Source of the DNA: Minisyncoccota bacterium
GTDB lineage: Bacteria; Patescibacteriota; Minisyncoccia; Phycocordibacterales; UBA2100
Direction: 5' to 3'
NCBI GenBank assembly: GCA_035500505.1
Contig: DATJXE010000004.1
Coordinates: 126,977 to 190,976 of the forward strand
DNA: 64,000 bases
Shown here: positions 1 through 64,000 of the stretch, in pieces
Position numbering within the stretch: position 1 is the stretch's first letter
Layout of the letters: the number at the start of each line of letters is the position of its first letter
Made by a program: the position numbers and the translations under genes
The notes under the pieces: model-generated
Database searches by the model: none
Told to the model about the DNA's origin: nothing
The model's input: only the letters and a program-made list of their open reading frames with translations

Positions 1-401
1 AGCTTGCCCGATGGCTTCAAGATGCGGTGCGCCTCGGCAAGCACGGCGTTCTTGTCTTCCACTTGGAAGAGAAGATTGGAAATGAGGACGACGTCGAGCG
101 ATTCCTTGGCGATCTTGGAACCTTTTGGTTTCTCCAGATCGGCCCAGAGTATCTTGAGATTGGTGATGCCGCGTTTCTGCGCTTCGTTGTGAATGCGACG
201 CAAAAGATCTTGTTGAACATCGATGGCGAAGAGGTGTCCCGAATTCGCGAGCGTCCTGGCGATAGGCCAAATGTATGCGCCGGATCCCGCACCGAAATCG
301 GCGACCGACATACCCGGTTGAATGGCGAGCAACGAGGCGTTGCCCTCCGGCTGTGCGAACCCTGCCGTATCCGGCACGAAATGGTGTGCAGTGTGCTGCA
401 T
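1..401 (-). CDS. class I SAM-dependent methyltransferase, C-terminally truncated by the window edge
   Basis: Minus-strand translation from ATG at 399-401 gives MQHTAHHFVPD...VADFGAGSGAY...LKPSGKL (SAM-binding motif I DFGAGSG); the ORF runs off the window start and is not in the ORF track. Confidence 0.6.
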   Translation of the reverse strand, partial: MQHTAHHFVPDTAGFAQPEGNASLLAIQPGMSVADFGAGSGAYIWPIARTLANSGHLFAIDVQQDLLRRIHNEAQKRGITNLKILWADLEKPKGSKIAKESLDVVLISNLLFQVEDKNAVLAEAHRILKPSGK

Positions 402-448
402 CAAGACAATTATATAGCAAACGGCGGCGCCTTGGCGCCGCCGCAATC

Positions 449-808
449 TCATACTGTGGGCAGTCCGTTCTCCGCGACGCGAGCCTGCCAGAGCTTCCGC
501 ATGTTATCCATAAGACGCGAAAGGTCCGCTCGGTCCGAGACATTGTTGATCAAGAACAACGCCTCTTCAACGTGTTGGGTGCAGATCGCCGATCTACCGT
601 CCGTTGCGAACTCCAGGTTTGGGTGCGTGCGTTTTGTCCGACCGCAAAAGCAGCACGGAATGTCGCGCGCCTTCGGATCGCGCTCGATGACGATAAGGGG
701 CTTGTTATCGTTAGCTGTCGCATGTTCCATGCTGGACTCCGTTCGTATGCCACACCCGTAGTACGCCAGCTCGCTTCTCCAGTCAAGCCTCTCCCGTCTC
801 TGTTCCAA
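449..808 (-). CDS. small zinc-ribbon-like hypothetical protein; start may be internal at about 730
   Basis: ORF contains CCFCGRTKR...AICTQHV (CxxC...C..H), resembling ClpX-type zinc-binding N-domains; overlaps gyrA stop by 25 nt. Confidence 0.3.
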
Positions 809-3278
809 ACACGACGAACGACGCGACCGAATCCCCTTCCCGCAGTTTCATGACGCGCACGCCCTGGGTCGCGCGGCCGGAACTTCGAATTTCATCGAGG
901 CCGGTGCGGATGGTCTGTGATTTCTTGGACATCGCAACGAGTTCGCCGCCGCCCATGACGACCGCCGCGCCGATGAGCTGCTTCGTTTTTGCCGTGATGG
1001 ACATCGTTTTGATGCCGCTCCCCCCGCGGCCCTGCTGCTTGTATTCCGAAAGCGGGGTCTTTTTGCCATAGCCCGTCGAGGAAAGCACGAGCAGTTCTGC
1101 GTCCTTCGCGCCTTTCGGAATGACGCTGCTACCGACGATCGTGTCCCCACTCTTCAACTTCATCCCGCGCACGCCGCCAGCCGGGCGGCCCATTTCGCGT
1201 ACGTCTTCAGCAAGGAATCTAATTGACTGCCCCTTAGCGGTCGTCATGATGACGTCATCGCCTTTGTGCACGAACTGTGCGGTGATGAGCGCATCGCCTT
1301 TGTCGAGGCCTATCGCGATGAGGCCCGAGCGGCGCACTTCGTAGAAATTCTTCGCCGCGACGCGCTTCACCGTGCCGTTCCTCGTCGCCATGAAAAGCGA
1401 GAGCCCTTCAACGACTTTCTTTTCTTTCGGCATGGCAAGTATCGAGGTTATCTGCTCGCCCTGCTCGAGCGAGATGAAATTCATGATGGATTTGCCCTTC
1501 GTTGCACGCCTGCCTTCGGGCAGCTCATACATTTTCAATTGGTAGACCTTGCCGCGGTCGGAGAAAAAGAGAAGGTCGGAGTGGGCGCTCGCGGTCAGGA
1601 ATTGCGTGACGAAATCCTCTTCCTTGGTGTCGAGGTCGACGACGCCCACGCCGCCGCGGCGCTGCCTGCGATATTCCTGCGGGTTGGTACGCTTGATGTA
1701 CCCGCCCTGCGTGAGTACGAGCACGTAATCGTCGTCGGCAACAAGGTCTTCGGCGCTCAAGATGGTCGCACCCTTTTTGACGATCTTCGTGCGACGCTCG
1801 TCGCCGTATTTCTCGACAACTTCGCGGATCTCCTTCTTGATAAGGTCCATCAGCTTCTTCGGGCTTTTCAAAAGCGCTTCTAATTCCTCGATGAGGGCCT
1901 GTACTTCCTTCAATTCGTCCTCTATCTTCTTGCGCTCGAGGCCGGCAAGTTTCTGGAGGCGCATGTCGAGAATGGCATTGGCCTGACGCTCGGAGAATTT
2001 GAACTTCGCCATCAACTGCTTGCGCGCATCATCGACATCTTTCGACTTCTTGATGAGCGCGATTATCTCGTCGATGTGGTCAAGCGCTTTCTTGAGGCCG
2101 AGCAATATGTGCTCGCGCTCTTTCGCCTTGGCAAGGTCGAACTGCGTGCGTTTCGTCACGACCTCTTTGCGGAACTCGATGAAATATTCGAGAAGGGCTT
2201 TCAACGAAAGCGTCTGCGGCACGCCGTCGACGAGCGCGACGACGTTGTAGTGGAAGGCTTCCTCGAGCTGCGTGTGCTTGTACAGGTAGTTGAGTACCGT
2301 CTGCGGGTTGGCGTTGTTCTTAAGTTCGATGACGATGCGGATGTCCTTGGTGCTCTCGTCGCGTATGTCGCGGATGCCCTCGAGCTTTTTCTCGTGCACC
2401 AAATCGGCGACCTTCGTGAGAAGGTCTGACTTGTTCACGCGGAACGGGATCGAGGTGACGATTATCTGGTAGTCGCCCTTTTTGCCTTCCGTTATTTCCG
2501 CGTTGCCGCGCACGACGACGGGGCCGCGGCCGGTCGCGTAGGCATGCGCGATGTCTTTCTGGTTGAACGCGATGCAGCCGGTCGGAAAATCCGGGCCCTG
2601 TACGAACTGCAAAAGATCTTCGGTCGCAGCGTCGGGATTTTCGATGAGGTGGATGGCGGCGTCGCACACTTCGCGCAGGTTGTGCGGCGGAATGTTGGTC
2701 GCCATGCCGACCGCGATGCCAAGCGTCCCGTTCAAAAGAAGATTCGGGATGGCCGCCGGCAGGACGCTCGGCTCTTTTTTGGTGTTGTCGTAATTCGAGG
2801 TGAACGCGACCGTTTCTTTGTCGATATCTCGGAGCATTTCTCCTGCAAGCCGCGACATTTTCGCTTCAGTATAACGATATGCCGCCGCGCCATCACCGTC
2901 GATGGAACCGAAGTTGCCCTGCCCGATGATAAGCGGGTAACGCATCGTAAAATCCTGCGCCATTTTCACCATCGCGTCGTACACGGAGGCGTCGCCGTGC
3001 GGGTGATATTTACCCAAGACGTCGCCGACGACAGTAGCCGACTTTTTCGTTTTGGCCGAAACGGTGAGTCCGGCCTCCTGCATCGCGTAGAGAATTCTGC
3101 GGTGCACGGGCTTCAGGCCGTCGCGCACATCAGGCAAAGCGCGCGCAGTGATGACGGACATCGCGTAGTCGAGATATGACTCACGCATCTCCGTTGAGAT
3201 GGAACGCGACACCACATTCACATGAGGCCCCTTTGGGGCCTCAGAATCGGGCTTTTTCTCGTCCTTTTTCGCTGCCAT
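783..3278 (-). CDS. gyrA: DNA gyrase subunit A
   Basis: 831 aa; N-terminal ...[27 protein letters not shown]... with catalytic Tyr region and C-terminal beta-pinwheel repeats. Confidence 0.95.
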
Positions 3279-3434
3279 ATGTGCTCAAATTATACCAAAA
3301 ATGAGACATGAAATCCAGTCAAAAATGGCTCTACTTCGGCACAAATATTTACTTGACTCTTCTTGTTTTGAGTTGCATTATTCTAATCAGCGACATCGAT
3401 ACGGTGTTCGCGAGGCCATGAATGGAGGTTTTTC

Positions 3435-3779
3435 ATGCCCGAAGATACCAAAGCTCCTCTTAAGTACTACCCCGTTCTTGCGCGCATCTTGCTGCTACTC
3501 GGCGGACTGCCCATGGTTACGTTTCGTACCAGCGTTGTTACGGCGCGAAACCTGACGATTAACAACGATCTGATCCACAGATTCGTCACGGAATACAAGG
3601 GCCCTTCGCATAGCAGTTGCGAGAACGAGCATTACGTCGGGTTTTACCGTGACAAATCTTTGGAAGCCTTGGAACGCAAGGCGAGAAAGTTAAAACGGTT
3701 CAAGAACCAGACGTTCGAGCCCGTGGTGGAAATCGAGATCGACTTGCGCGGCGTGATGCCGACCCTGGTCGATGGATAA
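3435..3779 (+). CDS. hypothetical protein (114 aa)
   Basis: GGAGG 7 nt upstream of ATG; followed by hairpin terminator; lower-GC than surroundings. Confidence 0.45.
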   Translation: MPEDTKAPLKYYPVLARILLLLGGLPMVTFRTSVVTARNLTINNDLIHRFVTEYKGPSHSSCENEHYVGFYRDKSLEALERKARKLKRFKNQTFEPVVEIEIDLRGVMPTLVDG

Positions 3780-3789
3780 AAACATACAC

Positions 3790-3826
3790 GCCACCGAGGT
3801 TTAGCCTCGGTGGCGGCTGTTTTTAT
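3790..3826. terminator. bidirectional intrinsic terminator (GCCACCGAGG-loop-CCTCGGTGGC followed by T-run)
   Basis: Perfect 10-bp inverted repeat followed by GCTGTTTTTATT; lies between convergent genes 3435..3779(+) and 3823..4071(-). Confidence 0.6.
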
Positions 3827-4071
3827 TGAGATTGCGTGGAGGTCAGGTACTGGGTCGACGAGGCGTAGGCTTGCGAGAGGCCGTTGGGGTTCAAACTGTT
3901 GACCGCGCTTTGAAAATCCGGCGCGGGAGCCTGCGTGATGCTCTGGAAAAAATAGACGACCCAGCCGATGAAGAGAACCACGACGACGACTATCGCGATC
4001 CACCCCGCTATCGCCATGCGATCTTCGCGTGAGCGCGTGCGCAACTTGTTGAGCGTTCTGCGGACCACCAT
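3823..4071 (-). CDS. small membrane protein (1 TM)
   Basis: Hydrophobic stretch IAGWIAIVVVVVLFIGWVVYFF; immediately upstream and same strand as 4073..4693. Confidence 0.4.
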   Translation of the reverse strand: MVVRRTLNKLRTRSREDRMAIAGWIAIVVVVVLFIGWVVYFFQSITQAPAPDFQSAVNSLNPNGLSQAYASSTQYLTSTQSQ

Positions 4072-4072
4072 C

Positions 4073-4693
4073 CTACGATTGTAACACTACGACGTCGCCC
4101 TCTTTCCCGACGAGGTCGCGTAACTTCACGGTCAGTTTTTCCACCGGCTTCACCCCTTCGTCTCCCGCTTCTTTCAAAAATTGCTTGAGTGTTTTGTCGT
4201 CGTAGAGAATGGGAATGATGACTTTCGGCTCGAGCTTCACCGCGAGCTTCGCGGCCTCGGCCGGGGAAAGCGTTCCCTGTCCGCCAATGGGCGTGATGAG
4301 AATGTCCGGAGAATCCATCTCGAAGACGTCCTTCGGTAGTTCCGCGCTGCCGAGCGCGCCGAGGTAGAGTACGTTCATGCCGTCGAACGTGAGTGCGAAG
4401 ACGGTGTTGATGCGCTCCTCCCCGCCGTATTTCGACTTCGAGGGAAACCCGGCTGCCGTGACCTCCTTTATCTCATACTCGCCCGGTCCAAAAACGACGA
4501 ACGGCTTTTTGTCCCCACGACTGGCCTCTTCAGCACCGTTCATGTCGGGATTGTTGAGCGAGATGAACGCGACGTCGGCACCGAAATTCGCCGCTTTGAA
4601 GTTCTTGGATTTCTTCGAAACGGGCGAAAACACTAGCGTCGTATCTCCTGCCTGTGCCCGCACGCACGCGCCTTCGTGAAATGTCAGTATCAT
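4073..4693 (-). CDS. metallo-beta-lactamase-fold hydrolase (UlaG/L-ascorbate-metabolism-like)
   Basis: Starts MILTFHEGACVRAQAGDTTLVF (typical MBL-fold beginning) with later LITPIGG and DVAFISLNNPD segments; alternative start at 4726. Confidence 0.55.
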   Translation of the reverse strand: MILTFHEGACVRAQAGDTTLVFSPVSKKSKNFKAANFGADVAFISLNNPDMNGAEEASRGDKKPFVVFGPGEYEIKEVTAAGFPSKSKYGGEERINTVFALTFDGMNVLYLGALGSAELPKDVFEMDSPDILITPIGGQGTLSPAEAAKLAVKLEPKVIIPILYDDKTLKQFLKEAGDEGVKPVEKLTVKLRDLVGKEGDVVVLQS

Positions 4694-4839
4694 GGGCGCG
4701 ATTGTACCATTTTTTGTTGTATCCACATCTCATTTGACACACCGTGCATCTGGTTGCATGATGCAAGGACACCTCCGCCCAAGGATCGTTCTGAGTAGGG
4801 ACGAGGAGGTGAGAATAATTCTCAAGAAAGGAAGTGGCG

Positions 4840-5211
4840 ATGAAGCAAGCACGCTTCGGCTTGATCCTGGCCGCAGGATTACTGGCCACGTGCCCGGCGT
4901 TCGGGCAAAGTGACCCGTGCGTTCCCAACAAAACGTACGTGGTCATCGAAAACGGCAAACTTTACGCCGACGCGATAGTTCCGCTTGGGTGCTCGAGGGT
5001 CCGCGCCATGGAAATCGCGATCGATGCGGTGTTTAGTGAATTGAAAGATCGCATCGCGGAGCAAGTGAAGCCGTCCACCCAACAGATGATCAAGACGGAA
5101 CACGAGCAGTTCAAGGGTTTCGCGAACTGCACGCTGGGCCAACCCGTCGGCGACGGATGCCCGTCGCCACAAGGACCGGAAAAGTTCGTTCCAGCTGGCA
5201 CGCAGCGCTAG
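4840..5211 (+). CDS. secreted hypothetical protein with signal peptide
   Basis: MKQARFGLILAAGLLATCPAFGQ signal-like N-terminus; multiple Cys; GGAAG RBS. Confidence 0.5.
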   Translation: MKQARFGLILAAGLLATCPAFGQSDPCVPNKTYVVIENGKLYADAIVPLGCSRVRAMEIAIDAVFSELKDRIAEQVKPSTQQMIKTEHEQFKGFANCTLGQPVGDGCPSPQGPEKFVPAGTQR

Positions 5212-5231
5212 CGCGTGCCGACAGAGAAAAT

Positions 5232-5268
5232 CCCGGGGCTGCTCAAGCTCCGGGGTTTTTTGTTTTCT
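5232..5268. terminator. bidirectional intrinsic terminator
   Basis: 9-bp stem CCCGGGGCT/AGCTCCGGG, loop GCTCA, then GGTTTTTTGTTTTCTG; mscL stop codon lies inside the hairpin. Confidence 0.6.
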
Positions 5269-5740
5269 GTTGCGACTGACTTTTCAATATGTCGCGGATC
5301 TCGACCAACAGTTTTTCCTCGTTGGAGGTCGGCGGCGAAGGCGGCGTTTGGGCCTCCTGGTGCTGGAAACGCTTGATGACCCCTTGCAGCAATTTGAATA
5401 TCAAGAATATGGAGAGACCGACGATGAGGAAATTGATGGTCGCCTGGATGAGCGCGCCGTAGCCGATGACGAGCGCGGGAGTCGTTGTGCCGTTCACGGT
5501 CGTCGCCGATCGAATGGTATAGCCGAGCGCGCCGAAATTCACGTTCCCCGTCAAAAGGGAGATGAACGGCGTAATGATGTTGTTGACGAGCGAGTTGACG
5601 ATAGCGCCGAAGGAGCTGCCCAAGACGACACCTATCGCAAGCTGGATGGCGTTGCCCTTGGCGGCGAACGCCCAAAATTCGCTGAAAAAGCCGCCTATTT
5701 TATTTCCGACCCGTCTTTCCATGCTCATGAAATCGATCAT
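5243..5740 (-). CDS. mscL: large-conductance mechanosensitive channel
   Basis: GNAIQLAIGVVLGSSFGAIVNSLVNNIITP matches the MscL TM1 signature; 165 aa. Confidence 0.85.
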   Translation of the reverse strand: MIDFMSMERRVGNKIGGFFSEFWAFAAKGNAIQLAIGVVLGSSFGAIVNSLVNNIITPFISLLTGNVNFGALGYTIRSATTVNGTTTPALVIGYGALIQATINFLIVGLSIFLIFKLLQGVIKRFQHQEAQTPPSPPTSNEEKLLVEIRDILKSQSQQKTKNPGA

Positions 5741-5882
5741 ACCACGTAGGGACGACGCTTGCGCCCAGGCACTCTTTCCTATATATTGTGCGAGCCCGAC
5801 GTGGGCATTATTTATTACTATTCCGGTAACACTTCCCTGCCCTCAGTCACGGTAGCGTAAGCAGGATAGTCCGGAGCACACA

Positions 5883-7007
5883 ATGGCAACAGCAGAAATA
5901 GAAAAGAACATACTCGCCGAAACGGAACACGAGGAACCGACGACACCAGCAGCCTCCGGCCCCATGGAGGAGCTTTTGAGGAACGCGCCGCAGGCGCCTT
6001 CGCTCGACGACGTCGTCGAAGGCCCAGTCGTCGCGGTCGGCCGCGCAAAGGTCTACATCGACCTGCCTCCTTTCGGTACCGGCATCATTTACGGACGCGA
6101 ATACCTCTCGGCGCGCGAGGCCCTGAAGAACGTGCACCTTGGCGACATGGTCACGGCGAAAGTCGTCGGCCTTGAGAATGAAGAGGGCTACATCGAGCTG
6201 TCACTCCGCGAGGCCCGCGCGGCCTTGATGTGGAACGAGGCCGAACAGGCGCTCCAGAAAAAGACGGTCTTTGAACTCCCTATCACCGACGCCAACAAAG
6301 GCGGGCTCATCGTGCACTGGCAAGGCATCCAAGGATTCTTGCCTGCATCACAACTTTCTGCCGCGCACTACCCGCGCGTGCCGGACGGCGACAAGGACAA
6401 GATCTTCCTGGAGCTCAAGAAGTTGATAGGCCAGAAACTCGAGATGGTCATCATCACCGCTTCCCCCAAAGAGCAGAAGCTCATCTTCGGCGAAAAGGGC
6501 GCGGGGCAGTCTGAGCGCTCGACGTTGGTCGGCAAGTACCACGTCGGCGACGTCCTCGAAGGCGTCGTGACCGGCGCGACCGAGTTCGGCGTCTTCGTAA
6601 AATTGGAAGAAGGACTCGAAGGGCTCGTGCACATTTCGGAAATGGACTGGGCGCTCGTCGAGAATCCGAAGACGCGCTACAAGCAGGGCGAGCACGTCAA
6701 GGTGAAGGTCATCGAAATAAAGGACGACAAGATCTCGCTTTCCATCAAAGCGCTGCAGGACGATCCGTGGAAAGCCGCGGCCGCGAAATACAAAAAGGAT
6801 CAGAAGGTGGACGCGGTCGTCATCAAGTACAACAAGCACGGCGCGCTCGCTTCCATCGAGGAAGGCGTCGCGGGCTTGGTGCACGTGTCCGAGTTCGGCA
6901 GCGAAGAAGAACTTCGCCAGAAACTCGAACTCGGCAAGGTCTACCCTTTCACCATCACATTCTTCGAGCCGAAGGATAGGCGAATGACATTGAAGCCGGT
7001 TGTGTAA
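5883..7007 (+). CDS. rpsA: S1 RNA-binding domain protein (ribosomal protein S1-like, four S1 repeats)
   Basis: Repeated GxxVxGxVxxIxxFGxFVxL blocks (e.g. GDVLEGVVTGATEFGVFVKLEEGLEGLVHISE); 374 aa is shorter than canonical 6-domain S1. Confidence 0.7.
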   Translation: MATAEIEKNILAETEHEEPTTPAASGPMEELLRNAPQAPSLDDVVEGPVVAVGRAKVYIDLPPFGTGIIYGREYLSAREALKNVHLGDMVTAKVVGLENEEGYIELSLREARAALMWNEAEQALQKKTVFELPITDANKGGLIVHWQGIQGFLPASQLSAAHYPRVPDGDKDKIFLELKKLIGQKLEMVIITASPKEQKLIFGEKGAGQSERSTLVGKYHVGDVLEGVVTGATEFGVFVKLEEGLEGLVHISEMDWALVENPKTRYKQGEHVKVKVIEIKDDKISLSIKALQDDPWKAAAAKYKKDQKVDAVVIKYNKHGALASIEEGVAGLVHVSEFGSEEELRQKLELGKVYPFTITFFEPKDRRMTLKPVV

Positions 7008-7010
7008 AAG

Positions 7011-7241
7011 TTACAGGCCCCAGTCACTCCGTGTGAGGCCCGATTGTCGGACCATGGCATTCAATGTGCGAGGCTTAAAAGTCTTTGAGCCATGGAAAGG
7101 AACTTGTACCTGGTGCAATTTCCCTCCTACACTCCCCACGTAATAATGATGACTTCCTCTTGTGTGGTTTAAATAAAATTTATGTTGCTTGAGCACCGCA
7201 ACCACATCGTAGTAGTTCCAGTTGAACACCCCCTTTGTCAT
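7011..7241 (-). CDS. hicA: HicA-family mRNA interferase toxin
   Basis: ...KQHKFYLNHTRGSHHYY...GKLHQVQVPFHGSKTFKPRTLNAMVRQSGL matches the HicA/YcfA dsRBD-like pattern (GSHxxF...PxHxxKDLxxGTLxxILKQAGL). Confidence 0.75.
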   Translation of the reverse strand: MTKGVFNWNYYDVVAVLKQHKFYLNHTRGSHHYYVGSVGGKLHQVQVPFHGSKTFKPRTLNAMVRQSGLTRSDWGL

Positions 7242-7248
7242 AGCGAGG

Positions 7249-7557
7249 CTATGCGTTAATGGTCGTGTATCCGACTTGGCTTACCGAAATGGGGCTGGCA
7301 ATCGGTTTGTCTGCTTGTAAATCATTCCAAAGGTTCTCATACTCTGCATCCGGTTTTTGATTAAGGGGAGCAACTCTAGACCCTTTTATCTTTGCTTGAG
7401 ATTCAATATAACCTCGTATTGCCTCTTGAAGGTCAAACGCGACAACATCCTTATCATCACCCTCGACAACAAGATTAAACTCCAAAGCCACGCCGTACCA
7501 GGAGTCGCCATCTTTAAAAACTATCCATCTTACCTTTCCTTTTTTGGCTGTATTCAT
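7249..7557 (-). CDS. hicB: HicB-family antitoxin
   Basis: N-terminal WIVFKDGDSWYGVALEFNLVVEGDDKDVVAFDLQEAIRGYIE is typical of the HicB RNase-H-like fold; immediately upstream of hicA on the same strand. Confidence 0.7.
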   Translation of the reverse strand: MNTAKKGKVRWIVFKDGDSWYGVALEFNLVVEGDDKDVVAFDLQEAIRGYIESQAKIKGSRVAPLNQKPDAEYENLWNDLQADKPIASPISVSQVGYTTINA

Positions 7558-7585
7558 AACGCGGCTAGTATACCATATTGACTCT

Positions 7586-7670
7586 CGGAGAGGGAGAGAT
7601 TCGAACTCTCGATGGGTTGCCCCATGCCGGTTTTCGAAACCGGTGCTTTAGACCACTCAGCCACCTCTCC
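7586..7670 (-). tRNA. tRNA-Ser (anticodon CGA)
   Basis: Minus-strand read GGAGAGGTGGCTGAGTGGTCTAAAGCACCGGTTTCGAAAACCGG...GGTTCGAATCTCTCCCTCTCCG: 7-bp acceptor stem, anticodon loop TTCGAAA, long variable arm, T-loop GTTCGAATC; CCA not encoded. Confidence 0.8.
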
Positions 7671-7854
7671 TTCGCGGAGAGCAGAAACTCTCCGCAGCTT
7701 GCATGCAAGTTGCATGTAAGCGATGAGGTTCCCGGAAGGAAACCTCACAAACGATCTGACCGTGCCCAAAAATATCATACTTTCGAACGTCTTGAAAATG
7801 CGCTAGACTATTGCGCATTCACGAGGCTCGCCCTGCGAAGCCTTGGCGAAGCAG

Positions 7855-7926
7855 GGCCCTATCGTCTAGTGGTTAGGACAGCAGCTTTTCAAGCTGTTAA
7901 CTCGGGTTCGATTCCCGATAGGGTCA
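7855..7926 (+). tRNA. tRNA-Glu (anticodon UUC)
   Basis: GGCCCTATCGTCTAGTGGTTAGGACAGCAGCTTTTCAAGCTGT...GGTTCGATTCCCGATAGGGTCA: cloverleaf with anticodon loop TTTTCAA and typical tRNA-Glu D-arm. Confidence 0.85.
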
Positions 7927-7927
7927 C

Positions 7928-8386
7928 ATGAAAAGCACTCACGGACTTCTGGAAAAAAGCGCATTGATTCTCGTCATCCTTATTCCCCTTGCGTTCATCG
8001 CCTACGCGACATGGGGTGGGAATGGAAGCTCGAGTGCGCCGACTTCGCAGGTTCCTACAACGACGTCTTTGCCAACGGCGACCATCTCTTTGAACGATCC
8101 CGCTTCCCTGCCGACGAGTATCGCCGCGGGGCAGTTCGCGTCGTTCTCGTTCACCATAAAGAACACGGGAAGTGTGAGCGGGGAGTTCCCTTACAAAGTG
8201 TCCGTGCAATGGTCGAACGGTGAAAAGGATGTGATAGACGTGAACGTCGCTTCCCTCTCGCCAGGACAATCGACGACTATCCGAGAGAACCTCAAATTTG
8301 AGGTCCCTAACGAGACCGCGCAGGTGACCCTTGCGTTGACGCAAAGCGGGCAGACCGTACAATTCGCGCTTCCGCGGAAACAATGA
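7928..8386 (+). CDS. membrane-anchored secreted protein with CARDB-like beta domain
   Basis: N-terminal TM LILVILIPLAFIAYA, Ser/Thr/Pro linker, then SFTIKNTGSVSGEFPYKVSV...LSPGQSTTI pattern; stop overlaps next start (ATGA). Confidence 0.5.
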   Translation: MKSTHGLLEKSALILVILIPLAFIAYATWGGNGSSSAPTSQVPTTTSLPTATISLNDPASLPTSIAAGQFASFSFTIKNTGSVSGEFPYKVSVQWSNGEKDVIDVNVASLSPGQSTTIRENLKFEVPNETAQVTLALTQSGQTVQFALPRKQ

Positions 8387-9018
8387 AAACGAACCACGCC
8401 AGATCGCTTTCGGTCTTGAAGCGCGACAAGAAGCTCGCGAAGCTCATTAAAAAGCACGGGGCTCCCGACCTCTCGCGCTATCACGCCAATTCCCCTGGCG
8501 TGTTCCAGGCACTCTTACGTTCCATCATCTACCAACAGCTTTCGGGCTACGCAGCGCGCGCGATACATGCTCGCGTGCTCGCTCTCTTTCCGAAGCAGCC
8601 GCCCACACCCAAAGCATTGCTCAAAATTCCTACGAGAAAATTGCGCGCGGCCGGACTCTCGATGCAAAAAGTGGAATACGTGCGCGACCTCGCGCGCAAA
8701 TGCCTCGACGGCACCATCGACCCAAAGAAATTCCCGAAACAATCGAGCCAGGAGATCATCGAACACCTCACTGCCGTGAAGGGCGTGGGCGAGTGGACGG
8801 CGCACATGGTGCTCATTTTCACGCTGCAGCGGCTCGATATTCTACCGACCGGCGATCTTGGCATCAGGAAAGGCTTTCAAAAGGCCTACGGCCTGCGTTC
8901 TCTGCCGACCAAAAAGCAAATGGAAAAGCTCGCCGAGGCGTGGCGCGGGCACGAGTCGGTCGCTTCGTGGTATCTCTGGAGAGCCGCGGATGAAGAGAAA
9001 CGGCCGGTGCGGCAGTAG
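8383..9018 (+). CDS. alkA: DNA-3-methyladenine glycosylase II-like (HhH-GPD family)
   Basis: HhH-GPD hallmarks: LTAVKGVGEWTAHMVLIF...LPTGDLGIRKG; 211 aa. Confidence 0.75.
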   Translation: MKTNHARSLSVLKRDKKLAKLIKKHGAPDLSRYHANSPGVFQALLRSIIYQQLSGYAARAIHARVLALFPKQPPTPKALLKIPTRKLRAAGLSMQKVEYVRDLARKCLDGTIDPKKFPKQSSQEIIEHLTAVKGVGEWTAHMVLIFTLQRLDILPTGDLGIRKGFQKAYGLRSLPTKKQMEKLAEAWRGHESVASWYLWRAADEEKRPVRQ

Positions 9019-9135
9019 CTTCTCAGGAGCGTTTCCTTTTGCGCGAACCTTTCGCCGGTGATGCGGCGGGCTTTTCTGACAGCTCGAGAACGGCAGGCGA
9101 TGCTCCGGAGAAGCTACTGCCGCACCGGCCGAAAC

Positions 9136-9648
9136 CTACTTTTGTGCCGTGAACGTCGTACCGGCGACCGTTCCGTCCATATTGAGGACGATGGTCTCGG
9201 TCTTCAGGTTGAACGTCTTGGTACCGTCGTCAAAGTAGATGAGCGCCTGGTAGGTATCTCCCGCAGTCGTCGCGCGAAGGAGCGGTACCGAAACGCTCTG
9301 CTGTACCCCTGGCGGGAAAAGCGCAGCGCCGAGCGTTTTGCCTTCCGAATCGCGGATGGCGACCCAGCCCTCCTGCGAAAGCGAGAGCGACTGTACCGTG
9401 ATCTCCGTGCCAGCCGGCTGATCAGCGATGGTCAGCGAATTCCCTTGGGCGATCTCGGTTGGATTCTGGACCTGCGTGCCCATGACGGTCGTGGTCGGAA
9501 CGGTTTGATGCGTGGTCGTCCCCATCATCATGTCGTGCTCGGGAGTGTATCCGGCGCGTTCGGTCGTCGTCACGTACCACCCGCCCACCAACACGACGAT
9601 AAGAGCTAGAATTGCGATAATAAGACCCGTTTTGCCCTGTGCGTTCAT
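9136..9648 (-). CDS. membrane-anchored hypothetical protein
   Basis: Start MNAQGKTGLIIAILALIVVLVGGWY (signal anchor); Thr-rich linker; beta-rich C-terminal domain. Confidence 0.45.
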   Translation of the reverse strand: MNAQGKTGLIIAILALIVVLVGGWYVTTTERAGYTPEHDMMMGTTTHQTVPTTTVMGTQVQNPTEIAQGNSLTIADQPAGTEITVQSLSLSQEGWVAIRDSEGKTLGAALFPPGVQQSVSVPLLRATTAGDTYQALIYFDDGTKTFNLKTETIVLNMDGTVAGTTFTAQK

Positions 9649-9701
9649 AAGCCCCCTAGAGTTGATTGATATGCCCCAAGTGTACAGGAATTCCCGATTC
9701 G

Positions 9702-10343
9702 TCAAACTGCCTCCGTGGACTGCCCAAAAAGGGCCTGCGCGGGGACGGCCCCCTCGCGCAGGACCCTGATATCCCCTTCGGAAACGTCGACGACGGTCGA
9801 GGGCAGCGCTTCGGGCAACTCTCCCGCATCTATCGCAAGGTCTATCATCGCGGCGCGCTCCCCAAGCTGTGCCACAATGCCTGCGACACTCCGCTCACTT
9901 GCGGCCCCCGCGACGTTGGCGCTGGTCGTCGTATACGGCGAACCAAAAGCCCTCGCGAGCGCGAGACAATAGTCGTTCTTCGGGATGCGGATGCCGATGG
10001 TTTCAATTTCTTTTGCGATGCCGGTAGTGAATTCCTGATTCTTTTTTAAAATGAGGGTCAAAGGCCCCGGCAGGAATTTCTCCGCGAGCGAGCGCGCAAG
10101 CTCGTTCACCTCCGCATACTTCTCTACCATCGCGAGATTGGCGACGACGCAATGGACGGGCTTCTTCTCATCGCGGCCCTTGATGGCATACACTTTGGCG
10201 ACCGCTTCGTCGGAAAAAGCGTGTGCTCCGAGGCCGTACAACGTGTCCGTAGGGTACAAAACCACCCCGCCCGCCCGCAGCACTTCTGCCGCACGGCCAA
10301 CCGCCTCACCGATATTCCCTGCCGTCAACGAAATAGTTTCCAA
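9702..10343 (-). CDS. tsaC: L-threonylcarbamoyladenylate synthase (YrdC/Sua5 family)
   Basis: GGVVLYPTDTLYGLG...SANVAG...R motifs characteristic of YrdC domain; 213 aa. Confidence 0.85.
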   Translation of the reverse strand: METISLTAGNIGEAVGRAAEVLRAGGVVLYPTDTLYGLGAHAFSDEAVAKVYAIKGRDEKKPVHCVVANLAMVEKYAEVNELARSLAEKFLPGPLTLILKKNQEFTTGIAKEIETIGIRIPKNDYCLALARAFGSPYTTTSANVAGAASERSVAGIVAQLGERAAMIDLAIDAGELPEALPSTVVDVSEGDIRVLREGAVPAQALFGQSTEAV

Positions 10344-10344
10344 G

Positions 10345-10416
10345 TGCGCGGTAAAGGGATCGAACCTTTGGCCCTCGTCACGTCAAGACGATGCTCTACC
10401 ACTGAGCTAACCGCGC
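10345..10416 (-). tRNA. tRNA-Val (anticodon GAC)
   Basis: Minus-strand read GCGCGGTTAGCTCAGTGGTAGAGCATCGTCTTGACGTGACGAGGGCCAAAGGTTCGATCCCTTTACCGCGCA; anticodon loop TTGACGT. Confidence 0.85.
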
Positions 10417-10561
10417 AATATTGTCGCAAACGAACTGTACGCCCCCAACTCCAGTAAGCCGCATCGTCCACCGGAGCCAACCACGCACTACCCTCACAAG
10501 GATTCCACTATACCTAGCCCGAGCGGTCTTTTCAACGTGGCAAACATGTTTAAATATCCTC

Positions 10562-11980
10562 ATGATTCTCGGGGTCGAAGAATCGGCTCTTGCTTTTGCC
10601 GCAATAGCAAATTTTGCAATTGGCTTGTATGTGTTCCTTTCCAACCCAGCCGACAATGTAAGGAGGGCTTTCTTTCTCTTTGTTGGTGGGACATCAATAT
10701 GGATCGGAGGATTTCTCACACTTCAGGCGACGCGTGATTTTGATTTAGACCCAATCACGCAATTCGGCGGACTGGCGGGAGCACTGGGGCTCATCCTATT
10801 CGCTCAATGGTTTCCAAGGCCGCAACTCCTTCCGGTACGCCCATTACTCCTCTACGCACCCTTCCCTATTGCCGCCCTCGGCATCATCCCCTGGCATTTT
10901 ATCGTTTCCGATATTCGAGCGCTTCCGGGGGGAGGGTTTGATCCAGTTCCAGGACCGCTTGCCGGTATATGGATGTTACTCATTGGTTCCTATGTGATTG
11001 CTGCCATCTACCTATTTTATGTACACTTACGCACAGCCCGCGGAAAAGAATACGAGCAGTTACTCCGTGTCTCTTTGGGAATCGGATTTTCCTCAATAAC
11101 CGCATTCGTATGCGATGTACTCCTTCCCGCAGCCGGCATATCGGGCTTAAAAGAACTAGGTCCGTTATCATCTGTCGTTTGTGTTGGGATGATCGCATAT
11201 GCGATCATGCGACACGAACTCATGGACATCCGTGGTGCCTTCAGGGAGGCACAGGGTCGCGCGCTCGAACTAGAACGTAAGGTTGCTGAGCGGACGCGAG
11301 AATTACAAGAATTGCAAGACCGGCAGAATCGAATGATGCTTGAAATCGCACATGGGCTCCAAACTCCGCTTGCCGTATTTCAAACCAAACTTGAGAAGTT
11401 AAAGTCTGTGGACCGGTATACAAGGGACGTTGAAGGGTTGGAGCGCTCACTCATAGATCTTTCCGACTTCATTGAGGACTTACTTAAATTGGCCCGTCTG
11501 GAAACCAGAGCCAGAGAGATGCCTTTTGAGAAACTGTCCTTGACGAAACTCATTGAGGAAGTTACCGAGGAGCTCCGAACTATTGCCGCCCAAAAGGGCA
11601 TAAGTGTGATTTGCCATACCAAATTGGGTATTGAAGTGCTGGCTGACAAGAGGGAATTGCGTGCGGCAATCATGAATCTCGCTAATAACTCAATGAAGTA
11701 CATGGGGCAAGAGGGGCAGCGGGAAATAGTCTTTGCACTAAGTCAGAACTATGACTGTGCGGAGCTTATGATTCGGGACACCGGTATAGGAATCTCTGAG
11801 GAAGATATTCCGCGTATTTTTGATCGCTTTTACCGTGGGACCACCCAAGCCAGTGGGAACGGATTAGGACTGGCCATCTCCAAAAATATAGTCGAACGAC
11901 ACGACGGGAATATAATTGTGCGTAGCGAAGTTGGCTCCGGTACCACAGTAACAATAACACTGCCTCTTCTCCTGACTTAG
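10562..11980 (+). CDS. membrane sensor histidine kinase (HisKA + HATPase_c); no adjacent response regulator
   Basis: 6-7 TM N-terminal region; H-box EIAHGLQTPLA; N, G1 and G2 boxes (NLANNSMKY, DTGIGI, GTTQASGNGLGLAISKNIV); ORF-track start 10421 overlaps tRNA-Val, so ATG 10562 is preferred. Confidence 0.85.
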   Translation: MILGVEESALAFAAIANFAIGLYVFLSNPADNVRRAFFLFVGGTSIWIGGFLTLQATRDFDLDPITQFGGLAGALGLILFAQWFPRPQLLPVRPLLLYAPFPIAALGIIPWHFIVSDIRALPGGGFDPVPGPLAGIWMLLIGSYVIAAIYLFYVHLRTARGKEYEQLLRVSLGIGFSSITAFVCDVLLPAAGISGLKELGPLSSVVCVGMIAYAIMRHELMDIRGAFREAQGRALELERKVAERTRELQELQDRQNRMMLEIAHGLQTPLAVFQTKLEKLKSVDRYTRDVEGLERSLIDLSDFIEDLLKLARLETRAREMPFEKLSLTKLIEEVTEELRTIAAQKGISVICHTKLGIEVLADKRELRAAIMNLANNSMKYMGQEGQREIVFALSQNYDCAELMIRDTGIGISEEDIPRIFDRFYRGTTQASGNGLGLAISKNIVERHDGNIIVRSEVGSGTTVTITLPLLLT

Positions 11981-11986
11981 GAAATG

Positions 11987-12067
11987 TGCCGGAGGAGGGA
12001 CTCGAACCCTCACATCTTGCGATACACGATTTTGAGTCGTGCGTGTCTGCCATTCCACCACTCCGGC
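11987..12067 (-). tRNA. tRNA-Leu (anticodon CAA)
   Basis: Minus-strand read GCCGGAGTGGTGGAATGGCAGACACGCACGACTCAAAATCGTG + long variable arm + GGTTCGAGTCCCTCCTCCGGCA. Confidence 0.8.
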
Positions 12068-12150
12068 CTCGCCCTTCAAAGCTTAAGCGACGAAGGGCAA
12101 TGGTCGACATGATACTTCATTTATCGTGTGATTTGAAGTACTGTAGCCCC

Positions 12151-13050
12151 ATGCAAAAAGTGCTCGTCATCGTCGGCCCGACCGCTTCGGGCAAGTCGGC
12201 GCTTGCCGTCGCCCTCGCGAAAAAGTTCAATGGCGAGGTCGTTTCGGCGGATTCGCGGCAAGTGTATCGCGGACTCGACATCGGCACCGGAAAAATAACG
12301 AGGCGGGAAATGCGCGGCGTGCCGCATCACTTACTCGACGTCGCATCGACCACGAGAAAATTCTCGGCCGGAGATTTTGCGGAACGCGCTCGCGCTGCGA
12401 TCCAAACAATATCAAAGCGTCACAAGCTCCCCGTCATCGCCGGCGGCACCGGTTTTTATATCGACGCGCTCATCGGGAGAATTTCCCTGCCGGAAGTAAA
12501 AGCCGACCCCGCACTCCGGGTCCGTTTGCAAAAGAAAACCGCCGCACAGCTCTACGTGATGCTCAAACAACGGGACCCGAAGCGCGCGAGGGCAATGCGT
12601 ACGCCGAGCGAACGCAACAACAAAGTACGCCTGATCCGCGCACTTGAAATAGCGACATCCAAGAAAGTTGCTGCGCAGCAAGCCCCTGCTTACGAAACAC
12701 TCTGGCTCGGTATCAAGCCTTCGCAAAGAGAACTAGAGCGTCGCATCCGCATGCGCCTCACAACGCGCATCCGGCAAGGTCTCATCGCTGAAGGCAGGCG
12801 TTTGCACGCGCACGGACTTTCTTACAAGCGCATGGAGGAACTCGGGCTCGAATATCGTTCGCTCTCGCGACTGCTGCAGAACAAGCTCTCAAAGAAAGCG
12901 TTCGAAGAAGAGCTCTTCCGTGACATCCGCCGCTACGCCAAAAAACAGCTCGCCTACTGGAAGCGCAATAGGGGCATCCGTTGGTATGCCCCTGAGCGAA
13001 AGCCTCGAATCATGCGCCATGTCGCGGCTTGGCTGAAAAGTGCAAAATAG
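12151..13050 (+). CDS. miaA: tRNA dimethylallyltransferase (i6A37 synthase)
   Basis: Starts MQKVLVIVGPTASGKSALAVALA...VVSADSRQVYRGLDIGTGK (P-loop + DSRQ/Y motif); ORF-track start 11986 rejected because it overlaps tRNA-Leu. Confidence 0.9.
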   Translation: MQKVLVIVGPTASGKSALAVALAKKFNGEVVSADSRQVYRGLDIGTGKITRREMRGVPHHLLDVASTTRKFSAGDFAERARAAIQTISKRHKLPVIAGGTGFYIDALIGRISLPEVKADPALRVRLQKKTAAQLYVMLKQRDPKRARAMRTPSERNNKVRLIRALEIATSKKVAAQQAPAYETLWLGIKPSQRELERRIRMRLTTRIRQGLIAEGRRLHAHGLSYKRMEELGLEYRSLSRLLQNKLSKKAFEEELFRDIRRYAKKQLAYWKRNRGIRWYAPERKPRIMRHVAAWLKSAK

Positions 13051-13066
13051 AATATGATGCCCGCAA

Positions 13067-13137
13067 GGGCGATTAGTTAAATGGTATAACTTCGGTCTCC
13101 AAAACCGACGTCGGGGGTTCGATTCCCTCATCGCCCG
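13067..13137 (+). tRNA. tRNA-Trp (anticodon CCA)
   Basis: GGGCGATTAGTTAAATGGTATAACTTCGGTCTCCAAAACCGACG...GGGGGTTCGATTCCCTCATCGCCCG; anticodon loop CTCCAAA. Confidence 0.8.
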
Positions 13138-13142
13138 CAACT

Positions 13143-14282
13143 ATGAGAATCCTTGGCATCGAGACGTCCTGTGACGAGACGGCCGTGTGCGTTATTGAGG
13201 CGGACGGGGATTTTGGAACGAACTTCAAATTCAACGTGCTTGGCAATGCGCTTTTCTCGCAAGCAAAGCTGCACGAGCAATACGGCGGCGTGTTCCCCAA
13301 CGTAGCAAAGCGCGAACACGCGAAAAATCTCGTACCGCTTCTCTCGCGCATCTTGCCCGAAGGCGGGAAGACTGATGCCGACGATCAGGTTTTGCGGGAA
13401 CTTCTACACCGCGAGCCGGAGTTGTACGAACAGCTCACCGCGTTCTTTGCAACGCACGGAAAACCCGATATTGACGCTCTCGCGGTAACCTACGGCCCCG
13501 GACTTGAGCCATGCTTGTGGGTCGGCGTGAATTTCGCAAAAGCGCTCTCGCTCGCATGGAATGTCCCTATCGTCGGGGTCAATCACATGGAAGGCCACAT
13601 CGTGCTCTCGATGATGCAAAAGGAGCATCTCGCGCAATTCGAATTCCCACTGCTCGCGCTCCTCATTTCCGGCGGACACACTGAACTCGTCGTCTCAAAA
13701 GAATGGCTGCAGTACGAAGTCGTCGGACAAACGCGGGACGATGCGGCAGGCGAAGCGTTCGACAAAGTCGCGCGGCTCTTGGGACTTCCCTATCCCGGCG
13801 GGCCGGAAATTTCCAAACGTGCGGAAGAAGCGCGGCAAGGAAAACTCGTCAGTGAATTTTCTCTGCCCCGTCCCATGCTCCACGAAGACAATCTCGACTT
13901 TTCTTTCGCTGGATTGAAAACGGCGGTACGCAAGATCGTAGACGCGAATCCCTCGCTCTCGGACGATGCAAGGAAAGCTCTGGCGATGGAATTCGAGAAC
14001 GCGGTCGCCGACGTGCTTGTCGAGAAGACGCTGCGCGCGATAGACCAATTCGGCGCCAACACCATTGTCGTTGGCGGCGGCGTTTCCGCCAATACGTATA
14101 TTCGAGAACGACTGGCAAGTGCTCTGCGAGATGAAGGCGAGCCGGCAAAACTCCTCGTTCCGCCTCCCGACCTTGCAACCGACAACGCGCTCATGATAGC
14201 CCTCGCAGGCTATTTTCACGCACTCAAAAAAGACTATGTTTCAATCGAATACCTGCGTGCCAATGGCAATCTTCGGCTCTAG
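13143..14282 (+). CDS. tsaD: tRNA N6-adenosine threonylcarbamoyltransferase (Kae1/TsaD family)
   Basis: MRILGIETSCDETAVCV...; HMEGH metal-binding motif; 379 aa. Confidence 0.9.
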   Translation: MRILGIETSCDETAVCVIEADGDFGTNFKFNVLGNALFSQAKLHEQYGGVFPNVAKREHAKNLVPLLSRILPEGGKTDADDQVLRELLHREPELYEQLTAFFATHGKPDIDALAVTYGPGLEPCLWVGVNFAKALSLAWNVPIVGVNHMEGHIVLSMMQKEHLAQFEFPLLALLISGGHTELVVSKEWLQYEVVGQTRDDAAGEAFDKVARLLGLPYPGGPEISKRAEEARQGKLVSEFSLPRPMLHEDNLDFSFAGLKTAVRKIVDANPSLSDDARKALAMEFENAVADVLVEKTLRAIDQFGANTIVVGGGVSANTYIRERLASALRDEGEPAKLLVPPPDLATDNALMIALAGYFHALKKDYVSIEYLRANGNLRL

Positions 14283-14356
14283 TTGACACTCGCGGCATTA
14301 AAATGCAAAGTGCCAGACAGGTCCGCACCCCTGCGGCCTCAATCAGGGAGTTCTCC

Positions 14357-15352
14357 ATGGATAAGGTAACGATCCGCCACCTTGCCGGTGGCTTCTTCGG
14401 CGGCGTACTCGGAATCCTCGCATTCGGCTACTTCGGCACAGCGCTGATGGTTGTCGGTTGCCTCGTCGGCTCCGCCGGCGGCTTCTGGCACGATGTCGTC
14501 TGGCAGACGATCGTAAGCGAGTTGCAGAAAAAGGACCGGCGTTTCTCTGCCCCGCACCCGCTCTTCTTCGCCTTCGCGACCGAACTGCTCATGCTAGTGC
14601 CGCTCTGCATCTCGGCAGGAGCATTCCTGATCGGCATGTATTACGTCGCCTACCTGTTGGCTGGCGATACTTGGATGACGATTACTTGGGCAGTGCTGTG
14701 GGGAATTGGCACAGTCTTCGGATTTGTCTTCAACGCTATGCTCTTCGTCGGAACACTTAACAAGGACGTTTTCCGCCGAAAGGCAGCTAGTGCCCGAGAC
14801 CTCAAGCCCTTCTACGAGCATTGGCAACAGTGGAGCGAGAAAAGCTTCGGCCGGTACATGATCGAAGTTTACGTCGATCTGCTGAAAGGTCAGGTCGTCG
14901 TCATGGCTTTCCTGTTTGGCCTGTTCTGTTTTATTCTGGCAGCGATTTTTGTCATGATCCTACCGGGGTTCGTGATTGCTGTCGGATGTGGGCTCGGCAA
15001 AGGGACGGTGCTGGCAGTGCGCCGCGGCGGCTATTGGATCTGCTTCGTCGTTTCGCTAACGACGACGACAAGCTTCATCTACCTGATGTACGGGCGGCTC
15101 GGTGACACTGTGACGCTGCTTGTCACCGCACTCGCTGTCGGTGCAGTATCGGCCGCGGGCTCCGAGGCGATTCACCAGGGAATGCGCTGGCTGCTCGCAC
15201 ATCATCCTTACCTGATGAAAATTGGTCGCCTAAAAGTCCATATGCTTTCAGGAGCCTATATGGAAACTTCCGAGGACTACTTGGAGAAACTCAGTGGGAA
15301 GGTCTTGGAGGCCATGTCCTTTCCCTGGATCCAGCCGAAGTATCTCAAGTGA
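14357..15352 (+). CDS. polytopic membrane hypothetical protein (about 8 TM)
   Basis: AGGGAG RBS before ATG 14357; multiple hydrophobic helices; no recognisable motifs. Confidence 0.5.
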   Translation: MDKVTIRHLAGGFFGGVLGILAFGYFGTALMVVGCLVGSAGGFWHDVVWQTIVSELQKKDRRFSAPHPLFFAFATELLMLVPLCISAGAFLIGMYYVAYLLAGDTWMTITWAVLWGIGTVFGFVFNAMLFVGTLNKDVFRRKAASARDLKPFYEHWQQWSEKSFGRYMIEVYVDLLKGQVVVMAFLFGLFCFILAAIFVMILPGFVIAVGCGLGKGTVLAVRRGGYWICFVVSLTTTTSFIYLMYGRLGDTVTLLVTALAVGAVSAAGSEAIHQGMRWLLAHHPYLMKIGRLKVHMLSGAYMETSEDYLEKLSGKVLEAMSFPWIQPKYLK

Positions 15353-15394
15353 TCGGCGGGAAAATCGGAGGCCGGGCGGCGACGCCCGGTCTCT

Positions 15395-17584
15395 TTGTTT
15401 TGGCTCTTTATGCTAGGATTCCCAGATATGGAGCCATCCAAAGCGCCTGACGTATTCCTGAAGCCCTTCAACCCTGCCGAGCAGGAACTACGTATGCGCA
15501 CGCTCTGGGACGAGTACGGCTATGCCAATCCGGACGTCTGCGTTGAGAAAGGCATCACGAAAAAGGACGCGGAGAGTTACTCCATCGTCCTCCCCCCGCC
15601 CAACGTAACAGGGACTCTACATATGGGCCACGCGGCCATGCTCGCCATCGAAGACATCCTCATCCGCTACCATCGCATGCGCGATTACAAGACGCTGTGG
15701 GTCCCCGGCACCGACTCCGCTGCGATCGCAACACAGGCGAAAGTCGAGGACACTATTTACAAAAAAGAAAAGAAAACGCGGCACGACATCGGGCGCGAAG
15801 AACTGATGAAGCGCATCACGGAATTCACCGACGAGAGCAAATCGACCATCATCAACCAAGTGAAAATGATGGGCTCATCGCTCGACTGGTCGCGCTACGC
15901 CTACACGATGGACGACAAGCGCAATGCGGCTGTCACCGAAGCGTTCGTGCGCATGTACGAAATGGGACTCATCTATCGCGGCGACCGCATCGTCAACTGG
16001 GACCCAAAACTGCAGACGACCGTCTCCGACGACGAAATCGAGTACGTCGAGAAAAAAGACCCTTTCTACTATTTTCAGTACGGTCCGTTCGTGATAGGCA
16101 CGGTGCGCCCGGAAACCAAATTCGGCGACAAATACGTAGTGATGCATCCGGATGACAAACGGTACAAAGACTACCAACACGGGCAGACAATCGAACTCGA
16201 ATGGATAAACGGCCCCATCACCGCGACCGTCATCAAGGATGAAGCGGCGGATATGGAGACCGGTTCCGGGGTCATGACGATAACGCCCGCACACTCGGTC
16301 ATCGACTTCGACATCGCGCAGAAACACAAGCTCGACATCGAGCAAGTTATCGACGAGCGCGGCATCCTCCTCCCCATCGCCGGAGAATTCGCCGGACAGC
16401 ACATCAAGAAAGCTCGCGCGGCCATCGTCGAGAAATTACAGAAGAAAGGCCTCGTCGTGAAGATCGACGAGCACTACGTTCACAACGTGGCAACCAACAG
16501 CCGTGGCGGCGGCATCATCGAGCCGCAAATAAAGCGGCAGTGGTTCATTGCGGTGGACAAAAAAGTGAAGCTGCCGAACGGCGAGACGAAAACGATGAAG
16601 GAGCACATGCGCGAGGCCGTTGAGTCCGGAACGATACAGATACTGCCGCAACATTTCGAAAAAATATACTTCCATTGGACGGAGATATTGCGCGACTGGT
16701 GCATTTCGCGACAGATATGGTTCGGGCATCGCATCCCGGCGTGGTACAGGGGCGACGAAGTTCACGTCGGGCGCGAAGCGCCCAAGGGTGATGGGTGGGA
16801 ACAAGACCCGGACGTGCTCGACACCTGGTTTTCTTCGGGGCTTTGGACTTTTTCGACGCTCGGCTGGCCCGAAAACACTCCTGATCTGAAGACCTATCAC
16901 CCTACATCGGTACTTGAAACCGGTTACGACATCCTGTTCTTCTGGGTCGCGCGCATGGTGCTCATGACAGGCGCGCTTTTGGGCGATATCCCCTTCAAGA
17001 AGGTGTACTTGCACGGGCTCGTGCGCGACGGCCAGGGCCGCAAGATGTCGAAGTCGCTCGATAACATCATCGATCCGTTGGACATGATAGAAAAGTTCGG
17101 CGCCGACGCGACGCGCCTCTCGCTCATCATCGGCGCGTCGATCGGCAACGACCTGAAGCTCTCCGAAGACCGCGTGCGTGGCTACAAGCACTTCGCCAAC
17201 AAGGTCTGGAACATCGCACGGTTCGTTCTTGAAAATGTCGAGCAGGGTGAAATCAACGCCGCCGACCAGGAACTACTTCGCGAGGCGGAGCGCAAAGCGG
17301 CGGAGGTTTCGCAATACATCAACGAATTCCGGCTCGACCTTGCCGCCGATGCCGTCTACCACTTTGTTTGGCATCGGTTCGCGGATGAGATTCTCGAAGA
17401 GTCGAAACCTATCTTGAAAAACCACGATGCGGCAAGCCTCAGCCGCGCCGCCGCCCTGCATGAGATACTCCTGATATCATTGAAGCTACTGCACCCCTTC
17501 ATGCCCTTCGTTACTGAAGCGATCTGGCAAGAGCTGCCGCACAGGGAATCCGACCTTCTCATGGTCGCCAAGTGGCCGATATGA
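15395..17584 (+). CDS. valS: valine--tRNA ligase (short form, about 729 aa, no C-terminal coiled coil)
   Basis: HIGH (PNVTGTLHMGHA), KMSKS (KMSKSLDN), and DTWFSSGLWTFSTLGWPE block typical of ValRS; alternative start at 15428. Confidence 0.85.
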   Translation: MFWLFMLGFPDMEPSKAPDVFLKPFNPAEQELRMRTLWDEYGYANPDVCVEKGITKKDAESYSIVLPPPNVTGTLHMGHAAMLAIEDILIRYHRMRDYKTLWVPGTDSAAIATQAKVEDTIYKKEKKTRHDIGREELMKRITEFTDESKSTIINQVKMMGSSLDWSRYAYTMDDKRNAAVTEAFVRMYEMGLIYRGDRIVNWDPKLQTTVSDDEIEYVEKKDPFYYFQYGPFVIGTVRPETKFGDKYVVMHPDDKRYKDYQHGQTIELEWINGPITATVIKDEAADMETGSGVMTITPAHSVIDFDIAQKHKLDIEQVIDERGILLPIAGEFAGQHIKKARAAIVEKLQKKGLVVKIDEHYVHNVATNSRGGGIIEPQIKRQWFIAVDKKVKLPNGETKTMKEHMREAVESGTIQILPQHFEKIYFHWTEILRDWCISRQIWFGHRIPAWYRGDEVHVGREAPKGDGWEQDPDVLDTWFSSGLWTFSTLGWPENTPDLKTYHPTSVLETGYDILFFWVARMVLMTGALLGDIPFKKVYLHGLVRDGQGRKMSKSLDNIIDPLDMIEKFGADATRLSLIIGASIGNDLKLSEDRVRGYKHFANKVWNIARFVLENVEQGEINAADQELLREAERKAAEVSQYINEFRLDLAADAVYHFVWHRFADEILEESKPILKNHDAASLSRAAALHEILLISLKLLHPFMPFVTEAIWQELPHRESDLLMVAKWPI

Positions 17585-18276
17585 CAGAGACCGAACCAAC
17601 CGCCATCGCGCTTGCGATCGCCGCCGGCTTTTTCCCGGCGCTCGCGTGGTTGTGGTTCTGGCTGCGAGAGGATTCTGAACATCCGGAGCCGCGACGTCTC
17701 ATCGCGCTCGCGTTCTTGGGAGGCATGGTGATGGTTGCGGTCGTCATTCCCATCGAGGAATACGTACAAGGCTTCATCGTCTCGCAAGCGCTCCTTTTCA
17801 CCGCGTGGTCCACCATCGAAGAGGTCTGCAAGTACGTCTCCGCACGCGCGCTGGTGCTCTGGCGCCGCGACGACGATGAACCCATCGATCCGGTCATCTA
17901 CATGGTGGTCACCGCACTCGGGTTTTCCGCCGTTGAGAACGCACTATTCCTTTTCTCCCCGCTTGCCGGCGGCACGGTCCTTTCGACCATCCAGACGGGA
18001 GACTTGCGCTTTGTTGGGGCCACGCTCGTGCACGTCCTCGCCTCGGCAGTGGTCGGCGTCATGCTCGCCATCACCTTTTATGAGAGTAGAAAATGGGTCC
18101 GGCGGTTCGCCGTCTTCATCGGAGTTATCCTCGCGGCGCTTTTGCATAGCACCTTCAATTTCTTTATACTGAATGCGGGGTCAGAACAGACGCTCCTCGT
18201 GCTTACCTTCGTGTGGGCGGGCGTTATAGCCCTCTTGGCCGTTCTGGAGTGGGTCAAGCGGTTCCGACCTCGATAA
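17572..18276 (+). CDS. prsW: PrsW-family intramembrane metalloprotease
   Basis: EExxK (EEVCKYV), FxxxE (FSAVENALF) and HxxxxA (HVLASAVVG) motifs within a polytopic membrane protein; start overlaps valS stop. Confidence 0.7.
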   Translation: MADMTETEPTAIALAIAAGFFPALAWLWFWLREDSEHPEPRRLIALAFLGGMVMVAVVIPIEEYVQGFIVSQALLFTAWSTIEEVCKYVSARALVLWRRDDDEPIDPVIYMVVTALGFSAVENALFLFSPLAGGTVLSTIQTGDLRFVGATLVHVLASAVVGVMLAITFYESRKWVRRFAVFIGVILAALLHSTFNFFILNAGSEQTLLVLTFVWAGVIALLAVLEWVKRFRPR

Positions 18277-18310
18277 CCATACTATCCATTATTAGCGCAA
18301 CGATTTCGAT

Positions 18311-18802
18311 ATGAAAAAGTCGGGTTTTTTCTCAAGATTGACGGGCAAGTCCGACGATTACGGCGAGTACCTCGACGAGCTCGAGGGCGCGCACGCCAAG
18401 TTCGAAGGCGATGGCGAGGAACGTCACGCGCACATCAACACGCGCAACGAGGAGTGGTCTTCCGACGAGCCGGGCGGCGAATTGGCCGTCGACGTCTACC
18501 AAACGCCGGAAGCTATCGTCGTGAAGGCTTTCATCGCCGGCGTCCAGCCGACCTCCATCGATATTTCCCTCACCCGCGAAATGGTGACCATTTCAGGCCA
18601 GCGCCAGGACGAACGCGAGGTGGACGAGGATGACTATTTCCAGCGCGAGCTCTACTGGGGTTCGTTCTCCCGCACCATACTCCTGCCCGAAGAAGTCGAT
18701 GTGGACATGGCGGAAGCCTCCGAAAAACACGGTATTTTGATGATCCGCTTACCGAAGGTGAATAAAGGGAAACAGACCAAATTGAAGGTCCGGAGCCGTT
18801 AA
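18311..18802 (+). CDS. Hsp20/alpha-crystallin small heat-shock protein
   Basis: ACD core AVDVYQTPEAIVVKAFIAGV...ISLTREMVTISGQRQ...GSFSRTILLPEEVD...GILMIRLPK. Confidence 0.85.
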   Translation: MKKSGFFSRLTGKSDDYGEYLDELEGAHAKFEGDGEERHAHINTRNEEWSSDEPGGELAVDVYQTPEAIVVKAFIAGVQPTSIDISLTREMVTISGQRQDEREVDEDDYFQRELYWGSFSRTILLPEEVDVDMAEASEKHGILMIRLPKVNKGKQTKLKVRSR

Positions 18803-18806
18803 CTCA

Positions 18807-18832
18807 AAGGGCGCCTCTCGGCGCCCTTTAAA
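18807..18832. terminator. intrinsic terminator hairpin (AAGGGCGCC-TCTC-GGCGCCCTT) flanked by A/T runs
   Basis: Perfect 9-bp inverted repeat directly after hsp20 stop. Confidence 0.55.
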
Positions 18833-18845
18833 ACTACAACATTGA

Positions 18846-19169
18846 CTACAGGGTCTTTGGAAAAACGCCGAGTAGGTGAAAAACTTTATTAACCAGATCC
18901 CTATCTGTTGTTCGTACAATATTGTCTTCGAGAGCAAATTCCGCGAGAATCGTAACCGAAACTCTATAGGTCGGTGTCAATGCTTCTTCTTTGGAATCTT
19001 TTTCAATACCGAGAAGATCGACATACCTCATGTATTCCGACGACTTACGCCTTGATACTGTTTCGGATGATTCCTCAATCCGATTCTCGACGCTATCGAT
19101 GAACTTTGTTAGCGCAGCGATCCTGCACATATACAGGCCCGGAACCTTCAAAAGAACTGGCTTCCTCAT
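18846..19169 (-). CDS. hypothetical protein in a low-GC patch
   Basis: 107-aa ORF; local GC about 45 % versus about 60 % in flanks. Confidence 0.35.
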   Translation of the reverse strand: MRKPVLLKVPGLYMCRIAALTKFIDSVENRIEESSETVSRRKSSEYMRYVDLLGIEKDSKEEALTPTYRVSVTILAEFALEDNIVRTTDRDLVNKVFHLLGVFPKTL

Positions 19170-19256
19170 CTTTCTCTCCCTGTCTCAACGGTCCCGAATC
19201 ACTCGGAGACCTTGGACGCTGTCTCTATAAACCCTCCTGAACGAGCTGTCAATAAA

Positions 19257-20213
19257 TCAGACTTGCACAACAATTTTCCCCACCGTGCCCCCCGACTTCA
19301 GTGCCTTGAGTGCTGTTGGCAGATTTTCGAACGTTTCTATTCTTGAGATGACAGGTTTGCCAATGTTGAGTTCGGCTATCTTTCCCATGTACTCGCGCAT
19401 CTTATCCGCCTCCTCGAATAAATAGATGAGGTTGAAGGACGACACCGAGATGTTGTTGAAGTGGAACACGTCGACGCGCGGGCGCGTGAGATATTTCCAT
19501 GCGACCGATAGATATGGAATCCGGTTCCCCCGGGGCATGTAGTGCGCGAAACCATAGACGGCCATGCGGCCGCGCTTGCCGAGCGCGCGCAGACTTTCGC
19601 GGAAAAAGCGCCCGCCCGTGCATTCCATGACGACGCTGAGCGTGCGCCCGTCGAGCGCATTCTGCAAGTCGCGGCGAAAGTTACGGCTTCGAACGATGAC
19701 CTTGTCGTATCCTTCCCGTTCGCAGAAATCCACCTTCGAAGCACTTCCGACGAGCCCGATGGTAAAACAGACGAACTTCTTCGCGATGCGATTTGCCATG
19801 ATACCGACGCCTCCCGCAGCGCTGTGAATGAGGACTGTTTCGCCTTTCTGCAAATGGCATTGGTCTACGAGGCCGTAGTAGGCGGTAAGTGCGGCGACCG
19901 GAAAAGCGGCGCCCTCTTCGAAGCTCCAGTTTTCCGGAAGCGCAACCGCCAAGCGCGCATCGACGTTGAGTGCTGTCGCGTAAGCCCCGAAACGGGTTAC
20001 TCCCATAACGCGGTCCCCTACCTTGATGTACTCTACATTCGGACCGACCTTCTCAACGACCCCCGCAAATTCAAGCCCTGGAATGAACCGCTTCCAACCA
20101 GCGGCTGTGTAGAGACCGACGACGGCGAACGCATCGGCAAAGTTGAGTCCGATGGCTTTGACGGCGACCTGTACTTCCCCCGGTTTCGGATCGCTTAGTT
20201 CCTCCTCCAGCAT
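19257..20213 (-). CDS. zinc-type/quinone oxidoreductase of the MDR superfamily
   Basis: MLEEELSDPKPGEVQVAVKAIGLNFAD...GETVLIHSAAGGVG (Rossmann GxxGxxG) ...; ORF-track N-terminal extension to 20525 overlaps the upstream gene and is rejected. Confidence 0.75.
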   Translation of the reverse strand: MLEEELSDPKPGEVQVAVKAIGLNFADAFAVVGLYTAAGWKRFIPGLEFAGVVEKVGPNVEYIKVGDRVMGVTRFGAYATALNVDARLAVALPENWSFEEGAAFPVAALTAYYGLVDQCHLQKGETVLIHSAAGGVGIMANRIAKKFVCFTIGLVGSASKVDFCEREGYDKVIVRSRNFRRDLQNALDGRTLSVVMECTGGRFFRESLRALGKRGRMAVYGFAHYMPRGNRIPYLSVAWKYLTRPRVDVFHFNNISVSSFNLIYLFEEADKMREYMGKIAELNIGKPVISRIETFENLPTALKALKSGGTVGKIVVQV

Positions 20214-20265
20214 CCTGAGGTTCCGAATGTTGCCTGGTTTTGAGTAATATGCGCGCCTTCGCATA

Positions 20266-21159
20266 CTACCCGTCCAACAAACCGAGCCTATACACATCAA
20301 AGGAGTTCTCCCCTTCGAACATATCTGACGGATTCGGAAGGTAGAGCCGCGGGCGGGAAATTTCTTGCGTGGCATCGCGCAAGAGCCGGTGGAATAATTT
20401 GAACTCCTCGTCAATTTTGTTGAAATCGATGACGTAGCGCTTGAGCTGCGCGCTGCCGTCTTTGTTGCGGGATTTTTTGCACTCGTAGACGATGAACCGC
20501 CGCACCGGCTTTCCAAAATTCTCACGCACGACGTAGTAGTTGAAGAGCGCCTGCATGACGAAGAGCGTCTTCCCTGCCTTGTCCTTGCTGAAACTTTCGA
20601 CGAATTTATGGTCGATTATGTCGAGGCTCCCTGGTTCGACGCGGGATTCGACGACGAGATCGGAGACTGCCTTGATGGGAAGCGGCAGGCCCTCGACCTT
20701 CGCCATCGCAGAGAATTCTACACCGAGCACGTTGTGCTTGGGTGGTTTGGCAAGATAAAAATTGATGACTCGGAGGTAGTCGCTTTCCATTTTAGCTCGA
20801 AGTGCTTTCTGCGCCGCTTTCGACTTCGCCTTTCCGAAATTGATCTCGAAATCCGGGATCTTGCGGATGTATTCCAAACCGAGCTCTATCCCACCGTCTT
20901 TGGCTATGCCGCCATAAAAGTGCTGAAGTGCCAGGTGCGCGGCACTACCAACTATTGAGGACGGGTTCCTCGGCGTGTCGTATATCTTCTCGACATAGCG
21001 TTTGTACCACGCGAGCGGATTGCGCAGGAAAGCCATCAGAGATGAATGGCTCCAGTATTTGATGGGTAGCTTTTGCTTTTCGAGTGCCTGTTCCGCCTCT
21101 TTTTTCCATCTGTCGAGCGACGGTTTTGATATCGCCGTCTGTGGAGTTGCGCGCGCCAT
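20266..21159 (-). CDS. PD-(D/E)XK (RecB/Cas4-like) nuclease family protein
   Basis: N-terminal YWSHSSLMAFLRNPLAWYKRYV resembles the conserved start of PDDEXK_1 nucleases; IIDHKF and VYECKK candidate D/ExK motifs. Confidence 0.5.
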   Translation of the reverse strand: MARATPQTAISKPSLDRWKKEAEQALEKQKLPIKYWSHSSLMAFLRNPLAWYKRYVEKIYDTPRNPSSIVGSAAHLALQHFYGGIAKDGGIELGLEYIRKIPDFEINFGKAKSKAAQKALRAKMESDYLRVINFYLAKPPKHNVLGVEFSAMAKVEGLPLPIKAVSDLVVESRVEPGSLDIIDHKFVESFSKDKAGKTLFVMQALFNYYVVRENFGKPVRRFIVYECKKSRNKDGSAQLKRYVIDFNKIDEEFKLFHRLLRDATQEISRPRLYLPNPSDMFEGENSFDVYRLGLLDG

Positions 21160-21189
21160 GAGTCGAGTATATCATCGTGCGAACGCGTT

Positions 21190-21387
21190 TTGGGAACGCG
21201 TTCTACGGAGGGAAACTTGGATCGGAAAGGCAGCCTCTTTGGCTACGACCGCAACGAATACCGCACAGGGATCGAGATCGACCCCGAGGGCGTTTCCGAG
21301 CTGAAAAAACTCGGAAAGGACTTCGCGGTGGCCGTCGGCAAGCTCATTCGTGCGTGCGCGCACTTCGCGGCATTCATTCCGGTGTGA
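21190..21387 (+). CDS. small hypothetical protein (65 aa)
   Basis: ORF followed by a strong hairpin terminator; no motif. Confidence 0.3.
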   Translation: MGTRSTEGNLDRKGSLFGYDRNEYRTGIEIDPEGVSELKKLGKDFAVAVGKLIRACAHFAAFIPV

Positions 21388-21408
21388 CCCATCACGCCGC
21401 AATCGTGT

Positions 21409-21446
21409 GGCCCCGCCCGAGTACCTGGGCGGGGCCGGATCTTTTC
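21409..21446 (+). terminator. intrinsic terminator (GGCCCCGCCC-loop-GGGCGGGGCC + GGATCTTTTC)
   Basis: Perfect 10-bp inverted repeat followed by T-run. Confidence 0.5.
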
Positions 21447-21567
21447 ATGAGGCTATTCACAGAAAAGGCTTGACCTGAGCCACGATAGGGATAAAATCCT
21501 GCGAGCCGTTCCAGATAGTACGGATGCGTCGGCTGCAACTCTGACAATCAATCAATGGGGACTTGGA

Positions 21568-22155
21568 ATGAAGCCTGTCTTTCTTTCACTGGTCGGGCCG
21601 CAAGCAGGCACGACCCGCCTTTACGAAAAGCTCAAGTTCGCATGGCCCGCGACGTTTCCCGACCGGACATGCGAGTTCCTCGGGGATCCGCTCGCCGAAC
21701 ACTGGGAGAAGATGAAGATCGGAGACAAGCGCAAGCGCGACTTCCCTCCGATGGCTCGCTTGTGTTTCCGGTGGGGCTTCTTCTACGCGTACAACGAAAG
21801 GGTCGTGGGTCCCGCCTTCAAGCGGGGGGTCGACGTTATTCTCGTACGCCAGTTCGGCTTCGACGTCTATGCGGGGGCAGTGGTGCACAACGACTGTGAA
21901 CGGTCGTTGTCGCTCCACATGGCTCTCGTTCCGTTCGGTGTCTACGATCTTGAACTTTGCGCTCCTCTGTACGTGTTCACCGAAGAGCTCGACGACCGGA
22001 CGCGGCTCAATCACGACCGGTATTTCGCCCCGGGTAATGGCCAGCGTTCTTGCCGAATAAATCCCGCGCTTTCCGACAACGACAAGGTCGCAGCCCTGAC
22101 GGACATCGCAAGGGCGGAGCTTGCCCGTCGGGAAGAAACAGCGGTCGCTGCGTAA
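21568..22155 (+). CDS. thymidylate-kinase-like P-loop protein with degenerate Walker A (GPQAGTT, no Lys)
   Basis: SLVGPQAGTTRLYEKL aligns with Tmk GIDGAGKTTQ...L; DRYF segment aligns with the Tmk DRY motif; upstream TTGACC-N17-TAAAAT promoter-like sequence. Confidence 0.4.
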   Translation: MKPVFLSLVGPQAGTTRLYEKLKFAWPATFPDRTCEFLGDPLAEHWEKMKIGDKRKRDFPPMARLCFRWGFFYAYNERVVGPAFKRGVDVILVRQFGFDVYAGAVVHNDCERSLSLHMALVPFGVYDLELCAPLYVFTEELDDRTRLNHDRYFAPGNGQRSCRINPALSDNDKVAALTDIARAELARREETAVAA

Positions 22156-22224
22156 CTGTCCGCCTGCTCTGTCCACATACGATACGCGGGACCTCCGGGT
22201 CCCGCGTATTTCTTTTTCAGATCG

Positions 22225-23295
22225 TTATCGCGACAATTTCCCTTTTGAGATCACGTGGAGGGCTCTCGTGTTGAGGTCGACCGTGCCCGCAAGGATCTGG
22301 AGCTTCTTCATGATCTTCGGCACGCGCTCGCGCAACACGCGCTCGCTCTCGCGCGCGAGGAACAGCGTTTTCTCTATCGCAACGCCCTGGTCGGCGCCGA
22401 TGGTGCGGAACGGGGCGCACAGGAGCAACAGCGCTCCGTCTTTTTCGGGGATGCGCTTCGCTTTCATGTTCCCGAGAACGATGTTCCCCGCAACCGCGAT
22501 GGCGTCCTCCCAACGCGGGTCGTACGGCCCGATGATGAGCGCACGATTCGGCACGTGGAGCCAGTCGAATCCTCGCCCGACCGCGATGATCTGCTCTTTG
22601 TGTTCCAGGTCAACGACCGGTGGCTTTTTCGCGCGTACTTCGGCAACATACTTCTGGTTGCCTTGGATGAGCGGTAGGAGGTCTTCGATGATGCGGTCGG
22701 GCATTTCGGGGTACATGTGCCGCAATTGGGTGTGGATGTTTTCGGCGCTCGCATCAATGTGTTCGGCAACGTCGAACGTCTGTGCGCCTTCGCTGTGGAA
22801 GATGAGTCCCCCCTCATCCGTTTCTATGCCGACGACGAGCGGAAACACGGCGATGTGGTTCCCGCCAAAAGCGAATTTGAATTGGTCGCGCAGCTTTTTC
22901 GCGCCCTTTTTCGCGGCGTTGGTGTCATATCCGTATCCCGCGCAGCCGCGGTGTTTATCTCCCTTCGAGAAATGGTAGGTCGAGAGCACGATGGTCGGGC
23001 GACCTTTGGAAACGGCATATTCGATATCTTCGAGCATGAGCCGGCCGAAAAAGGGCCAACCGAGGTCGAATTTGCCGCCGATGTTGCGGTAAGGCTTGAT
23101 GATGCCCTGCGGGGTGTTGGTCGTGAGTGCGAGGTTGAGCCTTCCGTCCATGCATTTCAGCGCAAGGATCTCGCTCGGGTGCTGGGCACGATACAAGCGC
23201 CGCGCGAGCTGAGCGCCCGGCGTGCAGAATTCGGCGCTCTGCTTTTTGTTGCGCTCCAAAATAAATTGCGTCAAATTTTGCCTCTTTTGAGCCAT
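22225..23295 (-). CDS. hypothetical protein with beta-carbonic-anhydrase-like CxDxR / HxxC motifs
   Basis: LKCMDGRLN (C-x-D-x-R) and HRGCAGYG (H-x-x-C) about 70 residues apart; ATG at 23295 preceded by A-rich region; ORF-track upstream extension rejected. Confidence 0.4.
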   Translation of the reverse strand: MAQKRQNLTQFILERNKKQSAEFCTPGAQLARRLYRAQHPSEILALKCMDGRLNLALTTNTPQGIIKPYRNIGGKFDLGWPFFGRLMLEDIEYAVSKGRPTIVLSTYHFSKGDKHRGCAGYGYDTNAAKKGAKKLRDQFKFAFGGNHIAVFPLVVGIETDEGGLIFHSEGAQTFDVAEHIDASAENIHTQLRHMYPEMPDRIIEDLLPLIQGNQKYVAEVRAKKPPVVDLEHKEQIIAVGRGFDWLHVPNRALIIGPYDPRWEDAIAVAGNIVLGNMKAKRIPEKDGALLLLCAPFRTIGADQGVAIEKTLFLARESERVLRERVPKIMKKLQILAGTVDLNTRALHVISKGKLSR

Positions 23296-23352
23296 GGTCC
23301 GCGATATCCTACTACACTGGAAAGCCCACGACAATATGGTATCCTCATCGGT

Positions 23353-23922
23353 ATGAAAACTTCTAACATCATTTGGGCGATTATCGTGGTCATCATTTTG
23401 GTCGGTGGCTGGTACATTTGGATGCAAAGTTCGGTGCCTGCACCGACTTCGAATACGAACGGTCCTTCGACCGCGCTCGGACTCAACGGCTCTCCCAACC
23501 AGGGCAACCTGGGCCAGCCCGACAACGGCCAGGTGCAGCAACCCTCCACTTCGACCTCCTCGACGGGCGATGGTTCCGCCATCAGCGACAACCTAACCCT
23601 CGGCGTCGACTCAAAAGCATCCGTCGGCACCTACCTCATCGCCTACAACGGCATGACGCTCTACACCTATTCGGGCGATTCTGCCGGAGTCTCCAACTGC
23701 ACCGGAAGCTGCGCCGTGAACTGGCCACCCTACACCGTGCCGGCCGGTATGCACCTCAACTTGCAGGCGGGCGTGACGGGAGCCGCGAGCACCATCACTC
23801 GCGCCGACGGCACCACCCAGGTGACCTACAAAGGCATGCCGCTCTACTTCTTCGTTGGTGACACAACCTCTGGCGCAGTGACCGGGGACGGTGAAGGAGG
23901 TTTTTCCGTAGCGAAACCCTAG
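23353..23922 (+). CDS. secreted lipoprotein-like protein with tandem Yx(FWY)xxD motifs (COG4315-like)
   Basis: N-terminal TM IIWAIIVVIILVGGWYIW; two copies of the motif (LYTYSGD, LYFFVGD). Confidence 0.65.
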   Translation: MKTSNIIWAIIVVIILVGGWYIWMQSSVPAPTSNTNGPSTALGLNGSPNQGNLGQPDNGQVQQPSTSTSSTGDGSAISDNLTLGVDSKASVGTYLIAYNGMTLYTYSGDSAGVSNCTGSCAVNWPPYTVPAGMHLNLQAGVTGAASTITRADGTTQVTYKGMPLYFFVGDTTSGAVTGDGEGGFSVAKP

Positions 23923-24006
23923 TTTTTCGGGAATTCTCGACGAGTGCTCCCCTCGCTGGGGAGTAATGGAAAAGGCGTTCGAACGTCTTCATGAGGTTAG
24001 GAGCTA

Positions 24007-24333
24007 ATGCTTATATCTATGCTTTTTTCTTTCATCATCGGGATTATCCTCGGAGCGATCGCGGTCATATTTGCATTCCAGAATGTCGCGGTCGTGACGG
24101 TTAGTTTCTTCACGTGGCAACTCACCGGTTCTTTGGCGATCGTTATTCTCGGCACGCTTCTGTGCGGCATCGTGCTCACCCTCCTCTTTCTCCTGCCGAG
24201 CGTCATTCGCGATGAGTTCTACCTCGCGACCATCAAACGCCAAAAGCGCGAGGCCGAGGATGAACTCGCGCGCATCAAGAATTCTCCCGCTCCCGCGTCC
24301 GTTTCTTCGACCACGGCGGTTGTAACCCCCTAA
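24007..24333 (+). CDS. LapA/DUF1049-like small inner-membrane protein
   Basis: Two TM helices followed by charged helical tail KRQKREAEDELARIK. Confidence 0.45.
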   Translation: MLISMLFSFIIGIILGAIAVIFAFQNVAVVTVSFFTWQLTGSLAIVILGTLLCGIVLTLLFLLPSVIRDEFYLATIKRQKREAEDELARIKNSPAPASVSSTTAVVTP

Positions 24334-24392
24334 GTTTGGACAACTCGGTCCGATAGGCGTAGGATTTCTACAGCGAATTCTGGCGGGAGAAA

Positions 24393-24851
24393 GTGCCCGT
24401 CGTCGTAGCAATGGGAATGCCCATGTCGAATCCGATGAAGAGAGTCTATGTTCTTTTCGTGGGGATGAGCCTGCCTGCGTTCGGGAATGAAGACCGAAAA
24501 CTCCGCCAAGCGCTGCTTGCAGAAGACAAGTGCTGGGCGCTCGTCACAGTGCCTGGGATAACGGTGCAAGAGGCTGCGATTCGCGCCAGCACAAGCGCGA
24601 ACCTTGATATTGTATTCATCTCAAACCAGGTCGAGTATTCGATATATTCACTCGCCGAGGGCTGTAAGGAACTTGCCGAGAAGTTGGCAAAGCGATCAAG
24701 CCCGCCCTGGGTCTGCTTCGACAAGCGCTGGCTCTACTCTCTGGCAGCGAGCTTCCGGACCAACGGGCTTACCATCTGTGAAGGAAGACTTGAGGAAATT
24801 ATCCGGAGACGGTGGGAGCATCAACGTCGAAAGGTGCATCATGTCGGTTAG
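24393..24851 (+). CDS. hypothetical protein (152 aa)
   Basis: ORF with several Cys; stop overlaps next start (ATGTCGGTTAG). Confidence 0.35.
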   Translation: MPVVVAMGMPMSNPMKRVYVLFVGMSLPAFGNEDRKLRQALLAEDKCWALVTVPGITVQEAAIRASTSANLDIVFISNQVEYSIYSLAEGCKELAEKLAKRSSPPWVCFDKRWLYSLAASFRTNGLTICEGRLEEIIRRRWEHQRRKVHHVG

Positions 24852-24984
24852 AGACAGAATAAGAACGCTGCTCGATAATCGCCTCTTGAACCTCTTGGCC
24901 TGCGGCATCGGTCTCGCGGTCGCGATCGGAGCACTCGGGCTTCTTGGGGGCCAGCTGCGCTTGCCCACTTTCCCGTTCGGCTGA
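24840..24984 (+). CDS. 48-aa single-TM peptide
   Basis: MSVRDRIRTLLDNRLLNLLACGIGLAVAIGALGLLGG; translationally coupled to preceding ORF. Confidence 0.3.
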
Positions 24985-25005
24985 GCCGAACCCAGCATCA
25001 TCAAT

Positions 25006-25040
25006 CCGGCCGGAGCCTCGCGCTCCGGCCGTTTGATTTT
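25006..25040 (+). terminator. cassette module A: GC hairpin (CCGGCCGGAGC-loop-GCTCCGGCCG) + TTTGATTTT
   Basis: First of five related hairpin+T-run elements; stem flanks CGGCCG conserved, inner stem GGAGC/GCTCC. Confidence 0.6.
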
Positions 25041-25061
25041 GGGAACTGCGAGGTATAGCAT
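25033..25061 (+). promoter_or_regulatory. cassette promoter A: TTGATT-N15-TATAGCAT (sigma70-like -35 / extended -10)
   Basis: Identical spacing and near-identical sequence in copies B and C; GGAGG RBS 8 nt before ATG 25082. Confidence 0.5.
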
Positions 25062-25081
25062 TCCAGGCAGGAGGTGCCGCC

Positions 25082-25276
25082 ATGAGCAAGAGTATTCTTG
25101 GGACGTTCTTCGCCCGCCTCACATCGCGAGAACCGCCGTTCTGCGTTGAATGTGGGAGCACCGACATGGAGCTCGTTGACAAGGTCCTTGTCTGCAAACT
25201 CTGCGCCAACAGGCAGGCCAACGCTGCGGCCGACCGCCGCATCCTGCCCGAACTCGACACGTTCTCCGGGCACTAA
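25082..25276 (+). CDS. 64-aa zinc-ribbon protein (CxxC-N16-CxxC)
   Basis: FCVECGST...LVCKLCAN; first gene of cassette A. Confidence 0.5.
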   Translation: MSKSILGTFFARLTSREPPFCVECGSTDMELVDKVLVCKLCANRQANAAADRRILPELDTFSGH

Positions 25277-25287
25277 CGGAGGGGAAA

Positions 25288-25530
25288 ATGACACACTATG
25301 CTCCCGATCCGCACCACTCCTCGGCAACGGCAAGGGAGGTTGTCCGGGTCGTTCTCATCGCCTTCGCGGTCCTTTACATTTACATGGCGTTCAAGGGCCT
25401 GCCTCACTGGCCGGTCCTGGAAGAGAACGCGCTCACGCCTCGCGAACAGTATATCCTCGGAGGACTCGGCGTCGTCTGCGCCGCTCTGGCCGCCACCTGG
25501 TCCTGGATATGGCCGACCGGGGACGAGTGA
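25288..25530 (+). CDS. 80-aa 2-TM miniprotein
   Basis: GGAGGGGAAA RBS; helices VVRVVLIAFAVLYIYMAF and ILGGLGVVCAALAATWSWIW; 12 nt after previous stop. Confidence 0.5.
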   Translation: MTHYAPDPHHSSATAREVVRVVLIAFAVLYIYMAFKGLPHWPVLEENALTPREQYILGGLGVVCAALAATWSWIWPTGDE

Positions 25531-25556
25531 GTAGTTCGTCTCCGAATGATACCGAA

Positions 25557-25587
25557 CGGCCGGCAATTTGCTGGCCGTTTGATTTTG
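25557..25587 (+). terminator. cassette module B hairpin (CGGCCGGC-AATTT-GCTGGCCG) + TTTGATTTTG
   Basis: Same flanks as A with different, compensatory inner stem. Confidence 0.6.
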
Positions 25588-25607
25588 TGGGCCAGGAGGT
25601 ATAGCAT
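25579..25607 (+). promoter_or_regulatory. cassette promoter B: TTGATT-N15-TATAGCAT
   Basis: Copy of promoter A; GGAGGA RBS before ATG 25631. Confidence 0.5.
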
Positions 25608-25630
25608 CCCGACAGTTGGGAGGATCCGCC

Positions 25631-26098
25631 ATGAAACGCATCTTTCGAAGGGTGCTGCGCCCTTTGCGCATCCCCCTCAAACTGCTCAAACTTTTCGTCC
25701 TGCTAGTCGTCATGCCCCTATTGGGATCTGTCTGCTTCTACGCAAGATTCTTCAGCCACGAGAAACTGACTGACTACGGATACTGGTTCTTGCCCGGCGT
25801 CGTATTGGCTTGCATCGCTTTCCCTGTATGGTCCTGGTTCTTCGGGACGATGCGGAATGATCTGAAAATTATCGGCCGATTCCTGAACGAGAAGCCGAAC
25901 GGGAAGTATCCGGAGCGCTCGAACGGCATCGTCCTTGCAGGGCTCATCGTTTTTTCGTTTTTGTTCCTGGGTGGCGCCCTGGAATTGGTGAAGCACAATC
26001 CCGAAAAGATGTCGTACGTATTCGCAGCCATGCTCGTACTTGCCGGCGCCCTTCTCGTCCTGACATTTGCTCACGGACACCTGCGCGGCAAGCTCTAG
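25631..26098 (+). CDS. 155-aa 4-TM membrane miniprotein
   Basis: ATG 25631 with GGAGGA RBS (ORF-track TTG 25616 rejected); four hydrophobic helices. Confidence 0.55.
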   Translation: MKRIFRRVLRPLRIPLKLLKLFVLLVVMPLLGSVCFYARFFSHEKLTDYGYWFLPGVVLACIAFPVWSWFFGTMRNDLKIIGRFLNEKPNGKYPERSNGIVLAGLIVFSFLFLGGALELVKHNPEKMSYVFAAMLVLAGALLVLTFAHGHLRGKL

Positions 26099-26116
26099 CT
26101 TGCGATGACAGTCGAA

Positions 26117-26148
26117 ACGGCCGGGTTCTCCCCCGGCCGTTTGATTTT
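26117..26148 (+). terminator. cassette module C hairpin (ACGGCCGGG-TTCTCC-CCCGGCCGT) + TTGATTTTG
   Basis: Third copy of the element. Confidence 0.6.
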
Positions 26149-26168
26149 GTGAAGAGAGCGTATAGGAT
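26141..26168 (+). promoter_or_regulatory. cassette promoter C: TTGATT-N14-TATAGGAT
   Basis: Slightly diverged copy; GAGAGGA RBS before ATG 26191. Confidence 0.45.
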
Positions 26169-26190
26169 GATTGCAGATTGAGAGGACACA

Positions 26191-26574
26191 ATGACATCAG
26201 ACACAGACGACGCCCCCGACCTTGATTACTTCGCTTCGCTGGCAGTTGATCGTTTTTATAGGAACTGTTGGCGTATAACGAACAGCTTCTTCTACGGATT
26301 CGGCATCTACAGCGCGATAATCCTCTTGCTCGAGGTGCCGGGCGCTGGAACCACATGGTTTTGGCTGGGCGCCGGCCTTGCCGCGCTCCTCGATATACAA
26401 TGGTCGGTCTACGTTCACTTCTTCATTCGCCTGCAGCGCGGTACCTTCGGCATCAGACCGGACGAGGCGGATATGATCGGCCGTGCGATCGACAAGTGGC
26501 GTGACGAACGAGGATTGGAGAATCAACGCGAGGCCTATCGCCAAGAGTTATGGGAGATCTTTCGCCTCCAATGA
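26191..26574 (+). CDS. 127-aa 2-TM miniprotein
   Basis: Trp/Phe-rich helices FFYGFGIYSAIILLLEV and TTWFWLGAGLAALLDIQW; charged C-tail. Confidence 0.5.
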   Translation: MTSDTDDAPDLDYFASLAVDRFYRNCWRITNSFFYGFGIYSAIILLLEVPGAGTTWFWLGAGLAALLDIQWSVYVHFFIRLQRGTFGIRPDEADMIGRAIDKWRDERGLENQREAYRQELWEIFRLQ

Positions 26575-26597
26575 ACGAAAGAACTTGGAGAATGTCC

Positions 26598-26744
26598 ATG
26601 AGCGATACGATGATGAGACTATTGTTCTACACTTCGCCCGCCCTTGTTGCACTGCCGCTCCTGATCGTCTGGGGCGTTCGTGCAGTCCGGGAATTCAAAC
26701 GAAGCTGGAACTGGTTCTGGTGCAAAAGAGAGGCGCGACAATGA
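26598..26744 (+). CDS. 49-aa 1-TM peptide
   Basis: GGAGAA RBS 7 nt before ATG 26598; MSDTMMRLLFYTSPALVALPLLIVWGV; stop overlaps next start (ATGA). Confidence 0.35.
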   Translation: MSDTMMRLLFYTSPALVALPLLIVWGVRAVREFKRSWNWFWCKREARQ

Positions 26745-26938
26745 TCAGCCGCCGCGGCGTGACGAAGGGTATCCTCATCGTATTGTTCGTCCTTATCGTG
26801 GCCTCTTGTATCGTGGGTGTCGTCGTACTCGATCCGTGGACGATGGACGTGAGGCCCCTGGAACCGGTCAGACTAATCTTCGGGCTAATGTTCTTCGGCC
26901 TCGGCTTAGGTGGCATCAAGTCGATATTCGAGGCCTGA
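26741..26938 (+). CDS. 65-aa 2-TM miniprotein
   Basis: ILIVLFVLIVASCIVGVVVL and LIFGLMFFGLGLGGI; translationally coupled to preceding peptide. Confidence 0.4.
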   Translation: MISRRGVTKGILIVLFVLIVASCIVGVVVLDPWTMDVRPLEPVRLIFGLMFFGLGLGGIKSIFEA

Positions 26939-26957
26939 AAAGGCGGGCAACATGAAA

Positions 26958-26988
26958 ACGGCCGAGACACCTCGGCCGTTTTGCTTGC
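26958..26988 (+). terminator. cassette module D hairpin (ACGGCCGAG-ACAC-CTCGGCCGT) + TTTTGCTTG, followed by second hairpin CCTCCC...GGGAGG
   Basis: Fourth copy, inner stem again compensatory. Confidence 0.55.
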
Positions 26989-27011
26989 CTCCCCGCCTCG
27001 GGTGGGAGGCT

Positions 27012-27039
27012 TGGACAATACAGAACCCTGATATAGCAT
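27012..27039 (+). promoter_or_regulatory. cassette promoter D: TTGGAC-N14-TATAGCAT
   Basis: TATAGCAT octamer identical to A/B. Confidence 0.4.
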
Positions 27040-27109
27040 TCCTAGAGGAAATTTGAGCTTGAGCCCGAAACCTTGCGCGTTCTCGAAGTTGCCTGACAAG
27101 GGGAAAACC

Positions 27110-27379
27110 ATGGGAACAGTCGTTACGTTGCGGCAGGATCCGAATCGGCCCATCGAACAAAGGCTCTATGCGCGGTCGATGGTCGCGTGCACATTGAGAA
27201 CTTACGCTTTGAGCGAGGCCTACTTGCACGTCTTGGAATACCATCCCGAATCGCAGACGCTCCAGGATCGGTTTGCTCTTGCCGTCGAAATCGCCAAATG
27301 GGCATTGTTCAAAGCCGGAAAAAGCCTGATAGAAAATCCCCCGTTCATCGTGTCTGAATTGAGACCTCCGCCTTCGTGA
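27110..27379 (+). CDS. 89-aa soluble hypothetical protein
   Basis: AAGGGGA RBS before ATG 27110 preferred over ORF-track TTG 27053 (RBS spacing only 2-3 nt). Confidence 0.4.
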   Translation: MGTVVTLRQDPNRPIEQRLYARSMVACTLRTYALSEAYLHVLEYHPESQTLQDRFALAVEIAKWALFKAGKSLIENPPFIVSELRPPPS

Positions 27380-27397
27380 TGGATCAGGGAGACGAAA

Positions 27398-27721
27398 ATG
27401 GTCAATAAAGCATTGAGGAGCATGGTTGGCGTCGCCTTGGGAAGCCTGCGGGAACATTCCTTCGAGATCGGCGTAATCCTCGGAGCCCTGGCGTTCGGCA
27501 TGATGATACTCATCGTGCCGATCCTCCTGGTCGGCGAGCCGCTAACAGGTACACTGTCATTGCGCCAGGAGCTGGTCGGGATATTCAGCGCCATGGTAGG
27601 AACCATGACCGTAATCACGATCTCGCTGAGCATTCTTTGCTCCCGCCCTGATACGGGAAGCAACCCTCCACGCGGCCGGAAACCTCCTCCGGCCGTTTCG
27701 TTTTGCCTTCTGGAAGTTTAA
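27398..27721 (+). CDS. 107-aa 3-TM miniprotein
   Basis: GGGAGACGAAA RBS; helices GVILGALAFGMMILIVPILLVG, LVGIFSAMVGTMTVITISLSIL. Confidence 0.5.
   Translation: MVNKALRSMVGVALGSLREHSFEIGVILGALAFGMMILIVPILLVGEPLTGTLSLRQELVGIFSAMVGTMTVITISLSILCSRPDTGSNPPRGRKPPPAVSFCLLEV
27673..27705 (+). terminator. cassette module E hairpin (CGGCCGGA-AACCTCC-TCCGGCCG) + TTTCGTTTTG; array end
   Basis: Fifth copy, lacks the downstream TATAGCAT; overlaps last codons of 27398..27721. Confidence 0.55.
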
Positions 27722-28057
27722 CTAATTGGACACTGGGGTTGTGCCAGGGTCTTGGCGGCTGTACACGAAGGTCCAAACTTTGTTGTCAGGATCCGGTCGG
27801 GTAACAGTCGTAATGGCATCGAGCTCTCCTTGAGAAGTTTGATCATTCACCCAACCTTTTTGTTTCAACCTGTTCCAGATAGTTGTTGACACTGCGCTCC
27901 CATGTTCGTTCCAAAAACCGTCGAGTTCCCTCCTGCTCACGGCTCCGGCGAAATGGAATTCAAATTCGATCACGTTCCCGTGGTCGCGAATATTTGTCTT
28001 GACAAGCTCAATGTATTCCGGCGATGTAGATCGGGGACGTTCTGGGGATTCTTTCAT
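27722..28057 (-). CDS. hypothetical protein (111 aa)
   Basis: ORF convergent on the array; no motifs. Confidence 0.4.
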   Translation of the reverse strand: MKESPERPRSTSPEYIELVKTNIRDHGNVIEFEFHFAGAVSRRELDGFWNEHGSAVSTTIWNRLKQKGWVNDQTSQGELDAITTVTRPDPDNKVWTFVYSRQDPGTTPVSN

Positions 28058-28080
28058 TGGGAGCAGTTTACCACCTCAGA

Positions 28081-29340
28081 TCAGTAACTCCGCAACTGCT
28101 TCGCCCGCTCGTGGAAGCGGATACGTTCCAATGCCTTGGCTTCTATTTGGCGGATGCGCTCGCGCGTGACGCCGAATTCGCGGCCGACTTCTTCGAGGGT
28201 GTAGCAGATGCCCTCGTCGGTGAGACCGTTGCGCATTTCCAAGATCTTGCGCTCTTTCGGAGAAAGTTCGTCGAGGATGTCCATCATTTGCTCGGAGAGA
28301 ATGCGGCGCGAGGCGTCTTGGTCGGGTGATGCGATGGTTTCGTCCGCAATGAAGCTGCCAAGCGTTGAGCGCTCGTCGTCATCCTCGCCTACCGGACTCT
28401 CCAAAGAGACAGTGTCTTGGTTGATTTTCTGGATGGTGTAGATTTTCTCCACCTCAATGCCCATTTCGGCGGCGATTTCTTCCGGAAGCGGATCGCGGCC
28501 CAAATGTTGGCTCAATTCCCTCACTTTTTGCTTATATTTCGCGATAGTTTCGACCATGTGCACCGGGATGCGGATGGTGCGCGACTGGTCGGCGAGCGCG
28601 CGGGTGATGGCCTGGCGGATCCACCAGGTCGCGTAGGTCGAGAATTTGTAGCCCTTGGTGTAGTCGAATTTGTCGACTGCCTTGAAGAGACCAAGGTTGC
28701 CTTCCTGGATGAGGTCGAGGAGCGTGAGGTCGGGCGAGCGATTCACATATTTCTTGGCGATGGAAACCACGAGGCGGAGGTTGGAGCGCGCAAGAATGCC
28801 ACGAGCTTCATCGTCGCCTTCGACGATGCGCTTCGCAAGCGTCTTTTCCTGCTCACCATTCAAAAGCGGATACTGCCCTATCTCGCGCAAATACATCTGG
28901 ACGGAATCGTAGCCGGAGTCGGAGCGGCGATTCTGCAACTTCTTGCGCTCAAGCACGGAATCTGCCGAGGTGTCCTCGAGCATGCCGCCGCCTTCGAGCA
29001 CGTCGATGCCGGCCGCGCCGAAGCGCTCATACATCTCTTCGAGCAACGTCATGTTGTCCTCTATCGTCGGGAACTCGCGAAGGATCTCGTCGTAGGTGAT
29101 GTACCCGCGCTCGCGGCCGAGTTTGATGAGCGCTTCCACCTTGGTCTGCGCTTTGCCCTGCAAAAGAAGCGACTTCGCCTTCGAGCGTGCCGCGGGACGC
29201 TTCGAAGTTTTGCGTGCTCTGCCAACGGCAAAGCGCGCAGCGCGAGAGGACGCCGAACGGCGTTTTGCGACATGGGAAGAGGCGGCGCGCTTCACGCGCT
29301 TCATCGTCCTCTTTTTCGTGTGTTTTTTGGATGAAGCCAT
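28081..29340 (-). CDS. rpoD: RNA polymerase primary sigma factor (sigma-70)
   Basis: Regions 2-4: [50 protein letters not shown]; basic N-terminal tail. Confidence 0.9.
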
Positions 29341-29466
29341 AAAAATGATGCGAACACGCGAGAAAGCCGCCCCGCCTCCGCGGAAGCTGCTCTCACCGTG
29401 TCATCTTCTTTACTCATTTGATGGCTACTTTATTTCACCATCATCCCACGAGCAAAGGGAGGCATT

Positions 29467-31176
29467 CTACGCCATTCCGTCGAGCTGCGCAATGCGGCTT
29501 TTCAACAGGTTATACACAGTTTTTAAACGTTTAACTTCGGCCTCCTTCCCCTCTTCCTGCGCCAACAGCATGGCGTCATGGATCTCTGGCAAGCGTTCGG
29601 TGCGAAGGAGTTCGCGCACATGCATCCGCGCGTCGCTTTCAAGAGAGCGGCTTTTGCCGTGGTCGCGCTCTGCTTCGAAGCGCAGCGACTCCTGTTCCTC
29701 AGCGGGCAATGTGCGAAGCTTCTCGAATGAGTCTTTCCCGATGATTTCTTCAAGTTCCTTTGAAAATGCCTCTATGTCCAAGATCGGTTTCGGGAGCGAC
29801 TCTTGCCATAAGAGGAGGGCGAACGCTTGCCGCGCGCGGTCGGCCTTCGGTCGCACCGGTTTCGTCTCTTCTTCCTGCGACCGCTCCGGTTGAGGCATCT
29901 GCGGCAGCTTGGAGAGCGTTTCGCTTACTGCCGATTCTGAAACACTAAGCCGCGAAGCGATCTCGCGCACGTATTGCTCGCGCGCTATCGGCGAACGCAC
30001 ATCGGAGAGGAACGGCAGCACGGCGGCCTCGACGGAGCGGCGGAAATTGTCGGGACTTTTCGCATGTTCTTCGAGTACGTCGAGCAGGAACGTGATGATG
30101 TCCTTCGAATCGCGTATCGCTTTCTTCCACGCGTCGGCTCCCTGGGCGAGGATGAGGTCCGCCGGGTCCGATCCAGCCGGCAGGCGCGCGACTTTCACGT
30201 TGAGGCCGCCTTGGAGCGCGGCGCGCGCAGCGCGGCTCGCGGCTTTGATACCGGCTTCGTCAGCATCGAGCGCCAAGACGAGATTGTCGGTCATTCGACG
30301 GATAAGGGCCGCGTGCTCGGGCGTAAAGGCGGTGCCGGAAACCGCGACCGTATTCCCCCATCCGGCCTGGTGCGAAGCCAAGAGATCCATCTGACCTTCG
30401 ACCAAAACGGCGCAAGAAAGCTTGCGCATGGCCAACTTTGCCTTGTCGAAGCCGTAGAGAACGCGAGACTTGTGGAAGAGCGGCGTTTCGGGAGAATTCA
30501 GGTATTTCGGGGCCTCCGGCGAGGCGTTCTCGCCAAAAATACGCCCAGAAAAGGCTATGATGCGACCCGCGGAGTCGGCTATCGGGAACATGATGCGGTT
30601 GCGGAACTTATCCAAAATGCCCCTATCGCCTTTTTTGCCGACGCCCGCGTCGATGATCTCCTTGTCGGAAAACCCCTTCGATCTCAAGAAGTCGCAAGCG
30701 TCCGTCCAGCCGGCCCCCGCGAGTCCAAGACGGAATTCTTTGATCGTCGCGTCTTTCAACCCGCGCTCGCGCAGATACTTTTTCGCGTCATCAGAAAGTT
30801 TGGATGCGTGGTGGATCGTCGCCACTTCCATCAACTCGAACAACCGCTCACGCTCGTCTTTTTTCTCTTTGCCGCCGCACTCGTAGACTATCTCAACGCC
30901 TGCTTTGTCGGCCAGCACTTTCAGGGCGCCTTTGAAATCGAGTCCTTCTATTTTCTCCACGAACGTGAAGATGTCGCCGCCTTCGCCACACCCGAAACAG
31001 TGAAAAGTGCCACGCTCGGCGGAGACGAAGAACGAGGGCGTCTTCTCCGCGTGGAACGGACAGCGCGCGCGCAAAGTCGAACCCGCCCTGTCGAGCTTCA
31101 CGTATTGCGACACGACGTCCACGATGGAAAGCCTGTCTTTTATTTGTTGTACGGTGTCCGACGCCATCGCAGTCAT
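29467..31176 (-). CDS. dnaG: DNA primase
   Basis: CHC2 zinc finger CPFHAEKTPSFFVS...HCFGCG, Toprim region EGQMD...D..LALDAD; GGAG RBS before ATG 31176. Confidence 0.9.
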   Translation of the reverse strand: MTAMASDTVQQIKDRLSIVDVVSQYVKLDRAGSTLRARCPFHAEKTPSFFVSAERGTFHCFGCGEGGDIFTFVEKIEGLDFKGALKVLADKAGVEIVYECGGKEKKDERERLFELMEVATIHHASKLSDDAKKYLRERGLKDATIKEFRLGLAGAGWTDACDFLRSKGFSDKEIIDAGVGKKGDRGILDKFRNRIMFPIADSAGRIIAFSGRIFGENASPEAPKYLNSPETPLFHKSRVLYGFDKAKLAMRKLSCAVLVEGQMDLLASHQAGWGNTVAVSGTAFTPEHAALIRRMTDNLVLALDADEAGIKAASRAARAALQGGLNVKVARLPAGSDPADLILAQGADAWKKAIRDSKDIITFLLDVLEEHAKSPDNFRRSVEAAVLPFLSDVRSPIAREQYVREIASRLSVSESAVSETLSKLPQMPQPERSQEEETKPVRPKADRARQAFALLLWQESLPKPILDIEAFSKELEEIIGKDSFEKLRTLPAEEQESLRFEAERDHGKSRSLESDARMHVRELLRTERLPEIHDAMLLAQEEGKEAEVKRLKTVYNLLKSRIAQLDGMA

Positions 31177-31255
31177 TATGCTCCATCCAAAATGGAAAAG
31201 CGAAAGCCCGACATTTGCGTCGGGCATTCGATAGAACTTGATCCACAGAACTTGA

Positions 31256-31735
31256 TCAGCTGCACGCCAGCATGTCGTCACCCGGCTTGTCGCCTAAGGG
31301 GGCATAGTGTGCTTCGGAGACGGCCATCGGGATGAACTGAACGCAGTACTTCAGAACGAGCGCGTCGAGGTCCCCGAGCGTGACGGCGTCCGTCGACGCA
31401 TACAGCGCGATGGAGCGATCGGTGGCTGTGCCGTCGGACTTCTGTGCATCCGTGCAGTGTGGGAACAGCACGGCAGCGAGGCCCGGGAACAACGTGTCCT
31501 TTCGGACTACCTTGAATACCAGTCCTCGGGCCCAGAAATAGCCGTCCTCGGTCTTTTCGATGAACGGACACCTGTATTCGCGAAGTCCGTTCGCCGCCTT
31601 GACCAGAACTGATGTGTTCAGGCCTCGCCGTGATTCGAACCACTTTGCGTATGCATCCTGAAGCTTTGGCAGACTGGGCGGAAAGAACGGCCCACGCCAG
31701 CGCTTGAGTTTCGTATTAACTTGTTGGTTGCTCAT
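31256..31735 (-). CDS. hypothetical protein (160 aa) between rpoC and dnaG
   Basis: ATG at 31735; no recognisable motifs. Confidence 0.4.
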   Translation of the reverse strand: MSNQQVNTKLKRWRGPFFPPSLPKLQDAYAKWFESRRGLNTSVLVKAANGLREYRCPFIEKTEDGYFWARGLVFKVVRKDTLFPGLAAVLFPHCTDAQKSDGTATDRSIALYASTDAVTLGDLDALVLKYCVQFIPMAVSEAHYAPLGDKPGDDMLACS

Positions 31736-31842
31736 CGCGCTTCCTCCTCGGCCCTCTGCCGAATTCGAATGGCACTTTCGGCTTTGTACCACGAAAAACG
31801 CGCCGTTCAAAGCGGCGCGTTTTTCGTGCATTAGCTTGGCGA

Positions 31843-34800
31843 TTAGCGCTCGACCGTGTCGCGCTCCCGTTCGGTCGTCGGTATTTCGACCGGCTGTTGC
31901 GACTGGATCTCGGCTTCCATCTGCTCGACCAGCTCATATTTTTTGCTGCCCGCAAAGCCGGTGCCGGCGGGGATGAGACGGCCAATAATAACGTTCTCCT
32001 TGAGGCCGACAAGGCGGTCGACGGCGCCGCCGACGGCGGCTTCGGCCAACTTGCGCGGCGTGTTCTGGAAGGAGATCGCCGAGAGGAAGGATGCGCGCGT
32101 GAGCGAGACTTCGGTGATACCGAGCAAAAGCTGCTTGCCTTTCGCCGGTTCTTTGTCATTCTCTTTCGCCACTTTATTCAAGCGTTCGAATTCGAAGTCG
32201 GCGACGATGTCGCCCGCGGATACGCCCGTGTCGCCCACCGAGGTGATGGAGACGCGCGAGAACATCTGCTTGACGATGATCTCCAGGTGCTTACGCGCGG
32301 TCGAAACACCCTGCAATTCGTAGATGCGGGTGATCTCGCCGATGATGTACTCCTGGGAGCGCTCCTTGCCTGCGTAGAGGAAGAGCTCATCGAGGTCCGC
32401 GGAGCCGTTGGTGAGGAAGTCTCCCTTCTGCACGGAGTCGCCGACTTTGACGACGATGGTGCGGAGCGGGTGGACGCGGTATTCGGTCTCTTTCTTGGCA
32501 CCCTTTGCGGTCTTCGCGGTCGAGGCGGTTTCGGGAACGATGGTGATGACCATTTCGTCGCCGTCCTTCACGATGTCGGAAATGACGCCGGACACGCGAG
32601 CAATTGTCGCAGGAAGCTTCGGCGCGCGCGTTTCGAAGACCTCTTCGACGCGCGGCAGACCCATGGTGATGTCGCCGCCCGCGCTCGCAACGCCTCCGGT
32701 GTGGAAGGTACGCATCGTGAGCTGGGTGCCCGGCTCGCCGATCGCCTGCGCGGCGATAACGCCGACCGCTTCACCGACGTCGACGATCTCTCCCGTCGTG
32801 AGGTCGAGGCCGTAGCATTTCTGACAAACGCCGCGCGCGACCTTGCAGGTCATGGGCGAACGTACAGTGACTTCTTTGATGCTCGCGTCATCCTCGATGG
32901 CCTTCGCGTCGTCGCGGCTCACGAGGTGGCCGCGCTTGAATGTCCCCGCTTCTTCGGCCAATACCCTCCCGACAACTCTATCGGCGAACGAACCGCCGAT
33001 GTTCTCTTTGCCCGGGCGCTGTATCGCGACCCCGCCGTGCGTGCCGCAATCGTCTTCCAGTACAACGACGTCGTGCGCGACGTCGAAGAGGCGGCGCGTG
33101 AGGTAGCCGGCGCGCGCGGTGTTGAGTGCGGTGTCGGCCAAGCCTTTGCGGGCGCCGTGGGTCGAGATGAAGTATTCGATGGGCGTGAGACCTTCTTTCA
33201 AGGATGCGGTGATCGGGAATTCGATGATCTCGCCGCGCGGGTTGGTGATGAGTCCTTTCATACCGGCCATTTGGTGCAGCTGGACGACGCTACCACGAGC
33301 GCCGGAGGTTATCATGTCGTGCACCGGACCCTGCTTGTCGAGGGCCTCGACGACGTGCTTGCGGAGGTCGCCGGACACTTTCGCCCAGATCTCGATGGTC
33401 ATGCGCTTGCGCTCTTCTTCGGTGAGGAGTCCCTGCTGGTAGTTCTCCTCTTCCTTCGCGACGGCCTCGCGGCCCGCCTTGACCAGCCCTTCTTTCACTT
33501 CGGGAACGACGACGTCGGAGAGCGACCACGTGATGCCGGCCTCGGTCGCGTAGCGGAATCCGAACGCCTTTATCTTGTCGAGGATGGCGGGGATGCCGTC
33601 GAGCTTGTAGCGCGTGACGAGCTGGTGCACGAGCGAGTTCATCCGCTTGTTGGTTATTTCTTCATTGAGGAACGGGAAATCGCTCGGCAGGACGGAGTTG
33701 AAGAGAAGCCTGCCGACGCTCGTCTCGAAAACCTTGCCTTCGAACTGCGCGTACTTCGCGCTGTCGCCCGGCAGGACCTTTATCTTCGCGCGCAGATCGA
33801 CCGCGCCGAAATCGTGCGCGGTGATGGCGGCGTTGGTCGAGGGGAACGACTTCCCTTCGCCCGCGAGACCCTCGACTTGTTTGGTCATCCAGTAGCAGCC
33901 CAGGACGATGTCGAGCAATTTGGATGCGACGACGACGTCGCCGCTCCCAGGCTTCAAGACGTTCTTGTTGGCCGACATTATTTTTGCGGCCTCCATTTGC
34001 GCGGCTTCGGAGAGCGGCACGTGCACGGCCATGGCGTCGCCGTCGAAGTCGGCGTTGTACGCCGGGCAGACGAGCGGGTGCACCTGGATGGCGTTGCCTT
34101 CGATGAGGACCGGGCGGAAGGCCTGGATGGACTGGCGGTGGAGGGTCGGCGCGCGGTTCAAAAGCACGTACTTCCCTTTGATGGCCTCTTCGAGGATGGG
34201 CCAGACTTCCGGCGCTTCGTCTTCTATCAAGCGGCCGGCGCCGCGAATGTTGTAGGCGTGTTCCCTGGCGAGCAATCCTTGGATGACGAACGGGCGGAAC
34301 AGTTCCAAGACCATGTGTTTCGGAAGCCCGCACTCGTCGAGCGCGAGTTCGGGACCGACGACGATGACGGAACGTCCCGAGTAGTCAACGCGCTTGCCGA
34401 GGAGGTTCTGGCGGAGGTACCCGTGCTTGCCCTTGAGGTAATCGGCGAGCGATTTGAGCGCGCGACGGCGGCCTCCGAGAATACCAAGCACGCCTGCGCC
34501 GCGGCGCATGGAGTTGTCGAGAAGAGCGTCGACCGCCTCCTGCAAGATGCGCTTTTCGTTGCGCAAGATGACTTCCGGCGCGTGTATCTGCTGGAGACGC
34601 TTCAAACGGTTATTCCTGTTGATGACGCGGCGATAGAGGTCGTTGAGATCGGAAGACGCGTGGCGGCCGCCTTCGAGCGCGACCATGGGCCGAAGCGCCG
34701 GCGGAACGACCGGAAGGCGCGTCATGAACATCCACTCCGGACGGACGTCGGCGCGGCGCAGGCTCTCGGCGAGCGAGAGGCGCTTGCGCAGCTTGTCGCG

Positions 34801-35550
34801 TTCGGCGGCTCCCGCCGTCTCATACTCTTCCTTGGCGTTCTTGATGAACGCATTGAGGTCGATCTTCTTCAGTATTTCGTACAGCGCTTCGGCGCCGATG
34901 GCGGCGCGGAACATCGCGCCGTATTTGACGGCGAAAAGGTGGTAGGCGGCTTCGTCGAGGACGGCGCCGACCTGCACGGATTCGATCTCTTTCTTCGCCT
35001 TGGTCGCTTTGTCCTTGAGTTCGGTTTTAATGTCTGCGTTGGCCGCCGACTTCGTCTTTGTCTGGAATTCGTGTTCGAGGTCTTTCAACAGGCGCGTTCG
35101 CTCGTCTTCGTCGACGGACGTGACGATGTAGCCCGCGAAGTACACTACTTTCTCCACTTCGGCGGCGGAAAGGCCGAGCATGAGCGCAATGCGCGACGGG
35201 ATGCCGCGGAGGAACCAGATGTGCGCGACGGGCGTTGCGAGATCGATGTGACCCATACGCTCGCGACGGACGATGGCGCGCGTAATTTCGACGCCGCACT
35301 TCTCGCAGACGATGCCGCGGAAACGGATACCTCGATACTTGCCGCAGTAGCATTCGTAATCCTTTTCGGGGCCGAACACGCGCTCGTCGAAGAGGCCGTT
35401 CTTTTCCGGCCTTTGCGTTCTGTAGTTGATGGTCTCTGGCTTCGTGATCTCGCCGAAACTCCACTCCAGCACGCGGTCAGGAGAGGCCAATCGCATCGCG
35501 ACGGCGCTGAAATCCTGCGGGATCATGTCTTTTCGTTTTGGTGTTGCCAT
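31843..35550 (-). CDS. rpoC: DNA-directed RNA polymerase subunit beta'
   Basis: 1235 aa; NADFDGD catalytic motif, zinc-binding CxxC pairs near N-terminus. Confidence 0.95.
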
Positions 35551-35555
35551 AAGGA

Positions 35556-38500
35556 TTAGGAGTTACGTGCAGATTCGCTGCCTTCTAAAAATTCGATGTC
35601 GATGCCAAGCCCGCGCAAGTGTCTGACCAGGACGTTGAACGTGGCCGGCGTGTTGGTCTCTTCGATGCGCTTGCCGGAGACGATGGCGTCGAATGCCGCC
35701 GAACGTCCCAGGATGTCGTCGGATTTGATGGTGAGAATTTCGCGCAGAGAGTATGCGGCGCCGTAGCCGAGGAACGCCCAGACTTCCATTTCCCCGACGC
35801 GCTGGCCGCCGTTCTGCGCCTTGCCGCCGAGCGGTTGCTGCGTCGTGAGCGAGTACGGACCGATGGAGCGCATGTGTATCTTGTCCTCCACCATGTGGTG
35901 CAATTTCAGCATGTACATGACGCCGACGGAGACCGGCTGCGCAAAAGCCTCGCCGGTGCGGCCGTCGAAGAGTGTGCGCTTGCCGCTCTCGTGCACGCCC
36001 GCCTTCTTGAGCTCCTCTTTGATCTCCACTTCGGTCGCCGAAGCGAACGACGGAACGACCGCCTGGTAGCCGAGCATTTCCGCCGCGAGGCCGAGATGCG
36101 TTTCGTAGATCTGGCCCAAGTTCATACGCGAGGGCACGCCGAGCGGGGTCAGGATGATGTCCACCGGGTTGCCGTCTTGATCGAAGGGCATGTCCTCTTC
36201 CGGGAGCACGCGAGAAATGACACCCTTGTTGCCGTGGCGGCCGGCGAGCTTGTCGCCTACCGAGATGGCTCGGAGTTGCGCCACTTCGACGTGGACGCGC
36301 TTGATGACGCCGCTTTCGAGCTGGTCGCCGTTCTCGCGCGAAAACACTTTGACGCCAACGATGCGGCCGCGCTTGCCGCCTTCCATGCGAAGGCTCGTAT
36401 CTTTCACGTCCTTCGCCTTCTCACCGAAAATGGCATGCAAGAGGCGCTCCTCGGGCGTGAGCTGCGTTTCGCCTTTGGGCGTTACCTTGCCGACCAAGAT
36501 GTCGCCAGGGCGGACTTCCGCACCGATCCTGATGACACCGTCCTCGTCGAGGTTGCGGAGTTTGAATTCGGAAACGTTGGGGATGTCGTGGGTCGTGACT
36601 TCCGCGCCGAGCTTGGTGTCGCGGACGACGCAGACGAACTCTTCCATGTGGATGGAGGTGAATTTCGCGTCCTTTGCAAGACGCTCGGAGATGACGATGG
36701 CATCCTCGAAGTTGGCGCCGAACCAGGGCAAAAAGGCGACGCGCACGTTCTGGCCGATGGCGAGCTGTCCGCCCACGGACGTCGATGTATCCGCGAGAAC
36801 GGTGCCCTTGCGCACCGTGTCTCCCACCGAAACGAGCGGGCGCTGGTGGAACGTGGTGAAGCCGTTGGTCCGCATAAAATTCACGAGGTTGTACTCTTTG
36901 GTCTTGCCGTCCTGGTTCTTGATCTTGATCGACTGCGCGTCGGCGAAGGTCACCTCGCCCGCCTCTTCGGCGACGACAAGTCTGCCGGAGTCGCGTGCGG
37001 CGGCGCTTTCGACGCCCGTCGCGACGACCGGCGCTTCGGGCACCACGAGCGGTACGGCTTGTTTCTGCATGTTCGAACCCATGAGCGCGCGGTTCGCGTC
37101 GTCATTCTCGACGAACGGGATGAGGGACGTTGCGACGGAGAACGGCTGGTTGGTCGCAACTTCTATGTAATCGACGTCTTCGCGACGCACCAACGTGGGC
37201 TTGCCGCCTTTGCGGACCTCGACCATCTTCTCGCTTATCTTGCCGTTGTCGTCCCGGGGCGTCGCGGCGTGCGCGATGGCGAAATCCTCTTCCTCAAGCG
37301 CGTTCAGGTAATTGATATCCTTGGTGATGCTTCCCTTCTCGACTTTCGCGTAGGGAGTTTCGATGATGCCGAATTCGTTGGGGCGCGCGTAGAGCGACAT
37401 GTGCAAGACAAGCCCGATGTTCTTGCCTTCGGGCGTGTGAATGGGACAGACGCGGCCGTAGTGCGAGGAGTGTACGTCGCGCACTTCCAATCCGGCGCGC
37501 TCCGAGGTGAGGCCGCCGCGGCCGAGCGTTGAGAGCGTGCGGAGGTGTTCTATCTCGTCGAGCACGTTGTACTGCTGCATGAGCTGCGAGAGCTGATCGG
37601 TCGTGAAGAACTCGCGGATGGCGGCATGGAAGGGGCGCGGGTTGACCATCGAGACCGGGAGGGTCGTTTCGGGATCCACCATCGCCATGCGGTCCTGGAT
37701 ATTCCGTTTCATTCTGGACAGACCGACGCGCATCCGCTGCTCGAGCAATTCCCCCGCAAAACGCACGCGACGGAAACCGAGGTGGTCGATGTCGTCCGCT
37801 TCCGCGTTGGGATTGGCGTTCAATTCGACGATGTGCGTGATGATCTTCACGAGCGTCTCGAGGTCGAGCGTCGAGCGTGCGAGGTGCTTCTCGTCGGTCG
37901 GGAGCCCGAAGCGGCGGTTGAAGTGGAAGCGGCCAACCCGAGAGAAGTCGTAGCGCTCCGCCGAAAGTATTGCCTCAACGTGGTCACGCGCGCTTTCCGC
38001 CGTGGCGATGTCGCCGTCGCGGAGCCTGCGGTAGATCTCGACGAACGCCTCTTCGACCGATTTTGCGTGATCGAGAGCCAGGGTCGTTGAGACCATGTCC
38101 CGAACGGCAGCGCTGCCCCCGCCTTTGGCGGAGAATTTTTGCATCATTTCGGCATCGGTTTTGAGGCCCAACACGCGCAAAAGCGAGGTGACCGGAAAGC
38201 GGCGTTTGCGGTCAATCTTCACATAGATAGCGCCGTCCGGGTCGGACTCTATCTCGATCCATACGCCGCGTGCGGGGATAATCTTCGCTGCGAAATAATT
38301 CTTGCCTTTGTAGGGAATGCCTTCAAAAAAGACACCGTAGGAGCGGGCGAGCTGGGGCACGACGATGCGTTCGACGCCGTTGATGATGAAGGTGCCGTGC
38401 GCGGTCATCCACGGAAAATCGGCCAGGAATATCTCCTGTTCTTTCTTGTCGCCGGTCGTCTTGTTCCTCAAGCGCACCACCATCGAAAGCGGCGCCTCGT

Positions 38501-38756
38501 ACGTGCGCATCATTTTCTTCGCGCTGTGCTCGTCGATACGGAGATCACCAAACGAAAATTTCACGAGCTCAAGCTCGAATTTCTTGCCGGAGTGATCGGC
38601 GATCGGAGAGAATTCCTTGAAGACGCGCTCTGCTCCGCCTTCAACGAATTCCTTGAACGATGCGATCTGGCTCTCGACCAACGACGGCATTTTCACGAGC
38701 GGCTCCCGGAATTTGCCGAAGTACTTCTGCGGACGCGTCGATTTCTGTTTAGCCAT
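35556..38756 (-). CDS. rpoB: DNA-directed RNA polymerase subunit beta
   Basis: 1066 aa; conserved beta-subunit blocks; 5 nt upstream of rpoC. Confidence 0.95.
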   Translation of the reverse strand: MAKQKSTRPQKYFGKFREPLVKMPSLVESQIASFKEFVEGGAERVFKEFSPIADHSGKKFELELVKFSFGDLRIDEHSAKKMMRTYEAPLSMVVRLRNKTTGDKKEQEIFLADFPWMTAHGTFIINGVERIVVPQLARSYGVFFEGIPYKGKNYFAAKIIPARGVWIEIESDPDGAIYVKIDRKRRFPVTSLLRVLGLKTDAEMMQKFSAKGGGSAAVRDMVSTTLALDHAKSVEEAFVEIYRRLRDGDIATAESARDHVEAILSAERYDFSRVGRFHFNRRFGLPTDEKHLARSTLDLETLVKIITHIVELNANPNAEADDIDHLGFRRVRFAGELLEQRMRVGLSRMKRNIQDRMAMVDPETTLPVSMVNPRPFHAAIREFFTTDQLSQLMQQYNVLDEIEHLRTLSTLGRGGLTSERAGLEVRDVHSSHYGRVCPIHTPEGKNIGLVLHMSLYARPNEFGIIETPYAKVEKGSITKDINYLNALEEEDFAIAHAATPRDDNGKISEKMVEVRKGGKPTLVRREDVDYIEVATNQPFSVATSLIPFVENDDANRALMGSNMQKQAVPLVVPEAPVVATGVESAAARDSGRLVVAEEAGEVTFADAQSIKIKNQDGKTKEYNLVNFMRTNGFTTFHQRPLVSVGDTVRKGTVLADTSTSVGGQLAIGQNVRVAFLPWFGANFEDAIVISERLAKDAKFTSIHMEEFVCVVRDTKLGAEVTTHDIPNVSEFKLRNLDEDGVIRIGAEVRPGDILVGKVTPKGETQLTPEERLLHAIFGEKAKDVKDTSLRMEGGKRGRIVGVKVFSRENGDQLESGVIKRVHVEVAQLRAISVGDKLAGRHGNKGVISRVLPEEDMPFDQDGNPVDIILTPLGVPSRMNLGQIYETHLGLAAEMLGYQAVVPSFASATEVEIKEELKKAGVHESGKRTLFDGRTGEAFAQPVSVGVMYMLKLHHMVEDKIHMRSIGPYSLTTQQPLGGKAQNGGQRVGEMEVWAFLGYGAAYSLREILTIKSDDILGRSAAFDAIVSGKRIEETNTPATFNVLVRHLRGLGIDIEFLEGSESARNS

Positions 38757-38924
38757 GTAGTTGTTTCGTTAACGCGCAGAAACGAGACACACGCTTCATG
38801 CGCCTGCCCGCCTTCGGCGGGTTCTCTATTAAGTTGTCACACTTCTTTTATAAAAAGCCCTGACCCACTTTCTTTACTCAAAGCGCAGGCGCAACTCAAT
38901 CGGCTTGCGAGCAAATGTCGGAAA

Positions 38925-38953
38925 AGTATATATGACCTCCACATAAGAGTCAA
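38925..38953 (-). promoter_or_regulatory. candidate sigma70 promoter for rpoB-rpoC (TTGACT-N17-TATACT on minus strand)
   Basis: Minus-strand read cacTTGACTcttatgtggaggtcataTATACTttt about 160 nt upstream of rpoB start. Confidence 0.35.
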
Positions 38954-38970
38954 GTGAAATCTGCATGAAA

Positions 38971-38998
38971 AAAGGCCCCGCACCGCAGGGCCTTTTCA
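38971..38998 (-). terminator. intrinsic terminator (GGCCCTGC-GGT-GCGGGGCC + TTTTTT on minus strand)
   Basis: Downstream of minus-strand ORF 39022..39258 and upstream of the rpoB promoter. Confidence 0.5.
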
Positions 38999-39021
38999 CG
39001 CCGCATCTTAGTTCGTGACTG

Positions 39022-39258
39022 TTACGCCAGCCGTTGGACCTTGCCATCCACGACGATCGCCGGCACCGAATAGCGGTTGCCGAAATCGTATTGGGTGGGC
39101 TCGCTGCCGAAGCGGCCGCGCGGTCGTGTGATCTGCACGCCATCGTAAACGCCGCGGCCACGTTTTCGCGTACCCACGGAAGCGATAGCGTTGTTGAAAA
39201 GTGCATCGACGATCGGCTGAGTCCGGTCCGTACCGGACGGAATCGTATTCATGGGCAT
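39022..39258 (-). CDS. small hypothetical protein (78 aa)
   Basis: ORF followed by terminator; Gly/Arg-rich. Confidence 0.3.
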   Translation of the reverse strand: MPMNTIPSGTDRTQPIVDALFNNAIASVGTRKRGRGVYDGVQITRPRGRFGSEPTQYDFGNRYSVPAIVVDGKVQRLA

Positions 39259-39391
39259 CCCCTTTGTTCAGCCACGTTCCATCACGAGGCTAAAAGTATA
39301 ATAACACGAATAAAACATTTCTCAAGTAAAGTGAGTCGGGCAATCCAAGAATCTATGGATTGCCCGTTTTTTGAGTTTCCCCATGATCGCC

Positions 39392-39598
39392 TCACACTGT
39401 TGGAGGTCCAAATTTGTCGCTCCACAGAGGCCGACCGTCAAGCCGGACGGCTTTCCATTTGCCGTCGACCTTTCGGACTTCCGCCGCGGCGGCTTGTGTC
39501 CGCCATTCGGGAATGTGAATTTCCCGAACCGTTTTTGGCTCTTCGGGGATGTTAACGACCTCTTCCGGCGCACGGGGCGCCTTAACCATTTTGTTCAT
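39392..39598 (-). CDS. small hypothetical protein (68 aa)
   Basis: GGGAG 9 nt upstream of ATG; alternative overlapping frame 39322..39573 not excluded. Confidence 0.25.
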   Translation of the reverse strand: MNKMVKAPRAPEEVVNIPEEPKTVREIHIPEWRTQAAAAEVRKVDGKWKAVRLDGRPLWSDKFGPPTV

Positions 39599-39676
39599 AA
39601 TTCGTACTCCCTGTTACGGTAACGAATGTAGCGCTTATGCGCCCTAGCACAACTGTAACACCTTATTTGATACATT

Positions 39677-40345
39677 TCAAGCCCCCCGCTTCTTCCACTT
39701 TTCAATTTCCGCATGATGGCCGGAAAGCAGGACTTTCGGCACACGATGTTTTTTGCCCTTCCACTCCAAGACCTCCGGGCGTGTGTAAACTTCCTGGCTG
39801 GAGACGCGGGAACGCTCAAGGGACTCGGCCTTGCCGAGGACTCCGGGCACGAAACGCGCAACGGCGTCGATGACGGTTGCGGCGGGCAATTCCCCTCCCG
39901 TGAGCACGTAGGGGCCCACGGAAACCTTTTTCGCCTTTAGGATTTTCTGCACGCGCGCGTCGATGCCCTCGTAATGCCCGCAAATAAAAACGATATCCTT
40001 CCCGCCTCCACGGCGGGTTGGTTTCGCCAATTTTTGCGCCATCGCTTCGTCGAATTGCGCACCATCGGTGGAGAAAAAGATGATCTCAACTCCCCTTTTC
40101 TTGCCGATCGCTTTTTGCACGGCCCGAAGGATGGGTTCGGGGCGCAGTATCATGCCTGGGCCCCCGCCGTACGGGCGCCTATCAACTCGTTCATCTTGCA
40201 CGCGCTTCGACTTCCGAAGAAAGTCTTTCGGATCATAAAAACTGACCTTTATGCTCCCTCTCTGGCGCGCTTTGCCAATGATGGACGTGCCCAGGTACGG
40301 CTCGATAGACTCCGGGAACAGAGTCACGATATGAAAATGCACCAT
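39677..40345 (-). CDS. trmD: tRNA (guanine37-N1)-methyltransferase
   Basis: MVHFHIVTLFPE...YGGGPGMIL...FICGHYEGID...GGELPA SPOUT-family signatures. Confidence 0.9.
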   Translation of the reverse strand: MVHFHIVTLFPESIEPYLGTSIIGKARQRGSIKVSFYDPKDFLRKSKRVQDERVDRRPYGGGPGMILRPEPILRAVQKAIGKKRGVEIIFFSTDGAQFDEAMAQKLAKPTRRGGGKDIVFICGHYEGIDARVQKILKAKKVSVGPYVLTGGELPAATVIDAVARFVPGVLGKAESLERSRVSSQEVYTRPEVLEWKGKKHRVPKVLLSGHHAEIEKWKKRGA

Positions 40346-40352
40346 AGGCGCT

Positions 40353-40685
40353 TTATTGACCCGACTTCAGGTCGTTGATGACGTCGTCGACGGTCGTGTC
40401 TTTTTCGTAAGGCATACTCTGCCCGGCCGCGCGTTCACTCCCCTCCGGTTCCTCGATCTTGAGATTGACGCGAGCGTCGTTCTTCATGCCGACGACGCGC
40501 AGGATGGTACGGATTGCTTTTGCGGTCGCGCCGGAACGGCCGATGACCTTGCCCATGTCGTCCTTGTTGACGCTCATGAGAAGGAGCACGCCCATTTCGT
40601 CGACGGTGCGCGTTATCTTCACGTCTTCTGGATGCTCAACCAACGCCTTCACTACGTATTCCAAGAATTGCTGATCTCGTTCCAT
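40353..40685 (-). CDS. KH-domain RNA-binding protein (YlqC/UPF0109 family)
   Basis: GKVIGRSGATAKAIRTIL GxxG-type KH motif; conserved position between rpsP and trmD. Confidence 0.75.
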   Translation of the reverse strand: MERDQQFLEYVVKALVEHPEDVKITRTVDEMGVLLLMSVNKDDMGKVIGRSGATAKAIRTILRVVGMKNDARVNLKIEEPEGSERAAGQSMPYEKDTTVDDVINDLKSGQ

Positions 40686-40723
40686 ACAGAATGTCTGTTA
40701 GTACTATTGGTAACTATGGGAAA

Positions 40724-41095
40724 TTACTCTGCCTTCGCCTCAGCGGCAGGGACCTCTGGAACAGCCGGAGCCTCCGCAGGTGCTTCTGCAACAGGAGCAG
40801 CTTCGGCGACCGGAGCTTCCGGTGCTTTGTAGCTCGGGAGTACATTTATTTTCTTACCGGAAATGACGCCACTCGAAACGAGCATGTTGTGCATCGTCGC
40901 TGAAGGCTTGGCCCCCACCGACATCCAGTACTTTACTCGCGCCTCATCAAGCGAACGGGCCTTGGTGCGTGGGTTGTAGGTGCCGAGCTTTTCGACGAAT
41001 TTGCCCGCCTTCGGAGAGGCGGTGTGTTCGGTAACGACAATGCGATAAGAGGGCTGATTGATGCGCCCAACTCGCTGCATTCGTATCTTCAACAT
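40724..41095 (-). CDS. rpsP: 30S ribosomal protein S16 with Ala/Pro-rich C-terminal extension
   Basis: MLKIRMQRVGRINQPSYRIVV...; about 35-aa APVAEAAPVAEAPAEAPAVPEVPAAEAKAE tail. Confidence 0.9.
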   Translation of the reverse strand: MLKIRMQRVGRINQPSYRIVVTEHTASPKAGKFVEKLGTYNPRTKARSLDEARVKYWMSVGAKPSATMHNMLVSSGVISGKKINVLPSYKAPEAPVAEAAPVAEAPAEAPAVPEVPAAEAKAE

Positions 41096-41188
41096 AACCG
41101 CGACACTGTACCTTGGAATATTGAAAAGTTCAAGCCGACGATGGGAGGCCCCACCGTCGGCTGTGTTCGCGATAATCCGGCCAAATCG

Positions 41189-41548
41189 TTAGCCGATCAA
41201 AATAAGGCTGTCCTCGACCAAGAGGTTCATCGCCTCAAGATGAGCCTCTTGCTCATCATTCGAATTGCAGGCCGGGACGGAAAGGTCGAAACCGCATCCT
41301 CGCAGCCGGTCAAGCTCATCGATCGGCATGGGCGCCCAATCTTCTTCCTTCCCTGGCTTCCAGAGGTAGAACGAGTGCAGTTCGGTGTCCCTGGGAACCA
41401 GCCGCTCCTGTGGCACCTCGATCACGAGGTGCAAGAAGCGAACGCCCTCGACCTCGTAATCTTCGATCGACTCCGGCTTATACGCACCGTTCCCGCATTG
41501 TATATCTTCCAGCTGCATCGACGTCTCCCTCGCTAGCTCGGTCCACAA
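41189..41548 (-). CDS. hypothetical protein (119 aa)
   Basis: ORF only. Confidence 0.3.
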   Translation of the reverse strand: MWTELARETSMQLEDIQCGNGAYKPESIEDYEVEGVRFLHLVIEVPQERLVPRDTELHSFYLWKPGKEEDWAPMPIDELDRLRGCGFDLSVPACNSNDEQEAHLEAMNLLVEDSLILIG

Positions 41549-41581
41549 GGCTGAGCTGGAGGCACTGTAATATAACGCCTC

Positions 41582-43792
41582 TTACTTCGCCACCCGTTCC
41601 GCTTCCTCAAGTTTGACCGACAACAGCTTCGAAACCCCATCCTGCCCCATCGTGACGCCATACAGTTCTCCTGCCGCAGCCATGGTGGCGCGGTTGTGGG
41701 TGATGACGATGAGTTGCGACTTTGCCCCGAGCTCTTTGATCATGTCGGCGTAGCGCTTCGAGTTGGCTTCGTCGAGCGCGGCGTCTGTTTCATCGAGTAT
41801 CAAAAAGGGCGGCGGGTTCACCTGCGACATCGAGAAAATGAGGGCGATAGAGGTGAGCGCGCGCTCGCCGCCGGAAAGGACGTCGAGTCCGGTTATCTTC
41901 TTACGCGGCAGGTGCACCGAGACCGAAAGTCCGGCATACAACTCCTCTTCCTCGTCGAGACCTTGTTCCTCGTCTTCGTCGTCCGCGTCAATGCGACGCC
42001 TTGATGCACGTCTGGGTTCTTCGATCTGTAGCTTGGCGTCCCCGCCACCGAAGAGCTTTTGGAAAAAGCCTTTGAGCGCCTCGTTGATGTGTTTGAGACC
42101 GTCCCTGAACTTCTCGTCTATCGTCTTTTCAAGTTCTGCGATGATGTCTTTGAGCGAGGCGGCCGAAGTCTCGAGATCGATAAGCTCTTTCGCAAGAAAC
42201 TCGTCGCGTTCTTTGGTTTGGTTGAACTCTTTGACGACCACGTCCCCATTCCCGACACCGGATTCTTCTATCTTTATCTTCAAGCGCTCGATATCGCGGC
42301 GATGCTTTTCCTGTGTGCTTCTGTCCTCCGAAAGCGCCCCTTCCGGGATCTCTCCGCTCTCCCACCCTCGGATGCCGGGGCCGATAAGAGCAACGCCTTC
42401 GCGCACTTCTTCTTCAAATCGTTGGCGCGACCCCGAGAGCTGGACGCGCGCGGAGTTGGAGAGGTCGAGCTTGCTGCGCACCTCGCGTATCTTCGACTCA
42501 AGCTCGACGGACTCGCGCTCCGCTTTGAACGACGCTTCCCTGCTTTGTGCGATGCCCGCGCGCGCCATATCGACGTCGGTCGAAAGTTTCGCTTCTTCAC
42601 TCTCCGCCTGTTTCAGGGACGCGGAGAGACGCTCCACGTCTTGGCGGACCTCTTCGTTGGTCGCAGGCGCGGTGCCGGAGAGGCCGTCGACGAACGCCCT
42701 GATGCGGCCTCGGACATCGGCGATGACAGAGCGCAGCGACGCCGTATCCTCGACCCGCTCCGCCGAAGAAAGCGTTTCATCCACCTCCCGGACGAACTGC
42801 CGCACGTGCGGCACGGGGACGATGGCTTCGACCGTCACGTTGGTCGCTTCGAGCGCGCCTTCGGCACGGCCGAGCTCGCGAGCAAGTTCCTCCCGACGTT
42901 TTCGAACGTCGGCGAGCTTTGTCTCCAACTCTTGAACGCGACTTTGCAGACCCAGGACCGCGTTCGATGCGGCACCGCCTTTCTTTCCGGTCGCTTCGTG
43001 CAGCCTCGCGGTGAGTTGTTTGAGTTCGTGTTCATGCGCCCGCGCATCTTCCAAAAGCCGCGCGTCCTCCTGCTGGATCCAGGCATTTTCGCGCGCGAGA
43101 TAATCGTTGAGTTTGTGCGCAAGCTCATCTTTGAGCTCGCGAGCCTTTTCTATCTTTTCGACCTGATGACGAAGGAAATTGAGATGTGGAGCGATCTCGC
43201 GCCGGAGCGATCTTGTCTTCTCGATATTGATGCCGGTCTCTTCGAGTTTGCGTTCGCTCTCTATTTTCTTGTGTTGATATAACTTCAGACCAAGTGCGTC
43301 CTCGACCATCTCCCGCCGTTCGCGCGGTGAGGCGTTCAGTATCCTGTCAGCCTCGCCCTGCGAAATTATCTGATACCCCGAGCCGCCGATATTGGCGCCC
43401 GCGAGTAAGCGAATGACGTCCTTGAGCCGCACGACGGAACCGTTGAGCACGTATTCGTTCTGCCCGTCGCGATACACGACGCGCTCCACAACGACCTCTT
43501 TGAAATCGATATCGAGCAATCGTTTGGAATTATCAAAAACGACCTTCACGCTCGCCCTGTTTTGTCGAGGCATCGCGGGCGAACCGCCCCAGATGAGGTC
43601 CTCGCCTTTTCTTGAGCGCATGCTCTTCATCGACTGCTCGCCGAGCACGAAGCGGAACGCTTCGGCAACGTTGGATTTTCCCGAGCCGTTAGGTCCAACT
43701 ATGGAAGAGATCGTCGAGCCGAACACGAGCTCGGTCTTTTTGCCGAACGATTTGAACCCCGAAAGCTCGATGGATTTGAGTGCGAGGAACAT
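41582..43792 (-). CDS. smc: SMC-family chromosome segregation ATPase, unusually short (736 aa)
   Basis: N-terminal Walker A (GPNGSGKSN), C-terminal signature LSGGE and Walker B LILDETDAALD; coiled-coil-type central region; conserved rnc-smc synteny. Confidence 0.75.
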   Translation of the reverse strand: MFLALKSIELSGFKSFGKKTELVFGSTISSIVGPNGSGKSNVAEAFRFVLGEQSMKSMRSRKGEDLIWGGSPAMPRQNRASVKVVFDNSKRLLDIDFKEVVVERVVYRDGQNEYVLNGSVVRLKDVIRLLAGANIGGSGYQIISQGEADRILNASPRERREMVEDALGLKLYQHKKIESERKLEETGINIEKTRSLRREIAPHLNFLRHQVEKIEKARELKDELAHKLNDYLARENAWIQQEDARLLEDARAHEHELKQLTARLHEATGKKGGAASNAVLGLQSRVQELETKLADVRKRREELARELGRAEGALEATNVTVEAIVPVPHVRQFVREVDETLSSAERVEDTASLRSVIADVRGRIRAFVDGLSGTAPATNEEVRQDVERLSASLKQAESEEAKLSTDVDMARAGIAQSREASFKAERESVELESKIREVRSKLDLSNSARVQLSGSRQRFEEEVREGVALIGPGIRGWESGEIPEGALSEDRSTQEKHRRDIERLKIKIEESGVGNGDVVVKEFNQTKERDEFLAKELIDLETSAASLKDIIAELEKTIDEKFRDGLKHINEALKGFFQKLFGGGDAKLQIEEPRRASRRRIDADDEDEEQGLDEEEELYAGLSVSVHLPRKKITGLDVLSGGERALTSIALIFSMSQVNPPPFLILDETDAALDEANSKRYADMIKELGAKSQLIVITHNRATMAAAGELYGVTMGQDGVSKLLSVKLEEAERVAK

Positions 43793-43861
43793 TGGTCTCT
43801 ATTGTAGCAAAAAACACGAAGCCCCGGGCCGGATTGCCCAGGGCTTTCAACTTGCATGAAC

Positions 43862-44194
43862 TCAGGCCGGTCCGCGATCGTCGACGACGAGCAATCGCAC
43901 GGTTTGAGTCTCCCCGATGTGCACCTGCTTCATGGAGGTCCGACCGAATGGCATGTTCGGATCAAGCGCGTGAGCCATGGCCGACGATGTTTTAATGCAC
44001 CACTCGTCGCAGAATTTGAAGCGCACATTCTGCCCGACCACTCCGAATTTGACCGGCGACGACATCGACGTCTGCCTGACGAGGCCATCTTCGGTAAATT
44101 CCTTGCCCAGCGGAACTTCGCTTTTCCGCACCTGTTCTCCGCGAAGCGACACGATTTTCGTGCAGTCCGCGTCGCGTGCCGAATTATCGCTCAT
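43862..44194 (-). CDS. hypothetical protein (110 aa)
   Basis: ORF only; Cys pair FCDEWC. Confidence 0.3.
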   Translation of the reverse strand: MSDNSARDADCTKIVSLRGEQVRKSEVPLGKEFTEDGLVRQTSMSSPVKFGVVGQNVRFKFCDEWCIKTSSAMAHALDPNMPFGRTSMKQVHIGETQTVRLLVVDDRGPA

Positions 44195-44249
44195 AGAGCC
44201 TCCCCTTTCGATGGTCCGTTTTGCCGAGAATCCCAGGAGAAACTTTGCC

Positions 44250-44936
44250 TTACCACCCCTTCGCTGTCAAAGCCTTTTCAGCGGCAGCTTGTTCGGCTTC
44301 TTGTTTGGACCGGCCCTCGCCTGTGGCCACCTTGTCGTTGCCGATGAAGGCGCCGACGACGAATGTTTTGTCATGGTCGGGACCGGATTGGTCGAGCAAT
44401 TGGTATGCGGGTGTGATGCCGAGTTTTTCTTGCGCGGATTCCTGGAAACGGCTTTTGGCGTCCTGCCAGAGTCTGCGTGCGACGACGTCGTCGGTTTTGT
44501 GGAAGAGCTGTTTGGCGATGAAATCCTTCGCGGCGACGTAGCCCTGGTCGAGGTAGAGCGCGCCGATGAGCGCTTCAAATGCATTTGCGAGGATGATCTG
44601 CCTGGCGCGCCCCGTATCTTTCGCTTCGCCCCGCGAGAGCAAGAGAAAGTCGTTCATCCCGAGCTTTTGCGCGGCGTCGGAAATTGACTGGGTGTTGACG
44701 AGCGCCGCGCGGTAGGCAGTGAGGTCGCCCTCCGGCTTCGTCGGATATTTCTCAAAAAGAAATTCGGTAACGACGAGTTCCAAGACGGCGTCGCCGAGAA
44801 ATTCCAACCGCTCGTTGTGCTCGCGTACCGCATCGCGGTTCTCGTTCAAATACGAGCGGTGCGTGAACGCGCTTTCTAGCAAACGCTTATCGCGGAACAC
44901 GTGACCGATCCGTTTTTCGAAAACATCGAATTCCAT
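44250..44936 (-). CDS. rnc: ribonuclease III
   Basis: RNase III signature ERLEFLGDAVLELVV; C-terminal dsRBD (GEGRSKQEAEQAAAEKAL); ATG 44936 preferred over ORF-track extension. Confidence 0.9.
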   Translation of the reverse strand: MEFDVFEKRIGHVFRDKRLLESAFTHRSYLNENRDAVREHNERLEFLGDAVLELVVTEFLFEKYPTKPEGDLTAYRAALVNTQSISDAAQKLGMNDFLLLSRGEAKDTGRARQIILANAFEALIGALYLDQGYVAAKDFIAKQLFHKTDDVVARRLWQDAKSRFQESAQEKLGITPAYQLLDQSGPDHDKTFVVGAFIGNDKVATGEGRSKQEAEQAAAEKALTAKGW

Positions 44937-44941
44937 AGATC

Positions 44942-45871
44942 TTATTTCTTCTTCGACCCCTGTTCGCGTATCTTCGCAAGAGCCTTGATGGCCGGGATGA
45001 CTATTTTGTTGAGCGAGTCGTCGTAAAAGTTGAGGTCGCCGACGGCTGAAAGCGGGAACCACTGCGCGTCGTCGAGCCCTCCGGAACTTCCGAGGCGTAC
45101 CTCCGTGAACGGAGATTTCGCCAAGAAATAGGTGACGCGTTTTTTCTTTTTCCCGCCCTCGATCTTCGAATCATTGGCGACGTATTCGTTCACGCCAAGC
45201 TGTTCGACGATCTCGATATCAAGATTCATTTCTTCCTTTATTTCGCGGATCGCGCCCTGTTCGATATCCTCGCCGGGTTCGATCTTGCCCTTTGAAATGG
45301 TCCAATGCCCGAAAATATCGTGCACGAACGCGAGATAGTACTCGCCTTGGTTTTCCGCGTACACGACGGCTCCCGCAAGTTCTTCGAGCGGCATTTTCGA
45401 AGGCTTCTGGCTCTGCTGCTTGCGCGGCGTTCCGTCGGCCTTGCCCGGCTCGCCAAGCTCTATATACACGGCGCCCAGAACGCCATTGACGAAACGGCCG
45501 GAGGAATTGCTTCCGAACGTTTTGGCGAGCTCTATCGCCTCGTTTATGGCCACCTTGGCCGGCACCTGCGCTCGGTCGGCGTATAAAAGTTCCCCAAGTC
45601 CCAGCCGCAGGATATTGCGGTCGATGGCGGCGATCTTCTCGAGCGGCCATTCGGGCGCGGCGCGAACGATGACCTCGTCTATTTCTTTTTGTTTGGCGAG
45701 GATCATCTGGAGGAGCTGCTTCATGAACGGCATGTCGGAATCCCGAGCGCCGAATTCTTTGGAGTAATCGCTCAAGCGCCCGATGCATTCATCGAGCGAC
45801 ATGGTGCCGTTCTGGTCGCGCTCGAAAAGCACTTGAAGAACGATGGAACGCGCTAGGTGTCTGTTGGCCAT
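44942..45871 (-). CDS. nusB: NusB antitermination factor fused to a C-terminal NUDIX hydrolase domain
   Basis: N-terminal about 140 aa NusB-like (RHLARSIVLQVLFERD...NEAIELAKTFGSNSSGRFVNGVLGAV); C-terminal Nudix box GKIEPGEDIEQGAIREIKEEMNL (Gx5Ex7REUxEExGU). Confidence 0.75.
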   Translation of the reverse strand: MANRHLARSIVLQVLFERDQNGTMSLDECIGRLSDYSKEFGARDSDMPFMKQLLQMILAKQKEIDEVIVRAAPEWPLEKIAAIDRNILRLGLGELLYADRAQVPAKVAINEAIELAKTFGSNSSGRFVNGVLGAVYIELGEPGKADGTPRKQQSQKPSKMPLEELAGAVVYAENQGEYYLAFVHDIFGHWTISKGKIEPGEDIEQGAIREIKEEMNLDIEIVEQLGVNEYVANDSKIEGGKKKKRVTYFLAKSPFTEVRLGSSGGLDDAQWFPLSAVGDLNFYDDSLNKIVIPAIKALAKIREQGSKKK

Positions 45872-45918
45872 ACTTCGCTAAAGATCAAGGGATAAAGAGC
45901 TGAAGAACCGGGCGGCTT

Positions 45919-46182
45919 CTATGTCGCCGCCTCTTTTTGGCCTGTATCTTGTCCTGATTCTCGGAGCGCTTTCTCGCGGCGCTTCATGCGGCGGTCGGCA
46001 CGCTTTTTCTGCGCGACGATGTCGATGACGACGCGGCCTTTGTACATGCCGGTCACGGGATTCACGCGGTGCGGCAGGTAGAGGTTGCCCGCCGAATCCT
46101 TGGCGAGGCGCATGCCCTTGAGCGCGTGATGAGAGCGCCGCTTGGCGGTTTGGGAACGATTGCGACGCATTCGTACTACCAT
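45919..46182 (-). CDS. rpmF: 50S ribosomal protein L32 with basic C-terminal extension
   Basis: MVVRMRRNRSQTAKRRSHHAL...LPHRVNPVTGMYKGRVVI matches the L32 pattern; ORF-track N-terminal extension rejected. Confidence 0.75.
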   Translation of the reverse strand: MVVRMRRNRSQTAKRRSHHALKGMRLAKDSAGNLYLPHRVNPVTGMYKGRVVIDIVAQKKRADRRMKRREKALRESGQDTGQKEAAT

Positions 46183-46229
46183 ATGTCGAGGAGTATACCG
46201 AAAAATCCTGCTTTTGCAATGAAGGATAT

Positions 46230-46850
46230 TCACGCGGCGACGGGCTCGAACCCGAATATCTTCGTGCAGAACGTAATACGATGCAGCTCGCACACGCCTT
46301 CGCGTTTGATGCTTTTCCTGTGGTCGGCGGTGCCGTACCCTTTGTGTTCGTCGAAACGGTACGCCGTGTGAGTTTCGGCGAGATCTTCCATAAGCCTATC
46401 GCGGGTCACTTTGGCAATGATGGAAGCGAACGAGATGGCCGGAATAGTTTCGTCTCCTCGTATAAAAGATTCCTGTGACCACTTCCTCGGCACGCGCAGC
46501 CCCGCGTCGAGCAAGACCTCGACGCGCGAGGGCCGGATAGCGAGCGCCGAGATAGCGAGCGCGGCGGCCTCATTGGCGGCGTTCACAATGCCTATTTCGT
46601 CTATCGTTTTCGCATCGACGAATGCGGAAGCGTGGCGCAGGCGCCCGTGCATCGTGATGTAATCGAAGAGAATGTCGCGCTGCTGTGCCGTGAGCTGTTT
46701 AGAGTCGCGCAGCACGGGTTTTCCTTTCTTGGTGACGAGCGCGAACGCTTCTTCCCAATCGAGATCTTCGGGATAGAGGACCGCTCCGACGCACACAGGC
46801 CCCGCGAGCGCACCTCGACCGGCTTCGTCGATGCCTATCACCCAATTCAC
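46230..46850 (-). CDS. rnhB: ribonuclease HII
   Basis: MNWVIGIDEAGRGALAGPVCVGAV (DEAGRG catalytic motif). Confidence 0.9.
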   Translation of the reverse strand: MNWVIGIDEAGRGALAGPVCVGAVLYPEDLDWEEAFALVTKKGKPVLRDSKQLTAQQRDILFDYITMHGRLRHASAFVDAKTIDEIGIVNAANEAAALAISALAIRPSRVEVLLDAGLRVPRKWSQESFIRGDETIPAISFASIIAKVTRDRLMEDLAETHTAYRFDEHKGYGTADHRKSIKREGVCELHRITFCTKIFGFEPVAA

Positions 46851-46897
46851 CCTTCAATTGTAGCAAGCGAAAGGGCCCAAAAACGCATGAATAGGCC

Positions 46898-49800
46898 GTG
46901 CAGTGTATACTTGTGGATATGAGCGCGCGCGACTTTTGCCATTTGCACACCCATTCGCACTATTCCCTCCTTGAAGCCCTGCCCCGAATACCCGATCTCG
47001 TCGCCGCGGCCAAAAAAGACGGCCAAAAAGCCCTCGCGCTGACCGACAACGGTAACCTCTACGGTGCCATCGAGTTCTACAAGGAGTGTAAAGCGAACGA
47101 GCTAAAACCCATCATCGGCATGGACTTTTTCGTGGCACCGCGGACGCGACACGACAAGGAGCATCGTATCGATGACCAGCTCGGCAGGCTCATGCTGCTC
47201 GCCAGGAGCCGGATCGGGTACAGGAATTTGCTCAAACTGGTCTCGGATTCGTATCTCGAAGGCTTTTATTACCGCCCGCGCATCGACCGCGAACTCATCG
47301 AGCGGTATCACGAGGGTCTCATCGCGATACTCCCCTCGCACGGCGGAGAGGCCGCATACGGGCTTCGCCACGGCGACAAGGCCCGTGCGTCACAAGCGTT
47401 GGAATGGCACAAAAAAGTGTTCAACGAAGACTGCTACCAAGAAATAACGAAGCACCCCGAAATACCCGAACACGAAAAAGAAATGAACGCGCTTATCGCG
47501 CTTGCACGGCAAAGCGGCGTCGAACTCATTGCGGCGCACGATGTGTATTATCTGGACCCGGACGACGGACTTGCGTGCGACCTCGTCAACAAGATCCGCA
47601 GTGGTGGCACGCTCGACCGCGAGAACGGCGAGTACCGCATGCGGGATTTTTCTTTCGTGCCGAAAAAGAGAATGGAGGAACTCTTTGCCGACCTGCCGGA
47701 AGCGCTCCAAAATGCCGCGAAGGTCGCCGATTCGTGCAACCTCGAGCTCGATCTCGGCAAAGCCATCTTTCCGCTCTTTCCCATTCCCGAAGGTTCGACC
47801 GCCGACAAGGAGCTGCGCAAGCTCGCCGAAGCGGGCATCGCGGAGCGCAGCATGAAAGACTCGCCGGAATTGCGGCAGCGCATGAATTATGAATTGGGCA
47901 TTATCGAGAAAAAAGGCTACGCGTCGTACTTCCTCATCGTCGCGGACCTTCTGAACCACGCGCGCGATGTGGGTATTTTCACCAACACCCGAGGCAGCGC
48001 AGCCGGCTCGCTCGTCTCCTACCTCTGCGGCATCACGACGGTCGATCCGATAGCGTTCCAAATGCCGTTCGAACGCTTCTTGAACCCGGAGCGGCCGAGC
48101 GCGCCGGATATCGACATGGACATCGACGCGTACCGTCGCGACGAACTCATCGAATACGCAAGGCAAAAATACGGCAGCGACAAGGTCGTGCAGATAGGTA
48201 CTTTCGGCACGATGCTCGCGCGCGCCGCCGTGCGCGACGTCGCGCGCGCGCTCGGGCAGCCGTACGGCCTCGGCGATCGCATCGCGAAGCTCATCCCCTT
48301 CGGCAAACAAGGCTTTCCGGTGTCCATCGGAGGGTCGCTCAAGGAGGTCCCGGAACTCAAGCAGGTGTATGACGCGGATGCGGACGCGCGCGAAGTCCTC
48401 GACTTGGCGCTCAAGATAGAAGGCAACGCGCGGCACGTGGGCGTACACGCGGCAGGCGTCGTCATCGCTCCCTCGGCCGTCACCGAGTACTCCCCCATCC
48501 AGCTCGACCCCAAAGGCGGCAAGACCATCACGCAGTACGACATGTACTCCATCGTCGACGAATACGGCGGCGTCGGGCTCCTCAAGTTCGACATGCTCGG
48601 CCTCACCAACCTCTCCGTCCTGGCCGATTCCGCCAAACGCGTGAAGGAGCGCCTCGGCGTCGAGGTCGACCTTGAACGCCTCCCGCTCGATGACAAAAAG
48701 GTCTACGACATGCTCTCCCGCGGAGAAACGCTCGGTGTCTTCCAAATGGCCGGCTCCGGCATGACCGCGTACCTCAAAGATCTGAAACCTACCGTCATCC
48801 ACGACCTCAACGCGATGGTCGCGCTATACCGTCCCGGCCCGATGGCCTTCATTCCCGAATATATCGAGCGCAAGAAAAATCCCGCGCGCGTGAGATACCT
48901 GGACCCGCGCATGGAAAAGATATTGAAACCAACGTATGGCGTTCTCATCTACCAGGACGACGTCATGATGATAGCGGTGGAACTCGCCGGCTACTCGTGG
49001 GGCGATGCCGACAAATTCCGCAAAGCGATGGGCAAGAAGATCCCGGCGGAAATGCAGGCGCAGAAAGAGAAGTTCCTGAAAGGCTGTATTGAGCGCGGCA
49101 TGAAGCCGAATGTCGCGAAGGAATTGTGGGAACAAATAGAAACTTTCGCCGCCTACGGGTTCAACAAGGCGCACGCCGCGAGCTACGGCAACCTCGCGTA
49201 CAAAACCGCGTACATGAAGGCGAATTTTCCCGTCGACTACATGGCGGCGCTCCTCACTGCGGAGTCGGGCGATGTCGAGAAGATCGCGGAAACGGTCGCC
49301 GAATGCAAGCGCATGGGCATCAAGGTGTGGCCGCCCTCCGTACAGGAAAGCATGGGCACGTTCACCGTCATCGACGAGGAGAACATCCGCTTCGGACTCA
49401 ATTCGATAAAGAACTTCGGCTCCGGCGTCGCCGACGCTATCATCGCGGCCCGCGACGCTGACTCCTTCAAAGACGTTGCGGATTTCCTGGCACGGGTCGG
49501 CGACAAGAACCTCAATAAAAAACAGCTCGAGTCGCTCATCCAATCCGGCGCTATGGATGAATTCGGCGAGCGCGGCAACTTGCTCGCCAACATCGACCTG
49601 CTCCTCGACTACCACCGCGAACACCTGAAAGCTCCGTCGAACATGGGCTCGCTCTTCGGCGGCGCAGCGCAGGCAGCTCCGGCGCCGCTCAAGCTTCCGC
49701 CTTCGGACCCCGCGTCGATGGACCAGCGGCTGGCCTGGGAAAAGGAGCTTCTCGGTCTCTACATTTCCGGCCACCCGCTCGATAAGCACCAATCCAAGCT

Positions 49801-50092
49801 CCAGAACGCAAAAATAACGATAAAACACGCCAAGGAGAACCTGCGCGGCATCGAGACCGTCATCGCCGGCTACATCGAATCCACGCAGCCCATCCTCACC
49901 AAGAACGGCGAAAAGATGCTCTTCGCAAAGATCGCGGATTTTTCGAGCTCCATCGAGCTCGTCGCCTTCCCGCGCGTCCTCAAAGAGAACGAGTCGCTCT
50001 TCTCGCCGGGCAACTGCATCATGCTCAAAGGAAAAATATCCGAGAGAAATGGGGAGCCCAGTTTCGTCGTTGAACGAGCGCGGGCGCTGTAA
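46898..50092 (+). CDS. dnaE: DNA polymerase III alpha subunit
   Basis: PHP domain HLHTHSHYSLLEA, polymerase core, OB-fold C-terminus; 1064 aa. Confidence 0.95.
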   Translation: MQCILVDMSARDFCHLHTHSHYSLLEALPRIPDLVAAAKKDGQKALALTDNGNLYGAIEFYKECKANELKPIIGMDFFVAPRTRHDKEHRIDDQLGRLMLLARSRIGYRNLLKLVSDSYLEGFYYRPRIDRELIERYHEGLIAILPSHGGEAAYGLRHGDKARASQALEWHKKVFNEDCYQEITKHPEIPEHEKEMNALIALARQSGVELIAAHDVYYLDPDDGLACDLVNKIRSGGTLDRENGEYRMRDFSFVPKKRMEELFADLPEALQNAAKVADSCNLELDLGKAIFPLFPIPEGSTADKELRKLAEAGIAERSMKDSPELRQRMNYELGIIEKKGYASYFLIVADLLNHARDVGIFTNTRGSAAGSLVSYLCGITTVDPIAFQMPFERFLNPERPSAPDIDMDIDAYRRDELIEYARQKYGSDKVVQIGTFGTMLARAAVRDVARALGQPYGLGDRIAKLIPFGKQGFPVSIGGSLKEVPELKQVYDADADAREVLDLALKIEGNARHVGVHAAGVVIAPSAVTEYSPIQLDPKGGKTITQYDMYSIVDEYGGVGLLKFDMLGLTNLSVLADSAKRVKERLGVEVDLERLPLDDKKVYDMLSRGETLGVFQMAGSGMTAYLKDLKPTVIHDLNAMVALYRPGPMAFIPEYIERKKNPARVRYLDPRMEKILKPTYGVLIYQDDVMMIAVELAGYSWGDADKFRKAMGKKIPAEMQAQKEKFLKGCIERGMKPNVAKELWEQIETFAAYGFNKAHAASYGNLAYKTAYMKANFPVDYMAALLTAESGDVEKIAETVAECKRMGIKVWPPSVQESMGTFTVIDEENIRFGLNSIKNFGSGVADAIIAARDADSFKDVADFLARVGDKNLNKKQLESLIQSGAMDEFGERGNLLANIDLLLDYHREHLKAPSNMGSLFGGAAQAAPAPLKLPPSDPASMDQRLAWEKELLGLYISGHPLDKHQSKLQNAKITIKHAKENLRGIETVIAGYIESTQPILTKNGEKMLFAKIADFSSSIELVAFPRVLKENESLFSPGNCIMLKGKISERNGEPSFVVERARAL

Positions 50093-50170
50093 CGTTATCC
50101 ACAGTATTGACGTGAGCGTGAGAGGTTCTATTCTACGCGCAGGATTTGAACAACTGAAAAGGGTACGGGG

Positions 50171-50522
50171 AATGACTCATCATGCGCAATTCGATCGGAA
50201 ACTTTTCGCCAAGGCGGAGCGCTCCGTAAAACGTTTGAACGGGCATCCGACACCGGAAAATTCTCTAATCAAGGAATGCAGTCAACAACTCAAACGAATG
50301 TGTCCGGTATCGTTCGTTGAGTACAGCCAAATGGGCTACGTGGAGCGTCGAAGGATCCGCAGGGCAGTTCGTTCCGCGCTTGAGTTGAAAGAAACGCCGA
50401 CGGACGAGATCGCATACGGCGAATTCAGGCACATGATCGGCCACTGCGAGGACCCGATGTCGCCCAACACGAATCGTGGCAGACTGAGCCGTCTTTTGCA
50501 CTACTTCGCCTCGAGCACCTGA
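50171..50522 (+). CDS. hypothetical protein (117 aa)
   Basis: ORF between dnaE and thrS; Cys/His-containing. Confidence 0.3.
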
Positions 50523-50607
50523 TCCAAGTTCATCGCGAATTGAAGCGCGGCAAGGAGCCGCGTTTCTTTTTTGCACCTCACTGATTCCCTGCTATCATCC
50601 TTGGAAT

Positions 50608-51849
50608 ATGGCCGAAAGCGACGATCTGAAGGACCGAGACCATAAAAAGCTCGGCAAAGAGCTGGACCTCTTCACCTTTTCCAACGAGGTCGGCAAAGGA
50701 CTTCCTCTCTGGACCCCTAAAGGCTCCGTCATCCGCCGAGAGCTTGAACGTTTCATCGTCGACGAGGAGATAAAGCGCGGGTATCTGCATGTGTATACGC
50801 CCGATATCGCGAAGCTCGACCTCTACAAGAAGAGCGGCCACTATCCGCACTACAAGGATTCCATGTACGCTCCCATTACTATCGACGACGAGGAATTCAT
50901 GCTGCGGCCCATGACGTGCCCGCATCATTTTGAGCTCTACCTTTCTCGCCCGCACAGCTATCGCGAACTTCCCATCCGCTACGCGGAACTTGCGAAATTG
51001 TACCGCTACGAGCAATCCGGCGAGCTCATGGGACTCCAGCGCGTCCGGACGTTCGAGCTCTCCGATGCACACATCATCTGCGCGACCGAGGAGCAGGCCG
51101 CCGAGGAGGTCTCGAAGGCGCTCGACCTTATCGAGTATGCCGCAGGCGTGTTCGGCCTGAAGCTCGGCAAGGATTTCCACTTCCGGCTCTCCTTGGGCGA
51201 TCGGAACAACACCGAGAAGTACTACAAGAACGACGCGGCATGGGAGAAGGGGGAAATGCTCCTTCGGGAGGTGTTGAAAAAGCGCGGCGAGAAGTTCGTT
51301 GAAGCGAAGGATGAGGCCGCGTTCTATGGCCCCAAGATCGACGTACAGATGAAGAACGTGAACGGCAAGGAGGACACGGCTTTCACGGTGCAATACGACT
51401 TCTGCATGCCGGACCGCTTCGACCTGACCTATGTGGCGGAAGACGGCTCAAAAAAGCGCGCCTTCGTCATCCACCGTTCTTCGATCGGCGCCATCGAACG
51501 GCTCGTCGCGTTCCTCATCGAATTCTATGCAGGTGCCTTTCCTCTTTGGCTCTCTCCGGTCCAGGTCGCGGTGCTGCCGGTATCCGAAAAACACGCGACC
51601 TACGCGCAGAGCGTCTTCGAGGAACTTAGGGCAGCGGGCATTCGCGCTGAACTTTCGGCAGACGATTCGCTCGGCAAACGCATCCGCAACACGAAACTCG
51701 AGAAAATCCCCTACTTTATAGTCGTCGGAGATCAAGAGGTCTCAGACTCCACCGTCACCGTAGAGAATCGCGCCGGGCAGAAAAAGACGGAGGGTATCGC
51801 TCCGCTCATTGAAAAACTGAAACGCGACATCGCTTCGCGCGCGATGTAA
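50608..51849 (+). CDS. thrS: threonine--tRNA ligase, catalytic + anticodon-binding domains only (413 aa)
   Basis: Class II motifs: MTCPHHFELY, KLYRYEQSGELMGLQRVRTFELSDAHII, anticodon-binding VAVLPVSE; N-terminal TGS/editing domains absent. Confidence 0.9.
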   Translation: MAESDDLKDRDHKKLGKELDLFTFSNEVGKGLPLWTPKGSVIRRELERFIVDEEIKRGYLHVYTPDIAKLDLYKKSGHYPHYKDSMYAPITIDDEEFMLRPMTCPHHFELYLSRPHSYRELPIRYAELAKLYRYEQSGELMGLQRVRTFELSDAHIICATEEQAAEEVSKALDLIEYAAGVFGLKLGKDFHFRLSLGDRNNTEKYYKNDAAWEKGEMLLREVLKKRGEKFVEAKDEAAFYGPKIDVQMKNVNGKEDTAFTVQYDFCMPDRFDLTYVAEDGSKKRAFVIHRSSIGAIERLVAFLIEFYAGAFPLWLSPVQVAVLPVSEKHATYAQSVFEELRAAGIRAELSADDSLGKRIRNTKLEKIPYFIVVGDQEVSDSTVTVENRAGQKKTEGIAPLIEKLKRDIASRAM

Positions 51850-51869
51850 CCAGAACGGCACAACAAAAA

Positions 51870-51900
51870 CTCCCGCGTCAAAAGCGGGAGTTTTTGTTTT
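51870..51900. terminator. bidirectional intrinsic terminator (CTCCCGC-GTCAAAA-GCGGGAG + TTTTTGTTTT)
   Basis: Perfect 7-bp stem between convergent thrS and 51940..53244. Confidence 0.7.
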
Positions 51901-51939
51901 CACTTTGGAGCGACGCGAGGGCGGCGGACTTTGGTGAAG

Positions 51940-53244
51940 TTAGTTGCGCGAGATGACGATGCGCGGTGCGCCGCCACTGTTCGTGATGGACATCGAGTCG
52001 CTCGTCGGGCGGTCGAAGCCCATGACCGGAAGCGCTTCGATGGTCGAGACTTTCGACGGAGCTTCGATGCGCGTTTCAACGACCGGGGCAACTTTCTTTT
52101 CGATCGTCACCGGAGTGAACGTGCGGCGAGGGATCATCGAGCCCGCGAAGAGTGCCATGCCGCCTTTGTAGTAGACCAAGAGGTAGCCGGCAGCAACCGC
52201 GAAGACCGCGAGCATCAGCCAGTACATCGTGTCACCAAGCGTGCCGAGGTCGAAGCCCGTGTACGGTATCTGCGAGAGCGAGACCGACGGATAGGCGTTG
52301 CCGACCGAAACGTAGGTGTTGCACGTCGCGCTCTGGCCGTTGTAACCGTAGACCGTGAGCACATAGCTCGTCGAGCCGTACGGGTGGACGCTCAAGCTTC
52401 CGCTCGGAGCGACGTTGCCGTAGCTCGAGAGCGTCGCCGAGGTCGCGCCGTAGCTCTGCCAGCTGAGGTAGGTGTACTGACCGTTCTGGATGGAGTTGGG
52501 CGAGGCGTAGATGGAGCACGAGACGTTCTGGTAGTTGTAGTACGTCGGATAGGTGTAATTGTAGTTGTACGGGTAGGTGTACGTCGGGTAAGTGTATTGC
52601 ACCGGGTAGTAGGTCGTCGGGACCTGCGCGATCGGGATGACCGTGGTGGTCGTGTTGGTGTTGCCGCTGTTGCTGATGTTCGTGTTGCAGCTTCCGCCCG
52701 TGCAAGTGTTGTACGTCGAGTTCGAGATAGGCGTTACGATCTGTTGCTGCTGCTGCTGCTGCTGTTGCTGTTGCTGCTGCTGTTGGACGACCGGAGCAGA
52801 GTAATAGCTGCGCGGTGCCGAGATCGCGAATGGAGTGGAATAACCGATCGAGTAGTTGTAGGTCGGGATGGAGTAGTTGTTGTAGCCGTAGCCAGTGTCT
52901 CCGTAGATCGGGTAGGTCTCCTCAGAGTACGTTACGCCGCCTTCCTCGACGCAAGTGTCGCAGCCGCTAAAATCGAGATAACCGCCGTTGTCGCCTGAGA
53001 TGTCCGCATAGCCGCCGTTGTCGCCGGAGAAGTCCAAGTATCCGCCGTTGTCGCCGGAAGTATCCACGTAGCCGCCGTTGTCGCCGGAGAAATCGAGGTA
53101 GCCGCCGTTGTCGCCGGAGAAGTCGATATACCCGCCGTCATCCTGGGCGTGCGCAAAAAGCGGAAGGGCAAGAGCGAAGCCGGAAAGGACCAAAGCTCCC
53201 GTCAAGAGGATAGAAAAGGCTTTCAAATTTAGCTGTGCGGACAT
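51940..53244 (-). CDS. type I membrane-anchored surface protein: 6x DNGGYxDxSG decapeptide repeats, poly-Q tract, Y/N-rich segment, beta domain, C-terminal TM
   Basis: Signal peptide AFSILLTGALVLSGFALALPLFAHA; repeats and low-complexity segments seen directly; TM YWLMLAVFAVAAGYLLVYY near C-terminus. Confidence 0.6.
   Translation of the reverse strand: MSAQLNLKAFSILLTGALVLSGFALALPLFAHAQDDGGYIDFSGDNGGYLDFSGDNGGYVDTSGDNGGYLDFSGDNGGYADISGDNGGYLDFSGCDTCVEEGGVTYSEETYPIYGDTGYGYNNYSIPTYNYSIGYSTPFAISAPRSYYSAPVVQQQQQQQQQQQQQQQIVTPISNSTYNTCTGGSCNTNISNSGNTNTTTTVIPIAQVPTTYYPVQYTYPTYTYPYNYNYTYPTYYNYQNVSCSIYASPNSIQNGQYTYLSWQSYGATSATLSSYGNVAPSGSLSVHPYGSTSYVLTVYGYNGQSATCNTYVSVGNAYPSVSLSQIPYTGFDLGTLGDTMYWLMLAVFAVAAGYLLVYYKGGMALFAGSMIPRRTFTPVTIEKKVAPVVETRIEAPSKVSTIEALPVMGFDRPTSDSMSITNSGGAPRIVISRN
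52741..52785 (-). repeat. CTG/TTG (CAG/CAA in coding strand) trinucleotide tract of about 15 units encoding poly-glutamine
   Basis: ctgttgctgctgctgctgctgctgttgctgttgctgctgctgttg. Confidence 0.85.
52966..53145 (-). repeat. six tandem 30-nt in-frame repeats (GCCGCCGTTGTCGCCGGAGAAGTCNAGGTA-like) encoding DNGGYxDxSG
   Basis: Visible periodicity in DNA and protein. Confidence 0.8.
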
Positions 53245-53383
53245 ATGCGTGGTGGTTTACTTGTAAATTAGTAATGCTTTTGTAAGACGTGAGAATTATA
53301 CTTACATTTTTCCTTATGTCAAGTATTGAGAATTTCGGGGGACGGGCCTTTTTTAGTGGCCCGCCCCTCGGAGTTTGAAGCGT

Positions 53384-53800
53384 CTACTGGCGCCACGCTT
53401 CGATCGTGTCGGAGTGACGCGGCTGCGGTTGCGGCTGCGTCGACGCCGGCGCCGGGGCGTTCGCCGGCGAGTTGTCGGCGTGCGGCACATAGCCGCGATC
53501 GCACAAGACGTGGGTGCGATAGTCGCCGCGGAACTTCTGCTCGGCCGTCATCGCCATCTTGGGCCCGCCAGTCGTATTCTTGACCTTGACGAGCTTGATG
53601 GCGCGCATCGGGCAGACTTTGCCGAAGCCGGGCGTCATCATGTTGGCGGTGATGGGAGCGCCGTTCCAGTCGCCGCCGGTGATGGTCCAGGTCTGGCCTT
53701 CGAACTCGAAGGTGTTGTTGGGATTGGACTGCGCCTGGGCGGCGTTGGCGGCAGTGAGCGCGGCGATGCAGATCGCCGAAGTAAGGAGGAACTTTTTCAT
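53384..53800 (-). CDS. secreted hypothetical protein with signal peptide
   Basis: MKKFLLTSAICIAALTAANAAQAQ signal; Pro/Gln-rich C-terminus. Confidence 0.5.
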   Translation of the reverse strand: MKKFLLTSAICIAALTAANAAQAQSNPNNTFEFEGQTWTITGGDWNGAPITANMMTPGFGKVCPMRAIKLVKVKNTTGGPKMAMTAEQKFRGDYRTHVLCDRGYVPHADNSPANAPAPASTQPQPQPRHSDTIEAWRQ

Positions 53801-54011
53801 CGGATTTCCCTTTGCAAAGGTCCCTCGGCTCACATCGAAGCTGATGTGCGAGGGCTGTATGGGCGCGAATTCTCGTGCACAGACAGCCCTCGCAAAGTAG
53901 ACGTTGAATCAAAGAACAACGGTTGAAAGCCGAACCAGCAGATTAGGATAATCCCTTGGCTTTGGCTATTAACCGCGACATTATATCACCCACAACTAGA
54001 TTGTCAAGTAT

Positions 54012-54050
54012 GTAAAACGACCCGGGCTATAGAGGCTCCGGGCCGTTTTC
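54012..54050 (-). terminator. candidate intrinsic terminator for 54072..54809
   Basis: Hairpin GGCCCGG...CCGGGTC with flanking T-rich runs on both strands. Confidence 0.35.
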
Positions 54051-54071
54051 TGCACGAAGCAGAATTAGACT

Positions 54072-54809
54072 TCAGCAGTCGGGCTCAATGGCGTAAATGG
54101 GCGCGCCATTGCTCATTTCGCCGACCTTGGTTCTGCTCTTGACTAAAGAGCAATCTTTTTCACCATTGCCAGCAATGTGCCCATCACCGGCATCGGCCGC
54201 CTTGTTGAACGTGAACCTGACTCCATTGCCGAGTGTCGCCATGGCGAGCACCGCAATGAGAAGTATCACGAGGATCACGATGACAACGCTCGCAGCCGAG
54301 CCGGGAACCGGCGGGGCAACGGGCGCAGGGATCGTCGGAGGCAGGGGTGCAGGCGGTGCGATTGCTCGCGCAGCCGTCACTTGCGTCCACGCCGGCCCAT
54401 GCTTGTGCGATTGGAACACCAGCAATGAGAGCCAGCTGAATACCAGGAGTACGATCAGTAAGTCCCTGGCATGGGGCACAGCGAGCAGATCAACGGTCTT
54501 GGGATCGTTTTGTTGCAGGCCGAGGAATACCCAGCCAGCAGTGAGCGTAATGACCAAGCACGCCGTTGCCGAAGCAAGGTAGCTCAACCAGTAAAGCGGC
54601 ATGTTGCCACCTTCGCCGAGTGCGGCATTCAGCAGTTCCAACGCGATATAGACGATCGCGATGTACATGCCATCCTGCACGAGTGAGATCGTCAGGCCAT
54701 AAGCGTTGATGTCCTTCAGACCGATGACGTAGTAGGTAGCCGCAGCCGCAGCCGTCGCGAAGACGACAACAGCGTCGAGCCACGTGATTGTAACGCGCAG
54801 CGGGTTCAT
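54072..54809 (-). CDS. polytopic membrane hypothetical protein
   Basis: AAGGAAG RBS before ATG 54809; 6+ TM helices; Pro/Ala-rich segment PPAPLPPTIPAPVAPPVPG. Confidence 0.5.
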   Translation of the reverse strand: MNPLRVTITWLDAVVVFATAAAAATYYVIGLKDINAYGLTISLVQDGMYIAIVYIALELLNAALGEGGNMPLYWLSYLASATACLVITLTAGWVFLGLQQNDPKTVDLLAVPHARDLLIVLLVFSWLSLLVFQSHKHGPAWTQVTAARAIAPPAPLPPTIPAPVAPPVPGSAASVVIVILVILLIAVLAMATLGNGVRFTFNKAADAGDGHIAGNGEKDCSLVKSRTKVGEMSNGAPIYAIEPDC

Positions 54810-54852
54810 GGTACTTCCTTTCGTTACCGTTGGAGTTGTTGGATTCGGGGTT

Positions 54853-55206
54853 TCAGGTTCGGGTTCGTCCGACGTGCTTGTTGCATATCCGACGAACCAG
54901 GCGAAAGGTACCGCCGATGCCAAGCATGATCAGCTTGACGGCGGCCACCGCTTCCGAAAAGAGTAATATCCGCTCGAAGTTGATGAACCTCGAGAATGTT
55001 TCGAAACGATCACCCCAATCCGGAGCGAACGTTTCGATCAGACTTCCGACGTGTTTGACCAGACCAAGATTGAGGTCCAGTCCATCGTTCAGCAATTTCG
55101 GCTTGAGGATAAATACAAGCACGAAACAAATTGCCGTAACAGTGAAGGCGCCCCCCTTGAAGAGGTGGTGCCTGCCTTGCTCCCACATGTATCGGTGCCA
55201 CCTCAT
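54853..55206 (-). CDS. membrane hypothetical protein (117 aa)
   Basis: Hydrophobic helices; immediately upstream of 54072..54809. Confidence 0.4.
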   Translation of the reverse strand: MRWHRYMWEQGRHHLFKGGAFTVTAICFVLVFILKPKLLNDGLDLNLGLVKHVGSLIETFAPDWGDRFETFSRFINFERILLFSEAVAAVKLIMLGIGGTFRLVRRICNKHVGRTRT

Positions 55207-55307
55207 GGCCCCTCCTTGATTTTGAATGAGCTCGCCTGCGCCGAAGCGCAGAGCGAACGAGCATAGTATAGTAAAAGTGGCCCCCTGTCAAGGGTTACCG
55301 GCTTTCT

Positions 55308-56519
55308 CTAGAGACTCCGGATCCGACTTGCGACAGTGTTAACATCGGAGCGCGTATACGCAGTGCCGAGCAACGAAGAAATATATCGCAAGATGGCATT
55401 CCAAAAGCCCCGTTCTCCTTGCGTGTTCATTTCGGCGTGATACTTGTCGTCCAACCAATGTTGCGCAAGTTCTTCGCTCACACCCGGATCGCTTCTATGC
55501 GCCCAGCGCGGGTCGGTCGAGAGAGTACGCAACGAGTTGTCAGAAGCCGCTGTGTCTTTCATGAGCTTCTCCATTTTCGTTTGTGCGTTTTTCAAACCGT
55601 CGTAGGCTTGCTTCGTTTCAATCGGCGCATTCGGCTGAAGCGCCTCGCGAGTGAGTACTGACCCAGCGACACCCTCCTGGAGGAATACTGTGCGCAGCGC
55701 GTTGCTGATCTCCGAAGTGTAGCGAAGCCTGTCGGCACCGTGTTTTCGATAGTTGTCGACGATAGCGGAAATACGGCCCAAATTCTGCTGAAAGCCAATC
55801 TGGTTTATGCCGGATTTTAGGTTCGACAACATTGAGTCTCTCCCCTGCATGCGCGCAGCAGCAGCCGATGTCAAAAGTTCTTTCCAGTCATCCCGGTCGA
55901 TCGCTTGCATGACAGTGCCTTTGTCGATGCCATATTTTTCCGCGGTGGAGAACAGCTCGCTCAGTGCTGTCCAATCCGATTTCGCGAAATTACGAGCTCC
56001 AGCCAAGCTGTTGACGATGGCGGCGTATCGTCCTGGGTCCTTGTACGCGTAAACCTTCAGCGCGCGGCCAACTCTGTCTTTTGCGCTCGAATCATCGAGG
56101 GCGAGAATACCGGCTATCTCCGATTCTCCGGGGTGGAGGGCTACCACTCGTGCGATGGTTTCTATGTCTTCGTCCGAGACGAACTTCTCTGCGGTCTTTA
56201 CTGCATCAAGGCCTCGCTGATACTTCCCCATGAGCGAAGGAAGTTCCTTTTGCTCTTCGAGCGAAAGTTCGACGGTCGGCGACGCGTCCGGGCTCTGCGC
56301 GATCAAGTTCAGTTTATTCGAGAGCGACATCAAACGCTGTTGACGCTCGACATCCGGGCGTACTGGCCCCGCAGCCGAAGTGATAGCTGATATGTTTCTA
56401 AGTTCCTCTTCAGCGATCGCCGCGAAGTTGAGTGATTTTTCTTTATCGTTTAAAAGATCTTTTATACCCAACGTTTTAGGCGCTTCCCGTACCGCGCTCC
56501 CGATGCGTTCCATCTTCAT
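55308..56519 (-). CDS. hypothetical protein (403 aa), predominantly helical
   Basis: Long ORF, no recognisable motif. Confidence 0.5.
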   Translation of the reverse strand: MKMERIGSAVREAPKTLGIKDLLNDKEKSLNFAAIAEEELRNISAITSAAGPVRPDVERQQRLMSLSNKLNLIAQSPDASPTVELSLEEQKELPSLMGKYQRGLDAVKTAEKFVSDEDIETIARVVALHPGESEIAGILALDDSSAKDRVGRALKVYAYKDPGRYAAIVNSLAGARNFAKSDWTALSELFSTAEKYGIDKGTVMQAIDRDDWKELLTSAAAARMQGRDSMLSNLKSGINQIGFQQNLGRISAIVDNYRKHGADRLRYTSEISNALRTVFLQEGVAGSVLTREALQPNAPIETKQAYDGLKNAQTKMEKLMKDTAASDNSLRTLSTDPRWAHRSDPGVSEELAQHWLDDKYHAEMNTQGERGFWNAILRYISSLLGTAYTRSDVNTVASRIRSL

Positions 56520-56561
56520 ACGGGCATGATAGCAACGAAGACGATACGCGCAAACGCCATA

Positions 56562-57095
56562 TCACCTGGCCCAGGGCGGACGAGTTTGCGACCGCAATGG
56601 GGAGCGAACTTTGCTCAAAACCTCGATATCGGCCTTGATCTTTTCTGCTGCTGCAGGAGATTTCAACTCGTCGATTCTTTTGATGAGTGGTGCAGGGTTT
56701 ACACCAGTGCCTTCAATCCTTTTCAACTCTCCTCGCAGCTCCGCTTGCGTTTGCACTCGGTCTTCTTCTTTTTCAAATGGCGGACCTTGAGGTGCCTCCT
56801 CAGGTGAAGCCGCGGTGGGCGCTTCCGCGGGAATTTCTGGTGCAACTTCGCCAGGAGCGGCGGGCATTTCGGCAATGGTTATGCTGGAACTGTATTTTGG
56901 GTGACCTGGAGCAGGCTCGCTCGTCGGGTCGAGCTGTTGGCGATCGCGTTCGTAGTCGTTTGCGTCTTCAAGTACGACGACGCGGCGGTTCTCGTCCAAG
57001 TACCAGTGCTTCCCCGTACGCGGATCCAGGCTTAACGAAATTTCTGTCGGAGAATTCCGGGGGCTCTCATTCTTTGGCTCAGATTCAATACTCAT
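56562..57095 (-). CDS. hypothetical Pro/Glu/Ala-rich protein
   Basis: Low-complexity segment PAAPGEVAPEIPAEAPTAASPEEAPQGPP. Confidence 0.4.
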   Translation of the reverse strand: MSIESEPKNESPRNSPTEISLSLDPRTGKHWYLDENRRVVVLEDANDYERDRQQLDPTSEPAPGHPKYSSSITIAEMPAAPGEVAPEIPAEAPTAASPEEAPQGPPFEKEEDRVQTQAELRGELKRIEGTGVNPAPLIKRIDELKSPAAAEKIKADIEVLSKVRSPLRSQTRPPWAR

Positions 57096-57184
57096 GGCTC
57101 TTATCATAACAGTGCATAAAAAAAATGCATGGCGGGTCCGAGGACTCCGCCATGCGAGGGTGACCGTTTGCCAGGCGGTAAAGA

Positions 57185-58042
57185 TCAGGCGGCCAGCTGT
57201 TCCGGAAGCTTCAACGGCTGTTCGAGCGAGAGACGCTCGAACCTCTTGAACATAGTGGGAAGAGCGCTCGAGGGCATCTCGTGCACTTCATGCCCCACTT
57301 TCGGCTTGCCGGTAAGCATCCACGCCTTGCCAAGGTGACGAACGAGAACGGCTTCGCTGTCCTTGCGCGAGAACCTGACACGGTAGAGACGGCTCGTCCA
57401 CAGGAACACGCCGCAGAAGATGTCGCCGACCCGCTCCTTCATCAGGGTCGCCATCTTCCTCTTCGAAAGTTTTGTGCCGTTCACGTCACCAAGGGGGAGC
57501 TTGTCTTCCTCCGTGATGTCCTCGGTACTTGCCGTATCGAGGAGCGTTGTCGCCCCACTATAAGCGACCGCACCGGAGATGAACATGTTGGCCTGGATGA
57601 GCTGCTTCGTTTCTTCGGTCGCGCCTTCCGGATGGCCCGACCAGATCTCGTAGTAGACCTCATTGTCTCTTTCCAACGGCATGGCACGGATGATTCCGGG
57701 CGCCATCTCGCGGAAAGTCGTGAAGTCAATGTATTGACGGGTCTGCCGTTTCTTCGATTGCTCCTCGGTGAACGTGAAGTTACGCACGGGGATGGTCTTG
57801 AAGTCGTCGCTTGGCTGGGTCGGGATAACGAGTCCGCCCGGCGACATCTTGAACCCCGGCCCAACATCTTCCATCGGAAGGTGTTGCCCGGGACCAAAGC
57901 CGATGCCCGCGACGACTTCCGTTTCGGTCTTCTCGGCAGTGCTGGAATAGCGCATTCCGCCGAAAAAGATACGGTCGTCGAGCTTGCCTTGGACCATGCG
58001 GGGACGACGGCCGGGGATGAAACGTGCTGCGTTGCATTCCAT
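57185..58042 (-). CDS. hypothetical protein (285 aa)
   Basis: AAGGAAGG RBS before ATG 58042; no recognisable motif. Confidence 0.5.
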   Translation of the reverse strand: MECNAARFIPGRRPRMVQGKLDDRIFFGGMRYSSTAEKTETEVVAGIGFGPGQHLPMEDVGPGFKMSPGGLVIPTQPSDDFKTIPVRNFTFTEEQSKKRQTRQYIDFTTFREMAPGIIRAMPLERDNEVYYEIWSGHPEGATEETKQLIQANMFISGAVAYSGATTLLDTASTEDITEEDKLPLGDVNGTKLSKRKMATLMKERVGDIFCGVFLWTSRLYRVRFSRKDSEAVLVRHLGKAWMLTGKPKVGHEVHEMPSSALPTMFKRFERLSLEQPLKLPEQLAA

Positions 58043-58211
58043 GACATACCTTCCTTTCCTATGGGTATGTGTTGCGAACTGGCGGATGCCAGAGTGCTCT
58101 CTGCACTGATGCGCAGTGTAGCATCAAATTACCCCTCTGTCAATAAATTCTAAAATAAAAAGGGCGCCGCGAACTTCGCGGCGCCCTGTCTTCGTTGAAC
58201 GGGGTCTCAAT

Positions 58212-58700
58212 TCAGCTGACCGGAACGGCCGTCCCGCCCAACACGCGAGTGTTGACGATGAGCATGATAAGGATGCTGCCGATCAATGAGCCGAGCATGG
58301 CGAAGAAGAGCACGCCGGCGATCGTCGCTCGGTCCCCGATTATGCCGAGATGAATTCGGTCGTACCAGACGATCAGCATCTCGGCGACAAGCGCCACCGA
58401 AATGAGCAAATCGAACACGACCGAGACCCAGCGATCCTTACGCACGACGGTGAGCGCGGCCGTGATCGGTTCGACGACTAGGTAGATCGTGACGATCCAG
58501 AGCACCGTGACCAGCGATGGTTCGTTGTCCGCGATCCAGAACTGGTAGATGATCCACGCGGCGAATAACACGCCGAGGAGCGAACTACACATGTTGGCCC
58601 CGATATGCATTCGGCGGTGGTGCAAGATTTCCCCGGTACGATGCAAAATGGTCTCGCGCGGAATTTGCGGGCTCGATTGAGGAACGGACGTATTGGACAT
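58212..58700 (-). CDS. membrane hypothetical protein (4-5 TM)
   Basis: GGAGG RBS before ATG 58700; hydrophobic helices. Confidence 0.5.
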   Translation of the reverse strand: MSNTSVPQSSPQIPRETILHRTGEILHHRRMHIGANMCSSLLGVLFAAWIIYQFWIADNEPSLVTVLWIVTIYLVVEPITAALTVVRKDRWVSVVFDLLISVALVAEMLIVWYDRIHLGIIGDRATIAGVLFFAMLGSLIGSILIMLIVNTRVLGGTAVPVS

Positions 58701-58769
58701 GGGTTCCTCCCTGTTGTCCGTTGGATACACTGGCGCAAGTAGTACTCCAAAATGAGTTCGCGTCAAGAA

Positions 58770-58812
58770 AACAAAGAAGGCACGCCAAGTGGGCGCGCCT
58801 TCTTAGATTTCG
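58770..58812 (-). terminator. intrinsic terminator for 58828..59184
   Basis: Minus-strand GAAGGCGCGCC-CACTT-GGCGTGCCTTC followed by TTTGTTTTCTT. Confidence 0.45.
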
Positions 58813-58827
58813 GACAGCGCTTGCGGT

Positions 58828-59184
58828 TTAGGGACAGATCCCCTGGACACAAACGCCGTACACGCGACGCCAGTAATTCCGAATGATACGGGTGCCGTAG
58901 CCGACGATGCCGTGATGATGCTGGATCATGCCGGCGCCGTAATACGATTGGCCGCCGTAGTAACCACGCTGAGCCGGACCACGGTATCCCCCGCCGCAGT
59001 ATGACGGCATGGGCCACCGGCCTTTGTTGGTGACAGCGAAGGTCCGACAGAGTTCCGCAGCTTGGGAACTGCCTGGAATTACGCCGGCAATACACGTGTC
59101 GTCGTTGCAATATGCCGAAGCCGGAGCAGAGAACGAGAGCGCGATGAAAGTGACGAGAGCGAGAGTGCATGCGAATTTCCGCAT
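58828..59184 (-). CDS. secreted 8-Cys, Gly/Tyr-rich small protein
   Basis: Signal MRKFACTLALVTFIALSFSAPASA; mature part YCNDDTC...CRTF...YCGGGYRG...GYYGGQSYYG...HHHG...GVCVQGICP. Confidence 0.5.
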   Translation of the reverse strand: MRKFACTLALVTFIALSFSAPASAYCNDDTCIAGVIPGSSQAAELCRTFAVTNKGRWPMPSYCGGGYRGPAQRGYYGGQSYYGAGMIQHHHGIVGYGTRIIRNYWRRVYGVCVQGICP

Positions 59185-59279
59185 CGGTAGTTCCTCGTGT
59201 CTTGCCACGGTTCCCGGGATGGGAGCCGTTGCTTAGGCTGCCGAGATTATACCTTTACATCTTGCACTCGTCAAGTGCT

Positions 59280-59816
59280 TTAGTACTTCCCTATCTTCAC
59301 GGGTGTGCCGATATCGACGGGAACGCCGATGGTGGTCGCGTAGGCGATGGTCACGGGTTGCGCGATGGTGGTTGGATAGCCGATGGAAACCGGTTGGGCG
59401 ATCTGCACAGGCTGCGCGATGGTGACGGGTTGCGCGATCTGTTTTGCGACCGCGATCTGCTTTCCGACGCCAATCTGTTTCGGTTGGCCGATGGTGACCG
59501 GCTGCGCTATCTGTTTGGGTTGCGCGATGGTCTTCGGCTGCGCGATCTGCTTAGGGACCCCGATCTGGGTCGGCTCTGCAATGGGGACGGCGTAGCCGAG
59601 AGGTACCGCCGTTGCGATGGGGGTCGCTTCGGCGATAGGAGCGGCGTAGGCGATCGGAGATGCATAGGCGATGGGCGAAGCTTCCGCGATCGGGGAGGCG
59701 AAAGCGATCGGGACAGCGTTCGCGATGGAGCAGCCGCAATCTTGCGCGTACGTGAGTGAGGCGCTCGCGGCGACGGCGATGATGAGTCCAGCGGTTATTT
59801 TTGTTTTCATGTGCAT
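59280..59816 (-). CDS. secreted protein composed of about 24 tandem hexapeptide repeats (x-x-I-[AG]-x-[AP])
   Basis: Signal peptide LIIAVAASASLTYAQDCGC; repeats SPIAEA/SPIAYA/KQIAQP/VTIAQP etc. Confidence 0.6.
   Translation of the reverse strand: MHMKTKITAGLIIAVAASASLTYAQDCGCSIANAVPIAFASPIAEASPIAYASPIAYAAPIAEATPIATAVPLGYAVPIAEPTQIGVPKQIAQPKTIAQPKQIAQPVTIGQPKQIGVGKQIAVAKQIAQPVTIAQPVQIAQPVSIGYPTTIAQPVTIAYATTIGVPVDIGTPVKIGKY
59290..59720 (-). repeat. 18-nt tandem repeat array (GCGATNGGNNNNGCNTAN-like on plus strand) underlying the hexapeptide repeats
   Basis: Visible 18-nt periodicity with gcgatggtg/gcgatctg variants. Confidence 0.8.
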
Positions 59817-59818
59817 AT

Positions 59819-60475
59819 TTATTTTGAAACGACGCCGACGAAGTGCGCCGTGAGGATGAAGCGCGCGCTGGTGCCGGTGAGCGTGTCGCAGGTCACGAGC
59901 GTGAGCTTCTGGCCTTGTGTCGGAGAGAGGTCGATGGAAGCCCCCGTTTGCGTGTCGGCTTTGACGACGGAGTCAACGCTGTAGAGATAGGCCTTGCCGT
60001 TCTGTCCATCGATCTCGATGGAAGCGCCCGGGTCAACATTGGGAATTTGGTTGAACGCCTGGAACATTTTGTTGGTGACGATGGGCAAGTGCGAGGAGTG
60101 CGCGAAGATGAGCACGTTGCCTTGCACACCGAGCTCTGCCGAGCTGACGTAGCGCGCGGGACCTTTGTTGAGGAGTGCGTCGAGCGCGTCGACGTCGGTC
60201 GTCGAAGGATTTTGTACCGGCAGGTCGATACCGACGGACGGGATCTTTATCTCGGCCGGAAGCGTACCTGCGGACGTGCTGTCGGAAACTGATGTGTCGC
60301 CGAGCTGAGGCAGAGATGAAAGCGCGACCGAGGGATCGTTGCATGTGTTGTCTATTTGGCACGGCACGAAGCCAACGGAGTCGGCCGCGCTCAACGTGAG
60401 CGCGAACATGACGACCGAGGTCGCAAGGAAAACAGCGGCCGGGGGCTTGGAATTTCGCGTAGATTCGGGGTTCAT
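59819..60475 (-). CDS. sortase-family transpeptidase
   Basis: N-terminal TM; catalytic-region motifs VLIFAHSSH (His) and LTLVTCD (Cys, TLxTC) plus downstream Arg. Confidence 0.7.
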   Translation of the reverse strand: MNPESTRNSKPPAAVFLATSVVMFALTLSAADSVGFVPCQIDNTCNDPSVALSSLPQLGDTSVSDSTSAGTLPAEIKIPSVGIDLPVQNPSTTDVDALDALLNKGPARYVSSAELGVQGNVLIFAHSSHLPIVTNKMFQAFNQIPNVDPGASIEIDGQNGKAYLYSVDSVVKADTQTGASIDLSPTQGQKLTLVTCDTLTGTSARFILTAHFVGVVSK

Positions 60476-60524
60476 ACGATGGCAGAATAATACATGATTA
60501 TATGCATTATGTCAATAGCATGGC

Positions 60525-61556
60525 TTGACAACTGGCGGTATGCGTGAGAGGATTCTGGCCACTATGGCGGAGGTAGAAGTATCCAAGACAACGACCACCG
60601 AAACGCGCAACGAAGGCCGCACGTCCAGTCTCTTGACCGACATCCTCACTATCGTCGGTTTTGCCATCCTTTTCATCATCATCATTTGGGGCTTCGTGCA
60701 TCTCGTCTCGCTTATCTACACTTCCCTCTCTTCGAAGTTCTCCAATACGGCGCCTTCGATAGAGGTCACTGCGCCCGCGCAAGCAACATCGGGGCAGCCG
60801 ATGACCATCTCGTGGACCTATTCGCCGAGCGTGCAGGGCAGCTACGCATTTTTGTACCAATGCGAGAACGGTCTCTCGTTCGACACGAAAGGTGCGACCT
60901 CCAGCGTCGCCGTTCCCTGCGGCGAAGCGTATACGGTTGGCAACGTGAATAATTCCCTCACGCTCACGCCTCTGCTTTCGAGCGCTTCCACCGCGACCGA
61001 CACTGTTTCCATCGTCTTTATTCCGAGCGGGACCGGTTCACAGGCACAGGGCGACGCGACCGTCGCGATCAGCGCGGCAGCCAAATCTGCTCCCGCAAAA
61101 ACGACCCCGGCGAAAACGACTTCCTCGGCGACCTACACGGCTCCGCAATATTCCGGACCCACGGACCTCTCCGTGCGCATCATCTCCGGCAACGTGGACG
61201 CGAGCGGTGCGGGTGTCGTTACGTTCGACATTGCCAACATCGGCGGCTCCGCTTCTGGCAGCTACTACTTCACGGCCCAGCTGCCGACCGCGCAGCCCTA
61301 CCCTTACCAATCGCCGCTCCAAGCCTCGCTTGAACCGGGCGGGCACGTGACGAGCACGCTTCGCTTCACCAGCGTACAATCCGGCGGCGGCACGTTCTCC
61401 GTCAGTATCCAAACGAACGACGCCAACAACGCCGACAACTACGCCTCGATGCAGCTCACCGCGCCGTACAACTACAACAACTATAATTACAACTACAGCT
61501 ACCCGTACAACTACCAATCTTCGCCGTACATCGTGTACCCGACGTATACGTACTAA
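60525..61556 (+). CDS. N-terminally anchored surface protein with two beta domains and an Asn/Tyr-rich C-terminus
   Basis: TM ILTIVGFAILFIIIIWGFVHLV; domain PMTISWTYSP...AFLYQC similar to the 51940..53244 protein; tail YNYNNYNYNYSYPYNYQSSPYIVYPTYTY. Confidence 0.5.
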   Translation: MTTGGMRERILATMAEVEVSKTTTTETRNEGRTSSLLTDILTIVGFAILFIIIIWGFVHLVSLIYTSLSSKFSNTAPSIEVTAPAQATSGQPMTISWTYSPSVQGSYAFLYQCENGLSFDTKGATSSVAVPCGEAYTVGNVNNSLTLTPLLSSASTATDTVSIVFIPSGTGSQAQGDATVAISAAAKSAPAKTTPAKTTSSATYTAPQYSGPTDLSVRIISGNVDASGAGVVTFDIANIGGSASGSYYFTAQLPTAQPYPYQSPLQASLEPGGHVTSTLRFTSVQSGGGTFSVSIQTNDANNADNYASMQLTAPYNYNNYNYNYSYPYNYQSSPYIVYPTYTY

Positions 61557-61575
61557 TAAAATTAAAATGAGAAAG

Positions 61576-61603
61576 GGCGGCCGGAGGCCGCCCCTTAAGC
61601 GTA
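61576..61603. terminator. bidirectional terminator hairpin (GGGCGGCC-GGAG-GCCGCCCC) with flanking A/T runs
   Basis: Between convergent genes 60525..61556 and 61619..62146. Confidence 0.45.
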
Positions 61604-61618
61604 GCAGAGATGGTCCGG

Positions 61619-62146
61619 TTACGATAACTTCAGGCCGCGGATGAACATCCGGATATTATCCGAGTAGATCCATCCGAAATAGCACGCGGTTCCCACGATC
61701 AGCGCCAGGATGGCATCGTCGATGCGATCGAACGATGTCGAACCCATGAGCACCGCGGAGAGTATCGCCGGTCTCACGACCCACAGTCGCTCCGTCACCG
61801 TGAGAAATTTATCGATGATGAACGTGAGCAACATGACGAGCATGGCACCGACAAGAGCGCATGGCGTCATTATGGCTTTCGGAAGGTTCGCGGTAGCGAG
61901 AACCAGCATTACATAGCCACAGTAGCTTATCGTTATGAAAGTAACTGCAGTGATGTCGTCGATTTCGCGAAATCGATGATAAACCTCATTGTAGATCGCC
62001 GATGCGACAAGACAGAGACAGACGGCGAACGTTACGGCTACGCCTGCCGCTTGATGATCCGGAAGCCAAACAAGCGCTGTGAAGTAACTGGCCACTACAG
62101 CCAACATGGCTGCCAACGGAAGTGTGACATTCAGGGTTTGACGCAT
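61619..62146 (-). CDS. polytopic membrane hypothetical protein (175 aa)
   Basis: 5 TM helices; no recognisable catalytic motif. Confidence 0.45.
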   Translation of the reverse strand: MRQTLNVTLPLAAMLAVVASYFTALVWLPDHQAAGVAVTFAVCLCLVASAIYNEVYHRFREIDDITAVTFITISYCGYVMLVLATANLPKAIMTPCALVGAMLVMLLTFIIDKFLTVTERLWVVRPAILSAVLMGSTSFDRIDDAILALIVGTACYFGWIYSDNIRMFIRGLKLS

Positions 62147-62208
62147 GACCCGCTCCAGGTTCCAGCCGCAGCAGATGCGGCACCAATTGCAACTATATCC
62201 CGCAAGTA

Positions 62209-64000
62209 CTAAATGTCGAGGTTCGCCTCCTTGGCGTGCGATTGGATGAAGGATTTGCGTGCGGGGACGTCGGTGCCCATGAGCATGTCGAATATCTGGT
62301 CGGCTTCCTGCGCGTCTTCAATGGCGACTTGTTTCAAGATTCGGCGAGCCGGATCCATCGTCGTTTCCCAGAGCTCCTCGGAGTTCATCTCTCCAAGACC
62401 TTTGTACCGTTGCACCGATATTTTCGGAACCCGTTTGACCTTTTCCGGAGCTTCCTCTTCTTCAGCTGTTTCCTCCGCCTCCGCCTCGCTCTCGGTCTCT
62501 ATCGGGATATCTTTGCCGACCAATTTAATGCGTTCCTCATCGCTGTACGCATAGGCAATCTCCTTCCCCTTGCGCACTTTGAAAAGCGGCGGTTGCGCGA
62601 TGTAGAGGAACCCGCCGTCGATGACCGGGCGGAAGTGTCGGTAGAAAAGCGTGAGAAGAAGCGTGCGGATGTGCGCGCCGTCCACGTCGGCATCGGTCGC
62701 GATGATTATCTTGTGGTAACGCAACTTGCCGATGTCGAAAATGTCGCCTATGGCGGTGCCGAGCGCAACGACCAAGTTCTTTATCTGTTCGCTCGCAAGC
62801 ATCTTGTCGAGGCGCGCGCGTTCGATGTTGAGGATCTTGCCGCGAAGCGGGAGCACTGCCTGGGTGCGTCGGTCGCGTCCGGTCTTGGCCGTGCCACCGG
62901 CGGAGTCTCCCTCGACGATGAAAAGCTCGCTCTCGCTCGCGTCCTTGCTCTGGCAGTCGGCGAGCTTACCCGGCAGCGACAAGCCATCAAGTGCCCCCTT
63001 GCGCAAAATCGAGTCTTTCGCGGCCTTGGCGGCTTTGCGCGCCTTCATCGCGAGCGTCACTTTGCCGATGATGGAACGCGCCTCGTCGGGATGTTCCTCA
63101 AGGAACGCCGCGAACGCCTCGCCGAAGACGCTTTCGGTCGCGCCGCGCGCTTCCACGCTGCCCAACTTCCCTTTTGTCTGCCCTTCGAACTGCACTTCGC
63201 GCATCTTCACGGACACGACCGCGGTGAGGCCTTCGAGCACGTCGTCGCCGGTGAAGCTGTCGCCTTTGTTGACGACATTGAGCGTGCGCGTGAGCGCGGT
63301 CTTGAAGCCGGTTATGTGCATGCCGCCTTCGGCGTTGTAAATGTTGTTGGCGAATGCGGAGATGCGCGAGGTGATGTCGTCCACGTATTGGAGCGCGACT
63401 TCGACCTCGACGCCGTCTACTTCCTTATCAACGTAGAATACCGTCTTGTGGATGGGTTCGAGGTGGCGGTTCTGGAACGACACGAGCGAGCGCAGGCCGC
63501 CTTCGAAATAGAACGTGATGGACGGTGCATCCAGTCCGAGTTCGCGCATGTAGAAGATCCCGACATCGTCGACATCTTTCACCCCGCGCAGATCGAGAAT
63601 GGAAATACGCAGGTCCTTCACCAAGTATGCCTGCTGGCGCAGGTGCGAAACGATAGTGTCCCAGTTGAATTCCCTATCCGGGAAAATGCTCGAGTCGGGT
63701 GTGAATGAAATAATGGTGCCGGTTTTGTCCGACGACGCTATTTTCTTGGTCTTCCCGACGGGCTTGCCGCCATTTTTGTATGACTGCTCGTACTTGCCTC
63801 CCTCGCGATGCACTTCGGCACGCACACTGCTCGAGAGCGCGTTGACGACGGACACGCCGACGCCGTGCAAACCGCCGGACACTTTGTACCCGTCACCGCC
63901 AAATTTGCCGCCAGCGTGCAGCATCGTCATGACCGTCTCGAGCGTCGAGACTTTCGTTTTCGGGTGTATCTCGACGGGAATACCGCGGCCGTTGTCGGCA
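62209..64000 (-). CDS. gyrB: DNA gyrase subunit B (N-terminus beyond window end)
   Basis: GyrB transducer/Toprim/C-terminal blocks (PLRGKILN, EGDSAGG, DADVDGAHI...), frame open to the window edge with ...GNDNGRGIPV ATPase-domain residues. Confidence 0.9.
   Translation of the reverse strand, partial: ADNGRGIPVEIHPKTKVSTLETVMTMLHAGGKFGGDGYKVSGGLHGVGVSVVNALSSSVRAEVHREGGKYEQSYKNGGKPVGKTKKIASSDKTGTIISFTPDSSIFPDREFNWDTIVSHLRQQAYLVKDLRISILDLRGVKDVDDVGIFYMRELGLDAPSITFYFEGGLRSLVSFQNRHLEPIHKTVFYVDKEVDGVEVEVALQYVDDITSRISAFANNIYNAEGGMHITGFKTALTRTLNVVNKGDSFTGDDVLEGLTAVVSVKMREVQFEGQTKGKLGSVEARGATESVFGEAFAAFLEEHPDEARSIIGKVTLAMKARKAAKAAKDSILRKGALDGLSLPGKLADCQSKDASESELFIVEGDSAGGTAKTGRDRRTQAVLPLRGKILNIERARLDKMLASEQIKNLVVALGTAIGDIFDIGKLRYHKIIIATDADVDGAHIRTLLLTLFYRHFRPVIDGGFLYIAQPPLFKVRKGKEIAYAYSDEERIKLVGKDIPIETESEAEAEETAEEEEAPEKVKRVPKISVQRYKGLGEMNSEELWETTMDPARRILKQVAIEDAQEADQIFDMLMGTDVPARKSFIQSHAKEANLDI

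Follow-up and report, generated by a model that had tools for sequence, protein, structure and literature searches.

The plus strand of the window (the whole 64-kb stretch of DNA that was analysed) displays ten small open reading frames at 24.3–27.7 kb. Most encode proteins with one to four transmembrane (TM) segments, and they lie in five predicted transcription units. The array extends from 24336 to 27721 with its five units, and takes up only part of a variable slot next to rpoD. The relatives of rpoD are Kaiserbacteria/Paceibacterota MAGs, and the host is a Kaiserbacteria-like bacterium of the candidate phyla radiation (CPR). The slot and its open reading frames are:

21160–28080, no strand: variable slot between a PD-(D/E)XK nuclease gene (20266–21159, minus) and rpoD (28081–29340, minus), from the gene map
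24411–24851, plus: O0b, 146-aa soluble protein; alternative GTG start at 24393; called on the source contig; coding frame best
24841–24984, plus: O0c, 47-aa 1-TM protein; 11-nt overlap with O0b
25082–25276, plus: O1, 64-aa zinc-ribbon protein, CxxC-N13-CxxC
25288–25530, plus: O2, 80-aa 2-TM protein
25631–26098, plus: O3, 155-aa 4-TM protein
26191–26574, plus: O4, 127-aa all-helical protein (predicted model)
26598–26744, plus: O5, 48-aa 1-TM protein
26741–26938, plus: O6, 65-aa 2-TM protein; ATGA overlap with O5
27059–27379, plus: O7, helical-hairpin protein, soluble; length 106 aa with the TTG 27059 start, 89 aa with ATG 27110
27398–27721, plus: O8, 107-aa 2–3-TM protein
27722–28057, minus: Om1, 111-aa open reading frame immediately downstream of rpoD and co-oriented with it; coding frame best

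The original prediction described eight tiny same-strand open reading frames of 49–155 aa starting at 24990. All eight (O1–O8) are present with confirmed coordinates, and independent gene calling on the source contig also predicts each of them; the size range fails for O5 (48 aa), and the array begins earlier, with a promoter at 24336 and the two further frames O0b and O0c. The zinc ribbon of O1 had been given an N16 spacing, which is actually N13. The description of the products as hydrophobic miniproteins suits most of them, but not O4, whose hydropathy is below the standard threshold. Codon statistics (codon model) prefer the annotated frame in eight of the ten array frames; the codon signal of O5 and O7 is weak. 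The open reading frames are unrelated to one another, and the GC content and GC3 of the island are those of the host genome. The tiny genes are real.

Among 5.8 billion proteins O3 matched only itself, and the protein search with O4 also gave the self-hit alone; neither has a homologue beyond its own genome. The structure model of O4 is helical and of low confidence (pLDDT 62.7), and that of O7 (pLDDT 70.7) has no fold match. The single homologue of O7 outside its own genome is P0003, a protein that the sister array L087 encodes and that shares 33% identity with it. O5 shows a 59% match across 34 aa in L034. O0b belongs to a small family of ~140-aa proteins (26 representatives), with no match in Pfam or PDB. 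In the sister strain L082/L101 the copy of O0c has 82% identity and that of O2 95%, with a dN/dS of 0.19; O2 is kept there by purifying selection, and O1 is mostly deleted in L101 (165 nt). Most of the open reading frames lack conservation in relatives, which the original prediction had named as a sign of non-coding sequence, but a coding signal is present nonetheless. Cassette turnover, rather than non-coding sequence, appears to be the reason for the poor conservation, given the codon frame, the dN/dS of O2, and the distant homologues of O7 and O0b.

Strong hairpins, five in number and all from a single sequence family, separate the transcription units. They are listed with an additional, unrelated hairpin:

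25001–25043 (stem 25007–25031), plus: W1, TTTGATTTTG tail; covariance model R1, 52.4 bits; −24.7 kcal/mol; found by terminator scan
25551–25589, plus: W2; covariance model 39.4 bits; −22.8 kcal/mol
26112–26151, plus: W3; covariance model 49.8 bits; −23.3 kcal/mol
26953–26986, plus: W4, diverged tail TTTTGCTT; covariance model 29.5 bits; −21.1 kcal/mol
26987–27010, plus: second hairpin, unrelated to the family, between W4 and P4; −17 kcal/mol, z −2.0
27667–27707, plus: W5, array end; tail TTTCGTTTTG, no promoter follows; covariance model 42.6 bits; −17.6 kcal/mol

The family has the layout CGGCCGG-variable-CCGGCCG-TTTGATTTTG. Inspection of the alignment and folds shows perfect stems of 9–13 bp and loops of 3–7 nt. 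The sequence GGCCGTTTGATTTTG has exactly three copies, at 25027, 25573 and 26135, and a 2-mismatch copy at 27691; the fifth hairpin, at 26953, is more diverged. The repeated module that was originally noticed is therefore real. The folding energies of W1–W5 range from −17.6 to −24.7 kcal/mol, with z-scores between −3.0 and −6.3, and the stems of W1–W4 start 17–23 nt past stop codons. The terminator scan and folds display a GC-rich stem-loop with a U-tract after the stop codon, and the hairpins are predicted to be intrinsic (Rho-independent) terminators. The final ~17 codons of the O8 frame traverse W5 (27672–27696 are inside its 3′ end).

Downstream of each of W1–W4 come a −10 box of the form TATAG[C/G]AT and a Shine-Dalgarno site. 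The predicted promoters are:

24336–24365, plus: P0, promoter of unit U0, TTGGACA-N16/17-TAGGAT
25033–25061, plus: P1, TTGATT(−35)-N17-TAGCAT; overlaps the terminator T-tract
25579–25607, plus: P2, 82% identity to P1 across 38 nt
26141–26168, plus: P3, TTGATT-N16-TAGGAT
27011–27039, plus: P4, TTGGACA-N16-TAGCAT; the canonical form of the sister arrays

The 64 kb contain just four copies of TATAG[CG]AT, every one of them in the island and upstream of an open reading frame start: 20–23 nt before O1, O3 and O4, and at O7 either 19 nt before TTG 27059 or 70 nt before ATG 27110. Within the window, the full TTGGACA type is found only at P0 and P4, both of which belong to the island. The module spacer, first reported as N13, is N12 (N11 in copy 3). 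Promoters and terminators are consensus-level predictions, and transcription and termination of the units are inferred from them. With this qualification, the open reading frames, hairpins, −10 boxes and ribosome binding sites support the earlier count of at least four independently promoted and terminated minigene units (five are counted here), as well as the view that a housekeeping operon does not explain the array.

The module could have been a common genome-wide element. REP/BIME sequences have many intergenic copies genome-wide, with a cognate RAYT (REPtron). The hairpins resemble them as short GC-rich extragenic palindromes that follow genes and form a conserved sequence family. Unlike them, the hairpins are confined to one locus: a covariance model scan of 70.6 kb of the same contig gave five copies, all on the plus strand and in the island, with none elsewhere and none next to other hypothetical-protein clusters in these 70.6 kb. 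The window also has no Y1_Tnp homologue or RAYT. A REP/BIME identity was rejected on these grounds, in agreement with the original prediction, which had treated a REP-like element as the outcome that would undo it.

The same bracket of rpoD and PD-(D/E)XK nuclease (PDDEXK_1) genes is present in 37 related species loci among those examined. The slot between them ranges from 54 nt to ~10 kb, and 95 of 119 slot open reading frames are convergent with rpoD. The nuclease gene is also present beside empty slots, and so seems to belong to the dnaG-rpoD region itself. In 14 related species, all 23 hairpin sites (E ≤ 0.05) are downstream of rpoD, 0.15–5.7 kb away and with none upstream, and 21 of the 23 are on the convergent strand; the slots of these species hold entirely different genes. 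The hairpin distribution is slot-specific. The module and array are a conserved feature of this one slot across Kaiserbacteria, a point overlooked in the original prediction. No description of such an array was found in the literature searched.

Relatives' slots carry the usual kind of accessory cargo: SAM methyltransferases, GNATs, HicA and PemK toxins and DUF4145, together with many genes that have no family match. The sister genome L087, which has ~70% nt identity in housekeeping genes, has an array of ~17 genes with at least 10 hairpins that share an identical 17-nt CCGGCCGTTTGATTTTG. The tail is exact there even where a separate TTGGACA −35 box comes next, a hint of sequence-specific recognition.

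Related genomes differ in the island, as the comparison proposed in the original prediction shows: the slot gap and gene content differ, and the sister strain differs by a cassette. L082/L101 has one additional two-gene cassette with junctions within the conserved TTTGATTTTG tail, and has lost O1 and kept O2. Its order is O0c, hairpin A (equal to W1), a new promoter spacer, a cassette of 107-aa and 134-aa genes, hairpin B, and then the W1 spacer of the window. This arrangement places the crossover within the hairpin arm and TTTGATTTTG tail that both hairpins share. Between L090 and L087, identity falls from 99.4% to 88% and the cassette order changes, exactly at a hairpin. The flanks of L089 and L087 are 58–71% identical; their arrays agree at 100%, starting from a conserved motif within the nuclease gene, where identity switches from ~65% to 100%; a chimeric contig could in principle produce this switch. 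The strain-level junctions are these three, all from metagenome assemblies. Cassette-level indels have their junctions in the hairpin tail, and the hairpin-promoter junctions appear, from their sequences, to be sites of cassette gain, loss and shuffling.

These comparisons bear on a simpler explanation, that of ordinary small operons of lineage-specific membrane proteins whose modules are alike through local duplication or gene conversion and have no role in turnover. The promoter is a common strong sigma-70-like consensus, also found upstream of rpoD in L008 and L020, and the hairpins look like textbook intrinsic terminators. Modules are also more similar within an array than between arrays, e.g. 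the three near-identical spacers of L034. However, the element family is at the same slot in the 14 further species with their different genes, slot size varies widely, other hypothetical-protein clusters in the 70.6 kb scanned have no copy, and homology breaks at modules in three independent strain comparisons. This explanation is considered improbable.

The locus is probably a five-unit gene-cassette array in a recombination hot-spot between rpoD and the PD-(D/E)XK nuclease gene, with insulated units exchanged at the conserved hairpin-promoter junction. The eight minigenes are the main part of the array, and Kaiserbacteria would keep the hot-spot at the rpoD/nuclease slot. Each cassette would be an insulated unit with a sigma-70-type promoter (−35 of TTGGACA or the terminator's own TTGATT, −10 of TATAG[C/G]AT), a Shine-Dalgarno site in a very short leader, between one and three open reading frames that often overlap, and a strong intrinsic terminator. 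The cassettes are all oriented toward the essential dnaG-rpoD operon, and a terminator per unit would therefore also block antisense read-through into that operon. The junction of CCGGCCG-TTTGATTTTG and promoter may be the point of cassette insertion, deletion and reshuffling between strains, and homologous recombination within the conserved genes on either side may replace whole arrays. We infer that the mechanism is recombination, either homologous or through short homologies, and that it probably follows the uptake of DNA.

Several details count against this explanation. The O8 frame runs through its own terminator, the terminators in the left part of the window's slot (21.2–24.3 kb) are unrelated ones, and the codon signal of O5 and O7 is weak, as noted above.

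Exchange of this kind is known from minimal mobile elements of Neisseria (Saunders and Snyder 2002, cited in PMC1538595). The array is similar to these elements, and to HGT hot-spots and flexible genomic islands, in that the flanking genes are constant, the content differs by strain and species, and no mobility genes were found. In such hot-spots DNA is taken up and then exchanged through homologous recombination in the flanks, and replacement here would be compatible with flank recombination of this kind. It differs in its modular content, in the conserved hairpin-promoter element at internal breakpoints, and in a slot of up to at least 17 genes.

The array can also be compared with integrons. 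An integron has an IntI tyrosine recombinase with attI and Pc next to the array, and a CALIN is an attC array without the integrase. The attC site is 55–140 nt long, with R''-L''...L'-R' boxes, R' being GTTRRRY, and extrahelical bases; the cassettes are mostly promoterless and are expressed from the common Pc. Chromosomal integrons, CALINs and Vibrio super-integrons also have long same-strand arrays of small genes, mostly without known relatives, in which each cassette ends in an orientation-specific hairpin repeat whose core is conserved and whose centre varies. Strain-level cassette presence/absence with crossover in the conserved core is likewise found here (L082/L101 versus the window; L090 versus L087), and the toxin-antitoxin toxins, GNATs and methyltransferases of the sister arrays are similar cargo. 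In contrast to integrons, neither IntI nor attI/Pc was found (called genes, contig positions 122,859–193,495), the stems are perfect, terminator-like and 25–33 nt long rather than bipartite, each unit has its own −35/−10 and ribosome binding site, the host belongs to the CPR, and the array occupies a fixed slot in which it converges on rpoD. By inspection, the hairpins were rejected as attC, the tail GTTTGAT having a T at position 4 that misfits GTTRRRY.

A true site-specific system analogous to integrons would use the hairpin and TTTGATTTTG tail as an ssDNA-folded recombination site, with a dedicated enzyme that excises and inserts circular cassettes. The gene for this enzyme could lie at the border of the slot or elsewhere; the PD-(D/E)XK nuclease, an HUH/Y1 enzyme and an unknown recombinase are candidates. 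At least 14 copies from genomes only ~70% identical have an invariant outer stem and 10-nt tail, and the variation in their inner stems and loops comes with compensatory changes. The crossovers in the conserved core, the single orientation and slot of the elements in many species, the integron-like cargo (which includes the no-family genes), and the nuclease gene that is always at the slot border also favour such a system. However, that gene is present even when the slot is empty; the called genes at contig positions 122,859–193,495, the 70.6 kb around the array, include no integrase or transposase; and a Pfam scan of relatives' slot open reading frames gave no recombinase domain. One Y1_Tnp-like (RAYT-like) gene in the L050 slot is of a different class, with its own, different repeats. 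The stems lack R/L boxes and extrahelical bases, and recombination between 17–25-nt direct repeats explains the junctions equally. A site-specific system is possible but rather unlikely, and the array is best read as an integrase-less, integron-like or “minimal mobile element”-like set of insulated expression units. The invariance of the outer stem and TTTGATTTTG tail exceeds the needs of termination or generic homologous recombination, and counts against this reading.

The array proteins gave no significant match in Pfam, PHROGs, NCBIfam or PADLOC (in PADLOC, which covers known and candidate defence proteins, 0 hits for 10 proteins at E ≤ 0.1). The original prediction had suggested bacteriocin-immunity, phage-exclusion or membrane-depolarising effectors. 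A toxic or protective small-peptide array (type I toxins, holin-like proteins, bacteriocin immunity, phage exclusion) would be compatible with the cassette explanation; most products are 1–4-TM miniproteins, O2 has faint holin-like matches far below the cut-off (PHROG holin, E = 0.33; TIGR01592, E = 0.014), and PemK and HicA occur in sister arrays. The failed profile searches count against these guesses, as do the mutually unrelated open reading frames, the lack of toxin, bacteriocin, secretion or phage genes among the called genes near the array, and the search of 2.9 million viral contigs, which matched neither the proteins nor the module. Such an array is quite improbable. Our best guess, of low confidence, is that the proteins may have dispensable envelope/host-interface and defence-type accessory roles.

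A prophage or plasmid remnant would account for the unit anatomy. Phage morons are units of promoter, gene and terminator between (pro)phage genes, and like these the cassettes would be autonomous, with a sigma-70-type promoter and a factor-independent terminator. They differ from morons in lying outside a phage, in a tandem array, with terminator and promoter fused in one conserved module; a moron identity was rejected, since the anatomy is present and the phage context was not found. The slot and 70 kb around it have no phage or plasmid genes, and the absence of PHROG hits and viral relatives and the host-like GC content and GC3 also make a remnant highly improbable.

At the rpoD end of the slot, Om1 is absent from the gene calls of the source contig. 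Its homologues adjoin rpoD in L012, L016 and L020.

The small open reading frames on the + strand at positions 24336–27721 are best read as the most modular stretch of a cassette array that lacks an integrase and lies in a conserved hot-spot of recombination. All eight open reading frames of the original prediction (O1–O8) were found on this strand, and each is also called by a gene caller on the public source contig (ENA ERZ27256576 k141_3102742, 196 kb, labelled Candidatus Paceibacterota). Two details are corrected: O5 has a chain length of 48 aa, smaller than first reported, and the zinc ribbon has the spacing CxxC-N13-CxxC instead of CxxC-N16-CxxC. Two further open reading frames, O0b (146 aa) and O0c (47 aa), are placed under an extra predicted TTGGACA-type promoter at 24336, directly after lapA, and both end at the first hairpin, W1. 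The array consists of five units: O0b-O0c, O1-O2, O3, O4-O5-O6 and O7-O8.

With 14 housekeeping genes from the window as its training set, a codon model favours the annotated reading frame of O0b, O0c, O1–O4, O6 and O8, with GC3 values of 0.63–0.77 in these open reading frames versus a genome value of 0.74. Long antisense and alternative open reading frames were rejected by the model. Scores are weak for O5 and O7, although a homologue of O7 (33% identity) is present in a sister array. Between O2 and the copy found in a sister strain there are 8 synonymous and 5 non-synonymous differences (dN/dS 0.19). Hydropathy gives four transmembrane segments for O3, two each for O2 and O6, two to three for O8 and one each for O5 and O0c. 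O4, although helical, does not reach the hydropathy threshold; O1 and O7 are soluble proteins.

The units are separated by a family of hairpins:

25001–25043, + strand, hairpin W1
25551–25589, + strand, hairpin W2
26112–26151, + strand, hairpin W3
26953–26986, + strand, hairpin W4
27667–27707, + strand, hairpin W5

These fold at −17.6 to −24.7 kcal/mol (z = −3.0 to −6.3 against shuffled sequences). Their consensus is CGGCCGG-(variable inner stem and loop)-CCGGCCG-TTTGATTTTG, and the terminator-hairpin tails read UUUGAUUUUG. The sequence GGCCGTTTGATTTTG is found exactly three times in the window, all in the island. The octamer TATAG[C/G]AT has four occurrences in the 64 kb, again all within the island, preceding the starts of O1, O3 and O4 by 20–23 nt and the TTG start of O7 (27059) by 19 nt. 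In modules 1–3 the predicted −35 box is part of the terminator tail (TTGATT, followed by a 16–17-nt spacer and TAGCAT or TAGGAT); module 4 has a separate TTGGACA as its −35 box. The spacer in the module pattern is N12, and the N13 pattern first proposed matched nothing literally for this reason. W5 has a degraded tail (TTTCGTTTTG) and no promoter behind it, and lies inside the 3′ end of the O8 reading frame. The O8 frame runs through W5 (27672–27721), so that the terminator stem and tail make up the last ~17 codons of the gene; either the original stop of O8 was lost or the hairpin was acquired on top of O8. Between W4 and the promoter that follows it, at 26987–27010, is a second GC-rich hairpin, GCCTCCCCGCCTCGGGTGGGAGGC (−17 kcal/mol), which is unrelated to the family.

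A cassette, i.e. promoter, one to three open reading frames and terminator hairpin, would act as an insulated expression unit, such that genes could be gained or lost without disturbing their neighbours. A further effect of the predicted terminators would probably be to keep antisense transcription out of the essential dnaG-rpoD operon, with which the array is convergent.

The family searches proposed along with the original prediction gave no assignment: none of the ten island proteins has a significant match in Pfam, PHROGs, PADLOC or NCBIfam. At 90% identity every island protein falls in a cluster of one or two sequences. O3 and O4 match only themselves among 5.8 billion proteins, and a profile search of a large database with O7 yielded one relative. 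The predicted structure of O4 is of low confidence; that of O7 is a helical hairpin with no significant fold match in the PDB. O0b belongs to a small uncharacterised family of ~140-aa proteins (26 representatives) without a PDB relative. In a public collection, a 4676-aa protein (P0006) has 28 tandem stretches that match the O0b domain (~130 aa); the domain thus occurs on its own, as O0b, and also as the building block of a giant repeat protein. Viral contigs queried with O3, O4, O7 and the DNA module gave no hit, and an Rfam search of the island DNA at a permissive E-value gave only sub-threshold noise. Exact-sequence look-ups of rpoD, a DNA polymerase III open reading frame and the protein P0037 returned nothing.

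The adjoining rpoD is 79%–95% identical to rpoD of Candidatus Kaiserbacteria and Paceibacterota metagenome-assembled genomes (MAGs), and the organism is thus a CPR bacterium. CPR bacteria (Patescibacteria) have tiny genomes, depend on hosts and carry many small membrane proteins without annotation; little is understood of the ways in which genes of this kind are acquired and turned over. The array has a housekeeping neighbourhood: genes for PrsW, HSP20, alcohol dehydrogenase and a PD-(D/E)XK nuclease lie to one side of it, while rpoD, dnaG, rpoC and rpoB lie to the other. Contig positions 122,859–193,495 contain no gene for an integrase or transposase and none of phage type, and a prophage was rejected on the absence of phage genes there. 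A CRISPR array was also considered and rejected.

Flanking proteins were mapped onto 80 rpoD loci from related species. The bracket of rpoD followed by the nuclease gene is conserved, and the size of the gap between them (termed the slot) is highly variable.

Gap between rpoD and the PD-(D/E)XK nuclease gene in related loci
L051: 54 nt
L053: 72 nt
L011: 162 nt
Many species: 2–6 kb
Window (21160–28080): 6.9 kb
L002, L030 and L087: 9–10 kb

In the nearest species with a full slot (L001, RpoD 88%), the lipoprotein and lapA are kept, and a methyltransferase and a 145-aa open reading frame are found where the window has minigenes. By rough calls, 95 of 119 slot open reading frames are oriented towards rpoD. 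Pfam recognises methyltransferases, GNATs, LapA, a CsoSCA-like protein, DUF1905, HicA, PemK, ArsR, DUF4145 and a few enzymes among 93 slot open reading frames of relatives, the majority of which have no Pfam match. A small number of cassette families are shared between species, where they stand at different positions.

The slot in the window also contains a 356-aa gene (22225–23295, − strand) with a weak match to CsoSCA_cat, the catalytic domain of carboxysome shell carbonic anhydrase, which is unexpected in a CPR bacterium. Homologues with 49%–75% identity occupy the same slot in L012, L020, L027, L036 and L068. Outside the slot, a zinc-type alcohol dehydrogenase gene (19257–20213, − strand) lies between the HSP20 and nuclease genes. 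It is missing there in L087 and most related loci, and this position is therefore a second, smaller variable point.

A covariance model of the hairpin, built from 14 copies, was used to search 1.4 Mb, made up of the window, a further 6.6 kb of flank from its contig, the 80 rpoD loci and sister arrays. In the window and its 6.6-kb flank it finds the five island copies only; a REP/BIME element was rejected because of this limitation to the island. In related species there are 23 sites (E-value ≤ 0.05) in 14 species, all 0.15–5.7 kb downstream of rpoD, and 21 of them are on the strand convergent with rpoD. None was found upstream of rpoD in the flanks of the 80 loci. TTGGACA-type promoters are ~12-fold enriched in slots, with six in L034. 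The TTGGACA-type box is found upstream of rpoD as well in two species and therefore resembles a strong promoter of the common sigma-70 type.

Scanning metagenomes for the exact module led to a sister genome (L087), ~70% identical in housekeeping genes. Here the entire 10 kb from the nuclease gene to rpoD is an array of ~17 same-strand genes with at least ten hairpins that share an identical 17-nt CCGGCCGTTTGATTTTG, and eight TTGGACAA-N16-TA(T)AG(G/C)AT promoters. The cargo includes an O7 homologue, two SAM methyltransferases, a PemK toxin and many small membrane proteins without known relatives. Some sister modules have an extra insert between hairpin and promoter (L087 11877–11960 and 15647–15690; L090 11549–11628 and about 12040–12090), in which there are two inverted repeats: a 24-nt palindrome that is nearly perfect, TTGCTAAyTCAATTGAATTAGCAA, and a second one of the type CTATTCGC...GCGAATAG. 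These sequences are operator-like or MITE-like and are absent from the window.

Variability of the island between related genomes, which had been suggested as a check, was borne out: cassettes are gained and lost at the modules. In a sister strain (L082/L101, 86%–94% nt identity to the window) O0c is followed by hairpin A, another promoter spacer, a cassette of two genes (107 aa and 134 aa), hairpin B, and then the spacer, promoter and ribosome binding site that follow W1 in the window. W1 is the stem-loop of hairpin A joined to the sequence downstream of hairpin B, which places a crossover within the shared CCGGCCG-TTTGATTTTG. A 165-nt loss from O1 is also seen in this strain, which has kept O2. 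In the sister arrays, L090 and L087 are 99.4% identical up to a hairpin, beyond which 80 nt are inserted, identity falls to 88% and the cassette that comes next is not the same. L089 is 58%–71% identical to L087 in its housekeeping flanks and in most of the nuclease gene. Near the 5′ end of that gene, inside a conserved motif, identity jumps to 100% and stays there for 4.8 kb of array. Homologous recombination in the flank, replacing a whole array, would fit this pattern. The other possibility is a chimeric contig, though the stretch shared ahead of the switch is only ~23 nt long.

Direct partial copies of the rpoD 3′ end with its terminator lie inside the slot of L087 (17887–17990 and 19465–19570; 100 nt at 91% identity, and 40 nt), where they flank a segment with the PemK toxin and a 234-aa open reading frame. 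Similar rpoD 3′-end copies are found in L016 (6368–6423 and 6809–6851; 56 nt and 43 nt). These look like scars of insertion at the rpoD 3′ end. No such duplications were found when the window was searched for integration scars.

The conserved terminator-promoter joint is probably the breakpoint of cassette exchange, and plain recombination between short conserved repeats is the favoured process. Site-specific recombination on the folded hairpin is considered unlikely. It would account for an outer stem and tail that stay invariant while the inner stem varies, and for the exact L087 tail even where a separate −35 box comes after it; against it, the hairpins fail the attC structural definition and no recombinase is nearby, and on these grounds an attC/integron was rejected. 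A possible lead to an enzyme that recognises the hairpin came from the slot of L050, which has an IS200/RAYT-like Y1 transposase gene (11201–11893, + strand; Pfam Y1_Tnp, E-value = 4e-7) directly downstream of rpoD. It is flanked by palindromic repeats of its own, CCACCAGG...CCTGGTGG, unrelated to the hairpin family. L010, L018, L025 and L063 have homologues at other places, the window has none, and the gene was rejected as the source of the hairpin-recognising enzyme. In its broadest form the site-specific proposal is a hitherto undescribed Kaiserbacteria gene-capture platform resembling an integron, at an rpoD-anchored locus. The short hairpin with its invariant CCGGCCG-TTTGATTTTG core would be both terminator and site-specific recombination site, some copies also giving the −35 box of the next cassette, and would be served by an enzyme unrelated to integron integrases. 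We regard this as improbable; if true, genome-reduced episymbionts would have a dedicated rpoD-anchored locus for sampling small envelope and defence genes.

Searches of the full-text literature on integrons/attC in Patescibacteria, Kaiserbacteria genomic islands and CPR hypervariable gene cassettes found no account of such an array. The locus has some features in common with chromosomal integrons and CALINs, minimal mobile elements of Neisseria, horizontal transfer hot-spots between core genes and phage morons, but is not a member of any of these. It represents a fixed chromosomal “shelf” beside rpoD across a genus-to-family-level clade, with plug-and-play expression cassettes swapped at a conserved hairpin-promoter joint. 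If the joint is a dedicated recombination site, cassettes would be captured here by a new mechanism that lies outside the integron paradigm. Even with homologous recombination only, the locus offers a compact natural promoter-terminator part, a covariance model as a marker for accessory genes in Kaiserbacteria MAGs, and a defined set of strain-variable membrane miniproteins that can be tested for host attachment or phage resistance. Our guess is that the island proteins have accessory envelope, host-interface or defence roles, based on their dispensability (O1 loss, cassette insertions and deletions), membrane location, and the toxin, methyltransferase and acetyltransferase cassettes in sister arrays.

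Two other regions of the contig were noted. At 53000–60000 of the window (4611–14580 of the contig piece L098) there is a long same-strand run of hypothetical proteins without Pfam matches, adjoining a sortase gene and possibly a cell-surface cluster; the hairpin does not occur in this run. Immediately upstream of the window (contig 123.4–126.8 kb; 549–3945 of the piece L097) and adjoining gyrA, small genes with T4SS pilin/TrbC-like Pfam matches and a 444-aa protein of no known function may encode a conjugation- or pilus-like apparatus.

Follow-up and report, generated by a model that had tools for sequence, protein, structure and literature searches.

Candidate terminator-promoter linkers in a variable gene-cassette array between rpoD and a PDDEXK_1 nuclease gene of a Ca. 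Kaiserbacteria bacterium

The 64,000-nt stretch of DNA analyzed here (the window) belongs to the core chromosome of a Ca. Kaiserbacteria (Patescibacteria, CPR) bacterium. Its rpoD-PDDEXK_1 interval is occupied by a 3.4-kb array of small genes, in which a similar hairpin recurs between otherwise dissimilar genes. What do these repeats do, and why do they resemble one another? The initial annotation read them as terminators coupled to promoters, a reading that fits all of the sequence evidence (GC-rich hairpin, U-rich tail, -10-like box, Shine-Dalgarno [SD] site and ATG). We put a probability of roughly three in four on an extended form of it: the repeats would be linkers made of an intrinsic terminator and, in copies 1-4, a sigma-70-type promoter and an SD site, and would form a homologous family belonging to a variable cassette array.

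Organization of the array

The variable interval has two conserved boundaries: the PDDEXK_1 nuclease gene (20266..21159, - strand; Pfam PF12705) on the left and rpoD (28081..29304, - strand) on the right. The latter is convergent with the array and encodes the primary sigma factor (407 aa; Pfam Sigma70 regions 1.1 to 4), which is 64-95% identical to the RpoD of Kaiserbacteria/Paceibacterota MAGs. The last gene ahead of the array that is common to relatives (designated by L numbers) encodes a 108-aa LapA-domain membrane protein (24007..24333, + strand; Pfam LapA_dom, E 1.7e-14), with tblastn homologues in L002 (76%), L026, L035 and L013. Its stop codon abuts a promoter predicted by a promoter scan, P0 (24336..24365; -35 TTGGACA(A), 17-nt spacer, -10 TAGGAT), which, like all array features below, lies on the + strand.

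The linkers would divide positions 24336-27705 into five self-contained transcription units, each encoding one to three small, mostly membrane proteins. Unit 0 (24411..24984) comprises ORFs of 146 and 47 aa called on the source contig, neither with a Pfam, PHROG or PADLOC match. Family searches likewise gave no match for unit 1 (25082..25530), which encodes a 64-aa CxxC...CxxC protein and an 80-aa membrane protein, or for unit 3 (26191..26938), in which the called ORFs of 127, 48 and 65 aa each have an SD site ahead of the start. Unit 2 (25631..26098) encodes a 155-aa multi-pass membrane ORFan with TM-like segments, for which only a self-match was found among 5.8 billion clustered proteins. 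Unit 4 (27110..27721) holds u4a, which has 89 aa when read from ATG 27110 and 106 aa in the gene call, which starts at TTG 27059, and u4b (27398-27721), which spans hairpin copy 5.

Folding, covariation and specificity of the hairpins

All five hairpin and T-tail copies reported in the initial annotation were present on the + strand, as GC-rich hairpins with core stems at 25007-25031, 25557-25577, 26118-26139, 26959-26978 and 27673-27695. Copy 1 (25007..25041; -22.4 kcal/mol, z -4.3) has a 10-bp stem, CGGCCGGAGC/GCTCCGGCCG, and the tail TTTGATTTTG, which is shared by copy 2 (25557..25587; -22.4 kcal/mol, z -6.3) and copy 3 (26118..26149; -21.7 kcal/mol, z -5.2). Copy 4 (26959..26988; -20.3 kcal/mol, z -6.1) has the stem CGGCCGAG/CTCGGCCG with AAAA and TTTT flanks and the tail TTTTGCTTGC, and copy 5 (27673..27705; -17.6 kcal/mol, z -3.9) carries the tail TTTCGTTTTG and ends the array. 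Folding energies thus lay between -17.6 and -22.4 kcal/mol, with z from -3.9 to -6.3; none of 200 shuffled sequences folded as stably. In copies 1-4, the hairpin starts 19-26 nt past a stop codon.

The copies are also specific to the array. With up to two mismatches, CGGCCGTTTGATTTTG was confined in the 64 kb to four of the five hairpin sites, copy 4 having TTTTGCTTGC in its place. Scanning the window unfiltered with a covariance model built from the five copies (R1), a search that the initial annotation had proposed, set them clear of the remaining sequence: they scored 39-46 bits (44.5, 43.1, 46.2, 39 and 44 for copies 1 to 5), compared with 20.9 bits for the best other site, the copies' own reverse strands excluded. 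No Rfam family was found.

The compensatory base changes described earlier proved real, both in the five copies and across several species, in a set of 35 unique family members, and the inner stem sequences had been quoted approximately correctly. Among the five copies, 3 of 12 stem pairs changed on both sides, and 90% of the cells were paired in the true register, compared with 25-53% when the partner was slid. Family-wide, the three inner modelled pairs occur as GC, CG or AT and were paired in 28-33 of 33-34 cases. The outer stem CGGCCG/CGGCCG is generally kept, except that the 3' arm of copy 2 reads TGGCCG and leaves one G-U pair. However, the claim that structure rather than sequence is under selection did not hold, since the outer stem CGGCCG(G) and the TTTGATTTTG tail are also conserved in sequence; both are kept across species whose conserved genes are only about 70% identical in DNA. 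Such strict conservation, even beside a separate -35 element, exceeds the needs of a terminator and hints at an additional sequence-specific role.

The same strictness of the outer half-sites and adjoining TTTGATTTTG could point to a DNA operator, in which the CGGCCG...CGGCCG inverted repeat would bind a dimeric regulator, overlap the -35 region and co-regulate all units; copies 1-3 have the hairpin immediately next to the TTGATT -35 element. We consider this very unlikely, because the half-site distance varies (hairpins span 20-25 nt in the window and up to approximately 36 nt across the family) in a manner unsuited to a fixed dimer, because the compensatory changes maintain pairing between the half-sites, as expected of a folded RNA or single strand, and because copy 5 has no promoter to regulate.

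Integron-like recombination sites (attC/CALIN) or selfish REP-/MITE-type repeats were a further candidate. The array resembles integron arrays and CALINs in its co-oriented, small, mostly unknown genes and in structured repeats whose conserved outer and variable inner arms keep structure better than inner sequence. The motif GTTTGAT that follows the stem agrees with the consensus of the attC R' core, GTTRRRY, at 6 of 7 positions, and a MITE-like inverted repeat occurs in the same interval of L018. However, the hairpins measure 20-25 nt rather than roughly 55-140 bp, about one quarter of the attC length; the conserved tail has no complement in the 5' flank, leaving no R''/R' pairing; the extrahelical-base architecture is absent; and every cassette is preceded by a candidate promoter of its own. 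Searches of the 64 kb turned up neither an integrase, transposase or phage gene nor one for a RAYT (REP-associated tyrosine transposase). A copy-and-paste REP or MITE repeat was rejected, as the copies are confined to the array, share a single orientation and differ in their inner stems. This reading is already largely refuted, and we give it hardly any weight.

Candidate promoters joined to the hairpins

Exact TATAGCAT occurred three times in the window, each time just downstream of a copy among copies 1-4, and TATAGGAT, the sole variant of its kind among one-mismatch matches to TATAGCAT, also lies just downstream of one of these copies. The candidate promoter P1 (25033..25084), recognized by sequence and distances, has TTGATT, a 17-nt spacer and TAGCAT, with TATAGCAT at 25054-25061, the SD GGAGG at 25070-25074 and ATG 25082. 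P2 (25579..25633) has the same boxes and spacing, with TATAGCAT at 25600-25607, the SD GGGAGG at 25618-25623 and ATG 25631. In P3 (26141..26193), TTGATT precedes TAGGAT by 16 nt, TATAGGAT lies at 26161-26168, and the SD GAGAGG is followed by ATG 26191. The -10 element is 20-23 nt from the ATG in copies 1-3, with GGAGG-type SD sites.

According to the initial annotation, the promoter follows four copies at a fixed distance. A candidate promoter does follow copies 1-4, but the distance is fixed only in copies 1-3, where 22, 22 and 21 nt separate the hairpin 3' end from the TATAGCAT-type box (TATAGGAT in copy 3), compared with 53 nt in copy 4. There, an extra hairpin (26987..27010; -15.8 kcal/mol, z only -1.5) stands between the terminator and P4 (27011..27039), which was detected by the promoter scan and has its own -35 TTGGACA(A) (TTGGACA at 27011-27017) 16 nt before TAGCAT, with TATAGCAT at 27032-27039. 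A similarly placed extra hairpin follows module 5184 of L088, and the P4 design is that of promoters in L088, L009 and L019. The sequence TTGGACAA has only two sites in the 64 kb, after LapA and at 27011.

The further claim that the T-run doubles as the -35 region is plausible for copies 1-3, in which the tail TTGATT lies 17, 17 and 16 nt ahead of TAGCAT or TAGGAT. It does not extend to copy 4 or to most copies in related species, in which a distinct -35, TTTGGACAA, comes after the same TTTGATTTTG tail; the shared T-tract would therefore be a compacted variant rather than the general design. The short-form promoters (TTGATT/TAGCAT) match the consensus at only 8 of 12 positions and were missed by the promoter scan. 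The -10 register is ambiguous (TATAGC or TAGCAT). In relatives, the PDDEXK_1 promoter uses GGTATACT. Elsewhere in the window, an unrelated terminator is fused to a TTGACA-17-TATAAT promoter (54049-53985, - strand), indicating that the compact genome ordinarily packs terminators and promoters this tightly.

No -10 match was found downstream of copy 5. It sits inside the 3' end of ORF 27398-27721, whose stop codon lies 14 nt past the T-tract, a position that seems awkward for an efficient terminator.

Each hairpin, then, would act as a Rho-independent terminator ending one mini-operon, and in copies 1-4 would be joined within approximately 20-55 nt to a sigma-70-type promoter followed by an SD site. 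A linker of about 75-150 bp, from hairpin to start codon, would thus close one mini-operon and open the next, with TTGATT of the U-tract coding sequence taking the -35 place in copies 1-3 and a separate element doing so in copy 4 and most relatives' copies. We infer termination and initiation, and their strength, from these sequence features. The insulation and equal promoter strength that the initial annotation ascribed to the modules go further than the sequence evidence supports. The parts resemble canonical Rho-independent terminators (GC-rich stem of 8-13 bp, loop of 3-7 nt, U-rich tail just past a stop codon) and sigma-70 promoters (-35/-10 boxes with 16-17-nt spacing). Unlike these, the five local copies share outer stem, tail and -10 almost base for base, and linker sequences recur in other species around different genes, which argues against independent terminators and promoters.

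Linkers and cargo in related species

The rpoD-PDDEXK_1 interval measures only 162-549 bp in L012, L029, L014, L018 and L036, and 2-9 kb elsewhere; the distance from rpoD to the downstream PDDEXK_1 homologue (55-81% identity) ranges in relatives from 160 bp to 9.4 kb. R1 matches of 20-34 bits occurred downstream of rpoD, mostly on the opposite strand, in L002, L013, L019, L035, L006, L009, L005 and L007. The syntenic L088, whose conserved genes share approximately 70% DNA identity with those of the window, carries some 11 modules, the majority reading ...CCGGCCGTTTGATTTTG and then cTTTGGACAA...GGTATAG(C/G)AT. The cargo is almost entirely non-homologous between species, u4a being the only one with an L088 homologue (34% over 88 aa, E 2e-7).

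Could tandem duplication of one promoter-gene-terminator unit, followed by rapid divergence of small membrane proteins around still recognizable regulatory parts, explain the array? The copy 1 and copy 2 linkers are 82% identical over 38 nt, and the likeness runs from the hairpin through the ATG, including the SD-to-ATG segment (repeats D6 and D15); small size and an abundance of TM-like segments characterize many of the cargo proteins; and LapA108 and u4b match weakly (38% over 39 aa, E 0.011 in a small local cargo set; DNA repeat D7). However, the other cargo proteins lack significant similarity within or between species, units differ in gene number (1-3) and kind (CxxC, soluble, membrane), and relatives' cargo includes methyltransferases and a DUF559-like protein. 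Flanking genes of cargo-like size (LapA, Lipoprotein_15) can still be recognized in these species, at 37-77% identity. Duplication therefore appears an unlikely origin.

A stronger, still tentative proposal extends the terminator-promoter reading rather than excluding it: the linkers may serve as portable homology, recombination between copies in the same genome or with incoming DNA inserting, deleting or swapping self-expressing cassettes. On this account, linkers would be conserved while cargo turns over because cassettes are exchanged at them. Some relatives have an empty interval, others a filled one. In L002, the closest relative (RpoD 89%, LapA 76%), LapA is likewise followed by the TTGGACAA promoter, and the cassettes beyond it (methyltransferase, DUF559-like) are wholly different, with the same kind of hairpin between them. 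The u4a gene lies in the last unit of the window and the first of L088; in L013, a single module follows a g146-like gene, at the place where copies 1 to 5 enclose units 1-4 in the window. Linkers 6074 and 9844 of L088 share a block of approximately 110 nt (about 90% identity) that stops at unrelated flanking ORFs, and modules of one genome resemble each other slightly more than they resemble those of other genomes (0.71 vs 0.64; permutation p ~5e-4). Against exchange stand the identical module spacing in three contigs of the L088 species, the short linker homology in the window (approximately 16-40 nt near identity) and native-like cargo GC3 (0.64-0.77), with no sign of recent import.

Precedent comes from promoter-early stem-loops (PeSLs), composite promoter/terminator motifs that T4-type phages carry in their hyperplastic regions; experiments have demonstrated both recombination and mini-circles for them (Arbiol et al. 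2010, PMC2839356; Comeau et al. 2014, PMC4122927). PeSLs too are short conserved intergenic modules combining a sigma-70-like promoter, a GC-rich stem-loop terminator and an SD site; they too are repeated many times in a variable region, mostly beside ORFans, separate unrelated genes and delimit transcriptionally self-contained cassettes, with related genomes differing in entire cassettes. In contrast, the present linkers lie among housekeeping genes of a CPR chromosome rather than in a phage, place the stem-loop upstream of the promoter rather than between -35 and -10 or over the -10, and have the stem motif CGGCCGG/CCGGCCG instead of GGGG/CCCC; recombination, demonstrated for PeSLs, is here a proposal only.

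Phage morons and Neisseria minimal mobile elements are also self-contained promoter-gene-terminator units in a fixed chromosomal interval (here rpoD-PDDEXK_1) whose content differs between lineages; to our knowledge, and following in part the discussion in PMC2839356, they are, unlike this array, not bounded by a conserved family of repeated linkers. A conserved-linker/variable-cargo arrangement was not found described for CPR bacteria in the literature. The individual parts are ordinary and the new result is their context, the main point absent from the initial annotation: the module would belong to a single homologous, lineage-wide linker family, specific to the rpoD-PDDEXK_1 cassette array of one Ca. 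Kaiserbacteria clade, in which the linker is conserved and the genes between linkers vary by species.

Hairpin and promoter elements of the array

The initial annotation described five copies of a hairpin with a T-rich tail. We recovered all five (c1-c5) on the + strand, with corrections needed for copies 4 and 5. Their core stems lie at 25007-25031 (c1), 25557-25577 (c2), 26118-26139 (c3), 26959-26978 (c4) and 27673-27695 (c5), and the tail is TTTGATTTTG in c1, c2 and c3, TTTTGCTTGC in c4 and TTTCGTTTTG in c5. The stems are 8-13 bp long with loops of 3-7 nt, inside the bounds for intrinsic terminators (about 5-14 bp and 3-8 nt), and, as in these, a U-rich tract directly follows the stem in every copy. 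The folding energies range from -17.6 to -22.4 kcal/mol (z of -3.9 to -6.3) and were equalled by none of 200 shuffles. The hairpins of c1-c4 start 19-26 nt after the stop codon of a co-oriented gene; the exception is c5, which lies inside the end of an annotated ORF. A terminator scan placed c1, c2, c3 and c5 among its top matches, and CGGCCGTTTGATTTTG with up to two mismatches occurs in the 64 kb at these four copies only. A covariance-model scan had been proposed as a check; in an unfiltered run of R1, the model built from the five copies, over the whole window, c1-c5 scored 39-46 bits, followed by their own reverse strands and then by unrelated terminators at no more than 21 bits. The conserved -10 box reported after four of the copies was also found: TATAGCAT occurs exactly at three sites in the window, TATAGGAT is the sole such variant among the one-mismatch matches, and all four sites directly follow c1-c4. 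Judging from these motif counts, shuffles and R1 scores, the repeat is real, local and far above chance expectation.

REP/BIME elements and MITEs are near-identical copies scattered through a genome, commonly in either orientation, and they have terminal inverted repeats or an associated RAYT transposase. Here, five copies with differing inner stems lie within 2.7 kb in one orientation, with none elsewhere in the 64 kb, and we rejected this reading.

Both-sided changes were found at 3 of 12 stem pairs among the five copies, and 90% of stem cells were paired, versus 25-53% when the partner was slid by 1-3 columns. In a model-fitted alignment of 35 unique sites from the window and other species, each of the three inner modelled pairs is GC, CG or AT, with pairing kept in 32/34, 33/33 and 28/33 sites, and a few double changes are also present in the outer stem. 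This covariation argues that the hairpin is selected as a structure. The earlier view that structure and not sequence is selected holds for the compensatory pairs; however, sequence conservation is seen too, since CGGCCG(G) of the outer stem and TTTGATTTTG of the tail hardly vary within the window or in a species with only approximately 70% DNA identity in its conserved genes.

The spacing of the -10 box, previously described as fixed, is so in c1-c3, where 22, 22 and 21 nt separate the 3' end of the hairpin from TATAGCAT, TATAGCAT and TATAGGAT, respectively, but it is 53 nt (to TATAGCAT) in c4, and c5 has no -10 box. The tails of c1-c3 contain TTGATT 17, 17 and 16 nt ahead of TAGCAT, TAGCAT and TAGGAT (8/12 matches), and TGGACA lies 16 nt ahead of TAGCAT in c4 (9/12 matches). 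These distances fit the 16-18 nt between the hexamers of sigma-70-type promoters, and the second and sixth bases of the -10 are A and T as expected for that type, with an ambiguous -10 register. A GGAGG-type Shine-Dalgarno sequence is present in c1-c3, with the ATG 20-23 nt past the -10. In c4, a separate -35, TTGGACA(A), is located at 27011 and a leader of approximately 70 nt runs to the ATG at 27110. A further promoter, TTGGACAA-17-TAGGAT, lies at 24336-24365, directly 3' of the gene for LapA, the last gene before the array that is common with relatives; TTGGACAA has no site in the window beyond this promoter and c4 (27011). The linker consensus is CGGCCGG-loop-CCGGCCG-TTTGATTTTG ... TTTGGACAA ... 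GGTATAGCAT. The proposed fusion of terminator and promoter is therefore supported for c1-c3, in which TTGATT of the tail stands at -35 spacing; the family as a whole is not built this way, since c4 and most modules of the related sequence L088 have a separate -35. Between the terminator tail and the -35, c4 carries an additional, weaker hairpin (GCCTCCC..GGGAGGC, 26987-27010) and L088 carries CCTGCCTGCGCAGGCAGG (about 5225-5245); thus, one linker variant is common to the two species.

Intrinsic termination followed directly by sigma-70-type initiation is the best-supported mechanism; the anatomy agrees with it at every point, and it is from this anatomy that we infer activity. Termination and immediate re-initiation at each linker would make every unit transcriptionally autonomous. 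Closely packed terminators and promoters are nothing unusual in this genome. At 53985-54049 (- strand), a terminator outside the family, AAAACGGCCCGGAGCC...GGGTCGTTTT, has a near-consensus promoter (TTGACA-17-TATAAT) within 8 nt and sits upstream of a 149-aa ORF (53384-53833), which points to such fusion as a general habit of this compact genome.

The last copy, c5, has no promoter and ends the array, facing the convergent genes at 27722-28057 and rpoD. The last cargo ORF (27398-27721, + strand) runs through c5 (27673-27705) and stops at 27719-27721, 14 nt past the T-tract. An out-of-frame TGA (27649-27651) lies 21 nt ahead of the c5 hairpin, within the range of the stops of the other units. 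Since the ORF reads through c5 and a TGA stands at the usual distance, the overlap suggests either non-stop transcripts or a frameshift, which may be genuine or stem from the assembly.

Cassette units and their chromosomal setting

The cassette units, all on the + strand, are U0 (24411-24984), U1 (25082-25530), U2 (25631-26098), U3 (26191-26938) and U4 (27110-27721). An SD-like motif lies a few nucleotides ahead of the start codon in 8 of the 9 ORFs of U1-U4, and the GC3 of the called cargo ORFs (0.63-0.77) falls among the values of the remaining ORFs in the window. The majority of the cargo proteins are small and have TM-like segments. Searches of the U1-U4 proteins against Pfam, PHROGs and PADLOC gave no significant match, and u2 and u4a, cargo ORFs of U2 and U4, returned self-matches alone from a word-indexed set of 5.8 billion proteins. 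The only cargo with a homologue in L088 is u4a, found by local tblastn only (34% identity), which is encoded in the last unit of the window and the first of L088. When the cargo proteins were compared with each other, no convincing paralogy was found. Tandem duplication followed by divergence is an improbable origin of the array, because it leaves the unrelated cargo unexplained.

The array is located in core chromosome, on a 196-kb metagenome contig (ENA ERZ27256576). The window contains gyrA, gyrB, rpoB, rpoC, rpoD, dnaG, dnaE and the genes for S1 protein, Sua5, MiaA, TsaD, IleRS, TrmD, SMC, NusB, RNase HII, a class II aminoacyl-tRNA synthetase and a sortase, and its RpoD shares 64-95% identity with the RpoD of Ca. 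Kaiserbacteria/Paceibacterota MAGs, which places the organism in the CPR/Patescibacteria. We found no integrase, transposase or phage gene in the window, and the ORFs scanned across the 64 kb contain no recombinase domain. A similarity search with 20000-32000 gave no phage match, and the plasmid match was to the rpoD core only. In 23800-28200, the best Rfam match scored 23 bits (E of 0.19) against a gathering score of 47, so that no family was assigned.

Several other features of the window were recorded. A 111-aa ORF between the array and rpoD (27722-28057, - strand), uncalled in the source assembly, is probably a real gene because it has homologues in the related sequences L013 (34%, E of 9e-16) and L023. 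A 356-aa protein encoded at 22225-23295 (- strand) has a weak Pfam match (E of 5e-6) to CsoSCA_cat, the catalytic domain of carboxysome shell carbonic anhydrase, which is unexpected for a Kaiserbacteria genome; it is 74-75% identical in L013 and L023. The genes rpoB, rpoC, a 159-aa ORF, dnaG and rpoD form one co-oriented block (28081-38756, - strand), and the N-terminus of RpoD is very rich in Lys and Arg. Five tRNA genes (7586, 7855, 10345, 11987 and 13067) lie within approximately 5.5 kb (7586-13137).

The linker family and the variable interval in related species

We searched 80 rpoD loci of relatives with R1 and found matches of 20-34 bits in the closest ones (L002, L013, L019, L035, L006, L009, L005 and L007). 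They lie downstream of rpoD, nearly all on the opposite strand, which is the relative place and orientation seen in the window. In many of them, (C)TTTGGACAA comes next and, about 14 nt further on, GG(G)TATAGCAT or TATAGGAT. The interval from rpoD to PDDEXK_1 spans only 162-549 bp in L012, L029, L014, L018 and L036, and 2-9 kb in L002, L009, L013, L016, L019, L021, L023, L035, L003 and L031; in the window it spans 6.9 kb. R1-type hairpins occur in filled intervals only. The interval genes for LapA, Lipoprotein_15, the CsoSCA-like protein, g195 and g111m are patchy, each being present in a subset of species. A search for strain variants with u2, LapA and RpoD returned only the source contig and its duplicate.

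In L002, the closest species representative (RpoD 89%, LapA 76%), the same promoter directly follows LapA. The three cassettes after it are different ones, namely a 66-aa ORF, a methyltransferase and a DUF559-like protein, with CGGCCGGGCTC...hairpin-TTCGTTTTGGACAA linkers between them. A metagenome scan for the tail plus -10 gave three contigs (L086-L088) from another species, whose synteny with the window extends through IleRS, PrsW, HSP20 and PDDEXK_1 at approximately 70% DNA identity. In L088, 5.7 kb contain about 11 modules, and the array continues past the available sequence. Most of these modules read ...CCGGCCGTTTGATTTTG followed by a separate TTTGGACAA -35, and the module at 4520 is the short form of c1-c3; the cargo comprises two SAM-dependent methyltransferases and otherwise unknown small proteins. 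The linkers at 6074 and 9844 of L088 share a block of approximately 110 nt with approximately 90% identity, which spans the linker between the hairpin's 3' arm and the -10, and the similarity ends at unrelated ORFs on both sides. Modules of one genome resembled each other slightly more (0.71) than modules of different genomes did (0.64; permutation p of about 5e-4). What is special is the reuse of one linker family throughout a variable array, kept across species while the cargo changes. These between-species patterns, the basis of the proposal, fit recombination at the linkers.

Other repeats were observed in these intervals. Some linkers of L088 (about 6140-6180 and 9895-9930; CTATTCGCCTATTCGCGCGAATTAGAGAATAG) and L016 (about 12380-12420; a 30-nt perfect palindrome) have an AT-flanked palindrome with ATTCGCGCGAAT between the terminator and the promoter, and the otherwise nearly empty interval of L018 holds a MITE-like element of approximately 190 bp (11290-11500) whose inverted ends, AATTCGCGCGACTGGCCTCCC, are 21 nt long. 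Such repeats may represent a regulator site or a small mobile element linked to the hotspot. Downstream of rpoD, the Paceibacterota MAGs L006 (2374, 3026 and 5788) and L005 (13271 and 13854) each repeat near-identical hairpins of a family of their own, GGCCGGAATCC-loop-GGATTCCGGCC plus a T-tract; this repetition suggests genome-specific homogenisation of these terminators.

Comparison with known cassette systems

Integron attC sites are about 55-140 bp long with paired R''/R' (RYYYAAC/GTTRRRY) and L''/L' boxes, and integron cassettes lack promoters. We rejected an attC or CALIN reading on the grounds that the hairpin measures 20-25 nt, no sequence on its 5' side is complementary to the tail GTTTGAT, a promoter-like site comes with every unit and the scanned ORFs of the 64 kb lack a recombinase domain. 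An operator reading failed specific tests and was also rejected. The closest described system is the promoter-early stem-loop (PeSL), a composite promoter/terminator motif that flanks ORFans in the hyperplastic regions of T4-type phages and mediates modular shuffling (PMC2839356, PMC4122927). PeSLs likewise combine a conserved promoter, a stem-loop and an SD and are repeated in a variable region beside ORFans; however, their stem-loop lies between the -35 and -10 or over the -10, whereas here it lies ahead of the -35. The motif differs as well, and the setting is a bacterial core chromosome without phage genes rather than a T4-type phage genome. The module pattern gave no match in viral contigs.

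We tentatively propose, at a probability of roughly 0.3, that the rpoD-PDDEXK_1 interval of Kaiserbacteria holds an integrase-free cassette system, in which the linker would serve both as expression signal and as recombination substrate for the gain, loss and shuffling of cassettes. The parts are ordinary; what is new is their organisation, with a conserved linker, variable cassettes and a fixed hotspot in a CPR lineage. Our literature searches found nothing on terminators or promoters in Patescibacteria, and those on CPR variable regions and conserved terminator/promoter linkers between cassettes found no description of this arrangement.

The tiny genomes of CPR/Patescibacteria encode many small proteins of unknown function, and to our knowledge little is known of the promoters, terminators and gene acquisition of these bacteria. 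The locus provides a concrete conserved promoter/terminator pair for a Kaiserbacteria clade, of use in annotation and expression tools, and a defined hotspot that is empty in some species and reaches about 9 kb in others. It is also a testable case of conserved regulatory linkers, so far known from T4-type phages, organising the turnover of genes on a bacterial chromosome. Should the recombination role fail, the locus would be left as a neat but ordinary group of terminators and promoters related to one another. If the cassette-system reading is true, the linkers would be the cellular equivalent of PeSLs in phages, and through them episymbiotic bacteria with tiny genomes could exchange their small membrane proteins rapidly.

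Follow-up and report, generated by a model that had tools for sequence, protein, structure and literature searches.

Organisation of the locus

The gene described here lies on the minus strand at positions 44942..45871 of the window (the whole 64-kb stretch of DNA that was analysed), and consists of one uninterrupted open reading frame of 309 aa plus a stop codon. An earlier note on this DNA had read it as the transcription antitermination factor NusB fused to a Nudix hydrolase domain, and gave no strand for the gene. Since the upstream stop lies just two in-frame codons from the ATG start codon, the N-terminus of the fusion is unambiguous. Immediately upstream, also on the minus strand, is rpmF for ribosomal protein L32 (45919..46182, Pfam Ribosomal_L32p), for which we infer a start at 46182 from the typical L32 N-terminus. 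Just upstream of rpmF there is a sigma-70-like promoter match on the same strand (46192..46219, TTGCAA-16-TATACT, 9/12), a match to the consensus only. On the downstream side lies rnc (44250..44936, minus strand), encoding an RNase III of 228 aa recognized by Pfam Ribonucleas_3_3, Ribonuclease_3 and dsrm, with its ATG 5 nt past the stop codon of the fusion (junction sequence TAAGATCTATG).

The earlier placement of the gene 'directly upstream of rnc-smc' holds for rnc, whereas another 457 nt separate rnc from the SMC-like gene. This gap holds a terminator-like hairpin on the minus strand (43819..43846; 11 bp, 8 GC, followed by a T-run), which suggests that the rpmF-nusB::nudix-rnc unit ends there, before smc. 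A 110-aa open reading frame between rnc and smc is probably non-coding, because it has neither a Pfam match nor a homologue in the related loci. The 64-kb window contains no rRNA operon and no second NusB-like open reading frame.

The conserved unit is rpmF - nusB::nudix - rnc: rpmF precedes the fusion in 73 of 80 loci, and rnc follows directly, on the same strand, in all 77 related loci with room for it. The gene for ribosomal protein L32 is also found upstream of standalone nusB relatives, and in three loci (L081, L084 and L085) standalone NusB relatives of 140–149 aa sit between rpmF and rnc. The NusB half of the fusion is thus the positional orthologue of ordinary NusB. The rpmF-nusB-rnc synteny predates the fusion, and the adjacency of rnc is therefore not specific evidence for a role of the Nudix domain.

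The fusion is real and evolutionarily stable

The same intact two-domain open reading frame of approximately 300 aa is present in 79 of 80 species-representative genomes, and both Pfam domains were found in 240 of the 240 matches listed from two protein searches that each returned at least 8000 scored matches. Together these results exclude an artefactual fusion, and the fusion is confirmed as real and evolutionarily stable. An assembly or sequencing artefact, in which a lost stop codon or a frameshift joined two genes, is exceedingly improbable given that the 79 genomes are independent at the species level and that a public protein 100% identical to the fusion is on record from a 196-kb contig of a Candidatus Paceibacterota metagenome-assembled genome (MAG). 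The sequencing error that the earlier note had offered as its refutation is thereby ruled out.

At least 583 species-level matches carry the fusion without reversion to split genes, and full-length members reach down to about 31% identity. All named sources are Parcubacteria lineages, and the gene is shown to be the lineage-typical NusB of Parcubacteria (Patescibacteria/CPR). A split precursor, with nusB beside a separate Nudix gene, was found in none of the four standalone-nusB loci.

Wherever their sources name them, the fusion proteins, including the identical public one, carry the label 'NusB' only, and the second domain passes unremarked in annotation. Our literature search yielded incidental co-mentions only and no paper describing a NusB–Nudix fusion, in line with the earlier note, to which no characterized case of the architecture was known; NusB is absent from the text of a 2017 review of the Nudix clan (PMC5389931). 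A few short representatives appear as 'Nudix-only'. By eye, P0214 begins within the family linker and P0191 and P0221 begin at the domain boundary, so that these three look like pieces of fusions. The contigs carrying P0246 and P0255 are 600–700 bp long.

The N-terminal half is an orthologous NusB

The NusB domain occupies aa 7–135 (45467..45853, minus strand) and is all-helical, with helices over aa 5–139. The Pfam model PF01029 matches it with E = 7.7e-30 (104.4 bits, cutoff 23.1), and the NCBIfam nusB equivalog TIGR01951 is passed at 115.4 bits against a cutoff of 88.35, which bears out the NusB signature originally noticed in the first ~140 aa. The domain is retained throughout, PF01029 matching 48 of 48 diverse fusion members. 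In the AlphaFold2 (AF2) model this half has a pLDDT of about 90 and shows the seven-helix NusB fold, and Foldseek superposes it on Aquifex NusB from the NusB–NusE–RNA complex (3r2d_B) with a TM score of 0.86 and an rmsd of 1.9. Standalone NusB relatives share 44–51% identity with it in BLASTP. Their lengths (140–152 aa), and those of solved NusB proteins (139–156 aa), agree with the statement that NusB is normally a standalone protein of ~140 aa.

In the known complex, F122 on helix 7 of NusB stacks on U8 of BoxA, and the acidic residue E81 reads the same base (PMC3177189). By HMMER alignment to E. coli NusB, the counterpart of E. coli/Aquifex F122 is F127, which is invariant across 137 family members, and that of E81 is D84, a conservative change that is D in 97% of the family. 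The N-terminal half is thus shown by its sequence to be an orthologous NusB with its BoxA-contact residues intact, for which binding to S10/NusE and BoxA is a prediction only.

The C-terminal half resembles ApnA hydrolases

The Nudix domain spans aa 168–280 (45032..45370, minus strand) and is matched by PF00293 with E = 3.5e-16 (59.9 bits, cutoff 21.1). Both domains of the 309-aa reading frame therefore exceed their curated Pfam cutoffs, and the possibility that profile models would fail to find one of them, raised in the earlier note, no longer stands. The Nudix box GKIEPGEDIEQGAIREIKEEMNL (aa 195–217, 45221..45289, minus strand, located by regular expression) fits GX5EX7REUXEEXGU with the sole exception of G to N at position 22, and all five catalytic positions (E201, R209, E210, E213 and E214) are present.

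The half shows the alpha/beta/alpha Nudix fold and matches many Nudix structures in Foldseek at probability 1.00. Its best structural match is Aquifex aq_158 (3i7u; TM 0.88, rmsd 2.3, 30% identity), followed by MutT1, Ndx1, NDX-4, CT771 and NUDT2, and the Nudix domain of NrtR is also among the top fold matches. The top PDB matches by sequence (1kt9, 9cxx, 3i7u, 3u53 and 1vc8) are Ap4A/Ap6A hydrolases and mycobacterial MutT1. By its closest sequence and structure neighbours the half belongs with the ApnA hydrolases, an assignment under which its activity is predicted only. No ApnA-hydrolase equivalog model is reached. Among the Nudix equivalogs MutT1 scores highest (34.5 bits, cutoff 475), and the best RppH model (NF001936) gives 22.3 bits against a cutoff of 118, so that the domain is not a member of the RppH family.

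The closest structural relative bears on what the predicted activity could be. Although named an 'Ap4A hydrolase', aq_158 (3I7U/3I7V), also called Omnivore RNA pyrophosphatase, was shown in 2026 to convert ppp- and pp-RNA to p-RNA and to take off Ap4, NAD, FAD and m7G caps, its E51A mutant being inactive (PMC13145063). The same work notes that Nudix substrate preference is hard to predict from sequence (PMC13145063). E51 of aq_158 aligns with E214 of the fusion, which is kept in 78 of 79 species. The kinship with aq_158 and the ApnA hydrolases lends support to the earlier note's suggestion that the Nudix partner could act on RNA 5' caps or alarmones in the setting of rRNA antitermination, a role that is still a prediction. 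We make no claim that Y230 stacks on adenine: in HMMER alignments only the bacterial homologues (Aquifex, Thermus and MutT1) place Tyr at this position, and the 'specificity tyrosine' of the human and C. elegans ApnA hydrolases misaligns with it.

Catalytic residues are lost in much of the family

A canonical Nudix box is present in the window's protein, as the earlier note had it, but is not a trait of the family, most orthologues lacking at least one catalytic residue. All five are found in only 34 of 79 species-level orthologues, and a strictly canonical box (by regular expression) in 23 of 79 of these and in 9 of 58 divergent representatives; hydrolysis is therefore not the family-wide function. 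The glutamate of the 'RE' pair is missing in 87 of 136 full-length members, including relatives 73–75% identical to the window's protein, and has undergone about 24 state changes (an approximate figure, from Fitch parsimony on a crude UPGMA tree). Even so, W190, K194, Y230, Y248, W271 and Y283 stay 89–97% conserved in members without this glutamate; judging by the alignment, these flanking residues may contact a ligand. Degenerate boxes read, for example, VDVEE in the L007 protein and QATEE in that of L008. Of 48 diverse members, 9 fall short of Pfam NUDIX and none has lost NusB.

Catalysis seems, from these sequences, to be dispensable in many lineages. Because so many orthologues have lost the 'RE' glutamate, a metal ligand, the conserved property of the family appears to be binding of a nucleotide or 5' end rather than its hydrolysis. 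The repeated loss of catalytic residues with the domain kept also supplies natural pairs of enzyme and pseudo-enzyme with which binding could be separated from hydrolysis.

Two alternative readings draw on this pattern. In the first, the Nudix domain would be mainly a non-catalytic sensor or reader of Ap4A/ApnA, another nucleotide or a capped 5' end, modulating NusB-dependent antitermination and rRNA folding; alarmone levels under stress would thereby be coupled to ribosome synthesis, with retained hydrolysis serving only to reset the signal. The recurrent loss of the 'RE' glutamate amid well-conserved flanking residues, and the drift of some members beyond Pfam NUDIX while NusB persists in all, speak for such a sensor. 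Ligand-binding, non-enzymatic Nudix domains are documented in transcriptional regulators, channel gating and DBC1 (PMC5389931), and the fold match to the Nudix domain of NrtR points the same way. We nevertheless consider this reading unlikely: the catalytic set is complete in the window's own protein, the model predicts no allosteric interface between the domains, and the glutamate matching E51 of aq_158 is retained almost universally, which argues that selection still acts on some chemistry.

In the second, the Nudix domain would serve the antitermination complex as a structural part or as a module for protein interactions, which might replace a SuhB-like factor or contact RNA polymerase, S10, NusA or RNase III. 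It would account for a fold that is kept where catalysis is apparently dispensable, and it has a parallel in SuhB, an accessory protein with an enzyme fold that belongs to the rRNA antitermination complex of E. coli. We judge it very unlikely, since conservation in the Nudix half is highest at residues shared with the substrate-facing motifs of ApnA hydrolases (WT..KG and the tyrosines) and does not mark out a new surface.

A flexible tether is predicted between the two halves

The inter-domain linker (aa 142–157, 45401..45448, minus strand) is disordered in the AF2 model, with pLDDT below 50, and is the least conserved internal segment of the fusion (mean conservation 0.44); its length is shown to be roughly 16–25 aa. 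The model of the whole fusion has a mean pLDDT of 85.7 and a pTM of only 0.48, with no contact between the domains, indicating no fixed domain arrangement. A flexible tether is thus predicted to join the NusB and Nudix halves. Separate expression of the Nudix half from an internal start at Met160 was considered and rejected, as this residue is unconserved in the family consensus. C-terminal to the Nudix domain, AF2 secondary structure places a long helix with a basic tail (aa 284–308, 44948..45022, minus strand); the tail, ...KIREQGSKKK, is poorly conserved in the family.

A flexible linker without predicted contacts would also fit two independent modules, in which case the fusion would be functionally uncoupled, the Nudix half being a housekeeping ApnA or NTP-sanitising hydrolase that acts on free cytoplasmic nucleotides and merely shares its expression with NusB in a streamlined genome. 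CPR genomes are compact, and the closest relatives of the domain were first characterized as hydrolases of free nucleotides (Ap4A/Ap6A or 8-oxo-GTP). A housekeeping hydrolase, however, should keep its catalytic residues, of which most orthologues have lost at least one with the domain kept, and independent modules sit poorly with a fusion that persists intact in members of only ~31% identity and in at least 583 species-level matches, with no return to split genes. Uncoupled function is in our estimation fairly improbable.

A BoxA-like element precedes the fusion gene

The 5' untranslated region of the fusion contains a BoxA-like core, GCTCTTTA (45893..45900, minus strand), 29 to 22 nt before the ATG, which agrees exactly with the published BoxA consensus GYTCTTTAANA over the first 8 nt of the latter; the paper giving this consensus also provides a precedent for autoregulation (PMC5725501). 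A second, weaker BoxA-like copy, GATCTTTA (45879..45886, minus strand), can be read in the sequence 15 to 8 nt before the ATG and overlaps the expected position of the ribosome-binding site. The association recurs among relatives. Upstream of the fusion, 23 of 78 loci carry G[CT]TCTTT in the sense orientation, compared to 3 of the 264 upstream regions used as controls (Fisher p = 1.5e-13); in the antisense orientation it occurs in none of the 78, and shuffling gives a mean of 1.2. The most frequent 7-mer upstream of the fusion is GTTCTTT itself (16/78 versus 0/264). No BoxA-like motif was present upstream of the four standalone nusB genes. The enrichment is indirect support for the predicted binding of BoxA by the NusB half with S10. 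A BoxA-like element over the gene's own ribosome-binding region suggests autorepression by NusB/S10.

Proposed function of the fusion

The NusB/S10/BoxA system is among the best-studied bacterial transcription systems, and NusB itself has, to our knowledge, never been credited with an enzymatic activity. Research on non-canonical RNA caps and on the removal of 5' pyrophosphate is advancing fast, with little understood of how the enzymes are targeted. In the present case a whole major bacterial lineage joins NusB to a Nudix domain, beside RNase III, in hundreds of species-level genomes and thousands of sequence clusters, a pairing which suggests that RNA-end processing is tied to rRNA transcription.

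We postulate that NusB tethers an RNA 5'-end pyrophosphohydrolase or cap binder to nascent transcripts bearing BoxA, an explanation to which we give slightly less than an even chance. The NusB half, together with S10/NusE, would bind BoxA on nascent transcripts, chiefly rRNA leaders, and this binding would place the Nudix domain beside the 5' region of the same RNA. There the domain would act like aq_158 and its proposed analogue RppH, leaving a 5' monophosphate in place of a 5' triphosphate or of an Np4/nucleotide-type cap. The leader would thus lose its 5' protecting group, a step complementary to cutting by the RNase III whose gene starts 5 nt downstream. Coupling to RNA processing draws on the rnc gene next door and on the predicted flexible tether. 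Against the tethering model stand the identity to aq_158 of only 30%, with no curated subfamily model reached, the loss of catalytic residues in most orthologues, and the lack of inter-domain contact in the AF2 model. The fusion would be a natural, directly testable case of RNA 5'-end chemistry tethered to the elongation complex.

A more speculative extension, which we regard as somewhat unlikely, would have NusB–Nudix travel with RNA polymerase along BoxA transcripts, reading and erasing RNA 5' ends as transcription proceeds: catalytically intact members would remove the triphosphate or cap (Np4, NAD), and the degenerate majority would only bind it, or free Ap4A. If true, rRNA folding, RNase III processing and ribosome output would all be linked directly to the status of alarmones or caps. 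The Nus complex would gain a new regulatory input, and NusB–Nudix would be the first elongation factor with its own 5'-end enzyme.

Comparison with known systems

The N-terminal half resembles the canonical NusB of E. coli, Aquifex and Thermotoga in its TIGR01951 match, its fold (TM 0.86), its counterparts of F122 and E81 and its rpmF-nusB-rnc slot. Canonical NusB, however, ends after helix 7 (139–156 aa), whereas the fusion runs on through the disordered linker into a Nudix domain of 150 aa.

For the C-terminal half, aq_158 has in common with the fusion a W-x-x-x-K-G motif preceding the box and a Tyr on the strand that follows the box. It is a free-standing enzyme of 134 aa without an RNA-targeting domain, while the activity of the fusion is a prediction, and the glutamate equivalent to its E47 is missing in many fusion orthologues. 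E. coli RppH, a Nudix enzyme that trims protected RNA 5' ends to monophosphates and also removes Np4 caps, is the proposed functional analogue of the Nudix half; it is not tethered to a transcription factor, and the fusion lies outside its family. Mycobacterial MutT1/Rv2985, a high-ranking match in both sequence and structure, likewise holds an ApnA-type Nudix domain within a two-domain protein. There the Nudix domain stands at the N-terminus, ahead of a histidine-phosphatase-like domain, with no tie to transcription factors. NrtR, the NUDT9-H domain of TRPM2 and DBC1 are Nudix folds with degenerate motifs that serve ligand binding on a regulator, as may the degenerate-box majority of the fusions, although they belong to another Nudix subgroup (ADP-ribose/NAD type) and have other partners, and the window's protein keeps a complete box.

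Two further systems are comparable in architecture. Dcp2 is likewise built from a helical N-domain, then a flexible hinge and then a Nudix domain, and Foldseek aligns both halves of the fusion to it over about 270 columns (rmsd about 14 Å, 15% identity); its helical domain is unrelated to NusB, and the analogy is one of architecture only. The RsmB/Sun 16S rRNA methyltransferases offer a precedent for a NusB-fold RNA-binding module joined to an rRNA-directed enzyme. RsmB models match the fusion only in its NusB half, and there in part (44.1 bits versus a cutoff of 319), and the fusion has no methyltransferase domain: in RsmB the N-domain is a NusB paralogue and its partner a methyltransferase, whereas in the fusion the partner is a Nudix domain and the N-terminal half is the NusB orthologue itself.

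The nusB::nudix fusion and its distribution

The nusB::nudix gene lies at 44942..45871, as the earlier note had it, with the correction that it is on the minus strand. Its ATG follows an upstream stop by only two in-frame codons, and the 309-aa ORF is uninterrupted. Pfam resolved NusB (PF01029) at aa 7–135 (E=7.7e-30, 104.4 bits against a cutoff of 23.1) and NUDIX (PF00293) at aa 168–280 (E=3.5e-16, 59.9 bits against 21.1), confirming the proposed two-domain composition, and the protein also passed the NCBI NusB equivalog model TIGR01951 (115.4 bits, cutoff 88.35). The Nudix box, which the same note had called canonical, occupies aa 195–217 in the C-terminal half and obeys GX5EX7REUXEEXGU save for one deviation (G to N at position 22). 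The AF2 model of the whole protein has a mean pLDDT of 85.7 with a pTM of only 0.48; pLDDT falls below 50 at aa 142–157, and a long C-terminal helix (aa 284–308) follows the Nudix domain. The predicted picture is of two rigid domains joined by a flexible tether.

Public records already contain a protein identical to the fusion, from a 196-kb Candidatus Paceibacterota MAG contig. With this one sequence as query, a search returned at least 8000 matches, all 120 of those listed (76–100% identity) carrying both Pfam domains, and a profile built from 48 diverse members likewise gave at least 8000, with two domains in every match listed. At least 583 stretches from GTDB species representatives encode a relative; the best 80 of these all span aa 1 to about 300, and the ORF is intact in 79. 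When the 50%-identity representatives were searched exhaustively, about 58 full-length clusters emerged, with identity down to about 31%. By record titles and names the sources include Kaiser-, Adler-, Nomura-, Zambryski-, Taylor-, Lloyd- and Moranbacteria; Kaiserbacteria and Moranbacteria, the two checked in the NCBI taxonomy, belong to the Parcubacteria group of Patescibacteria. Wherever the source names the protein, it is called 'NusB' and nothing more. The intact ORFs and the two-domain matches rule out the sequencing error that the note had feared, and we give an assembly or sequencing artefact a negligible probability: the fusion is lineage-wide.

Gene neighbourhood and orthology

The gene order on the minus strand is rnhB, rpmF (L32), nusB::nudix, rnc (RNase III) and an smc-like gene, with dnaE divergent. 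The ATG of rnc begins 5 nt after the fusion stop codon, so a placement 'directly upstream of rnc-smc' holds for rnc and not for smc, which is not immediately adjacent. The fusion gene sits in a conserved unit with the L32 and RNase III genes: rnc is downstream on the same strand at all 77 related loci with enough room (≤60 nt away in 50), and rpmF precedes the fusion in 73/80. Because a promoter-like match stands directly upstream of rpmF and a strong terminator-like hairpin (43819–43846, minus strand; 11 bp, 8 GC, then a T-run) separates rnc from smc, the likely transcription unit is rpmF-nusB::nudix-rnc.

The 457-nt rnc-smc gap (43793–44249, minus strand), which ends in this hairpin, contains a 110-aa ORF (43862–44194) without a Pfam match; none of the related loci has a homologue of it. 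The smc-like gene (41582–43792, minus strand) encodes only 736 aa, with Pfam SMC_N at aa 5–721 and no match to the SMC hinge domain at E≤0.001, where a typical bacterial SMC has roughly 1200 aa. Its homologues at the 80 related loci are likewise short (mostly 725–836 aa by longest-ORF length), and it looks like a lineage-typical mini-SMC. The window also holds five tRNA genes, spread over both strands in about 5.5 kb (7586–13137), no rRNA gene or operon anywhere in its 64 kb, and a GC content of 0.616 at 32001–36000 versus 0.545–0.582 elsewhere.

At three of four standalone-nusB loci examined, a NusB of 140–149 aa occupies the slot between rpmF and rnc, which makes the NusB half the positional orthologue of ordinary NusB; these standalone proteins share 44–51% identity (BLASTP) with the fusion's N-terminal half. 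None of the four has a Nudix gene nearby. The Nudix domain was so added at the NusB C-terminus, between nusB and rnc, and because the rpmF-nusB-rnc order predates the fusion, synteny is no specific evidence on the Nudix role. Outside the fusion clade that order does not always hold: the 152-aa standalone relative in L082 (GCA_013387205.1, WARV01000010.1) sits elsewhere, with groES-groEL and small unannotated ORFs upstream of it.

The NusB half and a BoxA-like element

In the AF2 model the NusB half (aa 5–139, pLDDT about 90) is all-helical and superposes on Aquifex NusB from the NusB-NusE-RNA complex with a TM of 0.86 and rmsd of 1.9 Å. There, F122 contacts BoxA U8 by stacking and E81 reads the U8 base; F122D causes an in vivo defect (PMC3177189). 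The equivalent F127 is invariant in 137 family sequences, and D84 (= E81) is D in 97%. Mean column conservation is highest in the NusB half (0.64; Nudix half 0.55, linker 0.44), and PF01029 was found in 48/48 diverse members. By these measures of predicted fold and conservation, this half of the protein seems fully functional.

Between rpmF and the fusion ATG, a 47-nt spacer (...CAGCTCTTTATCCCTTGATCTTTAGCGAAGTATG) contains a BoxA-like motif, GCTCTTTA (45893–45900, minus strand), followed by GATCTTTA, in a 5' UTR stretch (45879–45900, minus strand) across the expected ribosome-binding region. GCTCTTTA agrees fully with the published consensus GYTCTTTAANA over its first 8 nt (PMC5725501), and NusB-NusE recognises eight nucleotides (PMC3177189). 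The sense strand carries G[CT]TCTTT no more than 60 nt ahead of the fusion in 23/78 related loci; among control regions, taken upstream of five neighbours, the figure is 3/264 (Fisher p=1.5e-13), with 0/78 on the antisense strand and a mean of 1.2 (max 5) in shuffled sequences. The sites concentrate 7–25 nt before the start codon, and an unbiased count returned GTTCTTT as the commonest 7-mer (16/78 vs 0/264). The motif was not found ahead of any of the four standalone nusB genes examined. The enrichment offers independent, if indirect, support for BoxA binding by the NusB half. It also mirrors E. coli suhB, for which BoxA-mediated translational autorepression was shown, and proposed for other Nus genes (PMC5725501); by analogy, it suggests Nus-factor autoregulation of nusB::nudix in Parcubacteria.

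A GC-rich hairpin (GGCGGC...GCCGCC, 45911–45928) stands right before the BoxA-like motif and takes in part of the rpmF stop codon or all of it; it is flagged terminator-like on the plus strand only, where no gene ends. Only six G[CT]TCTTTA sites exist in the whole window, both strands. A further exact GCTCTTTA (15403–15410, plus strand) lies about 18–25 nt before the likely ATG (~15428, MEPSK...) of a valyl-tRNA-synthetase-like ORF (15395..17584), which may be another BoxA-regulated translation gene.

Relatives and catalytic residues of the Nudix half

The PDB sequence matches of the Nudix half are asymmetric ApnA hydrolases (C. elegans NDX-4, human NUDT2, Aquifex aq_158, Thermus Ndx1 and the N-domain of mycobacterial MutT1), and like them it has an (H)W(T/S)xxKG motif immediately ahead of the box. 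No curated Nudix subfamily model was reached (RppH, 22 bits vs cutoff 118; MutT1, 34.5 vs 475). The top structural match is aq_158 (3i7u; TM 0.88, rmsd 2.3 Å, only 30% identity); the fusion protein is an orthologous NusB with a tethered aq_158-like Nudix domain. The Aquifex enzyme, which had long gone by the name Ap4A hydrolase, converts 5'-ppp and 5'-pp RNA to 5'-p and removes m7Gp3, Ap4, NAD, FAD and sugar caps whatever the 5' sequence; its E51A mutant is inactive, and sequence is a poor guide to Nudix specificity (PMC13145063, 2026). E51, the second Glu of 'EE', aligns with E214. A housekeeping ApnA/NTP hydrolase functionally uncoupled from NusB would suit the ApnA-type matches; we think it unlikely.

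Judged by its box residues, the family as a whole has not conserved catalysis. All five catalytic positions (E201, R209, E210, E213, E214) are kept in 34/79 species-level orthologues and 9/58 divergent 50% representatives, and a strict canonical box (regex) in 23/79; the window protein is one of the fully canonical minority. E214 is kept in 78/79, and E210, the 'RE' glutamate, in 36/79 and 13/58; E210 is missing from 87/136 full-length members, most often with K, V, I or A in its place. Fitch parsimony on a crude UPGMA tree counted about 24 state changes at E210 versus about 40 with shuffled tip states. Degenerate boxes occur even in relatives 73–75% identical to the window protein (ERKEE in L006 and L009, VDVEE in L007, QATEE in L008), and NUDIX was detected by Pfam in only 39/48 diverse members. 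One subclade (L015, L016, L018, L023, L026, L028, L034, L040, L041, L050, L071, L074) has a 5-residue insertion in the box (e.g. GKIGDREDIKNE...), which breaks the GX5EX7RE spacing and keeps the glutamates. W190, K194, Y230, Y248, W271 and Y283 are 89–97% conserved among E210-lost members. With E210 lost and these flanking residues kept, the domain is under selection, though in many lineages for something other than canonical metal-dependent hydrolysis. A mainly non-catalytic nucleotide or cap sensor that modulates NusB would fit such members; against it stands the complete box of the window protein, and we think it as unlikely as the uncoupled hydrolase. As a structural module of the antitermination complex, or one for protein interaction, the domain could likewise do without E210; given the conserved flanking residues, we rate this less likely still.

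A tentative mechanism and its parallels

We tentatively prefer, at somewhat short of an even chance for the whole mechanism, a BoxA-tethered Nudix domain that acts at or binds RNA 5' ends or ApnA. NusB-S10 bound to BoxA on nascent rRNA leaders would hold the Nudix domain near the same transcript's 5' end; a catalytically intact domain, as in the window protein, could there remove a triphosphate or nucleotide-type cap, and elsewhere it may only bind the 5' end, or bind free ApnA. Full-text literature searches found no description of the NusB-Nudix architecture, and a comprehensive Nudix-clan review (PMC5389931) nowhere mentions NusB, in agreement with the first impression that it was uncharacterised. 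Each of its domains is familiar and databases already contain the proteins, so it is no new category; nusB::nudix is an uncharacterised lineage-wide variant with a clear, testable hypothesis. A parallel is Dcp2 (helical domain, hinge, Nudix), whose Foldseek alignment spans both halves of the fusion at an rmsd of about 14 Å, a likeness of layout only.
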